Shown here: positions 1 to 64,000 of the stretch, in pieces
How the letters are laid out: the number at the start of each line of letters is the position of its first letter
How positions within the stretch are numbered: position 1 is the first letter of the stretch
Assembly: GCA_963719225.1 (NCBI GenBank)
Contig: CAVRAY010000002.1
Span: forward strand, 390,077 to 454,076
Source of the DNA: Thermoanaerobaculia bacterium
GTDB taxonomy: Bacteria; Acidobacteriota; Thermoanaerobaculia; UBA5066
Reading direction: 5' to 3'
DNA length: 64,000 nt
Translations under genes and position numbers: made by a program
The notes under the pieces: model-generated
Seen by the model: only the letters and a program-made list of their open reading frames with translations
Database searches by the model: none
Told to the model about the DNA's origin: nothing

Positions 1-17
1 TCAAGGAGGAAGAATAG

Positions 18-2981
18 ATGCGCCGATTCCTGGTTCCTCTCTCTCTCTCTCTGCTCCTTCTCGGCGCGCTCGGGGCCTTCGCCCAGGGCGTCACGAACGC
101 GACTCTGCGCGGTCGCGTGACGAACGAAGGGCAGGGCCTTCCCGGTGTCGTCGTCTCGATCAAGTCCCCGGCCCTGCAAGGGACCCGCGCGGCCCCGACG
201 TCGGCGAACGGCGACTTCGTCTTTCCGGGCCTGCCGCCGGGCGAGTACACGGTCACCTTCACGCTGCAGGGCTTCAAGACCGAGGCGCGGACGGTGCCCC
301 TGACGGTCGGGCAGGAGGCGCGGCTCGACGCGGTCCTGAGCCTCGCGGGCGTCGAGGCCGCCGCCACGGTCGTCGCGAAGTCCGAGACCGTCTCGACGTC
401 GACGCCGCAGGCGGCCCAGACGTTCACGAAAGAGCTCACGGACGCGCTGCCGGTCACGCGCTCGCTGCTTTCGTCCGTCGCGCTCTCGGCGGGCGTGAAC
501 ACGAACGGCCCCGGCTCGAGCGACCGCATCGGGAACGGCGTGGCGCCCGTCGTCACGATCTCGGGCGGACAGTCCTTCGACAACCTCTTCACGGTGGACG
601 GCGCCGTCGTGACGGACAACGTCCGCGGCACGCCGAACAACCTCTTCATCGAAGACGCGATCGCCGAGACGACGACGTCGACGTCCACCGTCTCAGCCGA
701 GTTCGGACGCTTCACGGGCGGCGTCGTGAACACCGTGACGAAGTCCGGAGGAAACAGCTTCAGCGGCTCGTTCCGGACGACCTTCACGAACGCGGCCTGG
801 TCCGCGACGACGCCCGCGAACGAGGCGACCCCGCAAAAGCTGAATCCGCAATACGAAGCCACCCTCGGCGGGCCGATCTGGAAAGACCACGTCTGGTTCT
901 TCGGCTCCGGCCGCTACTTCGACCAGACGGCTTCGGGCCAGACGACCTTCACGAACATCTCGTACCCGGTCGGCGACACGGAGAAGCGCTACCAGGGGAA
1001 GCTCACGCTGACGCCGGTTGCGAACCACACGATCTCGGGGAACTACCTTCACGTCGACGAGGAGCAGACGAACTCGTCCTTCTGCCCCACGGGCTGTCTC
1101 GACCTCGACAGCCTCGTTCCGGCGCGCCAGCTTCCGCAGGAGATCCTGACCGTCAACTACAACGGCGTCCTCTCGAACTCGTTCTTCGTCGAAGGCCTCT
1201 ATTCGCGCCGGAAGTTCACGTTCGAGAACGCGGGCTCCCCGTACACGGACCTCATCAAGGGAACGATCATCCGCGACCTCTCGCGCAGCCGGGCGCGATA
1301 CAACTCGCCGACATTCTGCGGCGTCTGCGATCCCGAGTCCCGCGACAACCGGGACTACCTGGTCAAGGGCACGTGGTTCCTCTCCACGGGCTCCCTCGGC
1401 TCCCACAACATCGTCTCGGGCTACGACAACTTCTCGGGCCAGAGGAAGGCGAACAACTACCAGTCCGGGAGCAACTACCGTCTCTTCGTGACGAACACGC
1501 TCATCACGAACAACGATCTCTTCCCGGTCGTCGACTCGCACTCCTACGTCTACTACACGCCGATCTTCAACCTGAGCAAGGGGACGGACGCGCTCACGCA
1601 CTCCGTCTTCGTGAACGACTCCTGGCGACTGAACGACCGGCTTTCGGTGAACCTCGGCGTCCGCTGGGACAAGAACCACGCCAAGGACTCGAACGGGGTC
1701 GTTCGCGCGGACGACAGCGCGTTCAGCCCGCGGCTCGCGGCCGCGTGGGACGTCTCGGGCAAGGGGACGCTCCGCGTGGGGGCGAGCTATGCGAAGTACG
1801 TCGGCGCGATCCAGGACAGCCTCGTGGACTCCTCGTCCGACGGCGGCTCGCCCGCGCTCTTCATCTGGTACTACGACGGCCCGGGTGCGACCCCGATCAA
1901 CGTGAACCCGGCTCCCGGCGCGCCCCTCGTGACGCGCGCGCAGGCCCTCCAGCAGGTATTCGACTGGTTTTTCTCCCAGGGCTGCCCGACCCTCTCGACC
2001 TGCAAGCTGCCGCTCGCGTACGCGAGCGTCCCCGGCCTCTCGACGAAGATCCTGAGCTCGCTGGACTCGCCCTCGACGATCGAATACGCGGCGACGGTGG
2101 CGGGGAACGTCGGTTCGTCCCTGGCCTATCGCGTCGACGTCGTGAGGCGCGAGGGCCGGGATTTCTACAACAACGTGATCAACGGCTCGACCGGGACCGG
2201 CGCCGACGAGTTCGGCAATCAGTTCGACATCGGCTTCATCAACAACTCCAACAGCGTGAAGCGGAACTACACAGGCCTTCACACGAGCCTCTCGTACCGC
2301 AGCGGATCCTTCAACGGCGGAATAAACTGGACGTGGTCCCACACGCTCGGAAACCTGAACGGCGAGACGGCGGCCTCCGGGCCCGTGCCGAACACGACCG
2401 AGGCGTACCCCGAGTTCAAGGATCCGGCCTGGAACAACCCCTACGGGTCCCTCGCGACGGACGAACGGCACCGCGTGAAGCTCTTCGCGTCGTACACCGT
2501 GCCGCTCCTGCCGGCGCGCCTCGGGTCGCTCAACGTCGCCCTCGTCCAATCGGTCGACAGCGGCATCCCGTACGGAGCCGTCGGGCTCGTGGATTCGCGG
2601 AGCTACGTGACGGGCGCTCCGAACTACATCACCCCGCCGACCTCGGTGAACTACTACTTCACGGGCCGCGATGCGTTCCGGACGGACACGATCTACCGGA
2701 CCGACCTCGCCCTGACCTTGACGACCCGGATCGCCGGCTTGGTCGAGGTCTTCGTCCAGCCGCAGGTTCTGAACGCCCTGAACCGCCACGGTCTCGTCGG
2801 CGTTTCGACGGCGGTGCGGACGGCCGTGAATTCATCCGCCTACCAGAGGTTCAACCCGTTCACGACCGTGCCGGTCCAGGGAACGAACTGGGACTACAGC
2901 CCGACGTTCGGACACGCGCGCAACAACCTCGACTACCAGCTCCCGCGGACGTTCACGATCGCCGCCGGCCTCCGCTTCTGA
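18..2981 (+). CDS. TonB-dependent-receptor-like outer-membrane protein with N-terminal carboxypeptidase-regulatory-like domain
   Basis: RBS aaggagg upstream of ATG at 18. Signal peptide MRRFLVPLSLSLLLLGALGAFAQ. N-terminal 'LRGRVTNEGQGLPGVVVSIKSPALQGTRAAPTSANGDFVFPGLPPGEYTVTFTLQGFKT' is the characteristic CarboxypepD_reg module seen on Acidobacteria-type TBDRs. Long beta-rich C-terminus ending in F. Confidence 0.75.
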   Translation: MRRFLVPLSLSLLLLGALGAFAQGVTNATLRGRVTNEGQGLPGVVVSIKSPALQGTRAAPTSANGDFVFPGLPPGEYTVTFTLQGFKTEARTVPLTVGQEARLDAVLSLAGVEAAATVVAKSETVSTSTPQAAQTFTKELTDALPVTRSLLSSVALSAGVNTNGPGSSDRIGNGVAPVVTISGGQSFDNLFTVDGAVVTDNVRGTPNNLFIEDAIAETTTSTSTVSAEFGRFTGGVVNTVTKSGGNSFSGSFRTTFTNAAWSATTPANEATPQKLNPQYEATLGGPIWKDHVWFFGSGRYFDQTASGQTTFTNISYPVGDTEKRYQGKLTLTPVANHTISGNYLHVDEEQTNSSFCPTGCLDLDSLVPARQLPQEILTVNYNGVLSNSFFVEGLYSRRKFTFENAGSPYTDLIKGTIIRDLSRSRARYNSPTFCGVCDPESRDNRDYLVKGTWFLSTGSLGSHNIVSGYDNFSGQRKANNYQSGSNYRLFVTNTLITNNDLFPVVDSHSYVYYTPIFNLSKGTDALTHSVFVNDSWRLNDRLSVNLGVRWDKNHAKDSNGVVRADDSAFSPRLAAAWDVSGKGTLRVGASYAKYVGAIQDSLVDSSSDGGSPALFIWYYDGPGATPINVNPAPGAPLVTRAQALQQVFDWFFSQGCPTLSTCKLPLAYASVPGLSTKILSSLDSPSTIEYAATVAGNVGSSLAYRVDVVRREGRDFYNNVINGSTGTGADEFGNQFDIGFINNSNSVKRNYTGLHTSLSYRSGSFNGGINWTWSHTLGNLNGETAASGPVPNTTEAYPEFKDPAWNNPYGSLATDERHRVKLFASYTVPLLPARLGSLNVALVQSVDSGIPYGAVGLVDSRSYVTGAPNYITPPTSVNYYFTGRDAFRTDTIYRTDLALTLTTRIAGLVEVFVQPQVLNALNRHGLVGVSTAVRTAVNSSAYQRFNPFTTVPVQGTNWDYSPTFGHARNNLDYQLPRTFTIAAGLRF

Positions 2982-3000
2982 CGGCCGCCGCTCCGAGGAC

Positions 3001-3036
3001 CAGGCCCCGGCCCGTGCCGGGGCCTTTTCCTTTTCC
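3001..3036 (+). terminator. Rho-independent terminator after the TBDR gene
   Basis: GC hairpin caGGCCCCGGCccgtGCCGGGGCCt followed by TTTTCCTTTTCC. Confidence 0.6.
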
Positions 3037-3072
3037 GGCAACCCCGTCCCCGCCCCGGCCGTATCCAGCCCG

Positions 3073-4263
3073 ATGGAACGTGTCTTCATCCCGTTCATGA
3101 GGGCCCTCATCCCGCGGTGGACGCAGCCCGGACTCCCAGAGCCGAAGATCGGCGATGAGCCCTTCGTGAAGACGTTCTGGACGAGGACCTCGGCGAACGT
3201 CGCGGCATGGACCGTGGCCGGCTTCTTCTTCGCGAGCCAGCTCTACTTCCTCTACCCCATCGCGTCCGGCCGCGAGATGTCGTTCTCGCGCGCGCTCCTC
3301 ATCAACCTGCCGTTCTACTACCTCTGGGCGCTCGTGACGCCCGCGATTCTCGGCGTCGCGCGACGCTTCCCGATCGAGCGGACGGGCTGGAAGAAACCCC
3401 TCCTCATCCACCTCGCCGCGTCGATGATCCTCTCGGCCGTGCAGCTCTTCCTCGCCGGCGCCGTTCTGCACGCCCTCGGCGGCGCGGCGCTGAGCCGCGC
3501 GGACTCCTTCTGGACGACGCTCGCGCAGTTCTTCCGGCTGAACTTCCACGCGAACGTCCTCACGTACTGGGCGCTCGTGGGTCTCGCCTGGGGGACCGAC
3601 ACCTACGCGAAGTACCGCGACCGCGAGCTCGCCGCGTCCCGGCTCCAGACGCAGCTCGCGCAGGCCGAGCTCTCCGCCCTCAAGATGCAGCTGCAGCCCC
3701 ACTTCCTGTTCAACACGCTCAACGCCATCGCGGCGCTGTTGAAGACGAAGCCCGACGCGGCCGAGGGCATGATCCTGCAGCTCTCGGAGTTTCTGCGCGT
3801 GACGCTGAACAACACGGGCCGGCCCGACGTCACGCTGCGCGAGGAGCTCGAGTTCCTCGAGCGCTACCTCGCGATCGAGAAGACGCGCTTCCAGGACCGC
3901 CTCTCCACGCGTTTCAGGATCCGGACCGAAGTCCTCGACGTGCGCGTCCCAAACCTCCTCCTGCAGCCTCTCGTCGAGAACGCCATCCGGCACGGGATCG
4001 CGAAGGACCGCCGCGCGGGACGCCTCGAGGTGAGCGCGACGCACGACCAGGGACGTCTGCTCCTGCGGGTGACGGACGATGGTCCGGGGGCGCCGCCCGG
4101 GCGCGTCATCGAGGGGATCGGCCTGACGAACACGCGCGAGCGCCTGCGACACCTTTACGGGGACGCGTACTCCCTCGAATACGGGAACGCTCCCGGCGGA
4201 GGGTTTCGCGTCTCTCTCTCCCTGCCGCTCGTGTCCCCCGAAAGCGATTCATCGTCCCCGTGA
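3073..4263 (+). CDS. Sensor histidine kinase, LytS/YehU family (5TM-type membrane domain + His_kinase + HATPase_c)
   Basis: N-terminal multi-TM region. H-box motif 'LQPHFLFNTLNAIAALL'. C-terminal ATPase G-box 'GIGLTNTRERLRHLYG'. Confidence 0.8.
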   Translation: MERVFIPFMRALIPRWTQPGLPEPKIGDEPFVKTFWTRTSANVAAWTVAGFFFASQLYFLYPIASGREMSFSRALLINLPFYYLWALVTPAILGVARRFPIERTGWKKPLLIHLAASMILSAVQLFLAGAVLHALGGAALSRADSFWTTLAQFFRLNFHANVLTYWALVGLAWGTDTYAKYRDRELAASRLQTQLAQAELSALKMQLQPHFLFNTLNAIAALLKTKPDAAEGMILQLSEFLRVTLNNTGRPDVTLREELEFLERYLAIEKTRFQDRLSTRFRIRTEVLDVRVPNLLLQPLVENAIRHGIAKDRRAGRLEVSATHDQGRLLLRVTDDGPGAPPGRVIEGIGLTNTRERLRHLYGDAYSLEYGNAPGGGFRVSLSLPLVSPESDSSSP

Positions 4264-4323
4264 ATCGGCGGACCGTCCCGCGAGACGCGACGCGCGCGCG
4301 TTCCGGGCCGAGATTGAGTCGCG

Positions 4324-4944
4324 ATGGCAACGCGACGAACGCTTCGGCGACTTCTTCTGGCCGCGCTCCCCTCCGTCCTTTCCTTCGCGCTTTCCGCCCC
4401 GGCCGTGAACCAGCCGCACGAGGAGTTCGCGACGGGAGACGTTCGCGCCGCGTCTGACGCGTCCCCGGAGCATCTCCTCGAGACCACGCTTCGGATGCCC
4501 GCGTACCGCCTCTGGGCGAAGGCGGGCTTCGGCGGCCCGCCGCTCGAGCTCGCGGCGTGGGTTCTCTCCGTGGACGCAAGTCACGTGCGCTGGCAGGCCT
4601 GGCCGGACGGGCGCCAGCACCTTCAGGCGCACTGGAGGGGACCGGTCCCGGCCGAGGCGGTCGCGATCGTGCATACACATCCGGCCGTGGTGGACCCGAA
4701 ACCCTCGCCGCAGGACATCGTGACCGCACGCCGCCTTGGCATCCCCGTCTACACCGTATCCCGCACGGGAATCTGGAAAGCCGGCCCGGACGGGCTGGTC
4801 GTGGCGGTCGAGGACGCGCATTGGTGGGCCGGCTGCCGCTCGGGTGCGTGCGACGAGCCGGAGCGCGATCCGGAATTCCGGAGCGCGCGCGCCGGTGGCG
4901 ACTTCGAAACCTCGAGCCGGAATCCGCGTATCGCTGAGAGATGA
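4324..4944 (+). CDS. Secreted hypothetical protein with RadC-like JAB/MPN (JAMM) motif
   Basis: Signal-peptide-like N-terminus. 'HTHPAVVDPKPSPQDIVTARRLG' closely resembles the RadC JAB core [21 protein letters not shown] (HxH..S..D), with one extra residue. Confidence 0.45.
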   Translation: MATRRTLRRLLLAALPSVLSFALSAPAVNQPHEEFATGDVRAASDASPEHLLETTLRMPAYRLWAKAGFGGPPLELAAWVLSVDASHVRWQAWPDGRQHLQAHWRGPVPAEAVAIVHTHPAVVDPKPSPQDIVTARRLGIPVYTVSRTGIWKAGPDGLVVAVEDAHWWAGCRSGACDEPERDPEFRSARAGGDFETSSRNPRIAER

Positions 4945-5723
4945 AAGGCACGATTCGGACCCTCGTCGTGGACGACGAGCCTCTGGCGCGGGAAAGACTG
5001 CGCAGCCTCCTGGCCGAGGAGCCGGAGATCGAGATCGTGGGCGAGTGCGGCGACGGCTGTCAGGCCGTTCTCGCGATCGAGGAGCTCAAGCCCGATCTCG
5101 TCTTCCTCGACGTCCAGGTGCCGAACCTCGACGGGTTTCACATCCTCGAAAGCGTCGGCGCCGATCGCATCCCGGCGGTCATCTTCGTCACGGCGTACGA
5201 CCAGTACGCGCTGCGCGCGTTCGAGGTGCGAGCCGTGGACTACGTCCTGAAGCCGTTCGGCCGCGAACGGCTCCACCAGGCGCTCGAGAAGGCCCGCGCG
5301 CAGATCACGCGCGAGAAATCGAGCGACCTCTCGGGGCAGCTCGTTGCGCTCCTCGAGGAGATGCGCCCGCCGCAGCAGCGGTACCTGAAGCGCATCATGA
5401 TCAAGGAGAGCGGACGGCTCTTCTTCCTGAGGACCGCGGACATCGACTGGGTCGAGGCTTCCGGAAACTACGTCAGGCTCCACGTTGGCGCCGAGTCCCA
5501 TCTCCTGCGAGAAACGATGAACGGGCTCGAAGGCCGCCTCGACCCGGAGCGGTTCCTGAGAATCCACCGCTCCACGATCGTGAACATCGAGCGCATCAAG
5601 GAGCTGCAGCCGTGGTTCCACGGGGACTACATCGTGATCCTCCGCGACGACCGCCAGCTCACGATGAGCGCGAGCTACCGCGAGAAGCTCGACGAGCTGC
5701 GCGGCCGGACGCTCGCCTCCTGA
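4941..5723 (+). CDS. Two-component response regulator, LytTR family (REC + LytTR DNA-binding domain)
   Basis: ATGA start/stop overlap with the upstream ORF. REC motifs VVDDEPLARERL and LVFLDVQVP. C-terminal LytTR domain (…FLRIHRSTIVNIERIKEL…). Confidence 0.9.
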   Translation: MKGTIRTLVVDDEPLARERLRSLLAEEPEIEIVGECGDGCQAVLAIEELKPDLVFLDVQVPNLDGFHILESVGADRIPAVIFVTAYDQYALRAFEVRAVDYVLKPFGRERLHQALEKARAQITREKSSDLSGQLVALLEEMRPPQQRYLKRIMIKESGRLFFLRTADIDWVEASGNYVRLHVGAESHLLRETMNGLEGRLDPERFLRIHRSTIVNIERIKELQPWFHGDYIVILRDDRQLTMSASYREKLDELRGRTLAS

Positions 5724-5754
5724 CGCCTCTCGTTCCGACACAAGGAGGTCCGAC

Positions 5755-6423
5755 ATGAACGATCGCCGGAGGTTGGCCGGCTTTTTCCTGGCCGCGTTTC
5801 TCGTCGCCGGGGCTTCGGACGCCGCCGGCGCCCCTGCCGGCTACACCCGCAACGTGGCGATCGTCCTCTACGAGGGCGTCGAGATCCTGGACTTCGCGGG
5901 CCCCACGGAGGTCTTCCAGTCTGCGTCGGGATTCGGCGAGGCTGAGGTGACGCTGACCGTCTGCACGGGCGTGTTCGCCCTGGCGAAGACTCCCCTCGTG
6001 GAGGGAAAGGCGATCACGACGTGGTACGGCGCCCTCGAGAACCTGAAGAAGGCGGCGCCGCTCTCGACCGTCCAGGCCGGGCGCCGCTTCATCGACAACG
6101 ACCGGTTCGTCACGACGGCGGGAGTCTCCGCGGGGATCGACGGGTCCCTCCACCTCGTCGCGCGCCTTCTCGGTCGGGCGATCGCCGACCGTACGGCACG
6201 CTACATGGAGTACCACTGGACCCCCGAGGCCTACCTCTCCGAGCGCTACCAGCTCCTCAATCCGAGCACGGACGCGCGCGGGCGCTCCCTCCAGCTCGCG
6301 CAGATTCACGTGGACGAAGGACGCGCCGAAGAAGCCGCGCGGATCTGCCGCGATCTGCTCGCGAAGAATCCGAAAGACGCCTCGGCTGCGGCGATCCTCG
6401 CCTCCATCGATCGAAAGAGCTGA
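5755..6423 (+). CDS. DJ-1/PfpI (ThiJ) family protein with signal peptide
   Basis: RBS aaggagg upstream. 'VAIVLYEGVEILDFAGPTEVF … LTVCTGVFALAKT … TTAGVSAGIDGSLHL' matches the DJ-1/PfpI nucleophile-elbow cysteine context. Confidence 0.55.
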   Translation: MNDRRRLAGFFLAAFLVAGASDAAGAPAGYTRNVAIVLYEGVEILDFAGPTEVFQSASGFGEAEVTLTVCTGVFALAKTPLVEGKAITTWYGALENLKKAAPLSTVQAGRRFIDNDRFVTTAGVSAGIDGSLHLVARLLGRAIADRTARYMEYHWTPEAYLSERYQLLNPSTDARGRSLQLAQIHVDEGRAEEAARICRDLLAKNPKDASAAAILASIDRKS

Positions 6424-6599
6424 CGAAAACGCGTCCGGATTTCCGGAGGAGAAGGGTCTCCGTCAGCGGCCCGGTGCCCTCCGTCCCCGGCCGGGGAGCG
6501 CCCGTCACAACACCCGTGTTCGTAGGGTTCCGCGAACGCACTCTCCACCACACGACCCGAATCCTGCAGAGGTTCGGTCGCCTTGGGAGGAGGGGTGCG

Positions 6600-9500
6600 A
6601 TGCGCCATTCACGATGTCCTTTCCTGATCCTCGTCATCGCGTTCTGCGCGGCGTTCTCGGCCGTCGCGCAGACCACCGGCGACCTCGAGGGCACCGTCGC
6701 CGACCAGAACGGGGCGCCGCTCCCCGGCGTCTCGGTGGAGCTCAAGTCGCCGCAGCTCCAGGGCACGAGAACCGCCGTGACCGACACCGCTGGCCGGTAC
6801 CGCTTTCCGGTCCTCTCCCCGGGCGTCTATTCCGTCACCGCGCAGCTGTCGGGCTTCGCGAAGGTGGAGCGCGCGGGGCTGAAGGTCTCGCTCGGCGCGA
6901 CGACCACGATTCCGATCACGATGAGCATCTCCGTCAAGGAAGAGATCGTCGTGACCTCGGAGGCGCCGGCGGTCGACACCTCGAAGACGACGATCGGGAC
7001 GACGGCGTCCCTCGACTCCATCCAGAGGCTGCCGCTCGGGCGGAACTTCGCGTCCATCGCGAGCACGGTCGCCGGGACCGGGACGGACATCTCCGGGAAC
7101 GTCACCGTGTACGGGGCCACGGGCCTCGAGAACGCCTACATCATCGACGGCGTCAACACGACGGGCGTGAAGACGGGAACCCAGGCCAAGCAGCTCAACA
7201 ACGAGTTCATCCAGGAAGTCGAGGTCAAGACCGGAGGCTACGAAGCCGAGTACGGCCGCGTTCTCGGAGGCACGATCAACGTCGTGACGAAGTCCGGCGG
7301 AAACGAGTTCCGGGGCGACGCTTTCGGCTACTACGATTCCGGATCTCTCGCGTCGAGCGACAGGCGCACGGCCGACCGGAGCGCCGCGAACCAGGGTGAG
7401 TTCTTCTCGCCGAAACGCCTCGACATCGGCGCGGATCTCGGCGGCTACTTCGTGAAGGACCGGCTCTGGTTCTTCGGAGCCTACGACCGCGTGAACCAGG
7501 ACCAGGACTACACGCGCACGCTCGCGGTGCTTCGCGACGCGGCCCAGACGAAGGTCCAGACCTCGAACACCGACACGTACCGAAACAACCTCTACTCGGG
7601 AAAGCTCACGTTCCGCCTCGGGGAGTCGAACACCATCGCGGCTTCCATCTTCGGCGATCCCGGGACGTTCAGCGGGCGCTACGACCTGACGCAGATCTCC
7701 GTCATGATCGGCTCGGACGGCGCCTGGCTCGTCGACCGGAACGTCGGCGGCTCCGACTTCTCAGGTCGCTGGGACGGCCTCTTCGGCACGAAGTTCCTCG
7801 GGCAGGCGCAGGTCGGCTACCACACGGAGAAAAGGCAGGACTCCAGTCCGCTCTCCGGCGTGCCGTACCTCGAGAAACAGCAGGCGGGCTTCCCCACGGA
7901 GTCGCTCCCCGGCTCCGGCCCCGTCTTTCTCGAAGACTCGAAATTCCAGCGCTACGTGTACCGGGCCTCCGGGACCCTGTTCGTGGGACCGCACGAGCTC
8001 AAGGCCGGCCTCGACTGGGAGCACCTGAACTCGGACTTTTCGGAATCGTACGGCGGGACTGACCGGATCCGGACGCGGCTGACGGCGGCTGGAGCGCTGA
8101 ACAACTACCAGCACCGCTATTTCGCCAAGACGCCCCTCTCCGGCGCGAACTGCCTCGGTCTCCTCGACCCGAGCGGTCCGGCGGCCTTCCCGAACTGCAC
8201 CGGATACGCGATCGCGCCGACCGTCGACAACAACCCGATCACCGACAACGTCGGCCTCTTCGCGCAGGACTCCTTCAAGGTCCTCAAGAACCTCACGATC
8301 AACGCCGGGGTCCGCTACGAGCAGCAGCGCCTCAAGGACTTCACGGGCACGACGCTCGTGAAGATCGACGACGAGTGGTCGCCGCGCCTCGGTATCGTGT
8401 GGGACTTCGCCGGGAACGGCAGGACGAAGCTCTACGCGAACTACGGCCGCTTCTACGAGGTCATTCCGCAGGACATCCAGACCCGCGCGCTCGGCAACGA
8501 GTTCATCATCTTCGCGCGCAACTCGAGCCCGACGGCGGACCCGGTCGACCTCTTCCTCGGCGCTCCCATCGTGCAGGGGGGCGAGCTCGTCCAGAACAAC
8601 CTCAAGGGCATGTACCAGGACGAGATCATCGGCGGCGTGGAAGTCGAGATCGCCAAGAACTGGGCGATCGGCATCAAGGGCATCTACCGCGGTCTCGGCC
8701 GCGTCGTCGAGGACCGCTGCGATCTCGCGATCAACCCCGACATCGCGCAGTACTTCAACCCCTCGAGTCCCGCGACCTGCGCTCTCATCAATCCCGGGCA
8801 GGGAGACGCGCTCGGGACGATCAAGGATCCTTTCGACACGACGTGCTACCCGAACGGCGAGACGGACGCGGCGGGCAACCTCGTCGCCGGGGCGCCGTGC
8901 GACTCCACGCAGCCGCGCCGTTATTTCCGCGGCCTCGAGGTGACCGCGACGCACCGCTTCTCGAACAGCTTCTACCTCCTCGCGTCGTACCTCTACTCGA
9001 AGCTCGAGGGGAATTACTCGGGCAACCTCTCGCAGACACGTGAGGGCGGCCAGGCGGATCCGAACATCAACGCCGACTTCGACTACCCCGGCCTCGTCAC
9101 GAACGCCTCCGGCCGGCTGCGCAACGACCGCACGCATCAATTCAAGGTTTCCGGCTACTACGCGTTCCCCTTCGGCCTGACGGTGGGCGCGAACGCCTTC
9201 TACAACACGGGCCGCCCGTACTCGATCCGCGGCTGTGCGTCGGACGCGGTCGCGTGCAACGCCGGGTACAGCCAGGAGGGCTACCTCGTGCCGCGCGGCT
9301 CGGCGGGCGATCTTCCCGCGGCTTACGAGGCCGACCTGCACCTCGAATACGCCTTGCGCTTCGGCAACGTCTCCGTCACGCCCATCGTCGACATCTTCAA
9401 CCTCCTCGACCGGCAGGGCGTCCTGAGCCGTGAGGAGCTCTTCAACAACACCGGCGCGACCGCCGCGAACGACCCGCGGAGCGGCATCGGCCAGCCCGGG

Positions 9501-9620
9501 TGCACGGCGCAGAACGCGAGCCTGACGAACGCCGCGTGCGCCTCGAATCCCACGTACACGAAGGACATCGGGTGGCAGAACCCGCGGGTGCTCCGTCTCG
9601 GCGCCCGCGTGTCTTTCTGA
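6600..9620 (+). CDS. TonB-dependent-receptor-like outer-membrane protein with CarboxypepD_reg N-terminal domain
   Basis: True start is an in-frame ATG at ~6600 with RBS gggaggagggg; the tabulated ORF starts at 6021 only because no stop occurs upstream. Signal peptide MRHSRCPFLILVIAFCAAFSAVAQ. 'LEGTVADQNGAPLPGVSVELKSPQLQGTRTAVTDTAGRYRFPVLSPGVYSVTAQLSGFAKV' is paralogous to the N-terminus of the protein at 18-2981. Confidence 0.75.
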   Translation: MRHSRCPFLILVIAFCAAFSAVAQTTGDLEGTVADQNGAPLPGVSVELKSPQLQGTRTAVTDTAGRYRFPVLSPGVYSVTAQLSGFAKVERAGLKVSLGATTTIPITMSISVKEEIVVTSEAPAVDTSKTTIGTTASLDSIQRLPLGRNFASIASTVAGTGTDISGNVTVYGATGLENAYIIDGVNTTGVKTGTQAKQLNNEFIQEVEVKTGGYEAEYGRVLGGTINVVTKSGGNEFRGDAFGYYDSGSLASSDRRTADRSAANQGEFFSPKRLDIGADLGGYFVKDRLWFFGAYDRVNQDQDYTRTLAVLRDAAQTKVQTSNTDTYRNNLYSGKLTFRLGESNTIAASIFGDPGTFSGRYDLTQISVMIGSDGAWLVDRNVGGSDFSGRWDGLFGTKFLGQAQVGYHTEKRQDSSPLSGVPYLEKQQAGFPTESLPGSGPVFLEDSKFQRYVYRASGTLFVGPHELKAGLDWEHLNSDFSESYGGTDRIRTRLTAAGALNNYQHRYFAKTPLSGANCLGLLDPSGPAAFPNCTGYAIAPTVDNNPITDNVGLFAQDSFKVLKNLTINAGVRYEQQRLKDFTGTTLVKIDDEWSPRLGIVWDFAGNGRTKLYANYGRFYEVIPQDIQTRALGNEFIIFARNSSPTADPVDLFLGAPIVQGGELVQNNLKGMYQDEIIGGVEVEIAKNWAIGIKGIYRGLGRVVEDRCDLAINPDIAQYFNPSSPATCALINPGQGDALGTIKDPFDTTCYPNGETDAAGNLVAGAPCDSTQPRRYFRGLEVTATHRFSNSFYLLASYLYSKLEGNYSGNLSQTREGGQADPNINADFDYPGLVTNASGRLRNDRTHQFKVSGYYAFPFGLTVGANAFYNTGRPYSIRGCASDAVACNAGYSQEGYLVPRGSAGDLPAAYEADLHLEYALRFGNVSVTPIVDIFNLLDRQGVLSREELFNNTGATAANDPRSGIGQPGCTAQNASLTNAACASNPTYTKDIGWQNPRVLRLGARVSF

Positions 9621-9643
9621 GATCGAAGAGACCTCCTGAACAC

Positions 9644-9676
9644 GGGGCCGGCCCGGCGGCCGGCCCCCCCTTTTCG
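9644..9676 (+). terminator. Rho-independent terminator between the TBDR and the convergent giant GT-C gene
   Basis: GGGGCCGGCCcggcGGCCGGCCCC hairpin followed by CCCTTTTC. Confidence 0.7.
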
Positions 9677-9680
9677 GGCT

Positions 9681-12600
9681 TCACTTCGGCAGGTCGACGA
9701 TCGCGAACCGCCCCTCGAGGTCCGCGACGAAGAGGCGGCTCTTGGGAAGGAGCGCGAGGCCCGAGGGCTTCTCGAACTTCTGGCCCTCCGGCTGGTCCTT
9801 TCCCTTGAGCGTCGTGACGAGCCGGCCTTCGTTCGTGTAGGCGCGAATTTCGCCGGCGAGAGGCACCGAGACCCACAGGAGTCCCTTCGAATCGACCGCG
9901 AGGTACGGCTCGGACATGACCTCGCGCCGCCAGCCGGGGACGTCGAAGGCGCGCAGGAACCCCCCGTTGCGGTCGAAGACCACGATGCGGCCGTTTCCGT
10001 TGTCGGCGACGTAGACGTTACCGTCCTTTCCGGCGGCGATTCCCTGCGGGTCGGCGAGCTTGCCGGGCTCCGTCGTTCCCCACTCGGCCTCTTTGTGTCC
10101 GAAGCCGTCGAAGCGGACGACGCGCCCGTTCCCCGTGTCCGCGACGAAGACCGAGCCGGCCGCGTCCACGGCGATCCCGCGCGGTCCGAAGAAGCCGCCG
10201 GCCCATTCGCGCAGCCAGGTGCCCTTCTCGTCGAAGACCTGTACGCGGCCGTTCCACGTGTCGGCCACGAAGACGAGACCCGACGGGCTCACCGCCACGC
10301 CGCACGGATCGTTGAATTGTCCGGGCCCGCTGCCACGCGTTCCGAGCGCCAGGAGGAAGACCCCGTCCGGTCCGAAGAGCTGCACTCTCTGGTTTCCGAA
10401 GTCCGCGACCCAGACGCGCCCGCGAGCGTCCGATGCCGCCCCGCGCGGCTGGCGCACGCGGCCCGCGGCGTCGGCCGGCGGCGAGGGAGTCGCCTGCTCT
10501 TTTCGCGGCGCGGAGGGAAGCTCCTCCACGCGCACCGGCGCCGCCGCGACGCCCGGCGCGAAGACGCCCTTCACCGCGAAGAGGACCATCTCCGGATTCC
10601 GGTAGACGGGCGTGAGGAGATCCGTCCACGACTCGAACCGCGCCAGATTTCCGCCGGCGTAGATCCGGCGTTCGAGGTTCCCGACGGCCACGAGGGCCAC
10701 GTGGTACCTCAGGAGGATCCGCCTCACGGCTTCCTCCTCGGCGAGGGTGTACGCCGCCGTGACGTCCGCCTTGCGGCGGTCGATCTCGGGCTGCGCGTGG
10801 CCGCGCTGGAACACGTGGTAGTCCCATCCCAGGACGGTGGGAAGCCCCGTATTCATCGAGAGGCGGGTGAAGTCCTGGTACGACGGGCCCTGCGCCTCGA
10901 GGAGCACGGGCAGACCCTTTACGTTCTCGTTGATCCACTCGATCGCCCCGCGGTCGGAGGGGTTCTGCTTCTCGAGATAGGCCGTCCCGTCCAGGGTGAA
11001 GCGCGGCCAGCCGCCACGGTCGAGCCGTAGGAACCCCGCGAACGCCGTGACGGTCGTGTACAGGGCAGCGAAGCCCGCGAGGACGATCGCAGCGCGCCAG
11101 GCGATCGATTTCGAAGCCCGGAACGTCTCCCAGGCGAGAGCTCCCGCGAGGGAGAAGAGAAGCCACGTCTCGAAGTGGAACTTGAAGATCGTGTTCATCC
11201 GGTCCCACACGTAGATGACCTCGCAGCCCGTCAGGATCGCGAAGCCGAACGCGGTGAGCGCGAGAGCGGGACGCAGGCGGTCATCGGTCGGCCGGCGGAG
11301 CGCCGCGAGGAGGGTGACGAGGAAGGCGACCGCCGTGAAGAAACCCGAGGACGGCGTCTCGGCGAGCCGTGGCGGATGGAGAGACAAGGACACGAGGGAG
11401 AGCGGGAGGGCGACCGCCGCGAGGACGAGGAACGCCTTCGCCGCTCTCCCGACGGGGGCGGCGCTTTGCTTCCAAGCGACGAAGGCGAACGGGACGAGGA
11501 GCGCCACGAAGAACGCCCAGACGTTGAAGAAATCCCAGGGTTGCGCCCAGGGGCCGACCTCGCGCCCCCAGTTCCGCGGCGGGGGCGAGAACCGCGCCCA
11601 GAACGGACGCGCGAGGAGCGCCCCCAGGAGGACGACTCCCGCCGCCGGCAGGAAGACGCGGGCCACGAGTGCCTGGGCCGAGCCGGCGAACCCGGCGGGA
11701 CGCGTCCCGAGCCAGAGAACTCCGGGCAGGAAGAGGAGAAGGCACGTGTAGACGGGAATCGACCAGCCGTTCGTGATCTGGAGCGCGGCGAAGAGGAGAC
11801 CGGAAAGACCGACGAGCGCGATCGCATGACGGGAAGCGAAAGGAGCCTGCCGGTCGCGTGTGACGAAGAGAAGAAGGGCCGCGACGAAGGCCGCGGTGAA
11901 GGGCAGCGCGAAGACGTGCGCGTGCAGGTCCGCGAAGAGGAAGCTCCAGAACGGGTACTCGTTGATGGCGTTCGGCGCGATGACGCGCGACGTGGCCCAG
12001 AAGTAGTGCCAGTCGAGGGCGCGGCCGGCCTGGCGGAAATGGAAGTCGAACGCCGTCCGCGGTCCGGACGGAGGCGCGAGAAAGAGCGCAAGGAGAACGG
12101 CGACCGCGCCGGTGCGAAGGCGGCCCCCGAGTGCGGCGCCGGCGGCGAGGATCGCGGACGCCGAGAGCGCCGCCGTCATCGCGATCGCGAGGTTGAAGAG
12201 GATGCCCGGATGAATGCCGAGGAGCTTTCCCGCCGCCGCAGCCAGGAAATGGCCGAAATACGTGTACGAGAGCGGCGTGCCGGCGAGCCAGGGCTCGGGC
12301 GGAGGAAGCTCCGTGGACCTCAGGAGCGTGTTCAGGAACGAGAAGTCCATCGGCTTCTCGCCCGAAAAGATCTCCGGGTTCAGGGCGCGCACGGCGAGGA
12401 AGAACAGGAACGTGCCCCAGAAGACGAGCGCCGTCTTCCGGCGCTCGGGCGTCGGCGTGGCCTCGCGCGCCCGGCGGCGACCGGAGAAGCCGGCGAAAAG
12501 GAGCGCGAGAGTCGTGACGGCGAGAAGTCCGCGCGTGAACGGGGCGACGCGCCACGCGACGAGGAGCCAGGGCACGAACGCGAAGAGGAGGACGCCAGTG

Positions 12601-14492
12601 ACGCGACCGAGAGCCTCCCGCCCCGGACGCGCCGGAAGAAGAGCCGACAGGATCCCCGCGCCGGCCAGGCCCGTGAGCTCGAGCCACGCCGCGAAAAGGA
12701 GTAACGCGAGGAGGGAAGACCGCAGGCCCGGAAGGCCCCGTCCCGTTTCGGCGCTTTCCGCGATCGCCGGCGCCGAGACCGCGGGACGCGCGAGGAGAAG
12801 GTCGTTCCTCGTGAGGGTCTTCGAAGGTGTGGCGGAAAGGAAGGCTTTCTCGATCGCTTCGGCGGGCATGCGCTTCGTGTTCTCGAAGAACACGACTTTC
12901 GGGTGGTCGTAGACGGTGAACGACTCGTCCGCGAGCTCGTCGGGGATCCGGATCCCCAGGAGCGACGGGCGCGAGGCGACCTCCCGTTGGAGCGTGTAGC
13001 CCAGGTCGCCGGAAAAAAGGAGGCGGAAGGCGCGGTTCGTGAGAGGGAACTTCTCGGGTGCGCGCGTGACGGCGCCGTAGAGTCGCTTCGTCTGGAGGAC
13101 CAGCCAGTCCGCTTCGCCAAGCTCCCGCGCGAGCTTGGACATCTTCTCGGGCGAGTCGGGCTCGTAGAAGCCGAACGTGACGATCCTGTAGCGCTCGGCG
13201 AGGCGGCCCGGAAGGCTGAACGGGAACCCTTCGTCCCAGTCCTGCTCGAGAACCCGCGCGCCGTCCCGGACGTGGTCGTGAAACCACAGTGACGCCGTGA
13301 CGGAGCTGTGCGGACGCGTGTAGATCGAAAGGAACGCGAGGGCCCACGCGGCGGTCCCGCCCACGACGAGGACTCGCAGCGCGCGTCCCGCGCGTCCCTG
13401 CCCGGCCTTCTCGGTGAGCCAGGCCGCCGCCCAGAGAGCGAGGAGTGGATAAACGGGGAGGAGGTACCGCAGGAACTTGACCTCGAAGGTGCACGTCAGG
13501 AAGACGTAAGGCACGAAGAACGAGGCGAGGATCCACTCGGCCGGCGAAAGGGCGCGGAAGCGTCCGAGGCGCCGTCCGGCCGCCCAGAGGGCGGTGAGGC
13601 CGAGGAACGGCCCGAGGCCCCAGAGCACGATCTCCCGGGCCTCGTACAGGAAGTTCGGGACGCCGATGTACTGGTTCGTGTACGGCACGATTCCGGCGTG
13701 GCGGACCATCGCGCCCTGCTCGGACACCGAGCGCCAGAACTCGCGGAAGTCGAGAAACGCGTAAGGCTCGCCGAGAAAGAACGCGGCGAAGGCCGCGACG
13801 CCGCCGATCGCGAGCAGAAACGCCCCCCGGCCCCAGGCGCGCGCCGGCCGGCACGCGAGAAAGACGGCGACGGCGAGCGGAAGGAAAAGCGGCGCCGCGC
13901 TCGCCTTCGTCGCGAGCGCGAAACCGGTGAGCGCGCCGGCGAGAAGGGCGTCGCGCGAGCGCCCCCTGAGCCCGAGGCGGACCGAAGCGGCGAGCGCGAG
14001 GAGGACGAAGAGCGTCAGCGTCACGTCCGTGGCGGCGAAGTGCGACGTCTGGAGGTGGAGGACGGAAAGCGCGAGAAGGAGGCCCGCGAGGAGGCCCGCC
14101 TTTTCGCCGTAGACGCGTCGGCCGATGGCCGCGACGAGAAGGACGGTCAGGGCCCCGGCGAGGGCCGACAGGAAGCGGCCGACGTGGATGACCCCGTCGT
14201 AGGAGGCGAACCACCCCCGGCCGGTCACCTCGACGAGGAGCGCGGACGCCGCCTTCGTGAGATAGAAGGGCAGCGAGCCGTACGCGAAAAAGTGCGGGTT
14301 GAGCTGGAGCGGGTGGAACGAGAGCTTGAGGATCGCGTCGCCGATGGCGCGCTCGTCCGGGTGGAAGAAGTGGTTCTGGTCGAAGTCCAGCCCGACGAGG
14401 CGGATGACGAAGGCGAACAGGGCCAGAAGAAGCAGGGGTGTGCGGAACGCTCGCGGCGACGGGGCGGGTCCCGCGGGCTCTGACGGGATCAT
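9681..14492 (-). CDS. Giant integral-membrane fusion: GT-C (PMT/ArnT/GT39-like) module + DUF2298/YYY-type membrane module + C-terminal NHL-repeat beta-propeller
   Basis: Likely start is MIPSEPAGP… at ~14492; the tabulated start at 14588 would overlap the divergent SGNH gene. More than 25 predicted TM helices. First periplasmic loop carries 'HPDERAIGDA', a GT-C-type D-E motif. The second module contains 'LGWDYHVFQRG', reminiscent of DUF2298/oligosaccharyltransferase WWDYG-like motifs. The C-terminus has at least 5 NHL repeats (…RVWVADFGNQRVQLFGPDG…, GLVFVADTWNGRVQVFD, SVFVADTGNGRVVRFD, NVYVADNGNGRIVVFD). Confidence 0.6.
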   Translation of the reverse strand: MIPSEPAGPAPSPRAFRTPLLLLALFAFVIRLVGLDFDQNHFFHPDERAIGDAILKLSFHPLQLNPHFFAYGSLPFYLTKAASALLVEVTGRGWFASYDGVIHVGRFLSALAGALTVLLVAAIGRRVYGEKAGLLAGLLLALSVLHLQTSHFAATDVTLTLFVLLALAASVRLGLRGRSRDALLAGALTGFALATKASAAPLFLPLAVAVFLACRPARAWGRGAFLLAIGGVAAFAAFFLGEPYAFLDFREFWRSVSEQGAMVRHAGIVPYTNQYIGVPNFLYEAREIVLWGLGPFLGLTALWAAGRRLGRFRALSPAEWILASFFVPYVFLTCTFEVKFLRYLLPVYPLLALWAAAWLTEKAGQGRAGRALRVLVVGGTAAWALAFLSIYTRPHSSVTASLWFHDHVRDGARVLEQDWDEGFPFSLPGRLAERYRIVTFGFYEPDSPEKMSKLARELGEADWLVLQTKRLYGAVTRAPEKFPLTNRAFRLLFSGDLGYTLQREVASRPSLLGIRIPDELADESFTVYDHPKVVFFENTKRMPAEAIEKAFLSATPSKTLTRNDLLLARPAVSAPAIAESAETGRGLPGLRSSLLALLLFAAWLELTGLAGAGILSALLPARPGREALGRVTGVLLFAFVPWLLVAWRVAPFTRGLLAVTTLALLFAGFSGRRRAREATPTPERRKTALVFWGTFLFFLAVRALNPEIFSGEKPMDFSFLNTLLRSTELPPPEPWLAGTPLSYTYFGHFLAAAAGKLLGIHPGILFNLAIAMTAALSASAILAAGAALGGRLRTGAVAVLLALFLAPPSGPRTAFDFHFRQAGRALDWHYFWATSRVIAPNAINEYPFWSFLFADLHAHVFALPFTAAFVAALLLFVTRDRQAPFASRHAIALVGLSGLLFAALQITNGWSIPVYTCLLLFLPGVLWLGTRPAGFAGSAQALVARVFLPAAGVVLLGALLARPFWARFSPPPRNWGREVGPWAQPWDFFNVWAFFVALLVPFAFVAWKQSAAPVGRAAKAFLVLAAVALPLSLVSLSLHPPRLAETPSSGFFTAVAFLVTLLAALRRPTDDRLRPALALTAFGFAILTGCEVIYVWDRMNTIFKFHFETWLLFSLAGALAWETFRASKSIAWRAAIVLAGFAALYTTVTAFAGFLRLDRGGWPRFTLDGTAYLEKQNPSDRGAIEWINENVKGLPVLLEAQGPSYQDFTRLSMNTGLPTVLGWDYHVFQRGHAQPEIDRRKADVTAAYTLAEEEAVRRILLRYHVALVAVGNLERRIYAGGNLARFESWTDLLTPVYRNPEMVLFAVKGVFAPGVAAAPVRVEELPSAPRKEQATPSPPADAAGRVRQPRGAASDARGRVWVADFGNQRVQLFGPDGVFLLALGTRGSGPGQFNDPCGVAVSPSGLVFVADTWNGRVQVFDEKGTWLREWAGGFFGPRGIAVDAAGSVFVADTGNGRVVRFDGFGHKEAEWGTTEPGKLADPQGIAAGKDGNVYVADNGNGRIVVFDRNGGFLRAFDVPGWRREVMSEPYLAVDSKGLLWVSVPLAGEIRAYTNEGRLVTTLKGKDQPEGQKFEKPSGLALLPKSRLFVADLEGRFAIVDLPK

Positions 14493-14515
14493 TTCGCTTA
14501 AGATAGCGGGAAGAA

Positions 14516-15715
14516 GTGTACGACACGGATTTCGGGCCGAGCAGGCGCCCGCTCGCCGCCAACCTCGCCCTCCTGCTCGGCTCGACACTCGTGGCCCTCG
14601 CCCTCTGCGAGGTCGGCGCGCGCCTCCTTCTTCCCCCGCCCCAGACGGTCGAGGTCGAACAGAAGAAGGAGGCCTACGAAGCCCCGAAGGGCTTCGAGCG
14701 GCTCGAAACGCAGGCGGACAAGTCGATCGACTCCGTCGTCCTCTTCGGCGGTCCCCACGGCGTGAGGCTGCGACCGAACACGCACGGTGAGATTCATCAA
14801 CACGTCCTGAGCCGCCGCGACGTCGTCATCGACGTCAACTCGCTCGGCCTGAGATACCCCGAGCTCCCGCCCAAGGCCTCCGACGAGTTTCGCGTCCTCG
14901 TCCTCGGGGACTCGATCACGTTCGGCGACTTCGTCCTCGAGGAAGAGACGTGGACGCGCCGGATGGAGGCGCTGACCAAGGGCAGGAAGAAGATCGTTCG
15001 TTTCATCAACGCGGGCCTGCCGGGAGCCGGCACGGCCGAGGAGCTCTCTCTCTTCCGCGAGATCGGACCGAGCGTGAAGCCCGATCTCGTCCTCGTCGGG
15101 ATGTATCTCAACGACGCGCAGTCGGGAAGCCTCTTCTTCGCGAAGAAGCTCCCGGGGGTGTGGGGAAAGAGTCGATTCCTGTCCTTCCTGTCGGACCGCT
15201 TCCAGCTCCTCGACACCCGCTTTTTCAAGAGCGCTCTCCCCGGGGCGATCGATCCCGGCTGGAAGGAGACGTTCCGTGCGGGGCGGGATCTGAAGTCCGG
15301 CGACATGTTCGGGACGCGCGTCGGGTTCGACTTCGAGATCTACAACGCCTACATGGACTTCGGCCTCGGCTGGAACCCGAAGGCCTGGAAGGTCCTCGAG
15401 CCGATCACGGCTGCGCTTCGCGACGACGTGAACAGGGAGTCCGCCCGCCTTGCCGTCCTGCTGTTTCCCGTGCACATCCAGGTGTTGGGGACCGTCGAGA
15501 GGTTCGAGCCCCAGGAGAGCTGCCGGGAGATGTGCGCGCGCCTCCACGTCCCGTTCGACGACCCCGTTCCCGAGCTGCGCAGGACCTGGCAGTCCAGGCA
15601 CGAGAGGCTCTTCTACGACCACTGCCACTACACGCCGGCGGGCTACGAGGTCCTCGCGAGGCAGACGGTGGACTTTCTGGACGCTGAAAAACTGATTCCC
15701 CCGCCGGTCCGCTAG
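14516..15715 (+). CDS. Membrane-anchored SGNH/GDSL-family hydrolase (esterase or acyltransferase-like)
   Basis: N-terminal TM anchor. Block I 'FRVLVLGDSITFGDF' (GDS motif). C-terminal 'DHCHYTPAGY' (catalytic D-x-x-H). Only ~23 bp separate it from the divergent giant GT-C gene. Confidence 0.7.
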   Translation: MYDTDFGPSRRPLAANLALLLGSTLVALALCEVGARLLLPPPQTVEVEQKKEAYEAPKGFERLETQADKSIDSVVLFGGPHGVRLRPNTHGEIHQHVLSRRDVVIDVNSLGLRYPELPPKASDEFRVLVLGDSITFGDFVLEEETWTRRMEALTKGRKKIVRFINAGLPGAGTAEELSLFREIGPSVKPDLVLVGMYLNDAQSGSLFFAKKLPGVWGKSRFLSFLSDRFQLLDTRFFKSALPGAIDPGWKETFRAGRDLKSGDMFGTRVGFDFEIYNAYMDFGLGWNPKAWKVLEPITAALRDDVNRESARLAVLLFPVHIQVLGTVERFEPQESCREMCARLHVPFDDPVPELRRTWQSRHERLFYDHCHYTPAGYEVLARQTVDFLDAEKLIPPPVR

Positions 15716-15718
15716 CTC

Positions 15719-18700
15719 ATGAAGAAGGCGAGGCTCCGCGATTCGTTGCCGCTCGCCACCGCCTTCGCCGCCTCTTTCGCGCTGCTTTGCGCCGTGGCGT
15801 TCCAGGGCCGCGGCGAAGCGGCCCGGGGCGACCGCGTCCTCGGCGCGCTCGACGGCCTCGCGTTTCGCTTTCGCGCCTCGGCGACCGTTCTTCTTCCCTG
15901 GGCGTATGCGCACCGTTCCGGGTGCGCGCTTTTCGCGACGCTCCTTCTCGTGACGATCGCGGCGGCCGCGTGCGCGCGCGGAGGCCGGCGCGGAATCCCG
16001 GCAGCGCTCCTGTCCGGAGCCCTGGCCGCCGCCGCCTGGGGCGAGATCCTCCTTCTCGAAGGCGCGCGCATCGCGGGCTGGACGTTTTTCGCCGCCGCCG
16101 TCCTGGCGGCGGGTATCGCCGCGCACGTTCGACCACTCGCTTCGGTGCCGGGCTTTCCCGCCCTGAGCGCGGAATCCCGCCCCCGGACTTCCGGGGAATG
16201 GGCTCTTCCGGGCTGGACCGAGTCCCTCGGCCTCCTCGCGCTCGTGGTCCTCGCCCTCTTCGCGCGCGCCTGGGCCGTCAACCAGCTTCCCTCCATCTTC
16301 GACGAGGAGATGATCTCCGTCCAGACGCAGAGCCGGACGGCCCACGGCCTGAAGCAGTTCGTGGCGACCGAGTTCGTCGGAACGAGCAACGGCCTCGCGA
16401 CGCCGGCCACGAACCGGGTCGTGTTCGGGGCGCTCGGCGTCTCCCTCTACGCGACGCGCGTCACGGCCCTCGTCTGGGGCCTCGCGGCCGTGCCGCTCTT
16501 CTGGGGTCTCGTCCGACGCCTTTGCGGAGGCCCTCTCGCGACCTTCGGCGCGACGCTCCTCTTCGTCTGCGCCCCCGAGCAGCTCTTCTGGTCGAGGAGC
16601 GAGGTCTCCGTGTTCGCGCCCGTCGCGCCGCTCGGCCTCCTCTTCGCCCACGTGGGCCTGTCGATGGTGGAGCGGTTCGGAGTGGCGCCGGTCGTCCTGG
16701 CGGCGTGCCTGACTCCGGTCTGCCGCTTCTTCTACACGGCGGGCCACGTCTTCTTCGTCTACCCGGCTCTTCTCGCGGGCCACGCCGCGCTCTTCGTGAA
16801 GGGCTTCGCGCGCCGCGCGCTGCGCGCCGTGCCCGTTCTCCTCCTCGGCGTCCTCGTCTGGGGCTTCAGCGTCTCGATCGCCGTCGCCGCGGCCGGCGGC
16901 CCGAGACGGTTCGTCGATCCGGCGCAGGTGCGCGGCGAGCCGGCCTGGCGGGCCGGGTTCCCCGCAAACGCTTCGGCGGCGGAGGTCCTGCGCGGGCAGG
17001 CATCGCGCGTCGCGGGGAATCTCGTGAGCGTGGGCGCGAGCCTGACGGCGCACCAGGCATACGCGACCCACTGGTACGAGCGCTACACCGTCGTGCCCGC
17101 AAAAGATCCGATGGTCCCGGTGGGGCTCACGATCCTCGCGACCGTCGGCTTCGGCACTCTCCTCGGCCAGATCGCGGAGCGACGCGCCGCCCTCGTTCTC
17201 TTCTGGCTCGGTCTCGGCCTCCTGCCCGGCGTCCTTTCGGACGAGCCGGACGCCCGGCGGCTCTCGGTCATCTTCGTCCCGATCCTCCTGCTCGCCGCGA
17301 TCGCCGTGACGACCTGGGTCCGCCTCGCGCGCGACGCCGGCGGCCGCGCCGCCGGCCACTTCGCGTGCGTGGGTGCGGGTCTCGCGATCGCGTGCGTCGC
17401 GGCGTCGGGCCTCGCGTCGAATCTGCTCCTCCCGGTCGCGCCGCTCGTGCGGGACGAGCAGATCCGCTTCGCACGCCCGCTCGTCGAAAAGAGCGACGTC
17501 GTCCTCCACAACCTCTTCTACCGGTTTGGCAAGACTCTCGAGTTCGGCTTCCTCGACCGGCTGCTCGCGCCCTCCGGGCCGTGTCTGCAGTTCGTCGACC
17601 GCGGCGACGAGCTCCTTTCGCTCCTGACGCCGAGGTGCGACTTCACCGAGGAGGTCTACGATCTGACGCTCGCGCCCGCCGAGATCGAGAAGAGGCGGCG
17701 CGCTCACCGCGCTTTGCGAGTGTCGTATCTCTTTCGCGACACGCCGTCCGCCCGAAAGGCCGTGGCCCTTCTCCCCGCGGTGGACAGCGGAGCGCGCGTC
17801 CTGGAACGCGACTGGCCCTCCATGGGAGAGCGGCTCATGGCCTTCGAGGTGAATCCCGGAGCCCTCCGCGCCGCAACGGCGCCCCAGGAGTCTCCGACCG
17901 GGGTCTCCGGCGGCTTCCTGGTGCCCAAGCCGGGATGGTACCGGCTCGTTCTGTCTCCGCCCTGCCCGGCCGCGCGGGTCGCGGCGCTCGGTTCGCGTTG
18001 GAACGGAGAAGAGGAGCGACCCCTGCTTCCGGGCATCTTTCCCTTCGAGATCTCGGGCCCGACGGCCTGCGCGTCGAGTGCGCGGCCGTATCTCGTGACC
18101 TCGGGCACCGACACACCCTTCGCGCCCGCCCTGACGACACCCGCCCTCGCCCTTTTTCCCGAGACGCGGGGCACCGAGCCGGTCCCGTTCGCGGGCTGGT
18201 CCCGCGCGCGTATCGTCCTGCGCACGGCGGATCGGATCTCGGACTTCGGCGTCGACCGCGAAGGGCGGCTGTACGCGCTCTTCCTGCGCGACCAGGCGTG
18301 GGAAATCCGCCGATATTCGCGCGGCGGTGCCGAGACGAAGCGCGTGCGCGCGGACCTGCCGCTCGACGCGAGCACGGGGACGCTTCTCGTCGAGCCGGAC
18401 GGTGGTTGCATCGCTTTTTCGCTCCGGACTTTCGAGCGCTTCGACGAGGACCTCGTGCGCCGGGAGCACTGGGAGCTTCCGGGCGGGCGCAGCGGCTCTC
18501 ACGCGGCGCGCCTCCCGGGCGGACGGCTTGCCGTTCTGACCGGAACCTTTCTCGAGATCCTGAACCCGGCGGGGCGCGTCGAAAGTACGTGGGGGTCCGA
18601 GGGAGAGTCGACCGGCCAGTTCGAGCTGCCGATCGCCGTGACGTTCGCGGACGAAAGGCTCGCGGTCGTCGAGGAGGCGGGGAACGTGCACGTGTTCCGC

Positions 18701-19012
18701 CTGACCGAAAACCCGATCACGTTGAAGAGAGAGAGCCGGTTCCAGCTCGCCTTCGCGCGCGAGCCGCATTCCGAGTATCTCCGCGGCGCCGCGCTCGACG
18801 GGTCGAGGCTCCTCGTTCCGTACAACCCCGCCGAATTGCCGCTCATCGTGGATCTCCAGGGCACCCGCCTGATGCCGGCGCGATCCACGAGCGACCTCCA
18901 TCGCCAGGACCTCGCCTGGCCCTACCGCTTTTCGCACCTGCCGCGCGAGCTTTACGTTCTCGACGCGGTCGACTCCGCGATCCACGTCCTGACGCCGGGC
19001 GAGGCGCCGTGA
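15719..19012 (+). CDS. Polytopic membrane GT-C-like protein with C-terminal NHL-like beta-propeller region
   Basis: Starts 3 bp after the SGNH stop. Many TM helices. First loop 'LPSIFDEEMISVQTQ' is a candidate D-E motif. C-terminal ~350 aa contain NHL-like repeats (…WGSEGESTGQFELPIAVTFADERLAVVEEAGNVHVFRL…). Confidence 0.5.
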   Translation: MKKARLRDSLPLATAFAASFALLCAVAFQGRGEAARGDRVLGALDGLAFRFRASATVLLPWAYAHRSGCALFATLLLVTIAAAACARGGRRGIPAALLSGALAAAAWGEILLLEGARIAGWTFFAAAVLAAGIAAHVRPLASVPGFPALSAESRPRTSGEWALPGWTESLGLLALVVLALFARAWAVNQLPSIFDEEMISVQTQSRTAHGLKQFVATEFVGTSNGLATPATNRVVFGALGVSLYATRVTALVWGLAAVPLFWGLVRRLCGGPLATFGATLLFVCAPEQLFWSRSEVSVFAPVAPLGLLFAHVGLSMVERFGVAPVVLAACLTPVCRFFYTAGHVFFVYPALLAGHAALFVKGFARRALRAVPVLLLGVLVWGFSVSIAVAAAGGPRRFVDPAQVRGEPAWRAGFPANASAAEVLRGQASRVAGNLVSVGASLTAHQAYATHWYERYTVVPAKDPMVPVGLTILATVGFGTLLGQIAERRAALVLFWLGLGLLPGVLSDEPDARRLSVIFVPILLLAAIAVTTWVRLARDAGGRAAGHFACVGAGLAIACVAASGLASNLLLPVAPLVRDEQIRFARPLVEKSDVVLHNLFYRFGKTLEFGFLDRLLAPSGPCLQFVDRGDELLSLLTPRCDFTEEVYDLTLAPAEIEKRRRAHRALRVSYLFRDTPSARKAVALLPAVDSGARVLERDWPSMGERLMAFEVNPGALRAATAPQESPTGVSGGFLVPKPGWYRLVLSPPCPAARVAALGSRWNGEEERPLLPGIFPFEISGPTACASSARPYLVTSGTDTPFAPALTTPALALFPETRGTEPVPFAGWSRARIVLRTADRISDFGVDREGRLYALFLRDQAWEIRRYSRGGAETKRVRADLPLDASTGTLLVEPDGGCIAFSLRTFERFDEDLVRREHWELPGGRSGSHAARLPGGRLAVLTGTFLEILNPAGRVESTWGSEGESTGQFELPIAVTFADERLAVVEEAGNVHVFRLTENPITLKRESRFQLAFAREPHSEYLRGAALDGSRLLVPYNPAELPLIVDLQGTRLMPARSTSDLHRQDLAWPYRFSHLPRELYVLDAVDSAIHVLTPGEAP

Positions 19013-21855
19013 GCACGTCCTCGGCGGCGCCGCTCCGGACGCTCGCCCTCCTCGCGCTCGGTTTCGCGTTCGCAGGCGAGGAGCTGATCCGGACGGGCCG
19101 GGCTCCGTGGGCCGGCATCGGCGCGCAGCTCCTCGCGTCGGGTCTCTTCGCGTGGGGCGCCTGGCCGCGGCCGGCGCCACTCGGGAATGCTCCCACGGCG
19201 CGCCGGAGAGGCACGGGCGCTCTTCTCGCATTCGCCGCCGTCTCTCTGGGCGCGATCGCGTCGATCGTGTGGTGCCTCAGGCTCTACGCCCACGGCCGCG
19301 ACGTGGCCGCCGAGGGCCCGTGGATCGCCGCGATCCTCCTGATGGCGGCGGCCGGCTTTCTCGGAGGCGAGCTCACGGCCATCGCCCCGCGCTGGGACGC
19401 CGCGCCTCCTCTCGAGAGCCGGACCCGCCGAGGCCTCTTCGCGCTCGCGGTCGTCCTGATCCTCTGCCTCGCGGCTGCGACGCGCCTTCCCGCGCTCGAC
19501 AGGATTCCCTTTGGGATTAACGCGGACGAGGGCGATCGGGCCGCGGTGTCGCTCTCGATCCTCCGGAGCCACGACGTGACGCCGCTCTTCGGCGTCGGCT
19601 GGTACCACATCAGCATCGTCTACTTCCGGCTCCTCGCGGCGGTCATGCGCGTGGCCGGAGCGACCGTTGCCGGGGCGCGGACGTTCGGCGCCCTCTGTGG
19701 AATCGCCACCGTGGGTCTCGTCCTCGCGCTCGGGGTCAAGCACTTCGGGCGTCGGGCCGGCCTTCTCGCCGGACTCCTCGTCGCTTCTTTCGGACCGGCT
19801 CTGCAGTTCTCGCGGGAGACGACGGAGGCGAGCCCCACCGCCACGCTCTGGACCGCGAGTGCGCTGCTGTTCCTCGAAGCGGCGCGCGGAGGACGTGCGT
19901 GGGCCTGGATCCTCTCGGGGCTCGCGGGAGGCTTTTCGCTCTACTTCTATCCGACGGGACGCCTGTGGAGCGTCCTCGCGATCCTTTTCGTGATCGCGCT
20001 CCTCGTGACCTCTCCGCGCGGCACGCGCGCGAAGATCCTCTCGGGAGCGCTCCTCGCGGCGGTCGCGGCGCTCGTCATCGGCGCGCCGTTTCTCTACCGG
20101 GCGTACGTCAACCCGGACTGGTTCGTCGTGAGGGCCCGGGAGACGAGCATCTTCGTCAGCTCGAACCTGACGCGGCTGGCGTACGTCCATCGCGACTGGT
20201 CGACGCCCCGTCTCCTCCTCGCGCAGCTCGAGCGGTCGATCGGGATCTTCAACCGCTTTCCGGACGGCAACTATTTCTGGCCGACGGGAAAGCCGATCCT
20301 CCCTCCCGCGCTCGCGGCCCTGACGATCACCGGCCTCTTCGCGAGCCTCTGGCGCGTCCGGGATCCACGGCACGCCCTCCTTTCGGCATGGTTCTGGGCC
20401 GGATTCGTGGGGGTCATCGTCACCGTAGAGACGCCAAACCTCCAACGCATGGCGACAGCGGTACCGGTGCTCGCGATCTTCGCGGCGCTCGTGCTGGACG
20501 AGGTGGTGCGCCGCTTCGCGGCGCCTCTCCAGGACCGCCGGGGCCGTGCCGCCGTGATCGCCCTCGTTTCGGCGGCCGCGCTCGCGCTGGCGGCCCGAGA
20601 GCTCGTCTTCTACTTCGGAGACTACGCGAAGCGTGACGCGTGGCCATACCCGCGGATCGAGGGAGGCACGGTCGCGCAGGAAGGCCGCGACGCCTGGGTC
20701 GTGAGCCTCGGCAACCAGTTCCACATGGTCAACTCGGGCTGGGTGTATCACCTCGCGCCCGACTCCCATCGCGCGGGAATCCTCTCTCCCGGGTTCCACC
20801 TCCCCCTGACGATCCCCGCGAACCGCGATCTCGCCTTCCTTTTCTATCCCGGGCAGGACGTGTACCGGCACTTCGTCGAGGGCATCTATCCGGGTGGGAG
20901 CACGCGCCGTGTTTCGACTCCGCCCGACCAGTGGATCTTCGACGTGTATCGCGTGCCCCTCTCCACGTGGCGGGCCACGCAGGGAGCGCTCGTGCACCTC
21001 CCCGAAGGCCCCGTCCACGTGCTCTCACTCGGAGATCCCGCGCCCGCGCCGCGCTCAAGCTCGGGAGGGAGATGGACCGCGGCGATGCGCGTGCCTCGCT
21101 TCGCCAACACTGCCTTCCGCCTCGGCCCGGGACCGGCCCGCCTCACGATCGACGGCCGGGAGGTCCTGTCGGTGGCGGCGGGCGAGCCGGTGAAGGAAGT
21201 CTCCCTGTGCCTCGCGCGCGGCGATCACTTCGTCGAGCTGGACACCGCGGGCGAGGGCCGTCCTCCCGCGCGCCTTCTCTGGGCTCCGTACCTGGCCCCG
21301 GGAGCCGAGCCCGCCTTCCAGACGATTCCGCCCGCGATCCTGAGACCTCTCGCCGAACCTCCGGGCGGGCTCTTCGGCGTCGTGACCTTCCCCGGTGGAA
21401 GGAGGCTCGAGCGGCTCGACGGAACGCTCGCGACGTGGAACCTTTGCGAGGAGTTTCAGTTCGGCGGCGAGCCCTTCGAGGCCGTGTGGAGGGGATCGCT
21501 CGTCCCTGCCGTTCCGGGGACCTACAAGTTGGGACTTCTGGCCTACGGAACGGCCGAGCTCAAGATCGACGGGCGGACCATTCTCAAGAGCGAGGGGGCG
21601 CACGACGAGCCGATTGTCGCGGACCTCGAGCTCTCGAGAGGAGAGCACGCCGTCGAGCTCACCTTCAGGCAGACCGTCGAGCCCGCGAGACTCGAATGGT
21701 CCTGGACGGAGCCCGGCGGGCAGACCACCATCGTGCCGCCGTCCGCACTCCGTCCTCCTCGGGGCGCGGGCGTTTCGCCGCCCAGGAAGCCTGAAGACTT
21801 CGGACCGCCCGGGCGCCCCCCGCTCGTCGACCACGCCGTTTTCCTGAGGTGGTAA
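19009..21855 (+). CDS. GT39/ArnT-like (PMT_2) glycosyltransferase fused to C-terminal PA14-like domain(s)
   Basis: GTG start at ~19009 overlapping the upstream stop (GTGA). The N-terminal part of the tabulated ORF 15787-21855 is a wrong-frame artefact. 'RLPALDRIPFGINADEGDRAAVSL' is a GT-C first-loop DE motif. About 13 TM helices. The C-terminus 'GTYKLGLLAYGTAELKIDGRTILKSEG…GEHAVELTFRQT' is PA14-like. Confidence 0.6.
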   Translation: MSTSSAAPLRTLALLALGFAFAGEELIRTGRAPWAGIGAQLLASGLFAWGAWPRPAPLGNAPTARRRGTGALLAFAAVSLGAIASIVWCLRLYAHGRDVAAEGPWIAAILLMAAAGFLGGELTAIAPRWDAAPPLESRTRRGLFALAVVLILCLAAATRLPALDRIPFGINADEGDRAAVSLSILRSHDVTPLFGVGWYHISIVYFRLLAAVMRVAGATVAGARTFGALCGIATVGLVLALGVKHFGRRAGLLAGLLVASFGPALQFSRETTEASPTATLWTASALLFLEAARGGRAWAWILSGLAGGFSLYFYPTGRLWSVLAILFVIALLVTSPRGTRAKILSGALLAAVAALVIGAPFLYRAYVNPDWFVVRARETSIFVSSNLTRLAYVHRDWSTPRLLLAQLERSIGIFNRFPDGNYFWPTGKPILPPALAALTITGLFASLWRVRDPRHALLSAWFWAGFVGVIVTVETPNLQRMATAVPVLAIFAALVLDEVVRRFAAPLQDRRGRAAVIALVSAAALALAARELVFYFGDYAKRDAWPYPRIEGGTVAQEGRDAWVVSLGNQFHMVNSGWVYHLAPDSHRAGILSPGFHLPLTIPANRDLAFLFYPGQDVYRHFVEGIYPGGSTRRVSTPPDQWIFDVYRVPLSTWRATQGALVHLPEGPVHVLSLGDPAPAPRSSSGGRWTAAMRVPRFANTAFRLGPGPARLTIDGREVLSVAAGEPVKEVSLCLARGDHFVELDTAGEGRPPARLLWAPYLAPGAEPAFQTIPPAILRPLAEPPGGLFGVVTFPGGRRLERLDGTLATWNLCEEFQFGGEPFEAVWRGSLVPAVPGTYKLGLLAYGTAELKIDGRTILKSEGAHDEPIVADLELSRGEHAVELTFRQTVEPARLEWSWTEPGGQTTIVPPSALRPPRGAGVSPPRKPEDFGPPGRPPLVDHAVFLRW

Positions 21856-21862
21856 GCGGTGC

Positions 21863-22660
21863 TCAGGGCGCGGGTGCTTCGGCCCCGCACCAATACGCCT
21901 GTTCCGCGATCGTCTCGAGCGCGGAGGAGCGATAGCGCCCCGACTCCCACGAGCGCCGAAGCGACGCGATGCGCAGGAGCATGCCCAGGGAATGGAGACC
22001 GAGGTGCACGGTGCTTTGCCCGGAGCGGCGCAGGCGGACCGGGACGCGCTTGATCTCGAGGTTGTACTTCAGCGCGACGTAGAGGAGTTCCACGTCGCCC
22101 GCGAAGCCGTTCTCCCTGAGGAGAGGGAAGAGCGCCTCCGCGACGTCGCCGCGGAAAGCCTTCAGACCGCACTGGGTGTCGAAGAGCCCGCCGGTCACGA
22201 GCATCCGCACGAAAAAGGAGAACGCGAGAGAGGCCGTGTCGCGGTGCCACGGCACGTGGGGCCTGTAGTCGGACGCATGGAGCGTGCGGTCTCCGGTGAC
22301 GACGTGGAAGCCGCGGTCGTTCACGAGGCGGGCCATGTAGGGAACCGCGTCGAGATCGAAGGGAAGGTCGGCGTCCGTGAAGACACGGCACCGGCCTCGG
22401 CTCGCGAGCATGCCCGCCTTCAGCGCGCCGAACTTCCCGAGGTTCCTCGGGAGAGAGACGACCCTGAGGCTCCGCGCCCGGGACGTGGCGAGGCGTTCCG
22501 CGGTGCCGTCCGCGCTGCCGTCGTCGACCGCGACGATCTCCCAGGAGAGGGAGCCCCGGCCCAGGAACTCGTCCGCATCGGCGAGGCTCCGCTCGACGAA
22601 ATCCGCCGCGTTGAAGACGGGCAGGACCAGGGAGAGATCGGGAGGAGCTTCGACGCTCAC
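21863..22660 (-). CDS. GT2-family polyprenyl-phosphate sugar synthase-like glycosyltransferase (GtrB/ArnC/DPM1-like)
   Basis: The real product is only the C-terminal 265 aa of the tabulated 672-aa ORF. GTG start at ~22660 overlaps the methyltransferase stop (GTGA). 'LSLVLPVFNAADFVERSL…EIVAVDDGSADGT…FTDADLPFDL' shows the GT2 DxD and DAD motifs. Confidence 0.7.
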   Translation of the reverse strand: MSVEAPPDLSLVLPVFNAADFVERSLADADEFLGRGSLSWEIVAVDDGSADGTAERLATSRARSLRVVSLPRNLGKFGALKAGMLASRGRCRVFTDADLPFDLDAVPYMARLVNDRGFHVVTGDRTLHASDYRPHVPWHRDTASLAFSFFVRMLVTGGLFDTQCGLKAFRGDVAEALFPLLRENGFAGDVELLYVALKYNLEIKRVPVRLRRSGQSTVHLGLHSLGMLLRIASLRRSWESGRYRSSALETIAEQAYWCGAEAPAP

Positions 22661-23556
22661 GGAGCGGAGCTCCGGCGCGCCGTCACGAGCATCGAGCCCG
22701 AATTCGCGTAAAGGGCCGCGCGGCCCGGGGGGAGAAGGCGCGCAAACGCGCGCACGAGGCCTCCGCCGAACGGAAGGGCGTCGCCGATGCGCGAGAGAAG
22801 GAAACCTCCGGACACGTACTGGCCGCACGCGGAGAGGTGCTCGATCTCGAACTCCGGGGCGAGGGCCTCCGCGAGCGTCGACGGCGAGAAGTACGCGACG
22901 TGCTCGGGGATCTTGTAGGACACCCAGCGGCGCCCCGTCACGCGCGCGAGAAGGCTCTTCACGTTCGGCGTGGCGACGACAACCCGCCCTTCCGGCGCGA
23001 GGTGCCACGCGAGGTCCACCGCGAGCGCGCGGGGGTCGTAGACGTGCTCGATGACGTCGAAGAGCGTGATGACGTCGAAGGTCCCTCGGGGAAAGAGGCG
23101 GTCGGACAGCTTTCCGAGGCGGACGCGGTCCGGATGGCGAGAAGACGCGATCGCGACCGCGGGCCCGGAGACGTCCAGCCCCGACGCGTCGTAGCCGAGC
23201 GCGCGCGCCGCCTCGAGGCCGGCTCCGGGACCGCACCCCACGTCGAGGAGGCGAGCGCCGGGCGCGGGAGGAGGGAGCCGCGAGAGGCGTCGGACGAACG
23301 TGCGGACGAGGAGCGGCTCCATGGAGGCATAAGAGGAGTATCCGCCCTCGGAGCCGCCCTTTTCCCAGTAGTCGTCGGATTCGTACAGGAGAGGGACGTC
23401 GCTCTCGGCGACGCGCGGGGTGAGATAGCGCATCGAGCACGAGCGGCAGTCCACGACACGGTACGGCCCGAACGCGGCGCGCGTTCTGGCGGGAGGCGCC
23501 TCGCCGCAGAGCGGACACGTGCAGGTTTCGAGGCGGTACGGAGCGGCCGCAGGCAT
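22657..23556 (-). CDS. Class I SAM-dependent methyltransferase with N-terminal Zn-ribbon
   Basis: N-terminal CPLCG…CRSC zinc ribbon. 'LLDVGCGPGAGLEAARALGYDASGLDVS' is SAM-binding motif I. 'VVVATPN' follows. Confidence 0.7.
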   Translation of the reverse strand: MPAAAPYRLETCTCPLCGEAPPARTRAAFGPYRVVDCRSCSMRYLTPRVAESDVPLLYESDDYWEKGGSEGGYSSYASMEPLLVRTFVRRLSRLPPPAPGARLLDVGCGPGAGLEAARALGYDASGLDVSGPAVAIASSRHPDRVRLGKLSDRLFPRGTFDVITLFDVIEHVYDPRALAVDLAWHLAPEGRVVVATPNVKSLLARVTGRRWVSYKIPEHVAYFSPSTLAEALAPEFEIEHLSACGQYVSGGFLLSRIGDALPFGGGLVRAFARLLPPGRAALYANSGSMLVTARRSSAP

Positions 23557-23720
23557 CGGGTGCTCTCCGATCGATAGGATACCGGTGACGATGCACGCGG
23601 GCGGCCCGGCGGCGTCTTGGCGGTGCCCTTGGTATCATGCGTCTGCATTCGGAAACGAGGCCGGAAACGCGGAAAGGCCCGCTCGGGACGCGTTTCGGGA
23701 GTTCGCGAGGAGTTACGAAG

Positions 23721-24233
23721 ATGACGAAGAGATGGCGCTTTTTTCCGGTCGCTCTGTGTGTTCTTTTCGTGGCCTGCGGGAAATCCCCCGAGGCGCCCGG
23801 TAAGGGCGGTCCCGCGACCGCCGGGAAGCCGGCGGCGACCCTTGAAACCTCGACGCCGGCCCCGGAAGCGCCGAAAGGCATCTATATGACGAAGTTCCGC
23901 TTCGGCTTGTCGGCCGGTCCGGATGGCATCGTCATCTCGGAGACTCGTACCATCCAGCCGGGAGAGGCGATCTTCGCCTCGTTCGAGATCCCGAACGCTC
24001 CCCCGGGCTCGAAGGTCTTGGCCGCGTGGGTCCTCCTTCCGGACAGGAAGCCGCTCTCGCGCCAGGAAGCGCCGATCACGCCGGACAAGCCGGCCGTCGC
24101 CTTCAAGGCCGACTCGAAGGGCTGGCCGATTGGCGACTACGAACTGGAGATGTCTCTGGCCGAAGCGGGAAAAGATAAGCCGACGCTGGTGGGAACCGCG
24201 CAGTTCAAGATCGTCAAGGACAAGCTGAGGTAG
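23721..24233 (+). CDS. Hypothetical lipoprotein
   Basis: RBS aggag upstream. ATG at ~23721 gives 'MTKRWRFFPVALCVLFVACGKS' (lipobox LFVAC|G). The tabulated ORF starts earlier at 23637. Confidence 0.5.
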   Translation: MTKRWRFFPVALCVLFVACGKSPEAPGKGGPATAGKPAATLETSTPAPEAPKGIYMTKFRFGLSAGPDGIVISETRTIQPGEAIFASFEIPNAPPGSKVLAAWVLLPDRKPLSRQEAPITPDKPAVAFKADSKGWPIGDYELEMSLAEAGKDKPTLVGTAQFKIVKDKLR

Positions 24234-24316
24234 CGTGACCTAGGCCACAGGTTTGCGTCGTCACGGCGGCCGGGCGGAATATCCTTGCCGAGACGAAGTC
24301 TTCTTTTCTGGATGAG

Positions 24317-24817
24317 ATGATGGTGACGCGCCGGACCTTCACGCTCGCCGCGATCGGGACGGCCCTCGCCGCCGCGTCCTCGGTCGCGGGCGCCGCGCTC
24401 GCGTTCGCCCTGGGCCCGCTACGCGGCCGAGGACGGCAGGAGCAGGAGTTTCTGGACCTGGGCCCGGTGACGGCATTCGAGGCGCTCCGCGCCGGGACCT
24501 CGGGGCCCGAAGAAGTCGTCGCCGAAAGGACCGTCCAGGACGGCTACATGACGCGCCGCGTGAAGGAGCGCTTCGCGATCGTGAGGGACCCGAAAGAGGC
24601 GTCGGGCCTCGCCGCACTCGGCACGACGTGCAGTCATCTCGGGTGCGGCGTGTCGTGGAACCGGGTGCGCAAGGCCTTCCTCTGCCCCTGCCACGGCGGC
24701 GTGTACGGGCCGGGCGGCGAGGTGCTGGCCGGGCCTCCGCCGAAACCGCTCACGCGCCTGCCTCTCGTCGTGTCGGGCGGACGCCTGCAGCTCGACGCGG
24801 CGGCTCTCGACGCGTGA
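24317..24817 (+). CDS. Rieske [2Fe-2S] subunit of a cytochrome bc-type complex (Tat-exported)
   Basis: Twin-arginine 'TRRTFTLAAIG'. Rieske boxes 'CSHLGCGV' and 'CPCHGGVY'. Confidence 0.8.
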   Translation: MMVTRRTFTLAAIGTALAAASSVAGAALAFALGPLRGRGRQEQEFLDLGPVTAFEALRAGTSGPEEVVAERTVQDGYMTRRVKERFAIVRDPKEASGLAALGTTCSHLGCGVSWNRVRKAFLCPCHGGVYGPGGEVLAGPPPKPLTRLPLVVSGGRLQLDAAALDA

Positions 24818-26430
24818 AAAAGCTCCTGGAGTTTCTCGAGTCGCGAGGTGGCCTCACCTCGCTCTGGCGAAAGTTCGCCGACGAGCCCGTGAGCGTGCGG
24901 CGCGCGTGGCTCTTCACGCTGGGCTCCGCGGCGCTCGCCGTGTTCCTCGTCCAGTTCGTGACCGGCTTCGCGCTCGCACTCGCGTACGCGCCCACGCCGG
25001 ACCACGCCTGGGAAAGCGTGAAGGCGATCCAGACGCGCCTCTTCGCGGGAGGGCTCGTGCGCGGCCTTCACCACTGGGGCGCCTCGGCGATGGTCGTCTT
25101 CGCCGTCCTTCACATGGCGCGGACGTTCGTCTACGGAGCGTATCGGAAGCCGCGCGAGCTGAACTGGCTCGTGGGCCTCGCGCTCCTGGTCCTCGTTCTC
25201 GGATTCGGCTTCACGGGCTATCTCCTCCCGTGGGACCAGAAGGCGTACTGGGCGACGGTCGTCGGGACGAAGGTGCCGGAGGCCCTTCCGGTCCTCGGGC
25301 CGGCAGCCTCGCGCCTCATGGCCGGCGGACCCGCGGTGGGCGCGGCGACGCTGACGCGCTTCTACGCGCTCCACGTCGTCCTGCTTCCGGTTCTCGCGTT
25401 CGCTTTCATCGCCGTCCACCTCCTCCTGCTGCGCAAGCACTCTCACGCGGGACCGGCCGCGGAGCCCGATCCGAGAGAGCCGTTTTTCCCGTACCAGGCG
25501 GCCCGCGACGGCGTCGTGATCCTCGCGGTCGTCCTCGCGCTCTTCTGGCTCGCGGCGCGGCATCCCGCCCCGCTCGAAAGGCTGGCCGATCCCACCGACA
25601 CGACGACCGTGCCCCGCCCCGAGTGGTACTTCCTGCCGCTCTTCCAGCTGCTGAAGATCTTCAAAGGCCCGCTGGAGCCGATCGGCACCGCGGTTCTGCC
25701 CGGCCTTTCGATCCTCCTCCTCGCGCTCGTGCCGTGGCTCGACCGGGGCGCCTCACGTCGCTTCCCGGACCGAAAGCCCGTCCTCGTCTTCGGGGGCCTC
25801 GTCGCGGCCTGCCTTCTCTCGCTCCTCGTCTTCGGAGCCCTCGACGCGCCGAAGGCGCCGCGCTCGGGTCTCGAGGCCGGCTCCGAGGGGCCGCCCGACC
25901 CGCGCCTCCTCGGCGGCCTCGCCTCCTACGAGAGGCGCGGCTGCGCCTCGTGTCATGGAGTGGACGGCCGGCCCGCGGCGAACGCGCCTCCGAACGCACT
26001 CGGCCTCGCCGCGCGCGCACACGTCCTGGGCGGCGACGCGCTCGTCGCGCACGTGAAGGCGAAGAGTCCGAAGCCGGCCGCCGGCGACGAGGACGGAGAA
26101 AACCCCGACAAGGACGTGCCGTCTCTCCTCACGTACCTCGAGGCGGTCTCGCGGGACGGCGTCAAGCTCTCCGCGCTGCCCGGGCCGATCCGCGTCGGCG
26201 GCGCCGCGATCGACCGCGAGGACTGCCGGCAATGTCACCAGCTCTACGGGGAAGGCGGCCGGCGGGGGCCCGTGCTCCAGCATCTCCTCGGCAAGCGCGA
26301 CAAGGACTGGCTCGTCGAGCACTTCAAGGAGCCGAAGAAGGTCGTGCCGGGCTCGAAGATGCCGCCGTTCAGGTTCCTGCCCGACGCCGAGCTCCAGGCG
26401 ATGTCCGACTATCTCCTCGCACTGCCGTGA
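24814..26430 (+). CDS. Cytochrome b fused to a C-terminal di-haem cytochrome c (bc-complex subunit)
   Basis: GTG start overlapping the Rieske stop (GTGA); the tabulated ORF starts at 24628. Cytochrome b N-terminal domain '…LHHWGASAMVVFAVLHMARTFVYGAY…GYLLPWDQKAYWAT'. Two CxxCH motifs, CASCH and CRQCH, in the C-terminal region. Confidence 0.8.
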   Translation: MKKLLEFLESRGGLTSLWRKFADEPVSVRRAWLFTLGSAALAVFLVQFVTGFALALAYAPTPDHAWESVKAIQTRLFAGGLVRGLHHWGASAMVVFAVLHMARTFVYGAYRKPRELNWLVGLALLVLVLGFGFTGYLLPWDQKAYWATVVGTKVPEALPVLGPAASRLMAGGPAVGAATLTRFYALHVVLLPVLAFAFIAVHLLLLRKHSHAGPAAEPDPREPFFPYQAARDGVVILAVVLALFWLAARHPAPLERLADPTDTTTVPRPEWYFLPLFQLLKIFKGPLEPIGTAVLPGLSILLLALVPWLDRGASRRFPDRKPVLVFGGLVAACLLSLLVFGALDAPKAPRSGLEAGSEGPPDPRLLGGLASYERRGCASCHGVDGRPAANAPPNALGLAARAHVLGGDALVAHVKAKSPKPAAGDEDGENPDKDVPSLLTYLEAVSRDGVKLSALPGPIRVGGAAIDREDCRQCHQLYGEGGRRGPVLQHLLGKRDKDWLVEHFKEPKKVVPGSKMPPFRFLPDAELQAMSDYLLALP

Positions 26431-27215
26431 CGAACGTCCGGATCGCGCTCGCGAACCTGAGGTACCCGGCGACGCCGGAGCAGTCGGTGGAGCTCGCCGA
26501 AGAGGCCATCGCACGCGCGTCGGAGCGCGGCGCGGCGGTCGTCTGCTTCCCCGAGTGCTATGTCCCGGGCTATCGCGGGCTCGGCAAGTCCCCGCCTCCA
26601 CCCGACGCCGCCTTCCTCGGGCGGGCGGCGACGCGTGTGGCCGCCGCGGCCGCGAAGGCGCGCGTGGCCGTCGTTCTCGGAACGGAGCGGCTGGACGGAG
26701 ACGCGCTCCTCGCGACGGCGCTCGTCGTCGGGAAGGACGGGACGCGTCTGGGCTATCAGGACAAGGTGCAGGTCGACCCCTCCGAGGACGGCATCTACAC
26801 GCCCGGCACCTCGCGCCGCGTCTTCACCGCGGGAGAGCTCACGTTCGGCGTCGTGATCTGTCACGAGGGTTGGCGATACCCCGAGACCGTGCGCTTCGCG
26901 GCGCGGAAAGGTGCGCAGGTCGTCTTCCACCCGCATCTCGAGCTGGGCGGACCGGGCGGCGTCGCGCCGAGGACCTTCGCGGACAGTGCGAACACGTTCC
27001 ACGAGAAGGCGCTCCTCTGCCGCGCGGCAGAGAACACGTGCTTCATCGCGTCCGTGAACTACGCGGCGGCCGGCTCGGCGACGACGTCGGCCGTCGTGAA
27101 TCCGGACGGCACCCTCCTCGCGCACTTCCCGTATGGCGAAGAGGGGTTGCTCATCGCCGACCTCGACCTCTCCCTCGCGACCGGCTTGCTCGCGTCGCGC
27201 TACAGAGCCGTCTAG
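26427..27215 (+). CDS. Carbon-nitrogen hydrolase (nitrilase superfamily)
   Basis: GTG start overlapping the upstream stop (GTGA). 'VVCFPECYVPGY' carries the catalytic Glu. 'GVVICHEGWRYPE' carries the catalytic Cys in the CHE context. Typical CN-hydrolase length (~262 aa). Confidence 0.75.
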   Translation: MTNVRIALANLRYPATPEQSVELAEEAIARASERGAAVVCFPECYVPGYRGLGKSPPPPDAAFLGRAATRVAAAAAKARVAVVLGTERLDGDALLATALVVGKDGTRLGYQDKVQVDPSEDGIYTPGTSRRVFTAGELTFGVVICHEGWRYPETVRFAARKGAQVVFHPHLELGGPGGVAPRTFADSANTFHEKALLCRAAENTCFIASVNYAAAGSATTSAVVNPDGTLLAHFPYGEEGLLIADLDLSLATGLLASRYRAV

Positions 27216-27471
27216 AGATTTCTCTCGAAAATCGTGCTCCGTTCGTCGTTTAGCTGATCTCGTCGTTTGGTATCCTGAAAAAGAGTTCCCCGTGAACGCC
27301 GCGATGATCCACCGGCACGAGGTGACGCCGTTCGCGACGGGGTCCTCCTCTGCCGGGGGAAAGCTCGGATTGAAGCTGGCTTTCTTGAATGCCAGCGCGC
27401 CACGGGCGACATCATCGGGCCGGAGAGCGAGAGCTGAAAGCCCATTCAAGAGGTTGGAACGCTGAGCAGCG

Positions 27472-29406
27472 CTACTTCTCCGTGAAGCTCTTGAGGTCGA
27501 GCCGCTGCACGAGGTGGCGGCGGAACTCCTCGGGCGGAAGCGACGCGACCTGGCGGCCCTCGTGGTGCTCGATCGCGGCGAGCACCTTCTCCCAAAGGAA
27601 CTCGCGGCGGGCGATCTCGTCGAGGTCGCGCACCTTGCCGAACTCCTGGACGTACTTGTTGTGGCGGCAGAGCATGCGGAAAGCGTGCTCCGTGTTCGGC
27701 CTACGGACGGGAAGGCCGAGGATCCTCACGTCGTTGCCGACGTCGTGGATCGGCTGGCCCCACTCGCCGTATCCGCCGAAGATCGTGCCGAGCTTCTCGA
27801 GCGCGTTCGCGAGCTTCGGCTCGCCGCCCCTCTCGAGCGCCGTTTTCACGATCGGCAGCGTGATGTTGCGGAAGAGCGTGGGATCGGCGAGCCGCACGTT
27901 GATCCCGATCTCCTCGCGCGTGATGCGGGCGATGTCCTCGGACCGGATGCGGTTGTCCGTCGCGAGGTGGATCCGCTCGCCGATCGACGCCGGCACCGTG
28001 AGGGCCGCGAGGATGCCCTGGACGACCCTGTCCACGGGGACGAGGTTCAGCTCGGCCGACGCGTCGCCGGGAAAGCTCGACGCGATCGCGCCGATGAGCC
28101 AGGCCTTGCCGCGGCCCACCGCGTCCGCCTGCAGCGCGTCCATCGCCTCCTTGGAGCGTCCGAACGCGTTGATGGGCGCGTTCACGACTTTCGTGTCACC
28201 GCGGTTGTTTCCGGTCTTCGAGTGGCCGATGACGATCGAGGGCAGGAGCTGCGACACGCGGAGGCCCTTGTCGACGAGCGTGTAGTCGGTCTCCAGGGAC
28301 GCCATTGCCTTCGTGAGCTCGTAGAAGTTGTTGTAGAAGTTCCGCGGAAAAACCAGCGCCGACTCCTGGGCGGTCGTCTTCTTCTTCCGCCCGTGAATGT
28401 AGGACGTCTCGATCGCGATGTGCTGGATGAACTTCGAGCCCTTCGCCTGCTGGAGAGAGAGCGCGAACTGGAGCGCGTTGCGCGCGCCCTGCACGTTCGC
28501 GCGGAAGGAGTTCTCGTAAGAGTCGTCGAAGGAGACGCTCGCGGCGCAGTGCACGACGTGCGTGAGCGTCTTTCTCAGACGGGCGAGCTCCTTCGGCGCG
28601 ATGCCGAGTTCGGCCTTCTCGATGTCGCCGTCGACGAAGACGAACTTCCTGGCCTTGGCGCCGGAGATATGGAGGCGCCGGAGGAGAACGGCTCCACGCT
28701 GCGCCGGCGAGAGGATTCTCACGACCGCCTTCGTCTTCGGATCGCGAACCTTCTCGGGCCGCACGACGGACACGACGCGCTCGATGCGGCGGTCTCCCGC
28801 GGCCTGGGCGAGGAACTCCTTGCCGAGAAATCCGGTCGCGCCCGTCAGCAACACCTGCAGCCGCGGGCTTCGTCCGCGCGCGCGCAGGAGGACGCGGGCC
28901 TCCTTCTGGAGCTTCTCGATGCGTGCCTTGACCTCTTTCTCGGAAAGATGCGACGCCTCACGGAACTTGAAGAAGACGTCCCGGTCCGTGACCCCGATGA
29001 GGTTCTTCGCGCTCTTTTCCACGGCCTTGCTGCCCGTGGCCGATCCGATGGCCTCGGCGAGCTTGATCCCGAGAAGGTTCACTTTTCTCAGGCCGTCCTT
29101 CACGGCGTTCTCGTTGCCGGTCCACTGGATCAGGCGGCTCGCGAGATATTGGGCCGTGACGTCGATCGGATTCTTGTCGCGGTGCGCGTGGACGAGGAGG
29201 TCGTCCGGGTCGATCGGCCGGAGGACCTCCTTGCCGGTCGAAAAGCTCACTTTCGCGATGTAGCGCGACGGTGAACTCTCCCACAGCATTTCCCCCTTGG
29301 GGTTGATCGTCGGCGAGATCTCGCGGGGAGGCGTTCCGTCGGACCCGGGGCCCGGCGGGGCAGACTTTGTCTCGGGCATCGGCTCCTCCGAAAAGAGGAC
29401 GGTCAT
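27472..29406 (-). CDS. Thioester-reductase-domain (NAD_binding_4 / fatty acyl-CoA reductase-like SDR) protein with ~190-aa N-terminal extension of unknown function
   Basis: Rossmann motif 'VLLTGATGFLGKEFL'. 'YIHGRKK…YELTKAMASLE' is the SDR Yx3K catalytic context. Resembles terminal reductase domains of carboxylic acid reductases and NRPSs. Confidence 0.65.
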   Translation of the reverse strand: MTVLFSEEPMPETKSAPPGPGSDGTPPREISPTINPKGEMLWESSPSRYIAKVSFSTGKEVLRPIDPDDLLVHAHRDKNPIDVTAQYLASRLIQWTGNENAVKDGLRKVNLLGIKLAEAIGSATGSKAVEKSAKNLIGVTDRDVFFKFREASHLSEKEVKARIEKLQKEARVLLRARGRSPRLQVLLTGATGFLGKEFLAQAAGDRRIERVVSVVRPEKVRDPKTKAVVRILSPAQRGAVLLRRLHISGAKARKFVFVDGDIEKAELGIAPKELARLRKTLTHVVHCAASVSFDDSYENSFRANVQGARNALQFALSLQQAKGSKFIQHIAIETSYIHGRKKKTTAQESALVFPRNFYNNFYELTKAMASLETDYTLVDKGLRVSQLLPSIVIGHSKTGNNRGDTKVVNAPINAFGRSKEAMDALQADAVGRGKAWLIGAIASSFPGDASAELNLVPVDRVVQGILAALTVPASIGERIHLATDNRIRSEDIARITREEIGINVRLADPTLFRNITLPIVKTALERGGEPKLANALEKLGTIFGGYGEWGQPIHDVGNDVRILGLPVRRPNTEHAFRMLCRHNKYVQEFGKVRDLDEIARREFLWEKVLAAIEHHEGRQVASLPPEEFRRHLVQRLDLKSFTEK

Positions 29407-29424
29407 TGTAGTCCCCGAGGCGCG

Positions 29425-30150
29425 TCAACTCAGGGCTGCGACGAAGGCGGAAGCGGCGAGCGCGACCGCGAGGGCCGCGTCGTTTCCGGCCTCGAGGTAA
29501 AGCGTGGCCGAGGGATCGGTCACGACGGCGAGAGAGCCCGCGCGAACGAGCTTCGCCTCTTCGCCGTCCACGAGAGTGATCTTGCCGGAGAAGACGGCGA
29601 TCGCGCGAACGCCGCGGAACGCCCATCGCGCCGTGGGCGGGGGACCGAGGCGCAGAACGGCCAGGCCCGCCTCGGGCAACTGCGCGAGCGTTCGCATGCC
29701 CGTGATACCCGGAACCGCCCGTCCGCCGAGGTCGTCCCTCCTGATGTGGCGTCCGCCTTTGGGAGACGTTCTGCAAATTTCTTCGAGTGGAAGAGAGGGG
29801 GATGGGGCGCCGGGGGACGCCAAGGCCGCGAGAGCGGCAGCCGTCCAGACGAGGACGTCGCCGGCGGCGAACACGCCGCCACCCGTGAGCACGAGCAGCG
29901 CCCCTGAACGACGTTCTCCTTCCCCCTCTTCCCCTTCCAAGAAAAATCCACCGTATCCCTCGTCGAGACGCAGCAGGTTTTGAGCTGGCAAGTCTTCGAA
30001 CCTGTATACCGAAATGCCCGGCGCGTGCGCGGTCGGCGCCGGAGGCGGCACGGGGCCACGGCGCTCGTCGTCGGAAGGAATGTCCTTCGCGCGAGGGGGC
30101 GGCTCCTTCTCCTTCCTCGCGCTCCGCGCTTTGCCGAATGGCCAGTTCAC
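29425..30150 (-). CDS. Hypothetical protein (Pro/Gly-rich N-terminus; possible cupin/HutD-like fold)
   Basis: ORF with normal composition in an operonic position between the reductase and the LytTR regulator. No confident motif. Confidence 0.4.
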   Translation of the reverse strand: MNWPFGKARSARKEKEPPPRAKDIPSDDERRGPVPPPAPTAHAPGISVYRFEDLPAQNLLRLDEGYGGFFLEGEEGEGERRSGALLVLTGGGVFAAGDVLVWTAAALAALASPGAPSPSLPLEEICRTSPKGGRHIRRDDLGGRAVPGITGMRTLAQLPEAGLAVLRLGPPPTARWAFRGVRAIAVFSGKITLVDGEEAKLVRAGSLAVVTDPSATLYLEAGNDAALAVALAASAFVAALS

Positions 30151-30189
30151 TCGGGAACTCTAGCGCGGCGCCGCCGGAACGGTCGAGAG

Positions 30190-30942
30190 TCAGGAGCCGA
30201 GGCGGTCGTGGAGACGCTGCGCTCCGGTCCGGCTCACGGGAAGCCGCGTGCCGTCCAGGAGCACGGCCGTCGGCGCGCCCGTCCGGGACGGCTCGAGCCG
30301 GGCGAGGCGATCGAGATTCAGGAGGTACGACCGGTGGATCCTCACGAATCGCTCGTTGGGGAGTGCGTCCTCGAGGCTCGCGAGCGTCTGGTTCTTGAGA
30401 TGGTTTCGTCCCTCGGCGCGGAGGAGGACGTAGTCGTCCTCGGCTTTCACGTAATCGATCTTCGAAACGGGAAGGACCGTGACCGTGACACCGTCCTTCA
30501 CGACGACACGGGAAAGAGGGGCGCCCCGGGGAACGGAACGGTCGCCACCCGGGGCGCCGCCGGAGGCGAGCCGCGCGCGGGCGCGCGCGAGCGCCGTCTC
30601 GAATCGCGCACGGTCGAAAGGCTTGAGAAGGTAGTCCACGGCGTTCTCGTCGAACGCCTTCAGCGCGTACTGGTCGTACGCCGTGATGAAGATGACGGCG
30701 GGCCGGCCCGCGTCGTCGCGCTCGATGAGCTCGAGGACCTCGAAACCGTCGAGCTCGGGCATCTGGACGTCGAGAAAGAGGAGATCGGGCTTCTTCTCGG
30801 CGACGGCTTTCACGGCTTCGAAGCCATTCGCGCACTCGGCGAGGATCGTCACGTCCGCGTGCGCGGCGAGGAGCTGGCGCACGAGCGAGCGGGCGAGCTC
30901 CTCGTCATCCACGATCACGGCGCCGAGCGGGCGGGAGGCCAC
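30190..30942 (-). CDS. Two-component response regulator, LytTR family
   Basis: REC 'VIVDDEELARSL…LLFLDVQMPELDG'. C-terminal LytTR '…FVRIHRSYLLNLDRLARLE'. Confidence 0.9.
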   Translation of the reverse strand: MASRPLGAVIVDDEELARSLVRQLLAAHADVTILAECANGFEAVKAVAEKKPDLLFLDVQMPELDGFEVLELIERDDAGRPAVIFITAYDQYALKAFDENAVDYLLKPFDRARFETALARARARLASGGAPGGDRSVPRGAPLSRVVVKDGVTVTVLPVSKIDYVKAEDDYVLLRAEGRNHLKNQTLASLEDALPNERFVRIHRSYLLNLDRLARLEPSRTGAPTAVLLDGTRLPVSRTGAQRLHDRLGS

Positions 30943-30976
30943 GGAACGAATATATCCGGGACCTCCCGCCCGAGGA

Positions 30977-33025
30977 TCAGGCCGTCTTGCCGAATATGGC
31001 CGAGCGAACCTTCCTCTTCATGGCCTCGACCTCCGGGCCCGCGGGAGCGCCGGCTCCCTCGCCGTCGGCCTGGTTCGCGACGAACAGCGTGAGGAGCGCG
31101 TCGAGGACGTTGCCCGTCCGCGAGCCGTCCGCGCCGCCGCCGCTCACGACGACGCGCGGCACGATGTCGACCTTCGACTTCTCGATCGCCTCCGCGAAGC
31201 GCGACAGCACAGCCTGCGCGACCTGGTAGCGCGGTCCGCCGTAAGCGCGGACCTGCTCCTCGGCGGCGATCGCCTGCGCGACGCCCACACGAGCCGCCCG
31301 GTCCGCTTCGGCCTGACCGACGGCCTGGATGCGCGCGGCCTCGGCGTCCGCGAGGAGCCGGACCTTCTTCCCTTCGGCGTCCGCGAGCGCCTGGATCTGC
31401 GCGGCCTGCTGGAGCGAGCGCTGGTACTCCGCACGGCCCTGGTTGCCCTGTACGGTGATCGAGACCTCGGATTCCGTGAGGAGCGACTGTTGCTTCGCGC
31501 GCGCCTCCGCCTCTCTCAGCTCCCTCTCCTTCACGGCGGCCGTCTGCTGGCGCGTGTACGTCTCGACCTGCTCCTCTGCGACCTGCCGCGCGCGCAGCTG
31601 GTTCAGGATCTGCTCGATCGAGCTGCCCGGCGCTGCGCCCGGCGTTCCGATGAGCACTTCCTCGAGCTCGAGGTTGTAGCGCAGGAATTTCTCCTTCATC
31701 TCGAACGACGCCGCGTCCTGGATCGCGCTGCGGTCCTGGATGAGCTGGAGGAGCGTGCGCGTCTGGCCCACGTTCTTGAAGTACGCCGAGACCATCGGGT
31801 CGAGCGTCTGCTCGACGAGCCGTTTGATGTCGCCGAAGCGCTGGATGACGAGCGGCGCCTTGCGGTAGTCGATGTGGATGACGACGGAGAGCGGCAGCGT
31901 CGGCTCGAAGGCGTCCTTCGTGATGAGCCCGATCTCCGAGAGGTTCTCGTCGAGGCGGTGCGAGCCCGTCTCGGTCTTGATCCACTTCAGGATGATGTTC
32001 GTCGTCGGGACGGTGACGACGCGCCCGGCATACGTGTTGAACGCGTACTTGCCCGGGCCCAGGGGGATGCTCCACACGCCGCGGCAGCCGGCCGACACGG
32101 TCTCGCCGTGCGCGTACTCCGGTCCCGAGAGGTCCTCGCCCGCGCGGCCGGTGTACGACACGACGACGCCGACGGATCCGACCTCGACGACGGTCTTCGG
32201 GATCATCTCCACCGTCGCGAAGAGGCGGTTCAGGATGTACGTGCCCTCCACGAGCACCTGGAGCTGGCGGCCGCGCAGGCCGCCGGCGGCGAGGAAGCGC
32301 TCCGGGTCCTGGAACTTGTTGTGGTACGTGGCGCCCTCTCCGGGGTCGTCGCCGAGGACGGGCGCGATGATCTCCCCCTCCGGCAGCGACGGGCCGTCGT
32401 GCACCGTGACGATGCCGACGAGGTCGTCCGTGCCCTTGATGACGACGGGCGTGAAGCCCTGGCGCTCGGCGATGAGCTGCGCCATGCGGCGGAGGAGCTC
32501 CTCGTCCTGCCGGTCGAGGGGCAGATGGAGAACTCCCGACTCCGTGATGACCGCGAAAAGCGCGAGGTTGATCGCCCACGTGCCCTCGCGGAGGACCATC
32601 CGCTGCGGGCCGCGTTGCCCGCCGCCCAGAAGGAACGCCGACGCATCCTGGAAGTCCGGAGCCTTTCCCAGGGCGGCGAGCGTCTGCGTCGGAAGAAGCG
32701 GCGCCCCGTCGCGCGCGAAGACGTAGCCGAGCTTCCCCTGCGGGATGGTCACGAGCGGGACGCGGTGGACGCGGTGCGAGAGGCGTGACAGCACGTGCCA
32801 GCCGCCGCGCAGGAGGTGCGGCTGGTATCCGGCCTCGCCTCTCAGCGCGATGAGGCCGGTCTTGACGGAGCCCTTGCCGCTCACGAGCTTCTCCACGATT
32901 CCGACCCGGTTATTCGGGATGTATCGCAGGAAGAGCGTGAACGCGAGCGCGCCGAGAGCGCCTGCGAGAACGAGCAGACTGAGGACGAGATGAGCCGACA
33001 CGAAGAGCCACAGAAGCTTCAACAC
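30977..33025 (-). CDS. Flotillin-like SPFH/band-7 family protein (YqiK/FloT-type)
   Basis: N-terminal TM helix, then an SPFH domain. Long C-terminal coiled-coil with flotillin-type A/E-rich repeats (…AEARAKQQSLLTESEVSI…ADAEAARIQAVGQAEADRAARVGVAQAIAAEEQ…). Confidence 0.75.
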   Translation of the reverse strand: MLKLLWLFVSAHLVLSLLVLAGALGALAFTLFLRYIPNNRVGIVEKLVSGKGSVKTGLIALRGEAGYQPHLLRGGWHVLSRLSHRVHRVPLVTIPQGKLGYVFARDGAPLLPTQTLAALGKAPDFQDASAFLLGGGQRGPQRMVLREGTWAINLALFAVITESGVLHLPLDRQDEELLRRMAQLIAERQGFTPVVIKGTDDLVGIVTVHDGPSLPEGEIIAPVLGDDPGEGATYHNKFQDPERFLAAGGLRGRQLQVLVEGTYILNRLFATVEMIPKTVVEVGSVGVVVSYTGRAGEDLSGPEYAHGETVSAGCRGVWSIPLGPGKYAFNTYAGRVVTVPTTNIILKWIKTETGSHRLDENLSEIGLITKDAFEPTLPLSVVIHIDYRKAPLVIQRFGDIKRLVEQTLDPMVSAYFKNVGQTRTLLQLIQDRSAIQDAASFEMKEKFLRYNLELEEVLIGTPGAAPGSSIEQILNQLRARQVAEEQVETYTRQQTAAVKERELREAEARAKQQSLLTESEVSITVQGNQGRAEYQRSLQQAAQIQALADAEGKKVRLLADAEAARIQAVGQAEADRAARVGVAQAIAAEEQVRAYGGPRYQVAQAVLSRFAEAIEKSKVDIVPRVVVSGGGADGSRTGNVLDALLTLFVANQADGEGAGAPAGPEVEAMKRKVRSAIFGKTA

Positions 33026-33131
33026 GGGGCTTCCTCCGGGACCGTGCGGGTGACGGGCCGCTCAGAGGGCGGAGCCGCGCCGCGCGTTCCCTTTTCGACG
33101 GATGGAAAACGCCCTTGCGGGAAGCCGTCAG

Positions 33132-34474
33132 GCCCTAGCAGGCTGCTGAAGAAAGGGCTCTTTTTCAAAGGAGCTTGAGCGGGAGAAGACACGTCAAGCT
33201 GAAAGAGGGGATTGCTTCGAGAGAGTGAGTCCGTGCTGCTCGCCTTTTTCGGCCCGCTTCGGTCGCACCGAGGGGCGCTTCAGGGGGAATCAGGCGGTCG
33301 AGGACTCCATTCGCGCCATTCGGACGAGGTTGTAGGCCGTCATCACGCTGAGGACGTGAGCCGCCACGCGGGCGAGTCCTCGGAAGCGCGTCTTGGCCAG
33401 GCCTCCGATGGTCTTACTCCAGCCGAAGATTTCTTCGACGCGCTTCCTGATTCGCTGGCTCACGGCGTAGCCCGCGTGTCTCGTCGTCCTTCGGTCGATG
33501 GCGCTGCGCCTGTTGGTGGTGTTCTGGGCCACGTGGGGCGTGACGCCTCTCTCTCGGAGCCTTTCGATGAAATCCCTCGTGTCGTAGCCCTTGTCGCCGG
33601 CCAGCGTGATGCGCTTGTCCGAGCCCAGCTCGTCGACCATGCCCAGTGCGGCCGACCTCTCCCCGTAGCCGTCGGCCGTCGTTACGCGCGCCTTCACGCA
33701 CAGTCCGTTTCTGTTCTCCATCAAGACGTGGCCGAGGTAGCACAGCTGCGAAGGCTGGCCGTCTCCCTTCTTGTAGAGCTTGGCGTCGGGATCGGTCGTC
33801 GAGGCGTGCGTGTCGTTGCGCCTCTTCTGGCCGCGAAAGTCGACATCGGCGTTGCGGCCGCCAGGAGCTGGCGGCTCATCGCCGCCCTTACCGTCCTTGT
33901 CCTTCCGGGGCTGGAAGCTCTTCAAGGAGGCGTTCGCTTCGATCAGCGTGCCGTCCACGGTGAAGTGCTCGTCCGAGAGAAGAAACTTCTTGCGGGCCTG
34001 TGCGACGACTTCCGAGAAGAACTCCTCGAAGACCTCGGCCTCCAACAGTCTCTGGCGGTTCTTCGAGAAGGTCGTCGGATCGAAGGCCGGTGCAAGCCCC
34101 GGCATGTCCAGGAACCAGCGGAAGAGAAAGTCGTACCCGAGCCGCTCGCAGAAGAGCCGCTCGCTTCTCACGCTGTACAGCGCGATGAGGATCTGCGCCT
34201 TGAGAAGCATCTCGGGCGGAATCGATGGACGCCCTCGCTCCGAGTACAGCCTGGCGAGCTTGGGCTCGAGACGCCTGAGCGCTTCGTCTGCAAGCGCCTT
34301 CACCTTGCGGATCGGGTGGTCCCGCGGCACGAGCTCCTCGGGCGTCATCGTCACGACAAGATCGACCTGCTTTTCGTTGTCTCCACGCATGCACATCAAG
34401 GTGCAGCCGCATCGCGCAGCAGTCAATGCCTCGCCGCGATTTTCAGGAGCCCTTTTTCAGCAGCCTGCTAGGGC
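33132..34474 (-). mobile_element. IS5-family insertion sequence (~1.34 kb) with ~28-bp terminal inverted repeats
   Basis: Left end GCCCTAGCAGGCTGCTGAAGAAAGGGCTC (33132-). Reverse complement of right end GCCCTAGCAGGCTGCTGAAAAAGGGCTC (-34474). They bracket a single transposase ORF. Confidence 0.75.
33290..34426 (-). CDS. IS5-family DDE transposase (InsH-type N-terminal domain + DDE_Tnp_1)
   Basis: 'RPSIPPEMLLKAQILIALYSVRSERLFCERLGYDFLFRWFLDM' is the DUF772 N-terminal domain. DDE region '…YLGHVLMENRNGLCV…LAGDKGYDTRDFIERL…'. The real start may be an internal Met. Confidence 0.75.
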   Translation of the reverse strand: MTAARCGCTLMCMRGDNEKQVDLVVTMTPEELVPRDHPIRKVKALADEALRRLEPKLARLYSERGRPSIPPEMLLKAQILIALYSVRSERLFCERLGYDFLFRWFLDMPGLAPAFDPTTFSKNRQRLLEAEVFEEFFSEVVAQARKKFLLSDEHFTVDGTLIEANASLKSFQPRKDKDGKGGDEPPAPGGRNADVDFRGQKRRNDTHASTTDPDAKLYKKGDGQPSQLCYLGHVLMENRNGLCVKARVTTADGYGERSAALGMVDELGSDKRITLAGDKGYDTRDFIERLRERGVTPHVAQNTTNRRSAIDRRTTRHAGYAVSQRIRKRVEEIFGWSKTIGGLAKTRFRGLARVAAHVLSVMTAYNLVRMARMESSTA

Positions 34475-34610
34475 GTTTCGTTGCGTGACATGTGAGCCAC
34501 CGATCCCAATGTGCTTCCGGAGGTGCCGTTCGTCAAGCCGTCTCTCGGCACGACTGATGCACATCGAGCCTGTACCGGGAATCACAAGTGCCAGCGACTG
34601 GCACGAGATT

Positions 34611-35666
34611 TCAAGCTTCGGCAGGAACCTCGATCTCGACCCGGAAGAGCCCGTCGTGAAGGCGGGAGCCGACGTATCCAGCGTCGCCCCAGCACGCGGC
34701 GACGCGCCGCTTCACGTTCGCGAGGCCGAGCCCCGTGCCCGCGGGCCTTTCCGCTCCGGCGTCCGCGGGGTTCTCGACCACGATGGAGATGCGGCCGCCC
34801 GAGCGCTTCGTCACGAGCGACAGGACGCCGCCCTCGAGGCGCGCCGCGATGCCGTGCTTGACCGCGTTCTCGAAGAGAGGCTGCAGGAGAAGAGGGGGGA
34901 CCTCCACGTCGAGCGTGGACGCGTCGACGTTCTCGGCCACCGTGAGCCGGTCGCCGAAGCGCACGCGTTCGACGGCAAGATAGCGGTGCGCGAGCGCGAG
35001 CTCTTCGCGAAGGGAAATCGAGGTGCGTTCCGACATGCCGAGCGTCGTCCTCAGGAAGTCCGAGAGGAGCGCGCACATCGAGCGCGCCTCCTCCGGGCGC
35101 TCGGCGACGAGCGCGGCGATCGAGTTCAGGCTGTTGAAGAGGAAATGCGGGTTCAGGCGCTCGCGGAGCGCCTGAAGCTCGGCCTCGCGGGCCAGGGTCT
35201 TCAGGTCCGCGGCGCGCCGCTCCTCGACGTGCACTTTCTCCGCCGCGTCGAGCACGTAGTGCATCGCGAGGACGAGGAGGTAGAGAAGGACACCGAGGAG
35301 GAAGACGACCGGGCCTGCCCGCGCGAGGCGGTCGGGGAGCGTCTCGAAGGCGGGCAGGAGCGCGAGCGCCCAGGCGAGCGTCGTGCCGCAGAGAAGCCAC
35401 AAGGAGGCCGCGACGAGGGAGGCGACCGCGAGCGCCGACGCAGTCGCGAGGAGCCGGGCCGAGTCGACCGGAAAAGCGCGGCAGAGGTACCAGGAAGACA
35501 GGCACAGGAACGCGTAGAGGAGCGCGAGGGGGAGGGAAAGAGCCGCCGCCTCCAGGAGCGAAAGACCGCCGGCCAGAACGAGAAGGCCACCAAGGATCGC
35601 GGCCAGGGGAATCCACGCGAGGAGGTAGACGCCGAGTCGCCCGGACTGCGTGAAGAAGGGGTGCAC
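34611..35666 (-). CDS. Sensor histidine kinase, LytS/YehU family
   Basis: Six TM helices. 'LNPHFLFNSLNSIAALV' H-box. HATPase_c 'GTGLGLANVKRRV'. Confidence 0.8.
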   Translation of the reverse strand: MHPFFTQSGRLGVYLLAWIPLAAILGGLLVLAGGLSLLEAAALSLPLALLYAFLCLSSWYLCRAFPVDSARLLATASALAVASLVAASLWLLCGTTLAWALALLPAFETLPDRLARAGPVVFLLGVLLYLLVLAMHYVLDAAEKVHVEERRAADLKTLAREAELQALRERLNPHFLFNSLNSIAALVAERPEEARSMCALLSDFLRTTLGMSERTSISLREELALAHRYLAVERVRFGDRLTVAENVDASTLDVEVPPLLLQPLFENAVKHGIAARLEGGVLSLVTKRSGGRISIVVENPADAGAERPAGTGLGLANVKRRVAACWGDAGYVGSRLHDGLFRVEIEVPAEA

Positions 35667-35678
35667 GACGCGCGCCCC

Positions 35679-36389
35679 TTAGTTCTTGATGCCGAGGCCG
35701 CCGAAGAGGATGAAGCCGGTGACGAGGAGCTCTTTTTGGGGAGTGCCGGGCGCGGCCGCGAAGTGGCGGCTCTTGTCGTCGGTGCCCCCGAAGATCGGGA
35801 CGACCTTCAGGATCACGTTCCAGTCCCCGGGGACGCGCAGCTCGCCGCCTCCGCAGAAGCAGAAGACGTCGATCGTCGCGCGGTCTCCCGCCATCTTCGA
35901 TTCTCGGAGGTCGATGTTGAAGCCGCCGAAAACCGCGTTCGCCTGACCTCCCTGGAAGTTGGACGCCACGAACCGGCGCTCGCCGCCGCCGAAGACGGCC
36001 CACTCGTTCAGGGTGCCGCCGGGATTCGTCGACGCGTCCCAGGTCCGCGCTCCCGGACGATGTGCGAACAGGATCCTCAGGCCGATGAGCACGAAGATGA
36101 GCGGAAAGAGATAGCGCAGGTGAAAATGAAGGAGGCCGAAGGTGCGCAGCAGGAAGAGCGTGCCCAGGCCGACGAGAATCGTCCCGGCGAAGAAAGAGCG
36201 GTTCGCGAACTTCGCCAGGCCCAGGGCGACGAGGACGAGCGGCCAGAACCTCCAGAGCTCTGAAACGTCCACGAGGCCGAAGTTGTCGAGGGTGAAGAGG
36301 ATTCCGCCCGCGATGAGCGCGAGGCCGATGACGAGCCGGGACATGGTGTCGTGGCGAGGGCTGGTGTCTTTGACGATTCTTGCTTCCAT
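35679..36389 (-). CDS. LiaF-like (DUF2154 'toastrack') membrane protein, putative kinase-associated regulator
   Basis: Real start MEARIVKD at ~36389 with RBS gggaga; the tabulated 498-aa ORF has an antisense-artefact N-terminus. Four TM helices. C-terminal 'GDRATIDVFCFCGGGELRVPGDWNVILKVVPIFGGTDDK' resembles the LiaF/YvqF C-terminal beta-repeat domain. Confidence 0.6.
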   Translation of the reverse strand: MEARIVKDTSPRHDTMSRLVIGLALIAGGILFTLDNFGLVDVSELWRFWPLVLVALGLAKFANRSFFAGTILVGLGTLFLLRTFGLLHFHLRYLFPLIFVLIGLRILFAHRPGARTWDASTNPGGTLNEWAVFGGGERRFVASNFQGGQANAVFGGFNIDLRESKMAGDRATIDVFCFCGGGELRVPGDWNVILKVVPIFGGTDDKSRHFAAAPGTPQKELLVTGFILFGGLGIKN

Positions 36390-36500
36390 GACGAGTCTCC
36401 CGATTGGAAGATACGGCCTCGAAGCCGGTTCTTCCCTCCCGATTCGGCGAACCGACTTCCGGCACCGGCGAACGGCGGGATCGGGACAGCCGAGAGTAGG

Positions 36501-37292
36501 ATGCGGGCCGTGAGGGCCCGGCGGCGAAGCGCGAGAGCGCCGGCTTTGGCGGTCGTCTTTCTTCTCGGGTGTGCCCAAAGCGCGGCCGCCCAGGGATTCT
36601 TCGCCGGCCTGTCCGCGAAAGGCTACGTGAGGGGCGACGTCTCCCTCGACGTGCTGAACGCCGGCGACCAGAAGAGACCCGTCGCGCGCATCCGCTGGGT
36701 GAGGCTCGTTCTCGATCCCGGGACGCGCGACGTCGCGTTCGAGTACTGGCCGGAGCGCGAGATGCTCCTCGTGGAGCACGCGTCCGGCGAGCGTCTCGTG
36801 TTCGAGAGGATCCTGAAGCTGCCTGCGGCCGCCGATCCGGCGGCGCTCCGGCCGCGCGGCCGCATTGGTGTCTCCGGCGGATTCGTCGAGACGTTCGCGC
36901 GGGCAGGCCCTCGCGCGGGAGCAGCGGCGGCGTGCGCCGGTCTGGACGGCCTCCTCCGGACGGGAAACACGGATCTGTCGTTCGCGATCGCCGACCTCGC
37001 CGCGCCGACCGTGAGGCTGGGCATCGCGCAGGCGGTCGATGCCGCTCTCTCGCCGCGCGCGCGGGAGCTCGTCGCGAACACGATTCCGATCCTCTATGCC
37101 GCCCGGACGCAGGGCCTTCCGGTGGAAACGCTCGAGCTCCTCGACGTCTTCTTCCCGGGACGCGAATTCGCGCACGAAGCGCGCGGCCTTACGTTCCGCC
37201 CCTCCGGGGCGTCGCCCCTGAACCCGTCAGAGGGGGCGTGGCGCGTCGTGACCGAGCCGCCCGAGATGCTCCCCGGAGTCCCGCTTTCCTGA
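36501..37292 (+). CDS. Hypothetical secreted protein or lipoprotein
   Basis: ATG at ~36501 gives 'MRAVRARRRSARAPALAVVFLLGCAQSAAAQG', a signal peptide with a possible LLGC lipobox. Divergent from the LiaF-like gene. Confidence 0.45.
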   Translation: MRAVRARRRSARAPALAVVFLLGCAQSAAAQGFFAGLSAKGYVRGDVSLDVLNAGDQKRPVARIRWVRLVLDPGTRDVAFEYWPEREMLLVEHASGERLVFERILKLPAAADPAALRPRGRIGVSGGFVETFARAGPRAGAAAACAGLDGLLRTGNTDLSFAIADLAAPTVRLGIAQAVDAALSPRARELVANTIPILYAARTQGLPVETLELLDVFFPGREFAHEARGLTFRPSGASPLNPSEGAWRVVTEPPEMLPGVPLS

Positions 37293-37299
37293 GGCGCGC

Positions 37300-37908
37300 A
37301 TGAAACTCCGTGTCCTCGACCTCGCCGCTCTTCTCGCCGCCCTCCTGCCGGCCCTGGGCGCGCGCGCGCAGGTCGAGGTCGACATGCTCCGCGTGACGGA
37401 CGGCGGCGCGCCTGTCGTCTCGGCCGTGCGGGCCGCGCGCGGGGGGACGGTCGTCGTCGCGCTCGAGATGCCTCGTGGCGACCGCCTCCTCTTGAGACGA
37501 GCCGCTCCCGAAGCGGGCGTCGTCTCCTATCAGGCCTGGATCGGCGGGCCTCCCGGCCTGGCCGTCACGCGCCGCGGAAGCGAGCCGCTCCTCGTGGAAG
37601 TGAGCGGGCGTTCGCTCCGCCTTTACGAGACCGACCTCTCGCGTCCCACGGTGAAGTGCTGGCTCACGTCCCTCGTCGCGTCCTCCGAGAACCGGCTCCT
37701 CGAGACGGCGGCCGGAATCCGCGCGCTGCGCGACCCGATCGCGCCTTCGGGCAGCGACGACGTCTACATGCCGATGGCTCTTCTCTGGCAGGCCGCCGAG
37801 GCCGGCGAGGCTCCGCGCGGACCCGTGAAGATCCAGCGCGGGCCGTTCAAGGGCGATCCCTGGAGCCGCCTCCAGCGCGCTGCGGCGGACGAGCTCGGAA
37901 GGCGCTGA
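37300..37908 (+). CDS. Hypothetical secreted protein
   Basis: Signal peptide MKLRVLDLAALLAALLPALGARAQ. No recognisable motif. Confidence 0.45.
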   Translation: MKLRVLDLAALLAALLPALGARAQVEVDMLRVTDGGAPVVSAVRAARGGTVVVALEMPRGDRLLLRRAAPEAGVVSYQAWIGGPPGLAVTRRGSEPLLVEVSGRSLRLYETDLSRPTVKCWLTSLVASSENRLLETAAGIRALRDPIAPSGSDDVYMPMALLWQAAEAGEAPRGPVKIQRGPFKGDPWSRLQRAAADELGRR

Positions 37909-37951
37909 CGACCCTCGTCGTGGGGCTCCTCACCGGCTACGCGACGCAGCG

Positions 37952-41658
<3,707 letters not shown>

Positions 41659-41662
<4 letters not shown>

Positions 41663-43530
41663 GCTCGTCTCGCCTCTGCGCCGAGCGCCTCGACGATCCG
41701 CTTCACCGCTTCGTAGCGCGCCATCGGCATGATGTGGAGGCCGCGCGAGCGCTCCGCGATCGCGCGCGCGAGCTCGACGGCGATCGCGAGGCCTTCCTCC
41801 TCCTCGAACTCGGGTCCCTTCTCGGCCGCGCGGCGCATCCGCGTGAGGATCTCCTCGGGCACGACCATGCCGGGGACCTCGTTCGCGAGGTAGAGGGCCT
41901 GCTTCAGGCTCTTCGGCGGGATGAGGCCGACGAGTACGGGAATCGCGTGCGCCTCGGCGCGCGCGTAGAAGCGGTCGAGGGCCGCCACGTCGTAGACGGG
42001 CTGTGTCTGCGCGAACGTGGCGCCCGCCTCGATCTTCGCCGAGAGTTTCGAGATCTCGACGTCGAGATCTTTCGCCGCGGGATTCGCCGCGCACGCGATT
42101 GCGAACGACGTGGCCGAGCCGATCGCACCGCCCGCGAGGTCCGTGCCGGTGTTCAGGCCCTTCACGATGCGCAGGAGACCGAGAGTGTCGACCTCGCCCA
42201 CGGGCTTGCCCTGCGGATAGTCGCCGATCTTCAGGGGATCGCCGCCCACGACGAGGAGAGCCTTGATGCCGAGGCCCGCCGCGCCGAGGAGGTCCGACTG
42301 GATGCCGAGCACGTTCCGGTCGCGCGGTGAGAAATGGAAGATCGTCTCGGCACCCGTCTCGGTGCGGATGAGATGCGCGACGGCGATGGACGACATTCTC
42401 AGCCGCGCCATCGGGTTGTCCGTTATGTTGATCGCGTCCACGCCGATCGCCTTCAACGTGCGCGCCCCGTCCACGGCCGCCGAGGCGTCGATGCCTTTCG
42501 GCGGCTCGACCTCGGCGGTCACGACGAGCGCGTGCGCGTCCGCGAGCTTGCGTTTCAGGGCGGACGTCTCGAGCGCCGCCTCCTTCGGGCGTGTCGCGCG
42601 GCTCTCTGTCACGGTGACGGCAGCCGCCGGGCTGCGAACCGGGGCCGCGCGCGCCTTCCCCGCGATCTCGCGCGCCATCGCGGCGACGTGCTCGGGCGCG
42701 GTTCCGCAGCAGCCCCCGACGAGCGCCGCACCGGCACGCAGGAGGTCGCGCGCGCTCTGGCGGAAGTAATCGGGCGTGGCCGGATACACGGTTCGTCCCG
42801 AGACGACCCAGGGATATCCGGCGTTCGGGCGCACGGAAAGGGGCACGTCCACGGAACCGGCGACGCGCGTGAAGATCTCCAGGGCCTCCTGCGGGCCGAC
42901 CGTGCAGTTCATCCCGACGACGTCGGCGCCCGCGGCCACGAGCGCCTGGAGCGCTTCCGCCGCGTCCTCGCCGAAGCTCGTCTTGCCGTCCGCGAGAAAC
43001 GTCATCGAGGCGGCGATCGGAACGTCGTTCGACAGCGCGCGCGCGGCGCGCAGCGCCTCGGTGACCTCGAGCGTCGAGGAGAAGGTCTCGAAGGAGAGGA
43101 GGTCCACACCCTCCTCGAGGAGGATCCGGATCTGTTCCGTGAAGAGCTCGCGCACGTGGGGACGCGTGAGCGGCCCGTAGGGCTTCACGAGCTGCCCGAG
43201 AGGTCCGACGGATCCCGCCACGTACACGTATTCCCCCTCGGCAGCGGCGCGGGCGAGGCGTACGGCCGCACGGTTGATCTTCTCGAGCGAGTCAGCCCAG
43301 TCGAACCGGGAGAGCTTCGCGCGGTTCGCGTCCCAGGTGTTCGTGGAGACGACCTGCGCGCCGGCCGCCACGTAGTCGTCGTGGATCTCGCGCACGAGGT
43401 CGGGCGCGGCGACCGAGTTCGGCGAGCGCGGCCCCTCCGCGGGCGCGCCGCGCGACACGAGCAACGTCCCCATCGCCCCGTCGGTGAGGAGGACTTCGGC
43501 CTTGAGCCGCTCCCGGATGTCTCGCTTCAT
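41659..43530 (-). CDS. yitJ: Bifunctional homocysteine S-methyltransferase / 5,10-methylenetetrahydrofolate reductase (YitJ-like)
   Basis: N-terminal '[11 protein letters not shown]…GGCCGTAP' is the Hcy-methyltransferase domain. The C-terminal ~290 aa are an MTHFR (MetF) domain. Same architecture as B. subtilis YitJ. Confidence 0.85.
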
Positions 43531-43720
43531 GAAAACGCCCCTTCGAGGACGAAGGGGCGTCGGGACTCCGCGCCGTTTTCGGCCTCGATCTCATCTTCCT
43601 CCGGCCGCGTCATGCGGCCTGGAGCGGGATTTGGCACCTGGCGTCCGGCGCCCCTCGGGGCGCACCGAACCGGTTGCCGCGGCATCGCAGGGCCCGTCCC
43701 TCCGCCGCTCTGGATGAAAC
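43531..43720 (-). ncRNA. SAM-I (S-box) riboswitch in the 5' leader of the yitJ-like/metH operon, with terminator/SD-sequestering hairpin
   Basis: Minus-strand RNA reads uuUCAUCcAGAGcGGCGGAGGGAcGGGCCCugcGAUGccgcGGCAACCgguucGGUGC…GGUGCCAAAUCCcGC…cGGAGGAAGAUGAGauc. This matches the SAM-I consensus blocks AGAGAGGYGGAGGGAYUGGCCCGAUGAAACCCGGCAACC…GGUGCCAAUUCCUGC…GAAAGAUGAG, with P1 UCAUC/GAUGA. A hairpin ACGCCCCUUCG-ucc-UCGAAGGGGCGUUUUC (43532-43560) ends 0 nt before the ATG. Confidence 0.7.
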
Positions 43721-43740
43721 CCGGTCAAAGAGCCGCGGTC

Positions 43741-43770
43741 AGAGTACGGCGCGCCGGGCGCGGCCGTCAA
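43741..43770 (-). promoter_or_regulatory. Candidate sigma70-type promoter for the riboswitch/yitJ-metH transcript
   Basis: On the minus strand, TTGACG, then an 18-nt spacer, then TACTCT, ~25 nt upstream of the riboswitch P1. Confidence 0.35.
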
Positions 43771-43792
43771 GGCCCGCCCGGCGGGGTGTCGT

Positions 43793-45261
43793 AGCTCCAT
43801 GAAAGTGTCCCCTCGATAACTCGATAGAAGTGTCCCCTCGTAAAGAAGGGGGCGCGATGGAGGAGATCGTGGGGCTGAGCACGAAGGAGAGAGCGCGGCT
43901 GGTGGAGCTCGAGCAGGTGAAGGCCGGGCGTCAGACGGTCGTGGCGGCTGCCGAGCGGCTTCAGATGAGCGGGCGGCAGGGCAAGAGGATCTGGAAGAGA
44001 TACCGCGCCGAGGGCGCCAAGGGACTGGTGCATCGCTCGCGAGGACGGCCGTCGAATCGGAAGTTGGACCCTGAGAGCAAGCAGCAGAGTCTCGAGCTCT
44101 GCCGGACGCGGCTGGAAGGTTTTGGGCCGACACTGGCGGCCGAGAAGCTTCTCGAGGTGGGGCTGAGGGTTTCTCACGAGACGTTGCGGCGGTGGCTGAT
44201 GGTAGAGGGGCTGTGGAAGAAGAAAAGGAAACGAGGGCCGCACCGCAGGTGGAGGCCGCCGAAGGAGCACTTCGGCGAGCTCGTTCAGATGGACGGAAGC
44301 TTCCACGACTGGCTCGAGACGGGCCACAAGCCATGCCTGATCGACCTCGTCGACGACGCCACGGCGAAGATGGGAGGCGAATTCTTCGAGCAGGAGACCA
44401 CCGAAGGAGCGATGAGGGTGCTGTGGCGGTGGATCGAGCTTTACGGGATCCCCAAGGCGCTTTACACCGACCACAAGAATCTCTACGTGGCTGATCGCGA
44501 GCCGACGAAAGACGAGCAGCTCTTAGGCCGGCCTGCACTGACGGCCTTCGGCAAGGCCTGCCACAAGCTCTCGATTCAGATCATTCCCGCAGCCAGCCCT
44601 CAGGCCAAGGGCAGGATCGAGCGGCGGCACGGCGTGCTTCAGGACCGGCTCGTCAAGGAGTTCAGGCTGCATGGCATCAAGGACCTCCAGGCGGCCAACG
44701 CCCTTCTGAGAGGAGGATTCCTCGAGACGATCAATCAGAGATTCGCGCACAGCTCGGCTAGCCGAGTCGACTACCACCGACCCGTGCCCAAGCGCCTACG
44801 GCTCGAGGATGTTTTCGTCTTCGAAGAGCAGCGCACCGTGCAGAACGACTGGACGGTCGCCTGGGACGGCCGCTGGTTCCAGATTACCGGGCCCAAGTCT
44901 CAGATGCCGCGCCGCCGCGAGAAGATCGTGGTTCGCCACAGGCTTGATGGCAGTCGGGTGCTGCTTCACTACCATCGAGCCCTCGAGTTTCACGAAATCA
45001 AAAACCGGCCGCCTCGGCCGGCGCCACTGATCAAGCCGGCCTCCGTGGCAACACGCCGCCCTTTCAAAGCGCCCTCTGATGTTCACCCCTGGAGAACACC
45101 ATTAACCGCCGCAAGCGTCCAGGCTTCATGGGAGCGCAAGGAGCGCGCCGGCCTCCGATGAGGCCGGCCTCCCGTTTTCCACATTTCCACCGCGCGACGA
45201 CTACGACGACCAAAAGGGGACATTTCTAACGAGCTCTACGAGGGGACACTTCTAAGGAGCT
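43793..45261 (+). mobile_element. Insertion sequence (~1.47 kb) carrying one rve-type transposase; imperfect ~45-bp terminal IRs with tandem GTGTCCCCTCG subrepeats
   Basis: Left end AGCTCCATGAAAGTGTCCCCTCGataactcgatagaAGTGTCCCCTCG. Reverse complement of the right end AGCTCCTTAGAAGTGTCCCCTCGtagagctcgttagaAATGTCCCC. Two 11-12-bp motif copies ~24 bp apart sit at each end. Confidence 0.65.
43857..45161 (+). CDS. DDE-type transposase (HTH + rve integrase-core), ISNCY/IS481-like
   Basis: ATG at ~43857 with RBS gaaggggg. 'LSTKERARLVELEQVKAGRQTVVAAAERLQMSGRQGKRIWKRYRAEGAKGLVHRSRGRPSNRKL' is an HTH region typical of ISNCY-group transposases. An rve-like core follows (…MDGSFHDWLE…LYTDHKNLYV…). Confidence 0.6.
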   Translation: MEEIVGLSTKERARLVELEQVKAGRQTVVAAAERLQMSGRQGKRIWKRYRAEGAKGLVHRSRGRPSNRKLDPESKQQSLELCRTRLEGFGPTLAAEKLLEVGLRVSHETLRRWLMVEGLWKKKRKRGPHRRWRPPKEHFGELVQMDGSFHDWLETGHKPCLIDLVDDATAKMGGEFFEQETTEGAMRVLWRWIELYGIPKALYTDHKNLYVADREPTKDEQLLGRPALTAFGKACHKLSIQIIPAASPQAKGRIERRHGVLQDRLVKEFRLHGIKDLQAANALLRGGFLETINQRFAHSSASRVDYHRPVPKRLRLEDVFVFEEQRTVQNDWTVAWDGRWFQITGPKSQMPRRREKIVVRHRLDGSRVLLHYHRALEFHEIKNRPPRPAPLIKPASVATRRPFKAPSDVHPWRTPLTAASVQASWERKERAGLR

Positions 45262-45342
45262 TTGACAGGCCCGCCCGGCGGGGGCGTGTGGTCGCAAGAA
45301 ATCCGGAGGAGCCGGACGCGCGGCGACTCCTCCGGACGGGCC

Positions 45343-45894
45343 TCACTTCGGCAGGGGGTCGAACTCGATGTGGCACACCGAGCCGCAGCAGACCCGGTAC
45401 GCGCAGAAGTAATGTCCGGGTGAGTGCTGGTAGCAGGTCGCCGTGACCTTGAGAAGGCAATGGGAGAGCTTGGCCTCGGCCGAGTGCTCGACGAGGCTCG
45501 AAGCGAATTGGGCCGCCGAAGCGATCCAGCCCTCGGACGAGGAGAGAGACGCCTTTTGCGCTTTCAGGCACTTGAGGAGCTCCGGCTTGAGGTCGGACTC
45601 TCTCCCCTCCTTCAGGCGCTTGCCGTTGGCCCAGAACCCGTCGTCGGAGACGACACCCCCCTTCACGCGGACCCGCGCCTCGAACTTCCCCTGGTCGGTG
45701 TTCACCGACGCGATCGTGTGCTCTCCGTCTTTCAGGTGCAGGGTGGCGGGATCCGGCACGTTGAGCTCGTACGTCTTGCTGCTGCACGGGTCCGCCGCCA
45801 CGGCGGAGCCCGCGAGAGCCAGGGAAAGGGACAGCGGCACGAGCCACCGCAGGCCCCCGAGCGAGATCCGAGTCTGGTTCGAGCGAGTCGTCAT
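45343..45894 (-). CDS. Hypothetical secreted cysteine-rich protein
   Basis: ATG at ~45894 with RBS ggagg. Signal peptide 'MTTRSNQTRISLGGLRWLVPLSLSLALAGSAVAADP'. The C-terminal 40 aa contain 7 Cys (…HCLLKVTATCYQHSPGHYFCAYRVCCGSVCHIEF…). Confidence 0.45.
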   Translation of the reverse strand: MTTRSNQTRISLGGLRWLVPLSLSLALAGSAVAADPCSSKTYELNVPDPATLHLKDGEHTIASVNTDQGKFEARVRVKGGVVSDDGFWANGKRLKEGRESDLKPELLKCLKAQKASLSSSEGWIASAAQFASSLVEHSAEAKLSHCLLKVTATCYQHSPGHYFCAYRVCCGSVCHIEFDPLPK

Positions 45895-46064
45895 CGTCGT
45901 CCTCCTTTTCGTTCGCCCGGCAGCTTTCTTCCGCGGCCGTCCGGGGCTTCCGTCAAGAGCTAAGCGGCATTTCCGGCCCGAATGGCTCACGCGCGCGGGC
46001 CTGGAGGCGAACGCCTGCCGTGCGGGCCTCCCCGGAATGTCGGGTAAACTCGATTCCTGACCAG

Positions 46065-47375
46065 ATGAGGATTCTCGTCGTCGGCTCCGGGGGTCGCGAG
46101 CACGCGCTCGTGTGGAAGCTCGCGCAGGCGCCGGGCGTCACGGACGTCTTCGCGGCGCCGGGCAACCCGGGCATGGCGAACAAGGCGACGTGCATTCCGA
46201 TCGGGGTCGAGAACGTCGTCGAGCTGGCGGACTTCGCCGAGTCGATGAAGATCGACCTGACCGTCGTCGGACCCGAGCTTCCGCTCACGCTCGGCCTCGT
46301 GGACGAGCTCACCAACCGCGGCCTCACCGCGTTCGGCCCGAACCGCCTCGCGGCGGAGCTCGAAGGCTCGAAGGTCTTCTCGAAGCTCTTCATGAAGAAA
46401 TACGGCATCCCGACGCCGGACGCCGAGGTGTGCCAGACGCGGGGCGAGGCGGAGCGCGCCCTCAAGTCGTACGGCCTCCCGTGCGTCTTCAAGGCGGACG
46501 GCCTCGCGGCCGGAAAGGGCGTCGTTGTGGCGCAGGAGGCCGAGGAGGCTGAGCGCGCGCTGAAGCTCTTCTTCGAGGATCGCGTCTTCGGCTCGGCTGG
46601 CGACCGCGTTCTCGTGGAACGGTTCATCGCGGGAGACGAGGTGAGCTTCATGGTCCTTTGCGACGGGGAGCACGCGCTGCCGCTCGCGACCGCGATGGAC
46701 TACAAGAAGATCTTCGACGGCGAGCGCGGTCCGAACACGGGCGGAATGGGCGCGCACAGTCCTTCGGTGCTCCTCGACGCGTCCACGGCGTCCGACGTGC
46801 TCGCGTTCATCGTGCAGCCGACGCTCAAGGGAATGGCCGACGAGGGCCGCCCGTTCCGCGGCGTCCTCTTCGTCGGTCTCATCCTCGAGGCCGGACTGAA
46901 CCCGTACGTGCTCGAATACAACGTGAGGTTCGGAGATCCCGAGACGCAGGCGGTGCTCCTGCGCATGGACGACAACCTGCTGCCGCTTCTCCTGGGATCG
47001 GCACGCGGAAAATTCGACGAAGGGGCGCAGCTCGGATGGCGGCGCGAGGCGACCGCCGCCCTCGTCATGACGGCCGAGGGCTATCCCGGGCCCTTCGAGC
47101 GCGGTCGCGCCATTTCCGGAATCGAGGACGCCGAGGCGATGGACGGCGTCTTCGTCTTCCATGCGGGGACGGCCCGGGGTCCCGACGACGGCCTGGTGAC
47201 GTCGGGCGGCCGCGTTCTCGACGTCTGCGCCCGCGGGCGCGGCCTCTCGCAGGCGCTCGCGAGGGCGAAGGAAGCGGCGGGCAAGATCCGTTTCGAAGGC
47301 GCCCATTTCCGGCGCGACATCGGGAAGAAGGCCCTCGAGATCCTCGTGGAGCGCTCCGGCTCCATGCTCAGATGA
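46065..47375 (+). CDS. purD: Phosphoribosylamine--glycine ligase
   Basis: 'MRILVVGSGGREHALVWKLAQAPGV…' is the canonical PurD N-terminus. ATP-grasp domain. C-terminal '…GGRVLDVCARGRGLSQA…'. Confidence 0.9.
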   Translation: MRILVVGSGGREHALVWKLAQAPGVTDVFAAPGNPGMANKATCIPIGVENVVELADFAESMKIDLTVVGPELPLTLGLVDELTNRGLTAFGPNRLAAELEGSKVFSKLFMKKYGIPTPDAEVCQTRGEAERALKSYGLPCVFKADGLAAGKGVVVAQEAEEAERALKLFFEDRVFGSAGDRVLVERFIAGDEVSFMVLCDGEHALPLATAMDYKKIFDGERGPNTGGMGAHSPSVLLDASTASDVLAFIVQPTLKGMADEGRPFRGVLFVGLILEAGLNPYVLEYNVRFGDPETQAVLLRMDDNLLPLLLGSARGKFDEGAQLGWRREATAALVMTAEGYPGPFERGRAISGIEDAEAMDGVFVFHAGTARGPDDGLVTSGGRVLDVCARGRGLSQALARAKEAAGKIRFEGAHFRRDIGKKALEILVERSGSMLR

Positions 47376-48138
47376 AATCGACGAGAACCGGCGGTGGACC
47401 CGGGGCGTCGAGGAGCGCGAAGGCAGCCTCGAGGATCCGGGTCTGCAGCGCGGCATCGCCCGGCTTCCCGAGCGGATACCCGAGCGCGTAAGGCACCGCG
47501 AGAGCGCGAGGCGTTCGCACCTTCTCGGTGACCTCCTTGAGCATCGTGACGGACGTCGTCGCGATGCCGCGCCTCTCGAGCTCGCCCGCGATCAGACCGA
47601 CGGTCTGGTGGCACATGGGTCAAAGCGGGACGAGGAACGCCGCGTCGACGCCGTCCGCCGCGAGGAGCGCGGCGGCCGCTGGCGCCGTTTCCTTCACGAG
47701 CCGCCCGGGCGCCGTGATCGAGCCCATGAAGGAGAGGGCGCGGCCGTTCAGCGAGCCGATCTCTCCCTTCGCCACCATCTCGCGCAGCCTCTCGAGCGGA
47801 AAGCCGAGATTGCGGTCCGCCCGAAACCCGCTCTGGTCGAACGCGTCGGATTTGTGCGCGATTCCGAGCGTCGCAACCTCCGCGTCCGCCGGGATCTCGC
47901 GGAACGACACGTCGCAGCCCTTCAACTCTTCGGTGTCGAACGGAACCTGCGACGGCAGGTGAACGCCCCCCGTCGTCACGAGCGCGACGCGCGCCTCGTG
48001 AAGCGGTTTCGCAAGCCTCGTGAACGGCACGGGATCGAGCGCACGGTACCGGTACATCGCCATGAAGAGCCGGTTCTTGCGCGACAGGTCCGAAAGGCTC
48101 GCCATGCCCTCAGTATGACGAAATATGATCGCGCCCAT
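47368..48138 (-). CDS. Candidate selenoprotein (selenoprotein-B/GrdB-PrdB-like family, guess): two ORFs joined by an in-frame TGA (47620-47622) giving a UxxC redox motif
   Basis: ORFs 47620-48138 and 47368-47616 are in the same frame, separated only by a TGA and one Pro codon: …AAFLVPL-U-P-M-C-HQTVGLIAGE… A small hairpin CAGACC-guc-GGUCUG begins 12 nt 3' of the UGA at a SECIS-like distance. Confidence 0.45.
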
Positions 48139-48694
48139 GCACGTTCCCGCCGTCCTCGCGCTTCTCGCCCAGCTCGTCTCGTCGCACGCCGCGCCTTCCG
48201 CCGCGGCCTCGACTCCGGCGCCCGTCTATCCCGTGACATCGGGCGGCGGCCTGACATGGGCCGTGCCGAAGACCTGGGTGCCGGGACCCTCCTCCGCGAT
48301 GAGGCTCGCGACGTACTTTCTCCCCGCGTCTGCGGGCGACGCCGAGAGGCCGGAGATGGCCGTCTTCTGGTTCGGGCCGGGAAAGGGCGGGACCGTCGAC
48401 GCGAACGTGGAGCGCTGGTTCTCGCAGTTCGCCGCATCTCCCGGCGACCCGAGGCCGACGCGCAGCCTCACGCGGATCGGCTCGCTGCCCGTCACGCTCG
48501 TGAAAGCGGCGGGAACGTTTTCCGCAGGCGCCGGGATGGGCGCCTCGTCCGCGGCGAAGAGCGGCTTTGCGCTCCGCGGCGCGATCGCCGAGGGCCCGAA
48601 CGGAGCCGTGTTCTTCAAGCTCACCGGCCCGCGGCGAAGCGTGGCGGCCGCCGGAAAGGACTTCGACGCCCTCGTCGCGAGCCTCAAGCCCTGA
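48125..48694 (+). CDS. Hypothetical secreted protein
   Basis: Signal-peptide-like N-terminus 'MIAPMHVPAVLALLAQLVSSHAAPSAAAS'. Normal composition (not Arg-rich), unlike the overlapping minus-strand ORFs. Starts divergently 14 nt inside the selenoprotein candidate, so this call is uncertain. Confidence 0.35.
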   Translation: MIAPMHVPAVLALLAQLVSSHAAPSAAASTPAPVYPVTSGGGLTWAVPKTWVPGPSSAMRLATYFLPASAGDAERPEMAVFWFGPGKGGTVDANVERWFSQFAASPGDPRPTRSLTRIGSLPVTLVKAAGTFSAGAGMGASSAAKSGFALRGAIAEGPNGAVFFKLTGPRRSVAAAGKDFDALVASLKP

Positions 48695-48706
48695 CAACCG
48701 GCCGGA

Positions 48707-50316
48707 TCATCTGATTCCGTACGTCGCGAGGAAGTGCGTGGGGCCCGGCTTTCGCGCGACGGCGTGGTCGGGATTCGCGGCGAGGTGCTCGAGCACCTTG
48801 AAAACCGTCTCGGTCTCCTCCGGCGCTTCGAGAGAGGCCGCGATGCGCTCGGCCGTCCGGAAGATTCCCTTCTCCCGCTGCAGGTCCGCGAGAAGCCTCG
48901 CCTGCAGGGCGAGCACCTGTGCCGCGGCTTTCTTTCCGGCCTCGACGCCGGGCTGGTGATACGCATTGATGCCGATGAGCTGCGCGTAGAGGCCGACCGT
49001 CCGTTCGTAGAGCGCGATGAGAGTTCCCACGGAGCGCGCGGAAGCGTCCGGAAGGGTGAGCGTGATCGAGCCCCGTCCGTTCTCGTAAAGCGCCTTCCGC
49101 GTTCCGAGGAGAAAACCGTGGAGGTAATCGCCCGAGGTCACGTCGGGCTCGACGGCGAGAGACACGGCGGCGTTCTCGCGGTCGCAGGCGACCTCGACGA
49201 ACGTCACGAAGAAATTCGGGACTCCCTCGCGGAGCTGCTGGACGTAAGCATGCTGGTCCGTCGAGCCCTTGTTGCCGTAGACGGCGATGCCCTGCCGGAC
49301 GACGTTTCCGGCGAGGTCTTTCTCCTTCCCGAGCGATTCCATGACGAGCTGCTGGAGGTAGCGCGAGAATAGGAGGAGCCGGTCCTTGTAGGGGAGGACG
49401 ACCATGTCCTTCAGCCCTTTTCCCCCGTCTCCCGGTACCACGCGAGCGCGAGCATCGCCGCGGGGTTCTTCGAGACCTCTCCGACGCGCGTCGCCTCGTC
49501 GCACGCGGCGGCGCCGGCGAGAAGTCCCTCCACGTCGAGCCCCTGGAGCGCCGCGGGCAGGAGGCCGACGGCGGAAAGCTCCGACGTGCGTCCGCCCACC
49601 CAGTCCCACATCGGGAAGCGGTTCAGCCAGCCGCCGCGCGCGGCCACCTCGTCGAGCTCGCTCGCCTTGCCCGTGACGGCGGCCGCGTGCCTCGGAAAGT
49701 CGAGGCCCGCGCGGCGGTAGGCGTCCGCCGCCTCCAGCATCCCGTTCCGCGTCTCTTTCGTTCCGCCCGACTTCGAGATCACGACCGTGAGCGTCGCGGG
49801 CAGGCCCCCTTCGGTCGACGCGATGCGCGACAGCTCGCGGGCCATGCCGTCGGGATCGGTGTTGTCGAAGAAGAACGGCCGCATCGGGTCGCGCGGCGAG
49901 CCGAGCGCGTCCGCGACGAATTGCGGCCCGAGAGCCGAGCCGCCGATGCCGACGACGAGGAGATTCGTGAACCGCGGCGCCTTCTGGGGCTTCGGGGAGC
50001 CGCCGTGAACGGCGTCCGCGAAGGCCTCGATTCGCGCGAGCGTCTCTTTGATCGCCTCTTTCGTCTCCGCGTCGGGGGCGCGCTCCGGCGCGCGCAGCCA
50101 GTAGTGGCCGACGCGCCTTCCCTCGTCGGGGTTCGCGATCGCGCCGGCCTCGAGGGCCTCCATCGCGGCGAACGCCGCGGGAAACGCGGAATCCACGAGC
50201 GGGTCGCGATGGAGAGCGTCGTCCTGGAGCGACGTCTTCGAGAGGTCGACGAGGAGCGAGAGGGACGGCACGTGGAGAGAGAGGGCCTGGTAGCGCTGCC
50301 ACGGATGGAGGCTCAT
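48707..50316 (-). pseudogene. pgi: Glucose-6-phosphate isomerase carrying a +/-1 frameshift at a G5A4G3 homopolymer (~49410-49425)
   Basis: N-terminal 301 aa (50316-49411) contain '[16 protein letters not shown]' and '[17 protein letters not shown]', then end '…WYRETGEKG*'. The +1 frame continues '…[36 protein letters not shown]…' to 48707, which is the PGI C-terminal half. The junction lies in ACGGGGGAAAAGGGCTG. Confidence 0.7.
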
Positions 50317-50356
50317 GCGCGAAGACTATCCTTCCCGGTGCAAAACGGAGGTGGAG

Positions 50357-51328
50357 ATGGCCGCTCGAACGCACGGCGAGATCACGCTCGGGATCGATCT
50401 CGGGGGGACGAAGATCCTCGCGGGCGCGGTGGACGGCGCGGGGAAGATCGTCGGGCGCGGCAAGCTCAAGACCCCCTTCGCGGACGGCGTCGGGGCGATC
50501 GGCGAAGGGCTCGTCGCGGCCGCGGACCTCGCGCTCCAGGAGGCCGGCATGCCGCGCGAGAGCGTCTCGGCGCTCGCGGTCGCCTCGCCGGGCGCCGTGG
50601 ATGCCGAGAAGGGGCTCGTCCTCCATGCCGGCAACCTGTCCGCGACGAACTGGCCGATTCTCGAGGCCATGCGCGGGGCGTTCCCGAAGGCGCGCCGCCG
50701 CCTCGAGAACGACGTGCGGCTCGCCGCGCTCGGCGAGGCGCGCCTCGGTGCGGGCCGGGGCGCCGAGACGATGGTCGCCGTCTGGGTCGGCACGGGCATC
50801 GGCGGAGCGGTCATCCGCGGCGGGAAGATTCACAAGGGGCAAAACCGCAACGCGGGCGAGATCGGGATGACGCGCATCGACTTCCGCCGCGTGAAGCCGG
50901 GTTCCTTCGAAGGGACCCTGGAGAGCATCGCCGCGAAGGTCGGAATCACCGCGTGGCTGCGGAGAAAGATCGGCCAGGGCGAGAAGACCTGCCTCGAGAA
51001 GGCCGTTTCCAAGGAGGGGGCGCGGCTCAAGGGCTCCCAGCTCCGCGAGGCCGTCGAGGCGAGGGACGCGCTCGCGCTCCGCGCGCTCGCCCGCTCCGCG
51101 AAAGCCGTCGGTGTCGTGGTTGCGAACGTCTTCAACGTCTTCGCACCCGACCTCTTCGTCCTCGGAGGCGGCGTCGCGGTGGACGTCGGAGACTCGTATC
51201 TCGCCGACGTGAGGAAGTGGGCCGACACGTTCGCCTACACCCAGGCACTCGGAAAGCTCCGGATCGAGCCGGCCGCGCTGGGCGACGATGCAGGCCTTCT
51301 CGGAGCCGCGCTGTACGCGCGCGAATAG
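50357..51328 (+). CDS. ROK-family sugar kinase (glucokinase-like)
   Basis: ATG at ~50357 with RBS ggaggtgga. '[18 protein letters not shown]' ATP-binding motif. ROK signature '…[28 protein letters not shown]…'. Divergent from pgi. Confidence 0.8.
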
Positions 51329-51351
51329 CCTTCTGGCACAATCGGCCGGTT

Positions 51352-52101
51352 ATGGGCTGTACCGGCTGCTCCCTCGGAACTTCCACGAACCCCGGCGGAA
51401 ACTACGTGGGCGTGCGCCTCGCCGACGCGATGGACGGGAAGACGGCGCTCGTCTTCACGGGCGAGATCGCGGTCAAGCCGGGGGAACGCATCATCGTGGA
51501 AGCCGAGAACGGCCCCGAGTTCGCGGAGGTCACGACGACGACTCCGGTCCTCGCGAAGGCGTGCTCGTCCAAGAAAGCGAAGCGCTTCCTGAGGCTCGCC
51601 TCCGACTCGGAGTACGCCGATTACGTCGAGAGGGTCGAGCTCCAGGATGCAGCCCGCCTCTTCACCGATGCGGCCGTCGCCGAGCTGAAGCTGGACGTCC
51701 ACGTCGTCAAGTGCGCGGTCGGCTTCGACCGGCGGCGGATGACGGTGCTCTACACGTCCGAGAAGAAGCCCGAGACCCGGGAGCTCGCCCGAAGGATCTC
51801 GGACCGCTTCGAGATCCGCGTCGAGATGAAGTCGATCGGGGTCAGGGACGAAACGAAGCTGATCGGCGGGATCGGCTCGTGCGGCCTGACGCTCTGCTGC
51901 TCCACATGGCTCAAGAGCTTCCATCCCGTGGCCATCAAGATGGCGAAGATGCAGGGCCTGACCCCGAACCCCTCGAAGCTCACCGGCCAGTGCGGGCGCC
52001 TGAAATGCTGCGTCGCGTACGAGCTGGAAGGCGGGATCGAGGCCGCCCGCCGGATGAGCCACGGCGGCGACCGGGCACGTTCGGCTCCGCCCGCCGCCTG
52101 A
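51352..52101 (+). CDS. PSP1 C-terminal-domain protein (RicT/YaaT-like)
   Basis: ATG at ~51352, in frame with the tabulated ORF 49687-52101. Conserved 'GSCGLTLCCSTWL…TGQCGRLKCCVAYE' cysteine clusters of PSP1/RicT. Confidence 0.65.
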   Translation: MGCTGCSLGTSTNPGGNYVGVRLADAMDGKTALVFTGEIAVKPGERIIVEAENGPEFAEVTTTTPVLAKACSSKKAKRFLRLASDSEYADYVERVELQDAARLFTDAAVAELKLDVHVVKCAVGFDRRRMTVLYTSEKKPETRELARRISDRFEIRVEMKSIGVRDETKLIGGIGSCGLTLCCSTWLKSFHPVAIKMAKMQGLTPNPSKLTGQCGRLKCCVAYELEGGIEAARRMSHGGDRARSAPPAA

Positions 52102-52197
52102 GGATTTTTCGGGCCTCGCTTTTCCGGCGGCGCGCGGAATAGACTCCCTGTCAAGTTCGTTCCCCTTCCCATGGGTCCCCCCAGAGGAGTCCTCGAC

Positions 52198-52632
52198 ATG
52201 GCTTCGGTGAAAAAGCCGCCGACCCCGGAAGAGCCTTCCGCCCCCGCGGAGGGGGCGGCGGAGCTGGGCCCGCGGAAGCTCATCCGGCCCTCTTTGGCCC
52301 GGGTCCTGCGCGACCAGGGCGTCCCGTCGCGCGGCCCCTCGTCGCGAAAAATCGTCCCCCCGGAGCAGACGAACGCCGAGGCGTACTACTACCTCAAGCA
52401 GATGCAGAGCAAGACGCCCATCGTCGTCCGCCTCGTGGACGGCGAGGAGCTGCGCGGATGGATCGAGTGGTACGACAAGGACGTCATCAAGCTGAACCGC
52501 GAGTACGGGCCGAACCTGCTCATCCCCAAGCGTTCCATCAAGTACCTCTTCAAGGAAGAAGAGGAGCGCCAGCACAAGAGAAGGCTCAGGCCGCCCGGCA
52601 CGCCCTCCGAGGGGCCCTCGGGAGCCGGCTGA
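52198..52632 (+). CDS. Hfq-like Sm-fold RNA-binding protein with N- and C-terminal extensions
   Basis: Sm1-like '[26 protein letters not shown]' aligns to Hfq [26 protein letters not shown]. Sm2-like '[13 protein letters not shown]' aligns to MVYKHAISTVVP. Confidence 0.55.
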
Positions 52633-52656
52633 CCCCTGTCCTTCCCGGAGGTCGAC

Positions 52657-53157
52657 ATGAGATTCGAGCTCCTTCAGTCGCTCAGGGAGTACATGATCGC
52701 CTCGTACACGGGACACCATGCCGACGGCCTGTGCGTGTGCGCGGTGATCGGTTTCGCGAACAACAGCTTCTCCCTCAACTCGCGCCAGATGACCCTCCTC
52801 TCCATGAGCGTTCCGGCGGTGCAGAAGCCGAACAGCGTTCTCGAGCTGTATGGCCGGACGGATCGAGCCGGCTCGGACGAGTACAACATGGGCCTGGCGC
52901 AACGGAGGCTCGGGGCGGTCCAGAACGCTCTCGTCACCGTCGGGGCGCCTCACGACAAGGTCTTCACCGGCCTCTCGAAGGCCCTCGGCGAGAACTTCGA
53001 AGCGTTTTTCGGAGTGGCGGACGGGCAACGCGAGGCCGGCGGACGAGCGGTCTGGTCGTTCCTGTGGCCCTCCAAGGCCGCGTTCGAGGAAGGGCCGGAC
53101 GACGAGTCGTCCTTCCGGGACCTCGTGATGTTCGGCCGGAACTTCACGCCGCGCTGA
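52657..53157 (+). CDS. OmpA-like (peptidoglycan-binding-type) domain protein, no signal peptide
   Basis: 'LELYGRTDRAGSDEYNMGLAQRRLGAVQNALVTVGAP' matches the OmpA_C core (GHTD..GS..YN..LS..RA). Confidence 0.45.
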   Translation: MRFELLQSLREYMIASYTGHHADGLCVCAVIGFANNSFSLNSRQMTLLSMSVPAVQKPNSVLELYGRTDRAGSDEYNMGLAQRRLGAVQNALVTVGAPHDKVFTGLSKALGENFEAFFGVADGQREAGGRAVWSFLWPSKAAFEEGPDDESSFRDLVMFGRNFTPR

Positions 53158-53232
53158 GAGTCGCGGGCAGGCCGGGAGGCCGGTAGACTCCGAGGCTTGC
53201 GGCCCGCCGCGAAAGGACTGACGAGACGACAC

Positions 53233-54642
<1,410 letters not shown>

Positions 54643-54847
54643 TCCGGTTCAGGGTCCGGCTTCGCGCGGACGAAAGGCCCAGAACTCCCCCCGCGATCCC
54701 GGGCACGAGCAGGCGTCCGTCCGGGAATTCGCGTCTTTTCCTCCGGCGAAGCACCCCTGGACGCCGTCGAGGACGAGGCAGAGGGTCCAGGATCTCGAAC
54801 GGACCGAGCCGCGTTCCGGGAGCGAGGGGCACTGAAGAAAGGATACG

Positions 54848-55426
54848 TCAGCGTGCGAGCCACGAAACGCCGACGACGCCGGAGTAGAAGCTCAGTCCGG
54901 GGTTGTCCGATCCCGCGAGGCCGAGATTCGAGACGTGGACGCGCCGGATGCCGAGAGAGACGACGCGATCGGGTCCGGCCCGGACGAGGACGAGGCCGGC
55001 GAACTCGTCGAGGAAGTTGAACCGCGAGCCCTCGGCGGGAATCCGCGAGAACCCCCAGAAGATCCCGACGGCTCCTTCGAGCCTCAGACCGAAACGCGCA
55101 TCCTTCGACATCCACGTCCAGGAGAGAACGGGCGCGGCGGCCACGGCGTACGCGACCTCGCGCGGGCGGCCCGGCAGATCCACGCGCGTCTGGTTCACGA
55201 CGAAGAGCGGCGTGAATTCGATGCCCAGCGAGAAGCGGGAGCCGAGCGGAGAATCGCGCGTCACGGAAAGCGTCGCCGCCTCCGCGAAGCCCTGCGACCG
55301 AGGCGCGGACGCCTGGCCGTAGGACGCGAAGACGTGCCACTCCTGGGCGAGGGCACATTCACCTTCTAAGAAAAACAACGGTGCGGCAAGCAAGAACGCA
55401 GCACGACGCGAGAGGGTCCGAGTCAA
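54848..55426 (-). CDS. Secreted small beta-barrel protein, possibly PagL-like lipid A deacylase family
   Basis: Probable TTG start at ~55426 (LTRTLSRRAAFLLAAPLFFLEGECALAQ, a signal peptide) overlapping the amidohydrolase stop (TTGA). 'VHVSNLG' resembles the PagL HxSN catalytic motif. Alternating hydrophobic beta-strand pattern. Confidence 0.4.
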   Translation of the reverse strand: MTRTLSRRAAFLLAAPLFFLEGECALAQEWHVFASYGQASAPRSQGFAEAATLSVTRDSPLGSRFSLGIEFTPLFVVNQTRVDLPGRPREVAYAVAAAPVLSWTWMSKDARFGLRLEGAVGIFWGFSRIPAEGSRFNFLDEFAGLVLVRAGPDRVVSLGIRRVHVSNLGLAGSDNPGLSFYSGVVGVSWLAR

Positions 55427-56784
55427 TCCGGCCTCTTGACGACCTTTCCGCGCGAAACCACCGCGACTACTTTTTCCGTCGCCTTGATGTCCTTCAGCGG
55501 ATCGCCCGCCACGGCCACGAGGTCGGCTGCACAGCCGGGCGCGAGACAGCCCAGGTTGCCCGCTTGCCCGAGAAGATCGGCCGCGACGACGGTCGCCGTG
55601 CGGAGAGCGTCCCACGGCGTCATGCCCCACGCGACCATGAAGGAGAACTCCTCGGCCTGGTTCCGCTTGTCCCAGTCGAAGCCGCCCGCGTCCGTCCCGA
55701 AAGCGATCGGTGCGCCCGCTTTGTAGGCGCGCTTGAAGGAATCCTGCGAGGCGGCCCAGAGCTGGTCCCAGATGGGGTTCGTCTTCGACCGCGGGCCCTT
55801 CACGAAGTCCGCGACCGTGATCGTCGGGCAGTACGCGACTTTCCGGGCGACCATGGCCTTCACGGTCTCGTCATCCAGCACGTCGCCGTGCTCGAGGGAA
55901 TCCACGCCCGCCGCGAGCGCGACACGGTGGCCGGACGGCGTCATGGAGTGAGCGGCGACCTTCTTCCTCAGTTTGTGGGCCTCCTCCACGATGGCCTTCA
56001 TCTCGTCGGACGTGAAGTTCGGGATCGCGGCCCAGGCACCGTCCGGCGTCCGGTAATAGCTGCGGTCCGCGTAGACCTTGATCCAGTCGACGCCGTTCTG
56101 GACCTGGAAGCGCACGGCCCTGCGGCAGTCGTCCGGCCCGTCGCACTTCAGGACGCCGTCGGGCATCTTTCGCTCCCAGGAGTAGCCGAGGAGGGGATAG
56201 CCGCCCGTGACGCTCATCGCGGGACCCGACGTGAAGACGCGTGGTCCCGGGAGGATGCCTCGGTCGAACGCGTGCTTGAGGTCCACGTCCGCGAAGCCCG
56301 CGCCTTCGGTCCCGAGGTCGCGGACCGTCGTGAAGCCGTGGTCGAGGGCGATGCCCGCGGCCCGGGCGGCGCGCAGGGCCCGATACGGGCCCGATTCGAG
56401 GAGCACCTGCTCGTCGTACTCGGTCGACGTCGCGTCGCCCTGGAGGAGGAGATGCGTGTGCGCGTCGATGAAGCCGGGGAGACAGGTATAGGAAGAGAGA
56501 TCGAGGGCGGCGGCCGTCTTCGCGGCAGCCTCCGCTCCCGCCGGGACGCCGTCGGGGGATTTCTTCGAAGGTGAAGAGGGCGTGGGTGCGGGCGAAGCTC
56601 CCGATGGAGCGAGGCGCGCGACCTTTCCTCCTTCCAAGAAAATCTCCACGTTCGCCTTCGACGATCGCGTCCCCGGATCCAGAAGGGTCCCGCACCGAAC
56701 GACCAGGGGCGCCTCGGCGGCGACGAGACTCGTGGCGGCGAACACCGGCGCGGCGAGAACCAGCAGAAGATCCCTCGTTCGCAT
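55423..56784 (-). CDS. Secreted amidohydrolase-family metal-dependent hydrolase
   Basis: ATG at ~56784 with RBS ggagg; the tabulated 1146-aa ORF is a no-stop artefact upstream. Signal peptide MRTRDLLLVLAAPVFAATSLVAAEA. 'GFIDAHTHLL' HxH metal motif. '…AAHSMTPSG…' and 'AFGTDAGG' are amidohydrolase_1 motifs. Confidence 0.8.
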   Translation of the reverse strand: MRTRDLLLVLAAPVFAATSLVAAEAPLVVRCGTLLDPGTRSSKANVEIFLEGGKVARLAPSGASPAPTPSSPSKKSPDGVPAGAEAAAKTAAALDLSSYTCLPGFIDAHTHLLLQGDATSTEYDEQVLLESGPYRALRAARAAGIALDHGFTTVRDLGTEGAGFADVDLKHAFDRGILPGPRVFTSGPAMSVTGGYPLLGYSWERKMPDGVLKCDGPDDCRRAVRFQVQNGVDWIKVYADRSYYRTPDGAWAAIPNFTSDEMKAIVEEAHKLRKKVAAHSMTPSGHRVALAAGVDSLEHGDVLDDETVKAMVARKVAYCPTITVADFVKGPRSKTNPIWDQLWAASQDSFKRAYKAGAPIAFGTDAGGFDWDKRNQAEEFSFMVAWGMTPWDALRTATVVAADLLGQAGNLGCLAPGCAADLVAVAGDPLKDIKATEKVVAVVSRGKVVKRPD

Positions 56785-56811
56785 TTGACGGAGCCTCCAT
56801 TCCAAAGCAGG

Positions 56812-57393
56812 ATGCCGGGGATTATGAGCCGCGTCGACGACCTGAGGCGGGCCCGGGATCGCATGGAGGCGGTGAGGGCCGAGATCTACGCGACCGTGTC
56901 CGGAAAGTCGGACGCCGAGCTCCTCTGCCCGCCACGCGGCGGCGGATGGTCGGCCGCGGAGGTTCTCGATCACCTCCGGGCGGCGGAGGGATCGCTCGTG
57001 AGGGCCCTGAGGAAGTTCGAAAAGGGAGAGCCGACGCGCGTGCCCAGGGTCGCGTGGTGGTACCGCCTGCCGATCTCGCCGTTCTTCTGGCAGATCCGGT
57101 TCACGGCGCCGAAGCTCGTCCGCCCGCGGCCCCGCGCGGAAGTGAGTCCGGCCGAAGTCCTCGAGGCTCTCCGGACCTCGCGCTGCGACCTCTTCGCGCT
57201 CGCGGAGCGCATGGGCGAAGAACGCTTCGCCGCGATGGTCTTTCCGCACTTCCTCCTCGGACGCTTCAGCGGCGTGACGTGGTTCCGATTCATCGGAAAG
57301 CACGAGGCGAGGCACCTCGCGCAGATCCGCCGCGTCCTCGCGGGCCCGAAGGTGCTCCGGTGCGCGCCCGCCTCCGAGCGTCGGCTCGCTTAG
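56812..57393 (+). CDS. DinB-family (DinB_2/YfiT-like) protein
   Basis: 'WSAAEVLDHLRAAEGSL … GKHEARHLAQI' is the DinB-type His/Glu metal triad pattern. Start uncertain (M at 56785, 56812 or 56824). Confidence 0.55.
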   Translation: MPGIMSRVDDLRRARDRMEAVRAEIYATVSGKSDAELLCPPRGGGWSAAEVLDHLRAAEGSLVRALRKFEKGEPTRVPRVAWWYRLPISPFFWQIRFTAPKLVRPRPRAEVSPAEVLEALRTSRCDLFALAERMGEERFAAMVFPHFLLGRFSGVTWFRFIGKHEARHLAQIRRVLAGPKVLRCAPASERRLA

Positions 57394-58826
57394 CGCGCGC
57401 CGCGGCCCGTCAGGACGGTTGGAATCGTGCGCAGGAGGATCTTCGCGTCGAGGCCGAGGCTCCAGTTGTCGATGTAGGCGAGATCGAGGTTCATCCACTC
57501 GTTGAACTCGGCGATCTCGTTCCGTCCCGACACCTGCCAGAGTCCCGTGACGCCCGGCTTCATCGAGAGCCGGCGGCGCTGCCACCTCTCGTAGCGCGCG
57601 ACTTCCTCGGGGAGCGGCGGGCGCGGCCCTACGAGCGACATTTCGCCGCGCAGGACGTTCCAGAGCTGCGGGACCTCGTCGAACGAGAAGCGGCGGATGA
57701 GGCGGCCGAACGCCGTGAGGCGCGGATCGTTCGCCGCCTTGAAGACGGGGCCCTCGTGCTCGTTGAGGTGCGCGACGCCGGGCATCAGCTCCTCCGCCCC
57801 TTCGACCATCGTCCGGAGCTTGACGAGCGTGAAGGGCCGGCCGTTCAGCCCGCAGCGCGTCTGGCGGAAGAGCACCGGCCCTTTCGACGTGAGCTTGATG
57901 GCGAGCGCCGCGAGCGTGACGGGTACGACGGAGACCAGGCCGATGAGGACGGACAAAGAGATGTCGACGGCGCGTTTGACGAGGAGCGCGACGCCCTCGC
58001 CCGGTGTCGTCGAGAACGTGAGGAGCGGCGTCCCCTCGAGCTCCTCGAGCTCCACGCGCGCGAGCACGTGGGGGAAGAAGTCGAGGACGAGCCGCGTCTT
58101 GACGCCCATCTCCTCGCAGAGAAGGAAGATGTCCTCGAGCTTCGGCAGGTCGCCGCGGTCCACCGCGAGGATGACCTCGTCCACGGTGAGCTCCGTCAGG
58201 ATCTTCGGAAAGTCCTGGAGGGAGCCGAGAAGCGGCACCCCGTTCGCGGTCGTCGTCTGGCCGTCCTCGGCGGGCTTCTCGCGCACGAGGCCGAGGAGCT
58301 TCAGCCCCCACCACGGGTGCTCCCGAATGAGGCGCGCCATCGAGGCGGCCCGCGGCGTGTCGCCCACGAGGACGACGGTGCGGAAATTGAAGCCCAGCGA
58401 ACGCACGCGACGCGCGACGAGACGGACCGTGACGCGCACGGACACGAGGAAAAGGACGTTCACGACGAAAAAGATCGCGAGGAACGGCCGCGAGATGAAG
58501 TCCCAGCGAAGGCCGAAGACGACGAGGGCGAGGAGGAGGCTTCCGAAGAAGGACGTGCGCGTCATGAGCGCGACCTCGTCCTTGAGGCGCAGCGTGCGGT
58601 GGCTGCGATACGCCCCTTCGAGGAAGAGGAGGCCCGAAAAGATCAGCACGATGGGCCCCGCGAGGACGAGGTAAAAGTTGAAGTCGTAGAGCGGCGTGAG
58701 CCGGCTGAAAAGGTGGGGCAGGAGCTCGCTGCGAACGACATAAGCCACGGGCAGCGTCGCGAGGGTGACGCTCAGGTCGGCCGCGTACAGAAGGGCGGCG
58801 ATCGTCCGGGCCTGCTGCTTCAGCAT
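57390..58826 (-). CDS. Polyprenyl-phosphate hexose-1-phosphate transferase (WbaP/WcaJ-like priming glycosyltransferase)
   Basis: N-terminal 4-5 TM helices plus a CoA-binding-like region. C-terminal 'sugar transferase' domain '…KGPVLFRQTRCGLNGRPFTLVKLRTM…GEMSLVGPRP…'. Confidence 0.8.
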   Translation of the reverse strand: MLKQQARTIAALLYAADLSVTLATLPVAYVVRSELLPHLFSRLTPLYDFNFYLVLAGPIVLIFSGLLFLEGAYRSHRTLRLKDEVALMTRTSFFGSLLLALVVFGLRWDFISRPFLAIFFVVNVLFLVSVRVTVRLVARRVRSLGFNFRTVVLVGDTPRAASMARLIREHPWWGLKLLGLVREKPAEDGQTTTANGVPLLGSLQDFPKILTELTVDEVILAVDRGDLPKLEDIFLLCEEMGVKTRLVLDFFPHVLARVELEELEGTPLLTFSTTPGEGVALLVKRAVDISLSVLIGLVSVVPVTLAALAIKLTSKGPVLFRQTRCGLNGRPFTLVKLRTMVEGAEELMPGVAHLNEHEGPVFKAANDPRLTAFGRLIRRFSFDEVPQLWNVLRGEMSLVGPRPPLPEEVARYERWQRRRLSMKPGVTGLWQVSGRNEIAEFNEWMNLDLAYIDNWSLGLDAKILLRTIPTVLTGRGAR

Positions 58827-58882
58827 TCGGAGACGGGGGGCCCCGCCTGCCGAATGCTAGCAAGGGCCGGGATTTCCGGGTT

Positions 58883-59983
58883 TCAGGGAGGCGTCAGGAG
58901 GGTCTCGTAGGCGTCGGCCACCGCCTCCCACCGGTAATCCCGGCGCGCGCGCTCGAGCGCCGCTTTGCCCGAAGACTCGCGAGCCGAGGGATCCGAGAGG
59001 AGGGCCGCCAGGGCGGCGGCGAGGTGGGGAGCGCTTCGCACGTCCACGTAGAGCGCGGCCTTCCCGGCCGCCTCGCGATTCTCCTGGGTGTCGTGGACGA
59101 CGAGCGGCCGGCCGAAGCCCATCGCCTCGACGAGCGCCGGGTGCGTACCCCCGACTTCGGTCGCGTGCACGTAGACCGCGGCATGCGCGAGGAGCTCGCG
59201 GTAAGACTCCCCGTAGAGCGCCCCGGGAAGGAGAACCCGCGGGTCCCGCGACGCCTCGGCGCGGACGCGGACGAGAAAGTCGTCCGCGTACGGCGCATGG
59301 CCCACCAGGACGAGCTTCGTGTCGCCCGGCACTTCGCGGAACGCGCGCACGACCGCGTCCGCGTTGTTCTCCGGCTCGAAGCGGGACACGTAGAGCACGT
59401 AGCCGCCGCGTTCGAGCCCGAGACGCTGGAGCGTCGTGGAAGACACGGGAGGGGGCAGGTCGGAGCCGTACGGAATGAAGACGGACTCTTTTCCGTATTG
59501 CTCGCGGTAATAGGCCTGGATGGCGCGGGCATCCGTCACGACGGCGTCCGGCATCACGCAGGAGAGCCGCTCCGAAAGCGCATGGACGGCCCGGCCGAGC
59601 CGGTTCCACTTGCGGCGGTTGCGCTCTAGCCCGTCCACGTTCAGGACGATCCGCGAAGGAGCCCCGAGGAGGCGGGGCAGCCGGCAGAGGAGGGCATTCG
59701 CCCCGTTGCAGACGAGAACGGCGTCGTACCCTTCCGCCGCGGCGTGGAGCCCCGAGAGCGCCGAGTGGACGACGGTGTCGAAGTATTTCAGGCGGAGCGT
59801 CGGAAGATGGACGATCCGCGCCCCGCGATGGGCCGAGACGAGGGAGCCGACGCCGTGCGGGCGCGCGTAGACCGTCACGTCGTGCCCTCGGTCCGCGAGG
59901 CGGGCCGAGAGCTCCTCGGCGAGCGTCTCGAAGCCGCCGTAGGCGGCGGGAACGCCGCGCGTCCCTATGATGGCGATTCTCAT
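58883..59983 (-). CDS. GT4-family glycosyltransferase (group 1)
   Basis: 'MRIAIIGTRGVPAAYGGFET' and a GT-B C-terminal 'E-x7-E' region. ATGA overlap with the upstream GT2. Confidence 0.8.
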   Translation of the reverse strand: MRIAIIGTRGVPAAYGGFETLAEELSARLADRGHDVTVYARPHGVGSLVSAHRGARIVHLPTLRLKYFDTVVHSALSGLHAAAEGYDAVLVCNGANALLCRLPRLLGAPSRIVLNVDGLERNRRKWNRLGRAVHALSERLSCVMPDAVVTDARAIQAYYREQYGKESVFIPYGSDLPPPVSSTTLQRLGLERGGYVLYVSRFEPENNADAVVRAFREVPGDTKLVLVGHAPYADDFLVRVRAEASRDPRVLLPGALYGESYRELLAHAAVYVHATEVGGTHPALVEAMGFGRPLVVHDTQENREAAGKAALYVDVRSAPHLAAALAALLSDPSARESSGKAALERARRDYRWEAVADAYETLLTPP

Positions 59984-61014
59984 GCGCGGCGCGCCTTCTC
60001 CTCTTCGGACGTGAACCAGGGAAGGAGGTCGCGGTCGGTCACGGTGCGCGCGGCGCGGATTGCGGCTCGCTTGGCGAGAAGGCGCGCGCGGTTCTCCGCG
60101 AGCCAGCGGAGCGCCGGCAAAGAGCTCCGTTCCACCGTGAGGCAGGCGGCGACGACGACGAGGTCGCGGACGAACGTGCCCGTGAACGTCGCCAGGAGGT
60201 GCGATTTGCCGGCGTTGTTGATCCTGAGGAGGAAGCGGTTCTTGACGGAATGCAGGTTCGCGGACGGAGACATCTCGCGCCGCCGCTCGGGCAGGTTGCG
60301 CCGGCGGTGCCAGGCGAGGGCGGCGGGGACGCAGCGCGCGGTCCAGCCGCGGCCGCGCAGCCGCCAGGCGAGGTCCACGTCCTCGCGGTAGAGGAAGAAG
60401 TCGTCGTCGAAAAAGCCGGTGGCGATCTTCACGTCGGCCAGCGCGGCCGTCCGATAGAGCGCGACGCAGCCCGAGACGCCGAAAACCTCCGCCGGCCGGT
60501 CGTAGCGGCCGTCGTCCGGGAAGCCCGCGCCGATGTCGAAGTGCCGGCCGTTCTTCGCCATGCGGATCCCGACCGTGTCGAGCACGGTCGTGGGAAGGAG
60601 GTCCGCTCCTTCGGCCCTCAGGATCTTCCCGGTGAAGGACCCGGCCCGCGCGCTTTCCGGCCGTTCGGCTTCTGCGAGGAGGCGCTCGAGAAAATCGGGC
60701 GCGAGGACCACGTCGGAGTTGAGGACGAGGACCCAGGGGCTGCCCTCCTCCACGGCCCTGCCGATCGCGAGGTTATGACCGCCCGTGTAACCGAGGTTCT
60801 CGCGCGAGGCGACGACCCGGAGGGGGACGGGCGTCACCTTTTCGAAGGCGGCGAACGTGGAGCGCGTTCCGTCCTCGGACGCGTTGTCCACGGCCACGAT
60901 GGAGAAATCGCGGAACGTCTGCGCGAAGAGAGAAGGCATGAGGCGCTCGACGTCGCGCGACTCGTTGTGCGTCACGATCGAGACGAGAACGCGCCGCGCG
61001 TCGAGGGCCGTCAC
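59980..61014 (-). CDS. GT2-family glycosyltransferase
   Basis: GTG start overlapping the upstream stop (GTGA). 'VSIVTHNESRDVERLMPSL…IVAVDNASEDGT…VLNSD' is the GT2 DxD pattern. The N-terminal 350 aa of the tabulated ORF is an Arg-rich artefact. Confidence 0.75.
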   Translation of the reverse strand: MTALDARRVLVSIVTHNESRDVERLMPSLFAQTFRDFSIVAVDNASEDGTRSTFAAFEKVTPVPLRVVASRENLGYTGGHNLAIGRAVEEGSPWVLVLNSDVVLAPDFLERLLAEAERPESARAGSFTGKILRAEGADLLPTTVLDTVGIRMAKNGRHFDIGAGFPDDGRYDRPAEVFGVSGCVALYRTAALADVKIATGFFDDDFFLYREDVDLAWRLRGRGWTARCVPAALAWHRRRNLPERRREMSPSANLHSVKNRFLLRINNAGKSHLLATFTGTFVRDLVVVAACLTVERSSLPALRWLAENRARLLAKRAAIRAARTVTDRDLLPWFTSEEEKARRA

Positions 61015-61961
61015 GAGGACCGCCCGCCTTCGATCAGGCTCGAGCGCCAGCCGAAGCCGAGGAGACCGCGAACGACGCGCACGTGAGCTCCCGCCGCGTC
61101 CTTGCGCGGGTGGTCGGGCCTCACGAACGGAAGGAGCACGAGTCTGAGGACCGCGCCCGCCATCGTCGCGACACGCGCGGCCGCGCGGGCCGGCGGTGAC
61201 GCATGGCGCGCCAGGTAACGGAACATGTTCCGGACGTAGACGGGGCGGAAGTCGCGATAGAAGAGCGCCTGCATCGTCACGCCGCCCACGTGGGTGGCGC
61301 GGCCCTCCGGAACGTACCGGATCCTCCAGCCCGCTTCCAGGAGGCGCGCGCAGAGATCCACGTCCTCGAACCACGCGGGCGCGAAGGCGGGATCGAACCC
61401 TTCGATCGCCTCGAAGGCCGTGCGCCTCACGAGAAAGGCGGCGGCCGCGGGCTGCTCGACGTCGAAGGCCGTGCGGCGATCCTCGTCGAGATAGCGGTCC
61501 CGGCGAAAGCCCGCGTTCTGAGGAAAGAGACGGTCGACGAGGAGGGCCTCCCGAACGACAGCCCGGAGCGACGGGAGGCGGCGGAGCTGAAAACGGTCCT
61601 GTCCGTCGCCCTCGAGCCGCGGCGACACGGCCGCGACGGCGGGGTCCGCGTCCAGCGCGGCGAGAAGCGCGGCGAGCGTCCGCACGCCGTCCACGAGGGC
61701 CGCGTCGGGGTTCAGGAAGAGGATCGTCTCCGACGGACCGCCTTCGCGGGCGGCGCGGTTGCACGCGGGACCGAAGCCGAGGTTCGCGCCGGCTTCGATC
61801 ACGCGGGCGCCCGCCTTTCGGGCGACATCGGCCGAGCCGTCCGACGAGGCGTTGTCCACGACGAGAACGGGCACGCCCTCGGGCACGGAGGCGATCGCGT
61901 CGCGCAGGTGGGCGGCGGAGTTCCAGGACACGATGGCGACGAGAACGCGCGGGACGGTCAA
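61011..61961 (-). CDS. GT2-family glycosyltransferase
   Basis: 'RVLVAIVSWNSAAHLRDAIASV…VLVVDNASSDGS…FLNPDA'. Confidence 0.75.
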   Translation of the reverse strand: MTVPRVLVAIVSWNSAAHLRDAIASVPEGVPVLVVDNASSDGSADVARKAGARVIEAGANLGFGPACNRAAREGGPSETILFLNPDAALVDGVRTLAALLAALDADPAVAAVSPRLEGDGQDRFQLRRLPSLRAVVREALLVDRLFPQNAGFRRDRYLDEDRRTAFDVEQPAAAAFLVRRTAFEAIEGFDPAFAPAWFEDVDLCARLLEAGWRIRYVPEGRATHVGGVTMQALFYRDFRPVYVRNMFRYLARHASPPARAAARVATMAGAVLRLVLLPFVRPDHPRKDAAGAHVRVVRGLLGFGWRSSLIEGGRSS

Positions 61962-62081
61962 GCGGAACGATGATAGAGCGGCGCTTGCGGGGCGGCATGC
62001 CCTGTTCCTTCGCGCGTGAACTCGCTTCGCTCAGACAGCACGCGCGTGCGTCGCAGGGCATGCCACCCCCGCGCCGCTTAG

Positions 62082-63377
<1,296 letters not shown>

Positions 63378-63404
63378 AGCTGACCGGATCGGGATCCCAG
63401 TGAA

Positions 63405-63965
63405 TCAGCGAGGGGTGGCGCGGATCTCGGTCAGAAGATCGCCCACGCCGCGCTCTGCCGCGAGGCGTTCGAGAGTTGTGAAATCCAGCTTCTCGCCCTG
63501 TGCCGCGAGGAGCGCGCGGACGTCGCGCACATGCTTCGAGGAGCCGCCTTCCTGGAAGAAGAGGAGTTTTCTGAGAATGACGTATTCGGGCGGTGCGACC
63601 CAGATCTCGCGCCCGCCGACCTCGAAGCGGCGGCGAAGGCCGAGAGCCCATTGATGCAACGGATCCTCGCCCGCGAAGTACACGTCAGCCTTGAGCGCCG
63701 ACGGCGTGTGCAGAATATTCACGTGCCCGTGCAGGGGCCTTGCGATCTCGACGGCGAGGACGTCGACGGGTGGGCAGTAGTAGTCCGGTTGCCGAAAGGC
63801 GCCCCGAAGATCTTCAGGCGCGTTCACGCGCGCCACCACGTCGACGTCCGCCGTGAAACGTGGCTCGGCGTAGAGCATGCTCGCGACCGAGCCGGTGACC
63901 ATGTAGAGGCCCCCCGCCCGATTCAGCGGCAGGACGAAAAGGTCGATTAGATCCGGATCAGGCAC
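63405..63965 (-). CDS. Hypothetical protein (nucleotidyltransferase-like, possible TA-module component); runs to window edge
   Basis: ORF with normal composition. Weak resemblance to nucleotidyltransferase-fold proteins. N-terminus at window end. Confidence 0.35.
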   Translation of the reverse strand: MPDPDLIDLFVLPLNRAGGLYMVTGSVASMLYAEPRFTADVDVVARVNAPEDLRGAFRQPDYYCPPVDVLAVEIARPLHGHVNILHTPSALKADVYFAGEDPLHQWALGLRRRFEVGGREIWVAPPEYVILRKLLFFQEGGSSKHVRDVRALLAAQGEKLDFTTLERLAAERGVGDLLTEIRATPR

Positions 63966-64000
63966 GCAGGAACTGCCGGCGCACTTCTTCGAGGACGCGC

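Follow-up and report, generated by a model that had tools for sequence, protein, structure and literature searches.

Glycosylation systems built from three components, a GT2 enzyme, a flippase and a GT-C transferase, are well established, as are GT-C enzymes fused to carbohydrate-binding modules, namely GT136 ORF12, EmbA/B/C and AftD (PMC11127046). The three-component systems are represented by GtrA/GtrB/Gtr* of Shigella and Salmonella, Citrobacter ORF12-15 with its GT136 enzyme, CsbB/GtcA/YfhO and GtlA/GtlB (teichoic acids). Mannan and arabinan assembly in mycobacteria and corynebacteria pairs donors from Ppm1 or PpgS with PimE, MptA-C, EmbA/B/C and AftA-D. Here we analysed a six-gene locus (g1 to g6) in a 64,000-nucleotide stretch of DNA (the window) from an uncultured member of the Thermoanaerobaculia (Acidobacteriota), in which a sequence-only reading had seen a candidate periplasmic glycosylation locus. 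As in the three-component systems, a GT2 of the polyprenyl-phosphate-sugar class adjoins polytopic GT-C genes whose products have an acidic first periplasmic loop, and we consider it likely that the six products form a pathway for extracytoplasmic glycosylation from lipid-linked donors.

Gene content and limits of the locus

All six ORFs were present in the window, and ORF, Pfam and NCBIfam analyses agreed with the sequence-only reading on their coordinates and domains, g3 being without a profile match. The GC3 filter was passed by g1, g2, g3 and g6 (GC3 0.87-0.89). It did not resolve g4 or g5, each of which is contained in a longer open frame; for these two we relied on the public gene calls of contig L001, a contig 100% identical to the window, and on tblastn conservation of both genes in related loci. 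TonB-receptor-like outer-membrane proteins and a LytTR two-component system are encoded upstream and Rieske/cytochrome b downstream, and since these flanks are unrelated to the cluster we left the locus limits as first drawn. The only additional ORF, at 23637-24233, encodes a lipoprotein. There was no flippase gene of the GtrA, SMR, MATE or Wzx type in the locus, no UbiA or DprE gene in the window and no Ara4N biosynthesis gene (ArnA, ArnB, ArnD) nearby. Inspection of the sequence verified the GTGA overlaps of the g3 stop with the g4 start and of the g6 stop with the g5 start; these 4-nt overlaps indicate co-translation.

The g5 gene (21863..22660, minus strand) encodes a 265-aa GT2 (69 bits in Pfam) of the polyprenyl-phosphate-sugar synthase class. 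Its description as GtrB/DPM1-like is borne out by its nearest solved relatives in the PDB, ArnC (1e-11), GtrB sll0501 (2e-10) and P. furiosus DPMS (1.5e-6), all of which are polyprenyl-phosphate glycosyltransferases. In NCBIfam it matched PpgS, DolP-hexose transferase and ArnC best but fell well short of every equivalog cut-off (for PpgS it scored 52 of the required 370 bits), and it lacks the C-terminal TM helices that GtrB and ArnC have. The coupled gene, g6 (22657..23556, minus strand), encodes a 299-aa SAM methyltransferase (Pfam Methyltransf_23, 85.5 bits) with an N-terminal CxxC...CxxC zinc ribbon, its cysteines lying in CPLC14 and CRSC37, so that both the ribbon and the GTGA coupling to the GT2 are as previously described. 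Among the PDB relatives of g6 are UbiG and three sugar N-methyltransferases, CalS10, TylM1 and DesVI (E 1e-7 to 1e-4). The 399-aa product of g2 (14516..15715, plus strand) is the membrane-anchored SGNH/GDSL hydrolase that had been proposed, with a Lipase_GDSL_2 match (39.2 bits, Pfam cut-off 32.9), an N-terminal TM helix at 13-31 and the residues GDS131, N199 and D368-x-x-H371 (DHCH368).

GT-C modules and their soluble domains

Three GT-C enzymes had been counted in the locus. The number of proteins stands, but g1 is a tandem of two, which brings the number of GT-C modules to four. The 1603-aa g1 protein (9681..14492, minus strand; Pfam and NCBIfam assignments; identical protein in NCBI/ENA, P0035) has the order PMT_2-type module, linker domain, DUF2298/YYY module, AglB-like domain and NHL propeller. 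Residues 1-390 (13323..14492, minus strand) form the PMT_2-type GT-C membrane module (54.3 bits, Pfam cut-off 26.1), which is related to Agl23/TIGR03663; the latter profile matched it at 22.5 bits (E 5e-5), below the NCBIfam cut-off of 126, and matched 16 of 22 full-length g1 homologues at E<1e-3 (best 5e-11). Just past its first TM helix (19-37 by hydropathy) lies the HPDER motif (D46-E47; 14349..14363, minus strand), in which no residue falls below 90% conservation among g1 homologues (alignment A2). The two GT-C modules are separated by a soluble domain, residues 391-585 (12738..13322, minus strand), a hydrophilic stretch of 195 residues that is well conserved in the same alignment and that, from GT-C topology, we infer to be a periplasmic linker.

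Residues 586-1152 (11037..12737, minus strand) form a DUF2298/TIGR03662 (Chlor_Arch_YYY) membrane module with a GT-C fold, scoring 282 bits for DUF2298 and 415 bits for TIGR03662 (NCBIfam cut-off 300). In the loop after TM helix 687-705 it carries the motif GEKPMDFSFLN (residues 711-721; 12330..12362, minus strand), in which E, K, M, D, F, F, L and N do not vary across 23 sequences (A2) or across a set of 9 (A4), one of them a stand-alone DUF2298 protein from Binatia; its acidic residues are candidate catalytic residues. Foldseek matched this module to DPY19, AglB, STT3, AftA and ArnT, with E-values between 2e-8 and 1e-4. Transporters were also considered and rejected, matching only at a Foldseek probability of ≤0.18. 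The module's C-terminal soluble domain, residues 1153-1320 (10533..11036, minus strand), resembles the globular domain of AglB/STT3 and contains GWDYH (10815-10829, minus strand) as its WWDYG-like motif. The six-bladed NHL-repeat beta-propeller, residues 1340-1603 (9684..10475, minus strand; Pfam E 2e-34), has PDB sequence matches to the NHL domains of TRIM71 and TRIM2 (E 1e-41 to 1e-52) and to the PknD sensor domain (6e-21).

The 1097-aa g3 protein (15719..19012, plus strand) is a Pfam orphan, with zero matches in Pfam and NCBIfam, and consists of a divergent PMT_2-like GT-C core, a middle domain and an NHL-type propeller; 6 of the 8 remote members of its family that we tested passed the PMT_2 cut-off. 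Its membrane core (residues 1-591; 15719..17491, plus strand) is a GT-C fold and not a transporter, and has four extra N-terminal helices ahead of the canonical TM1 at 166-186. The FDEEMIS motif (D195, E197; 16298..16318, plus strand) begins the helix of the first extracytoplasmic loop (model helices 166-186, then 196-204), and across 26 homologues, the most distant at 31% identity, E197 is invariant and conservation of D195 is 90% or higher. The six-bladed propeller (residues ~821-1097; 18179..19009, plus strand) is below Pfam detection and was found only by fold and by a weak PDB sequence match (E 0.002). In g4 (19009..21855, plus strand; 948 aa), a PMT_2-type GT-C module (42.6 bits, above the Pfam cut-off) is joined to a C-terminal periplasmic region containing a PA14 domain (residues 804-910; 21418..21738, plus strand; 27.2 bits, Pfam cut-off 24). 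Its NADEGD motif (D173-E174-G175-D176; 19519..19536, plus strand) follows TM helix 142-160, and these four residues are invariant in 25 homologues, down to 41% identity.

The three loop-1 motifs of the earlier reading were thus found by exact translation at their window positions, and their acidic residues are conserved, as it had anticipated. With the DUF2298 motif included, conserved acidic residues start the first predicted periplasmic loop in each of the four GT-C modules; judged solely from sequence position and secondary structure, the motifs would sit in the active-site groove. That the membrane domains are GT-C folds rather than transporters holds by fold for the g3 core and the DUF2298 module (AF2 models from shallow alignments of 26 and 23 sequences) and by Pfam PMT_2 matches for the g1 N-terminus and g4. 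The predicted C-terminal NHL and PA14 domains were recovered by Pfam in g1 and g4, respectively, whereas the g3 propeller is a fold-level assignment.

At a threshold of E <= 0.001, word-indexed searches returned 722 relatives for g1 and 198 for g4. The best 120 of the 722 were all strong and mostly full length, with the same architecture in nearly all complete proteins; the best 120 of the 198 were likewise all strong and, where complete, almost all of the g4 architecture, and PMT_2+PA14 was precomputed for most. Many of the relatives listed are named 'DUF2298/YYY domain-containing', 'GT39' or 'PMT/PA14 domain'. The view that such fusions are not a described architecture therefore applies to the experimental literature only and not to the databases: PMT_2+DUF2298+NHL and PMT_2+PA14 are abundant and automatically annotated, and so uncharacterised rather than unseen.

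Conservation of the cluster in other genomes

The expected conservation of gene neighbourhood was found in two forms. The six-gene order is identical in five other genomes, where g3 identity is 66-79%. At distant loci (g3 identity 27-48%; other Acidobacteriota, Desulfurellales and unclassified MAGs) genes for g1, g3, g4-like, GT2, Methyltransf_23 and SGNH proteins are co-located in shuffled order, the SGNH gene being found near g3 homologues down to 38% g3 identity (L012, L013). A Binatia locus reached through its g1 homologue combines g1 with DUF2298, GT4, Methyltransf_23 and PMT_2+NHL genes. In four distant loci a PgfS/ArnC-like GT2 of 329-345 aa directly follows the g3 homologue. Related loci also encode Laminin_G_3 and NPCBM proteins, a NodU-like carbamoyltransferase, a sulfatase, extra methyltransferases, a decaprenyl-phosphate phosphoribosyltransferase-like UbiA protein and DprE1-like and DprE2-like proteins. 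Together with the PA14 domain of g4, such partners are hallmarks of polysaccharide assembly from polyprenyl-phosphate monosaccharides.

Proposed pathway, alternatives and known systems

In the pathway that we propose, g5 would load a monosaccharide onto polyprenyl phosphate at the cytoplasmic face, as its class-level similarity suggests, and the translationally coupled g6 would probably methylate that monosaccharide or a precursor of it. The lipid-linked sugar would then pass to the periplasmic face, by a route that we assign to no gene of the locus because a dedicated flippase gene is absent. There the donor would be used by the four GT-C modules (g1 PMT_2-type, g1 DUF2298-type, g3 and g4), which would transfer sugars to different positions or in different linkages, with the periplasmic NHL propeller (g1, g3) or PA14 region (g4) holding the acceptor, and the periplasmic, membrane-anchored g2 may add or remove an acyl decoration. 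The acceptor is most likely a cell-envelope glycan or glycolipid, built or decorated outside the inner membrane in a manner that may resemble mycobacterial mannan/arabinan assembly or the side-chain glycosylation of O-antigen or teichoic acid, rather than a target of protein O-mannosylation. We favour a glycan because of the PA14 domain of g4 and the carbohydrate-type genes in related loci. Our observations cover the gene content, the folds, the conservation of the motifs and the synteny, from which we infer which donor and acceptor are used, how the proteins sit in the membrane and that they are catalytically active. To our knowledge, NHL propellers are not established as lectins, and the structural neighbours of the propellers include PAL lyase, lactonases, phytase and protein- and RNA-binding domains.

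The PMT_2 family holds protein O-mannosyltransferases as well as the lipid A modifier ArnT, and the locus could instead O-glycosylate Ser/Thr of secreted or membrane proteins, like actinobacterial PMT or streptococcal PgfS/PgfM, with the NHL propellers recruiting the protein substrate as the MIR domain of PMT or the TPR domain of TMTC does. The structural neighbours include Pmt2 and Pmt4, NHL propellers mostly bind protein or ligand (TRIM proteins, PknD sensor), and the C-terminal domain of the DUF2298 module is similar to that of the oligosaccharyltransferase AglB; however, the WWDYG-like motif is unconserved, reading GWANH in a stand-alone DUF2298 protein. The GT2s adjoining distant g3 homologues score best against PgfS, of streptococcal protein glycosylation, yet their 245-252 bits are just half of the 500-bit cut-off. 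Four distinct GT-C modules would be unusual for a single protein modification, and the PA14, NPCBM, Laminin_G_3, carbamoyltransferase and DPPR-synthase-/DprE1/2-like genes point to polysaccharide chemistry, so that we regard protein glycosylation as unlikely, though worth keeping in view. The missing flippase suggests another role for the g1 N-terminal module (and possibly others), which would stand in for a GtrA-type flippase and translocate the polyprenyl-phosphate sugar while the remaining modules transfer it. TIGR03663, the family to which the module is related, has the NCBI name 'flippase activity-associated protein Agl23', and we counted in favour of translocation that purified Haloarcula Agl23 supported the translocation of lipid-linked oligosaccharide in proteoliposomes and rescued yeast rft1-delta (PMC11182771). 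But the module falls far short of the TIGR03663 cut-off while passing that of PMT_2, its conserved HPDER, typical of a catalytic GT-C loop 1, suggests catalysis, and a flippase gene could lie in another part of the genome. The two activities are also compatible with each other, and we judge this division of labour quite unlikely.

Modification of a membrane lipid, such as lipid A (ArnT-like) or another glycolipid head group, would make the locus a system for adapting envelope charge or permeability. The structural resemblance of the GT-C modules to ArnT says nothing on acceptor specificity, and ArnT-type systems need one GT-C without large periplasmic binding domains. With ArnA, ArnB and ArnD genes also absent nearby, we regard this reading as improbable. 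Finally, the genes might be adjacent merely through shared descent in one lineage and belong to no single pathway. The identical order that includes the Rieske/cytochrome b and TonB-receptor flanks does occur only in close relatives, yet distant genomes keep the genes clustered in different orders between other flanks, and with co-translation at g3/g4 and g6/g5 we give adjacency by descent alone very little weight.

The extracytoplasmic pathway that we prefer differs from STT3/AglB/PglB (GT66) and DPY19 in showing no sequence-level similarity to them (nothing at E<=10 in a PDB profile search) and in that the D and Y of the WWDYG-like motif are unconserved in DUF2298, and from oligosaccharyltransferases in that the adjacent GT2 points to a monosaccharide-phosphate as donor rather than to an oligosaccharide linked through pyrophosphate. 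Unlike the ArnC/ArnT lipid A aminoarabinose system (GT2/GT83), the locus is without Ara4N synthesis genes, and its GT-Cs are multiple, far larger and equipped with periplasmic binding domains. In Archaea and Chloroflexi the TIGR03662 and TIGR03663 families co-occur, and their genes are often neighbours, which would make g1 a fusion of the two. The g1 protein resembles the archaeal Agl22/Agl23 pair in that a genuine TIGR03662 module is combined with one related to TIGR03663, with a DolP-hexose-synthase-like GT2 adjoining, but its N-terminus is below the TIGR03663 cut-off, its host is bacterial (Acidobacteriota) and it has an NHL propeller in addition. Agl23 is reported to be a flippase; the conserved DE motif of g1 suggests a transferase instead. 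The three-component systems, in contrast, have a small flippase gene and one GT-C rather than four modules. In the present locus the GT-C proteins are very large (948-1603 aa) and carry NHL or PA14 domains, an SGNH protein and a methyltransferase coupled to the GT2 are encoded as well, and that GT2 has no C-terminal TM helices. Fusion of a GT-C to an acceptor-binding periplasmic module is shared with GT136 ORF12 (PMC11127046). Mycobacterial assembly occurs in another phylum, the modules have no sequence-level membership of GT53, GT85, GT87 or GT89, and DPA-pathway genes are absent from the window. Genes resembling those for DPPR synthase, DprE1 and DprE2 do occur in related loci. Like that assembly, the locus would use several GT-Cs, some bearing carbohydrate-binding domains, to make a glycan outside the membrane from polyprenyl-phosphate monosaccharides; its donor-synthase GT2 is likewise soluble or peripheral, without TM helices, with PpgS as its best NCBIfam match, and AftA, AftB, AftD and PimE of mycobacteria are among the structural neighbours.

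Gene content and boundaries of the locus

An open reading frame listing of the window (64 kb, G+C 64-72%) recovered all six genes where the sequence-only reading had placed them: g1 (9681-14492, minus strand), g2 (14516-15715, plus strand), g3 (15719-19012, plus strand), g4 (19009-21855, plus strand), g5 (21863-22660, minus strand) and g6 (22657-23556, minus strand). They are packed with overlaps or gaps of no more than 23 nt, and both GTGA start/stop overlaps, like the three motifs quoted for the membrane proteins, translate exactly as had been described. Four of the calls (g1, g2, g3 and g6) pass a codon-position GC filter (GC3 0.87-0.89), and a protein identical to g1 is present in public data. 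By its named homologues and the related genomes, the source organism belongs to Thermoanaerobaculia (Acidobacteriota). The g4 and g5 genes lie inside longer open frames, where the GC filter left both unresolved; these two calls are based on the public gene calls for contig L001, which is 100% identical to the window, and on conservation in related loci.

Since the flanking genes are unrelated to the locus, we consider it bounded as claimed. Directly upstream of g1, two large CarboxypepD_reg and TonB-dependent-receptor-like outer-membrane proteins (18-2981 and 6021-9620) bracket a two-component set of His_kinase, JAB and LytTR response-regulator genes (3073-5723). Downstream, a lipoprotein gene (23637-24233) whose product has no TM helices adjoins the locus and is followed by Rieske/cytochrome b genes. 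The TonB-receptor/His_kinase/JAB/LytTR arrangement is also found beside g1 in the related loci L003 and L021, and not in the distant loci. A second LytTR/His_kinase pair (30190-30942 and 34611-35666) contains an IS-type transposase gene (DUF772 and DDE_Tnp_1; 33290-34426, minus strand), which sits between a Band_7/SPFH protein and a histidine kinase. About 34 kb from the glycosylation locus is a separate polysaccharide-type cluster (57390-61961, minus strand) encoding a Bac_transf initiating phosphoglycosyltransferase with CoA_binding_3 (57390-58826), a GT4 (58883-59983) and a GT2 (61011-61961), all on the minus strand; it could be a source of an undecaprenyl-pyrophosphate-linked acceptor glycan.

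As called, the divergent start codons of g1 and g2 are separated by 23 nt (14493-14515), which is too short to hold two promoters. The g2 homologue in L003 is called 15 codons shorter, leaving a gap of 59 nt there. For both reasons the real g2 start probably lies downstream of the called one (14516).

GT-C modules of g1, g3 and g4

The sequence-only reading had counted three GT-C enzymes in the locus. Three proteins are indeed involved, but the modules number four, because g1 holds two. Its N-terminal module matches PMT_2 (PF13231; CAZy GT39/GT83-type) with 54.3 bits, above the gathering threshold of 26.1, and its second module matches DUF2298 over the whole profile, with 415 bits to TIGR03662 (cut-off 300) and 282 bits to PF10060 (cut-off 27.8). 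The TIGR03662/DUF2298 (Chlor_Arch_YYY) match recurs in all 23 aligned g1 homologues, and the Y-x-Y-x-G motif of DUF2298 is present in g1 (SYTYFGH), as it is in a stand-alone Binatia copy (YYYLG). Pfam also identifies NHL repeats in g1, which form a six-bladed propeller of the NHL-repeat beta-propeller kind. The protein is thus two GT-C modules in tandem, followed by an NHL propeller. In g4, PMT_2 (42.6 bits against the threshold of 26.1) is combined with PA14 (27.2 bits).

Against PDB sequences, g3 and g4 produced no GT-C match, just weak ones of no relevance, and the DUF2298 profile found nothing at E≤10, so that fold comparison was needed. The AF2 alignments were shallow (26 and 23 sequences), but model confidence was nonetheless high; the DUF2298 region of g1 (residues 581-1320), modelled separately, reached pLDDT 88 and pTM 0.92. 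Foldseek ranked DPY19, AglB, yeast STT3, AftA, ArnT and Pmt1/2 at the top for this model (E 2e-8 to 4.5e-3), with transporters appearing only at probabilities of ≤0.18, while for g3 transporters were absent from the top 60. The principal challenge to the earlier claim, that these membrane domains might prove to be transporters, was therefore answered in favour of GT-C for both g3 and DUF2298. For the latter, the model predicts a GT-C fold that carries an AglB-like domain at the C-terminus.

No Pfam or NCBIfam family matches g3, and PMT_2 gives no match to it at E≤0.01 or at the 26.1-bit threshold. An exhaustive profile search put the g3 family at about 50 full-length representatives at the 50%-identity level (counted from the table), and of eight remote full-length members tested, six pass PMT_2 (27.6-30.8 bits) in a region corresponding to g3 residues ~210-370. 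By hhalign, the g3 core matches the g1 N-terminal module weakly (P 7.7e-4, probability 25%), with no signal between the g3 core and DUF2298 or between the two g1 modules. Because fold and transitive homology agree, g3 is taken to be a divergent GT-C of the PMT_2 superfamily; as modelled, both its PMT_2 membership and its NHL propeller are cryptic.

The N-terminal module of g1 also resembles Agl23/TIGR03663 over residues 20-207 (22.5 bits, E 5e-5), well under the family cut-off of 126. TIGR03663 matches 16 of 22 g1 homologues at E<1e-3 (best 5e-11), and on these scores the module is related to the Agl23/TIGR03663 family without belonging to it.

Conservation of the acidic loop-1 residues had been proposed as a check, and on alignment of homologues such residues proved to be kept in all four modules. 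In the g4 alignment of 25 sequences, which reaches down to 41% identity, D173-E174-G175-D176 never varies; the g3 alignment (26 sequences, lowest identity 31%) has an invariant E197 and a D195 that is conserved in at least 90%. Among 23 aligned g1-type sequences, each residue of the N-terminal H-P-D-E-R motif (D46/E47) is at least 90% conserved, and the DUF2298 motif G-E-K-x-M-D-F-x-F-L-N (E712/D716) is invariant except for its leading G and x positions, being kept also in the stand-alone Binatia DUF2298 at 33% identity. Another block of DUF2298, E..(9)..D-L-H-x-H, is likewise invariant and contains D855, H857 and H859 of the ADLHAH motif in g1; a further block is D-R-M-N-T-x-F-K. The invariant DUF2298 residues are candidate catalytic residues. 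Every acidic motif falls a few residues past a predicted TM helix (hydropathy and model secondary structure), the same position that the catalytic loop-1 residues occupy in GT-C enzymes. From hydropathy and by analogy with those enzymes, we infer that the motif loops are extracytoplasmic.

Distribution of the architectures and synteny in related loci

The fusions had been called an undescribed architecture. In the literature this holds, as we found no paper on these fusions, on PMT_2 with NHL, or on Thermoanaerobaculia with glycosyltransferases; in the databases, however, they are common. The g1-type architecture (PMT_2, DUF2298 and NHL, ~1600 aa) gave 722 matches, the best 120 of which are all strong, mostly full length, and annotated as 'DUF2298', 'YYY domain-containing' or 'GT39'; they come from Thermoanaerobaculia, Candidatus Binatia and further Acidobacteriota. 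The g4-type architecture (PMT_2 with PA14) gave 198 matches, extending to Chloroflexia, and some already bear the automatic name 'dolichyl-phosphate-mannose-protein mannosyltransferase/PA14 domain'. The GT-C/NHL/PA14 fusions are thus known to databases yet uncharacterised. Fusion of a GT-C to an acceptor-binding carbohydrate module is itself established for GT136 ORF12, EmbA/B/C and AftD (PMC11127046).

One scan of the GTDB species representatives with the g3 family yielded 15 loci, onto which g1-g6 were mapped by tblastn; the synteny figures are descriptive. The identical six-gene order occurs in five other genomes (g3 identity 66-79%), and fragmentary contigs agree. More distant loci vary in content. 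With g3 at 48% identity, L012 has g1, g3, g2 and g4, followed by genes for a further PMT_2 protein and for UbiA. L013 (38%) has DprE1-like, DprE2-like, Methyltransf_23, NodU-like carbamoyltransferase, SGNH, PMT_2, Methyltransf_23, g3, GT2, two PMT_2+PA14 and PMT_2+NHL genes. The content is g1, g3, GT2, a Laminin_G_3 protein and PMT_2 in L015 of the Desulfurellales (34%), and DUF2298, GT1, methyltransferase, g1, GT2 with TM helices, g3, GT2, methyltransferase, Laminin_G_3, PMT_2+NHL and PMT_2+PA14 in L002/L016 (33%). L019 (27%) has PMT_2, PMT_2+NHL, g3, methyltransferase and an NPCBM protein, and in a Binatia genome, located by way of its g1 homologue, the genes are DUF2298, GT4, Methyltransf_23, g1 and PMT_2+NHL. 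A PgfS/ArnC-like GT2 of 329-345 aa directly follows the g3 homologue in four distant loci. The neighbourhood conservation anticipated for the locus was therefore found as a fixed order in close relatives and as clustering of related gene types in distant ones, and since the flanking genes differ among loci, the association is functional and not an inherited order. A 1004-aa protein with a weak PMT_2 match at the g3 position in L021 was ruled out as a g3 homologue, its only similarity being 27% identity to the g4 core; the loci are accordingly modular, not strictly orthologous.

Related loci with several GT-C genes also encode proteins of 609-820 aa without a Pfam domain (L020:17329-19785, L019:3878-6337 and L015:18705-20531). 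The 818-aa protein of L020 is 28% identical to the membrane core of g4, so related loci probably encode additional cryptic GT-C enzymes. UbiA proteins (L012:20327-21115, L021:938-1810 and L022:7967-8836) score 197-215 bits against decaprenyl-phosphate phosphoribosyltransferase models (cut-offs 207-234), and L013 encodes the DprE1-like oxidase (L013:22-807), the DprE2-like SDR (L013:807-1577) and the NodU-like carbamoyltransferase (L013:2589-4406). Related loci thus carry genes of a decaprenyl-phosphate-arabinose-like donor pathway, which suggests pentofuranose donors in some relatives. Within the 64-kb window itself there are no UbiA, DprE1, DprE2 or NodU-like carbamoyltransferase genes.

Proposed donor and acceptor, and comparison with known systems

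The g5 protein is a GT2 (Pfam) that had been read as GtrB/DPM1-like. Its seven best PDB sequences agree with this (three ArnC, three GtrB and one P. furiosus DPMS), but its best NCBIfam models (PpgS, DolP-hexose transferase and ArnC) score 46-52 bits, where the cut-offs are 370-529. Like PpgS, human DPM1 and mycobacterial Ppm1, it has no TM helices at the C-terminus. The protein is a probable member of the polyprenyl-phosphate-sugar synthase class. Coupled to g5 by a GTGA overlap is g6, a Methyltransf_23 protein with the expected CxxC...CxxC ribbon, which has UbiG and several nucleotide-sugar N-methyltransferases among its relatives of known structure. The g2 product is, as proposed, a membrane-anchored SGNH/GDSL hydrolase, with 39.2 bits against a gathering threshold of 32.9, an N-terminal anchor and intact catalytic blocks (GDS131, N199 in LNDA, and D368-H-C-H371). 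Neither the locus nor the 64-kb window contains a GtrA/SMR/MATE/Wzx-like flippase gene. The genomic linkage of the GT-C genes to GT2 genes of polyprenyl-phosphate-sugar-synthase type indirectly suggests that the GT-C modules may use a lipid-phosphate-linked sugar donor. After the motif, fold and synteny checks, the pathway originally suggested is still the best-supported overall interpretation: glycosylation from a lipid-linked donor, which would act at the periplasmic face. These results support a GT2/GT-C extracytoplasmic glycosylation locus with four GT-C modules and no flippase gene.

Within this model, we put the chances about even that the acceptor is a cell-envelope glycan or glycolipid and not a protein. 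Such an acceptor is preferred because the partners in related loci (PA14, NPCBM, Laminin_G_3, carbamoyltransferase, sulfatase, SGNH, several methyltransferases, and DPPR synthase-, DprE1- and DprE2-like genes) typify polysaccharide assembly from polyprenyl-phosphate monosaccharides, and because four different GT-C modules suggest several linkages. Protein O-glycosylation is a serious rival. As to translocation, with no flippase gene present this step might fall to the N-terminal module of g1, and Agl23 has been reported to support lipid-linked oligosaccharide flipping (PMC11182771). The protein might then be a self-contained 'flip-and-transfer' machine, in which the polyprenyl-phosphate sugar would be delivered or moved across the membrane by the Agl23-related N-terminal module, and the DUF2298 module, predicted to be a GT-C enzyme of the STT3/AglB/DPY19 structural type, would pass it to an acceptor bound by the NHL propeller; we regard both possibilities as unlikely. 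If true, the flip-and-transfer reading would account for the lack of a GtrA-type flippase in the locus and establish a new family of glycosyltransferases, and the archaeal TIGR03662/TIGR03663 pair would come to be read as the two parts of one enzyme.

Acidobacteriota rank with the most abundant bacteria of soil, and next to nothing is known about the glycans of their envelope. The locus and its relatives represent a recurrent, conserved set of giant GT-C enzymes. DUF2298/TIGR03662 gains a concrete predicted fold, that of GT-C enzymes, together with an AglB-like domain at its C-terminus and a set of invariant residues that are candidates for catalysis, and a Pfam-orphan family of ~1100-aa proteins, that of g3, is now placed in the PMT_2 superfamily. 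Hundreds of bacterial proteins join an Agl23-related module to a DUF2298 module, which is relevant to the question of whether Agl23-type proteins act as flippases, as transferases or in both roles. Should the acceptor prove to be a polysaccharide, the GT-C enzymes of these loci would be a new group of extracytoplasmic glycan builders, potentially useful for glycoengineering.

Three-component Gtr-type systems have a dedicated small flippase gene, whereas the g1-g6 cluster does without one. Only two papers mention DUF2298, neither of them dealing with its function, and those on a 'YYY domain' concern another domain. In sequence, the GWDYH of g1 (10815-10829, minus strand; residues 1222-1226, in the AglB-like C-terminal domain of the DUF2298 module) recalls the WWDYG motif of oligosaccharyltransferases. 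Homologues have GWEYH or GWANH, so that G, W and H are invariant while D and Y vary; as the WWDYG-like motif is not conserved and the PDB profile search was empty at E≤10, we rejected DUF2298 as an oligosaccharyltransferase of the STT3/AglB/PglB type (GT66). The similarity of the module to STT3, AglB and PglB is confined to fold, in the membrane core and in the C-terminal domain alike.
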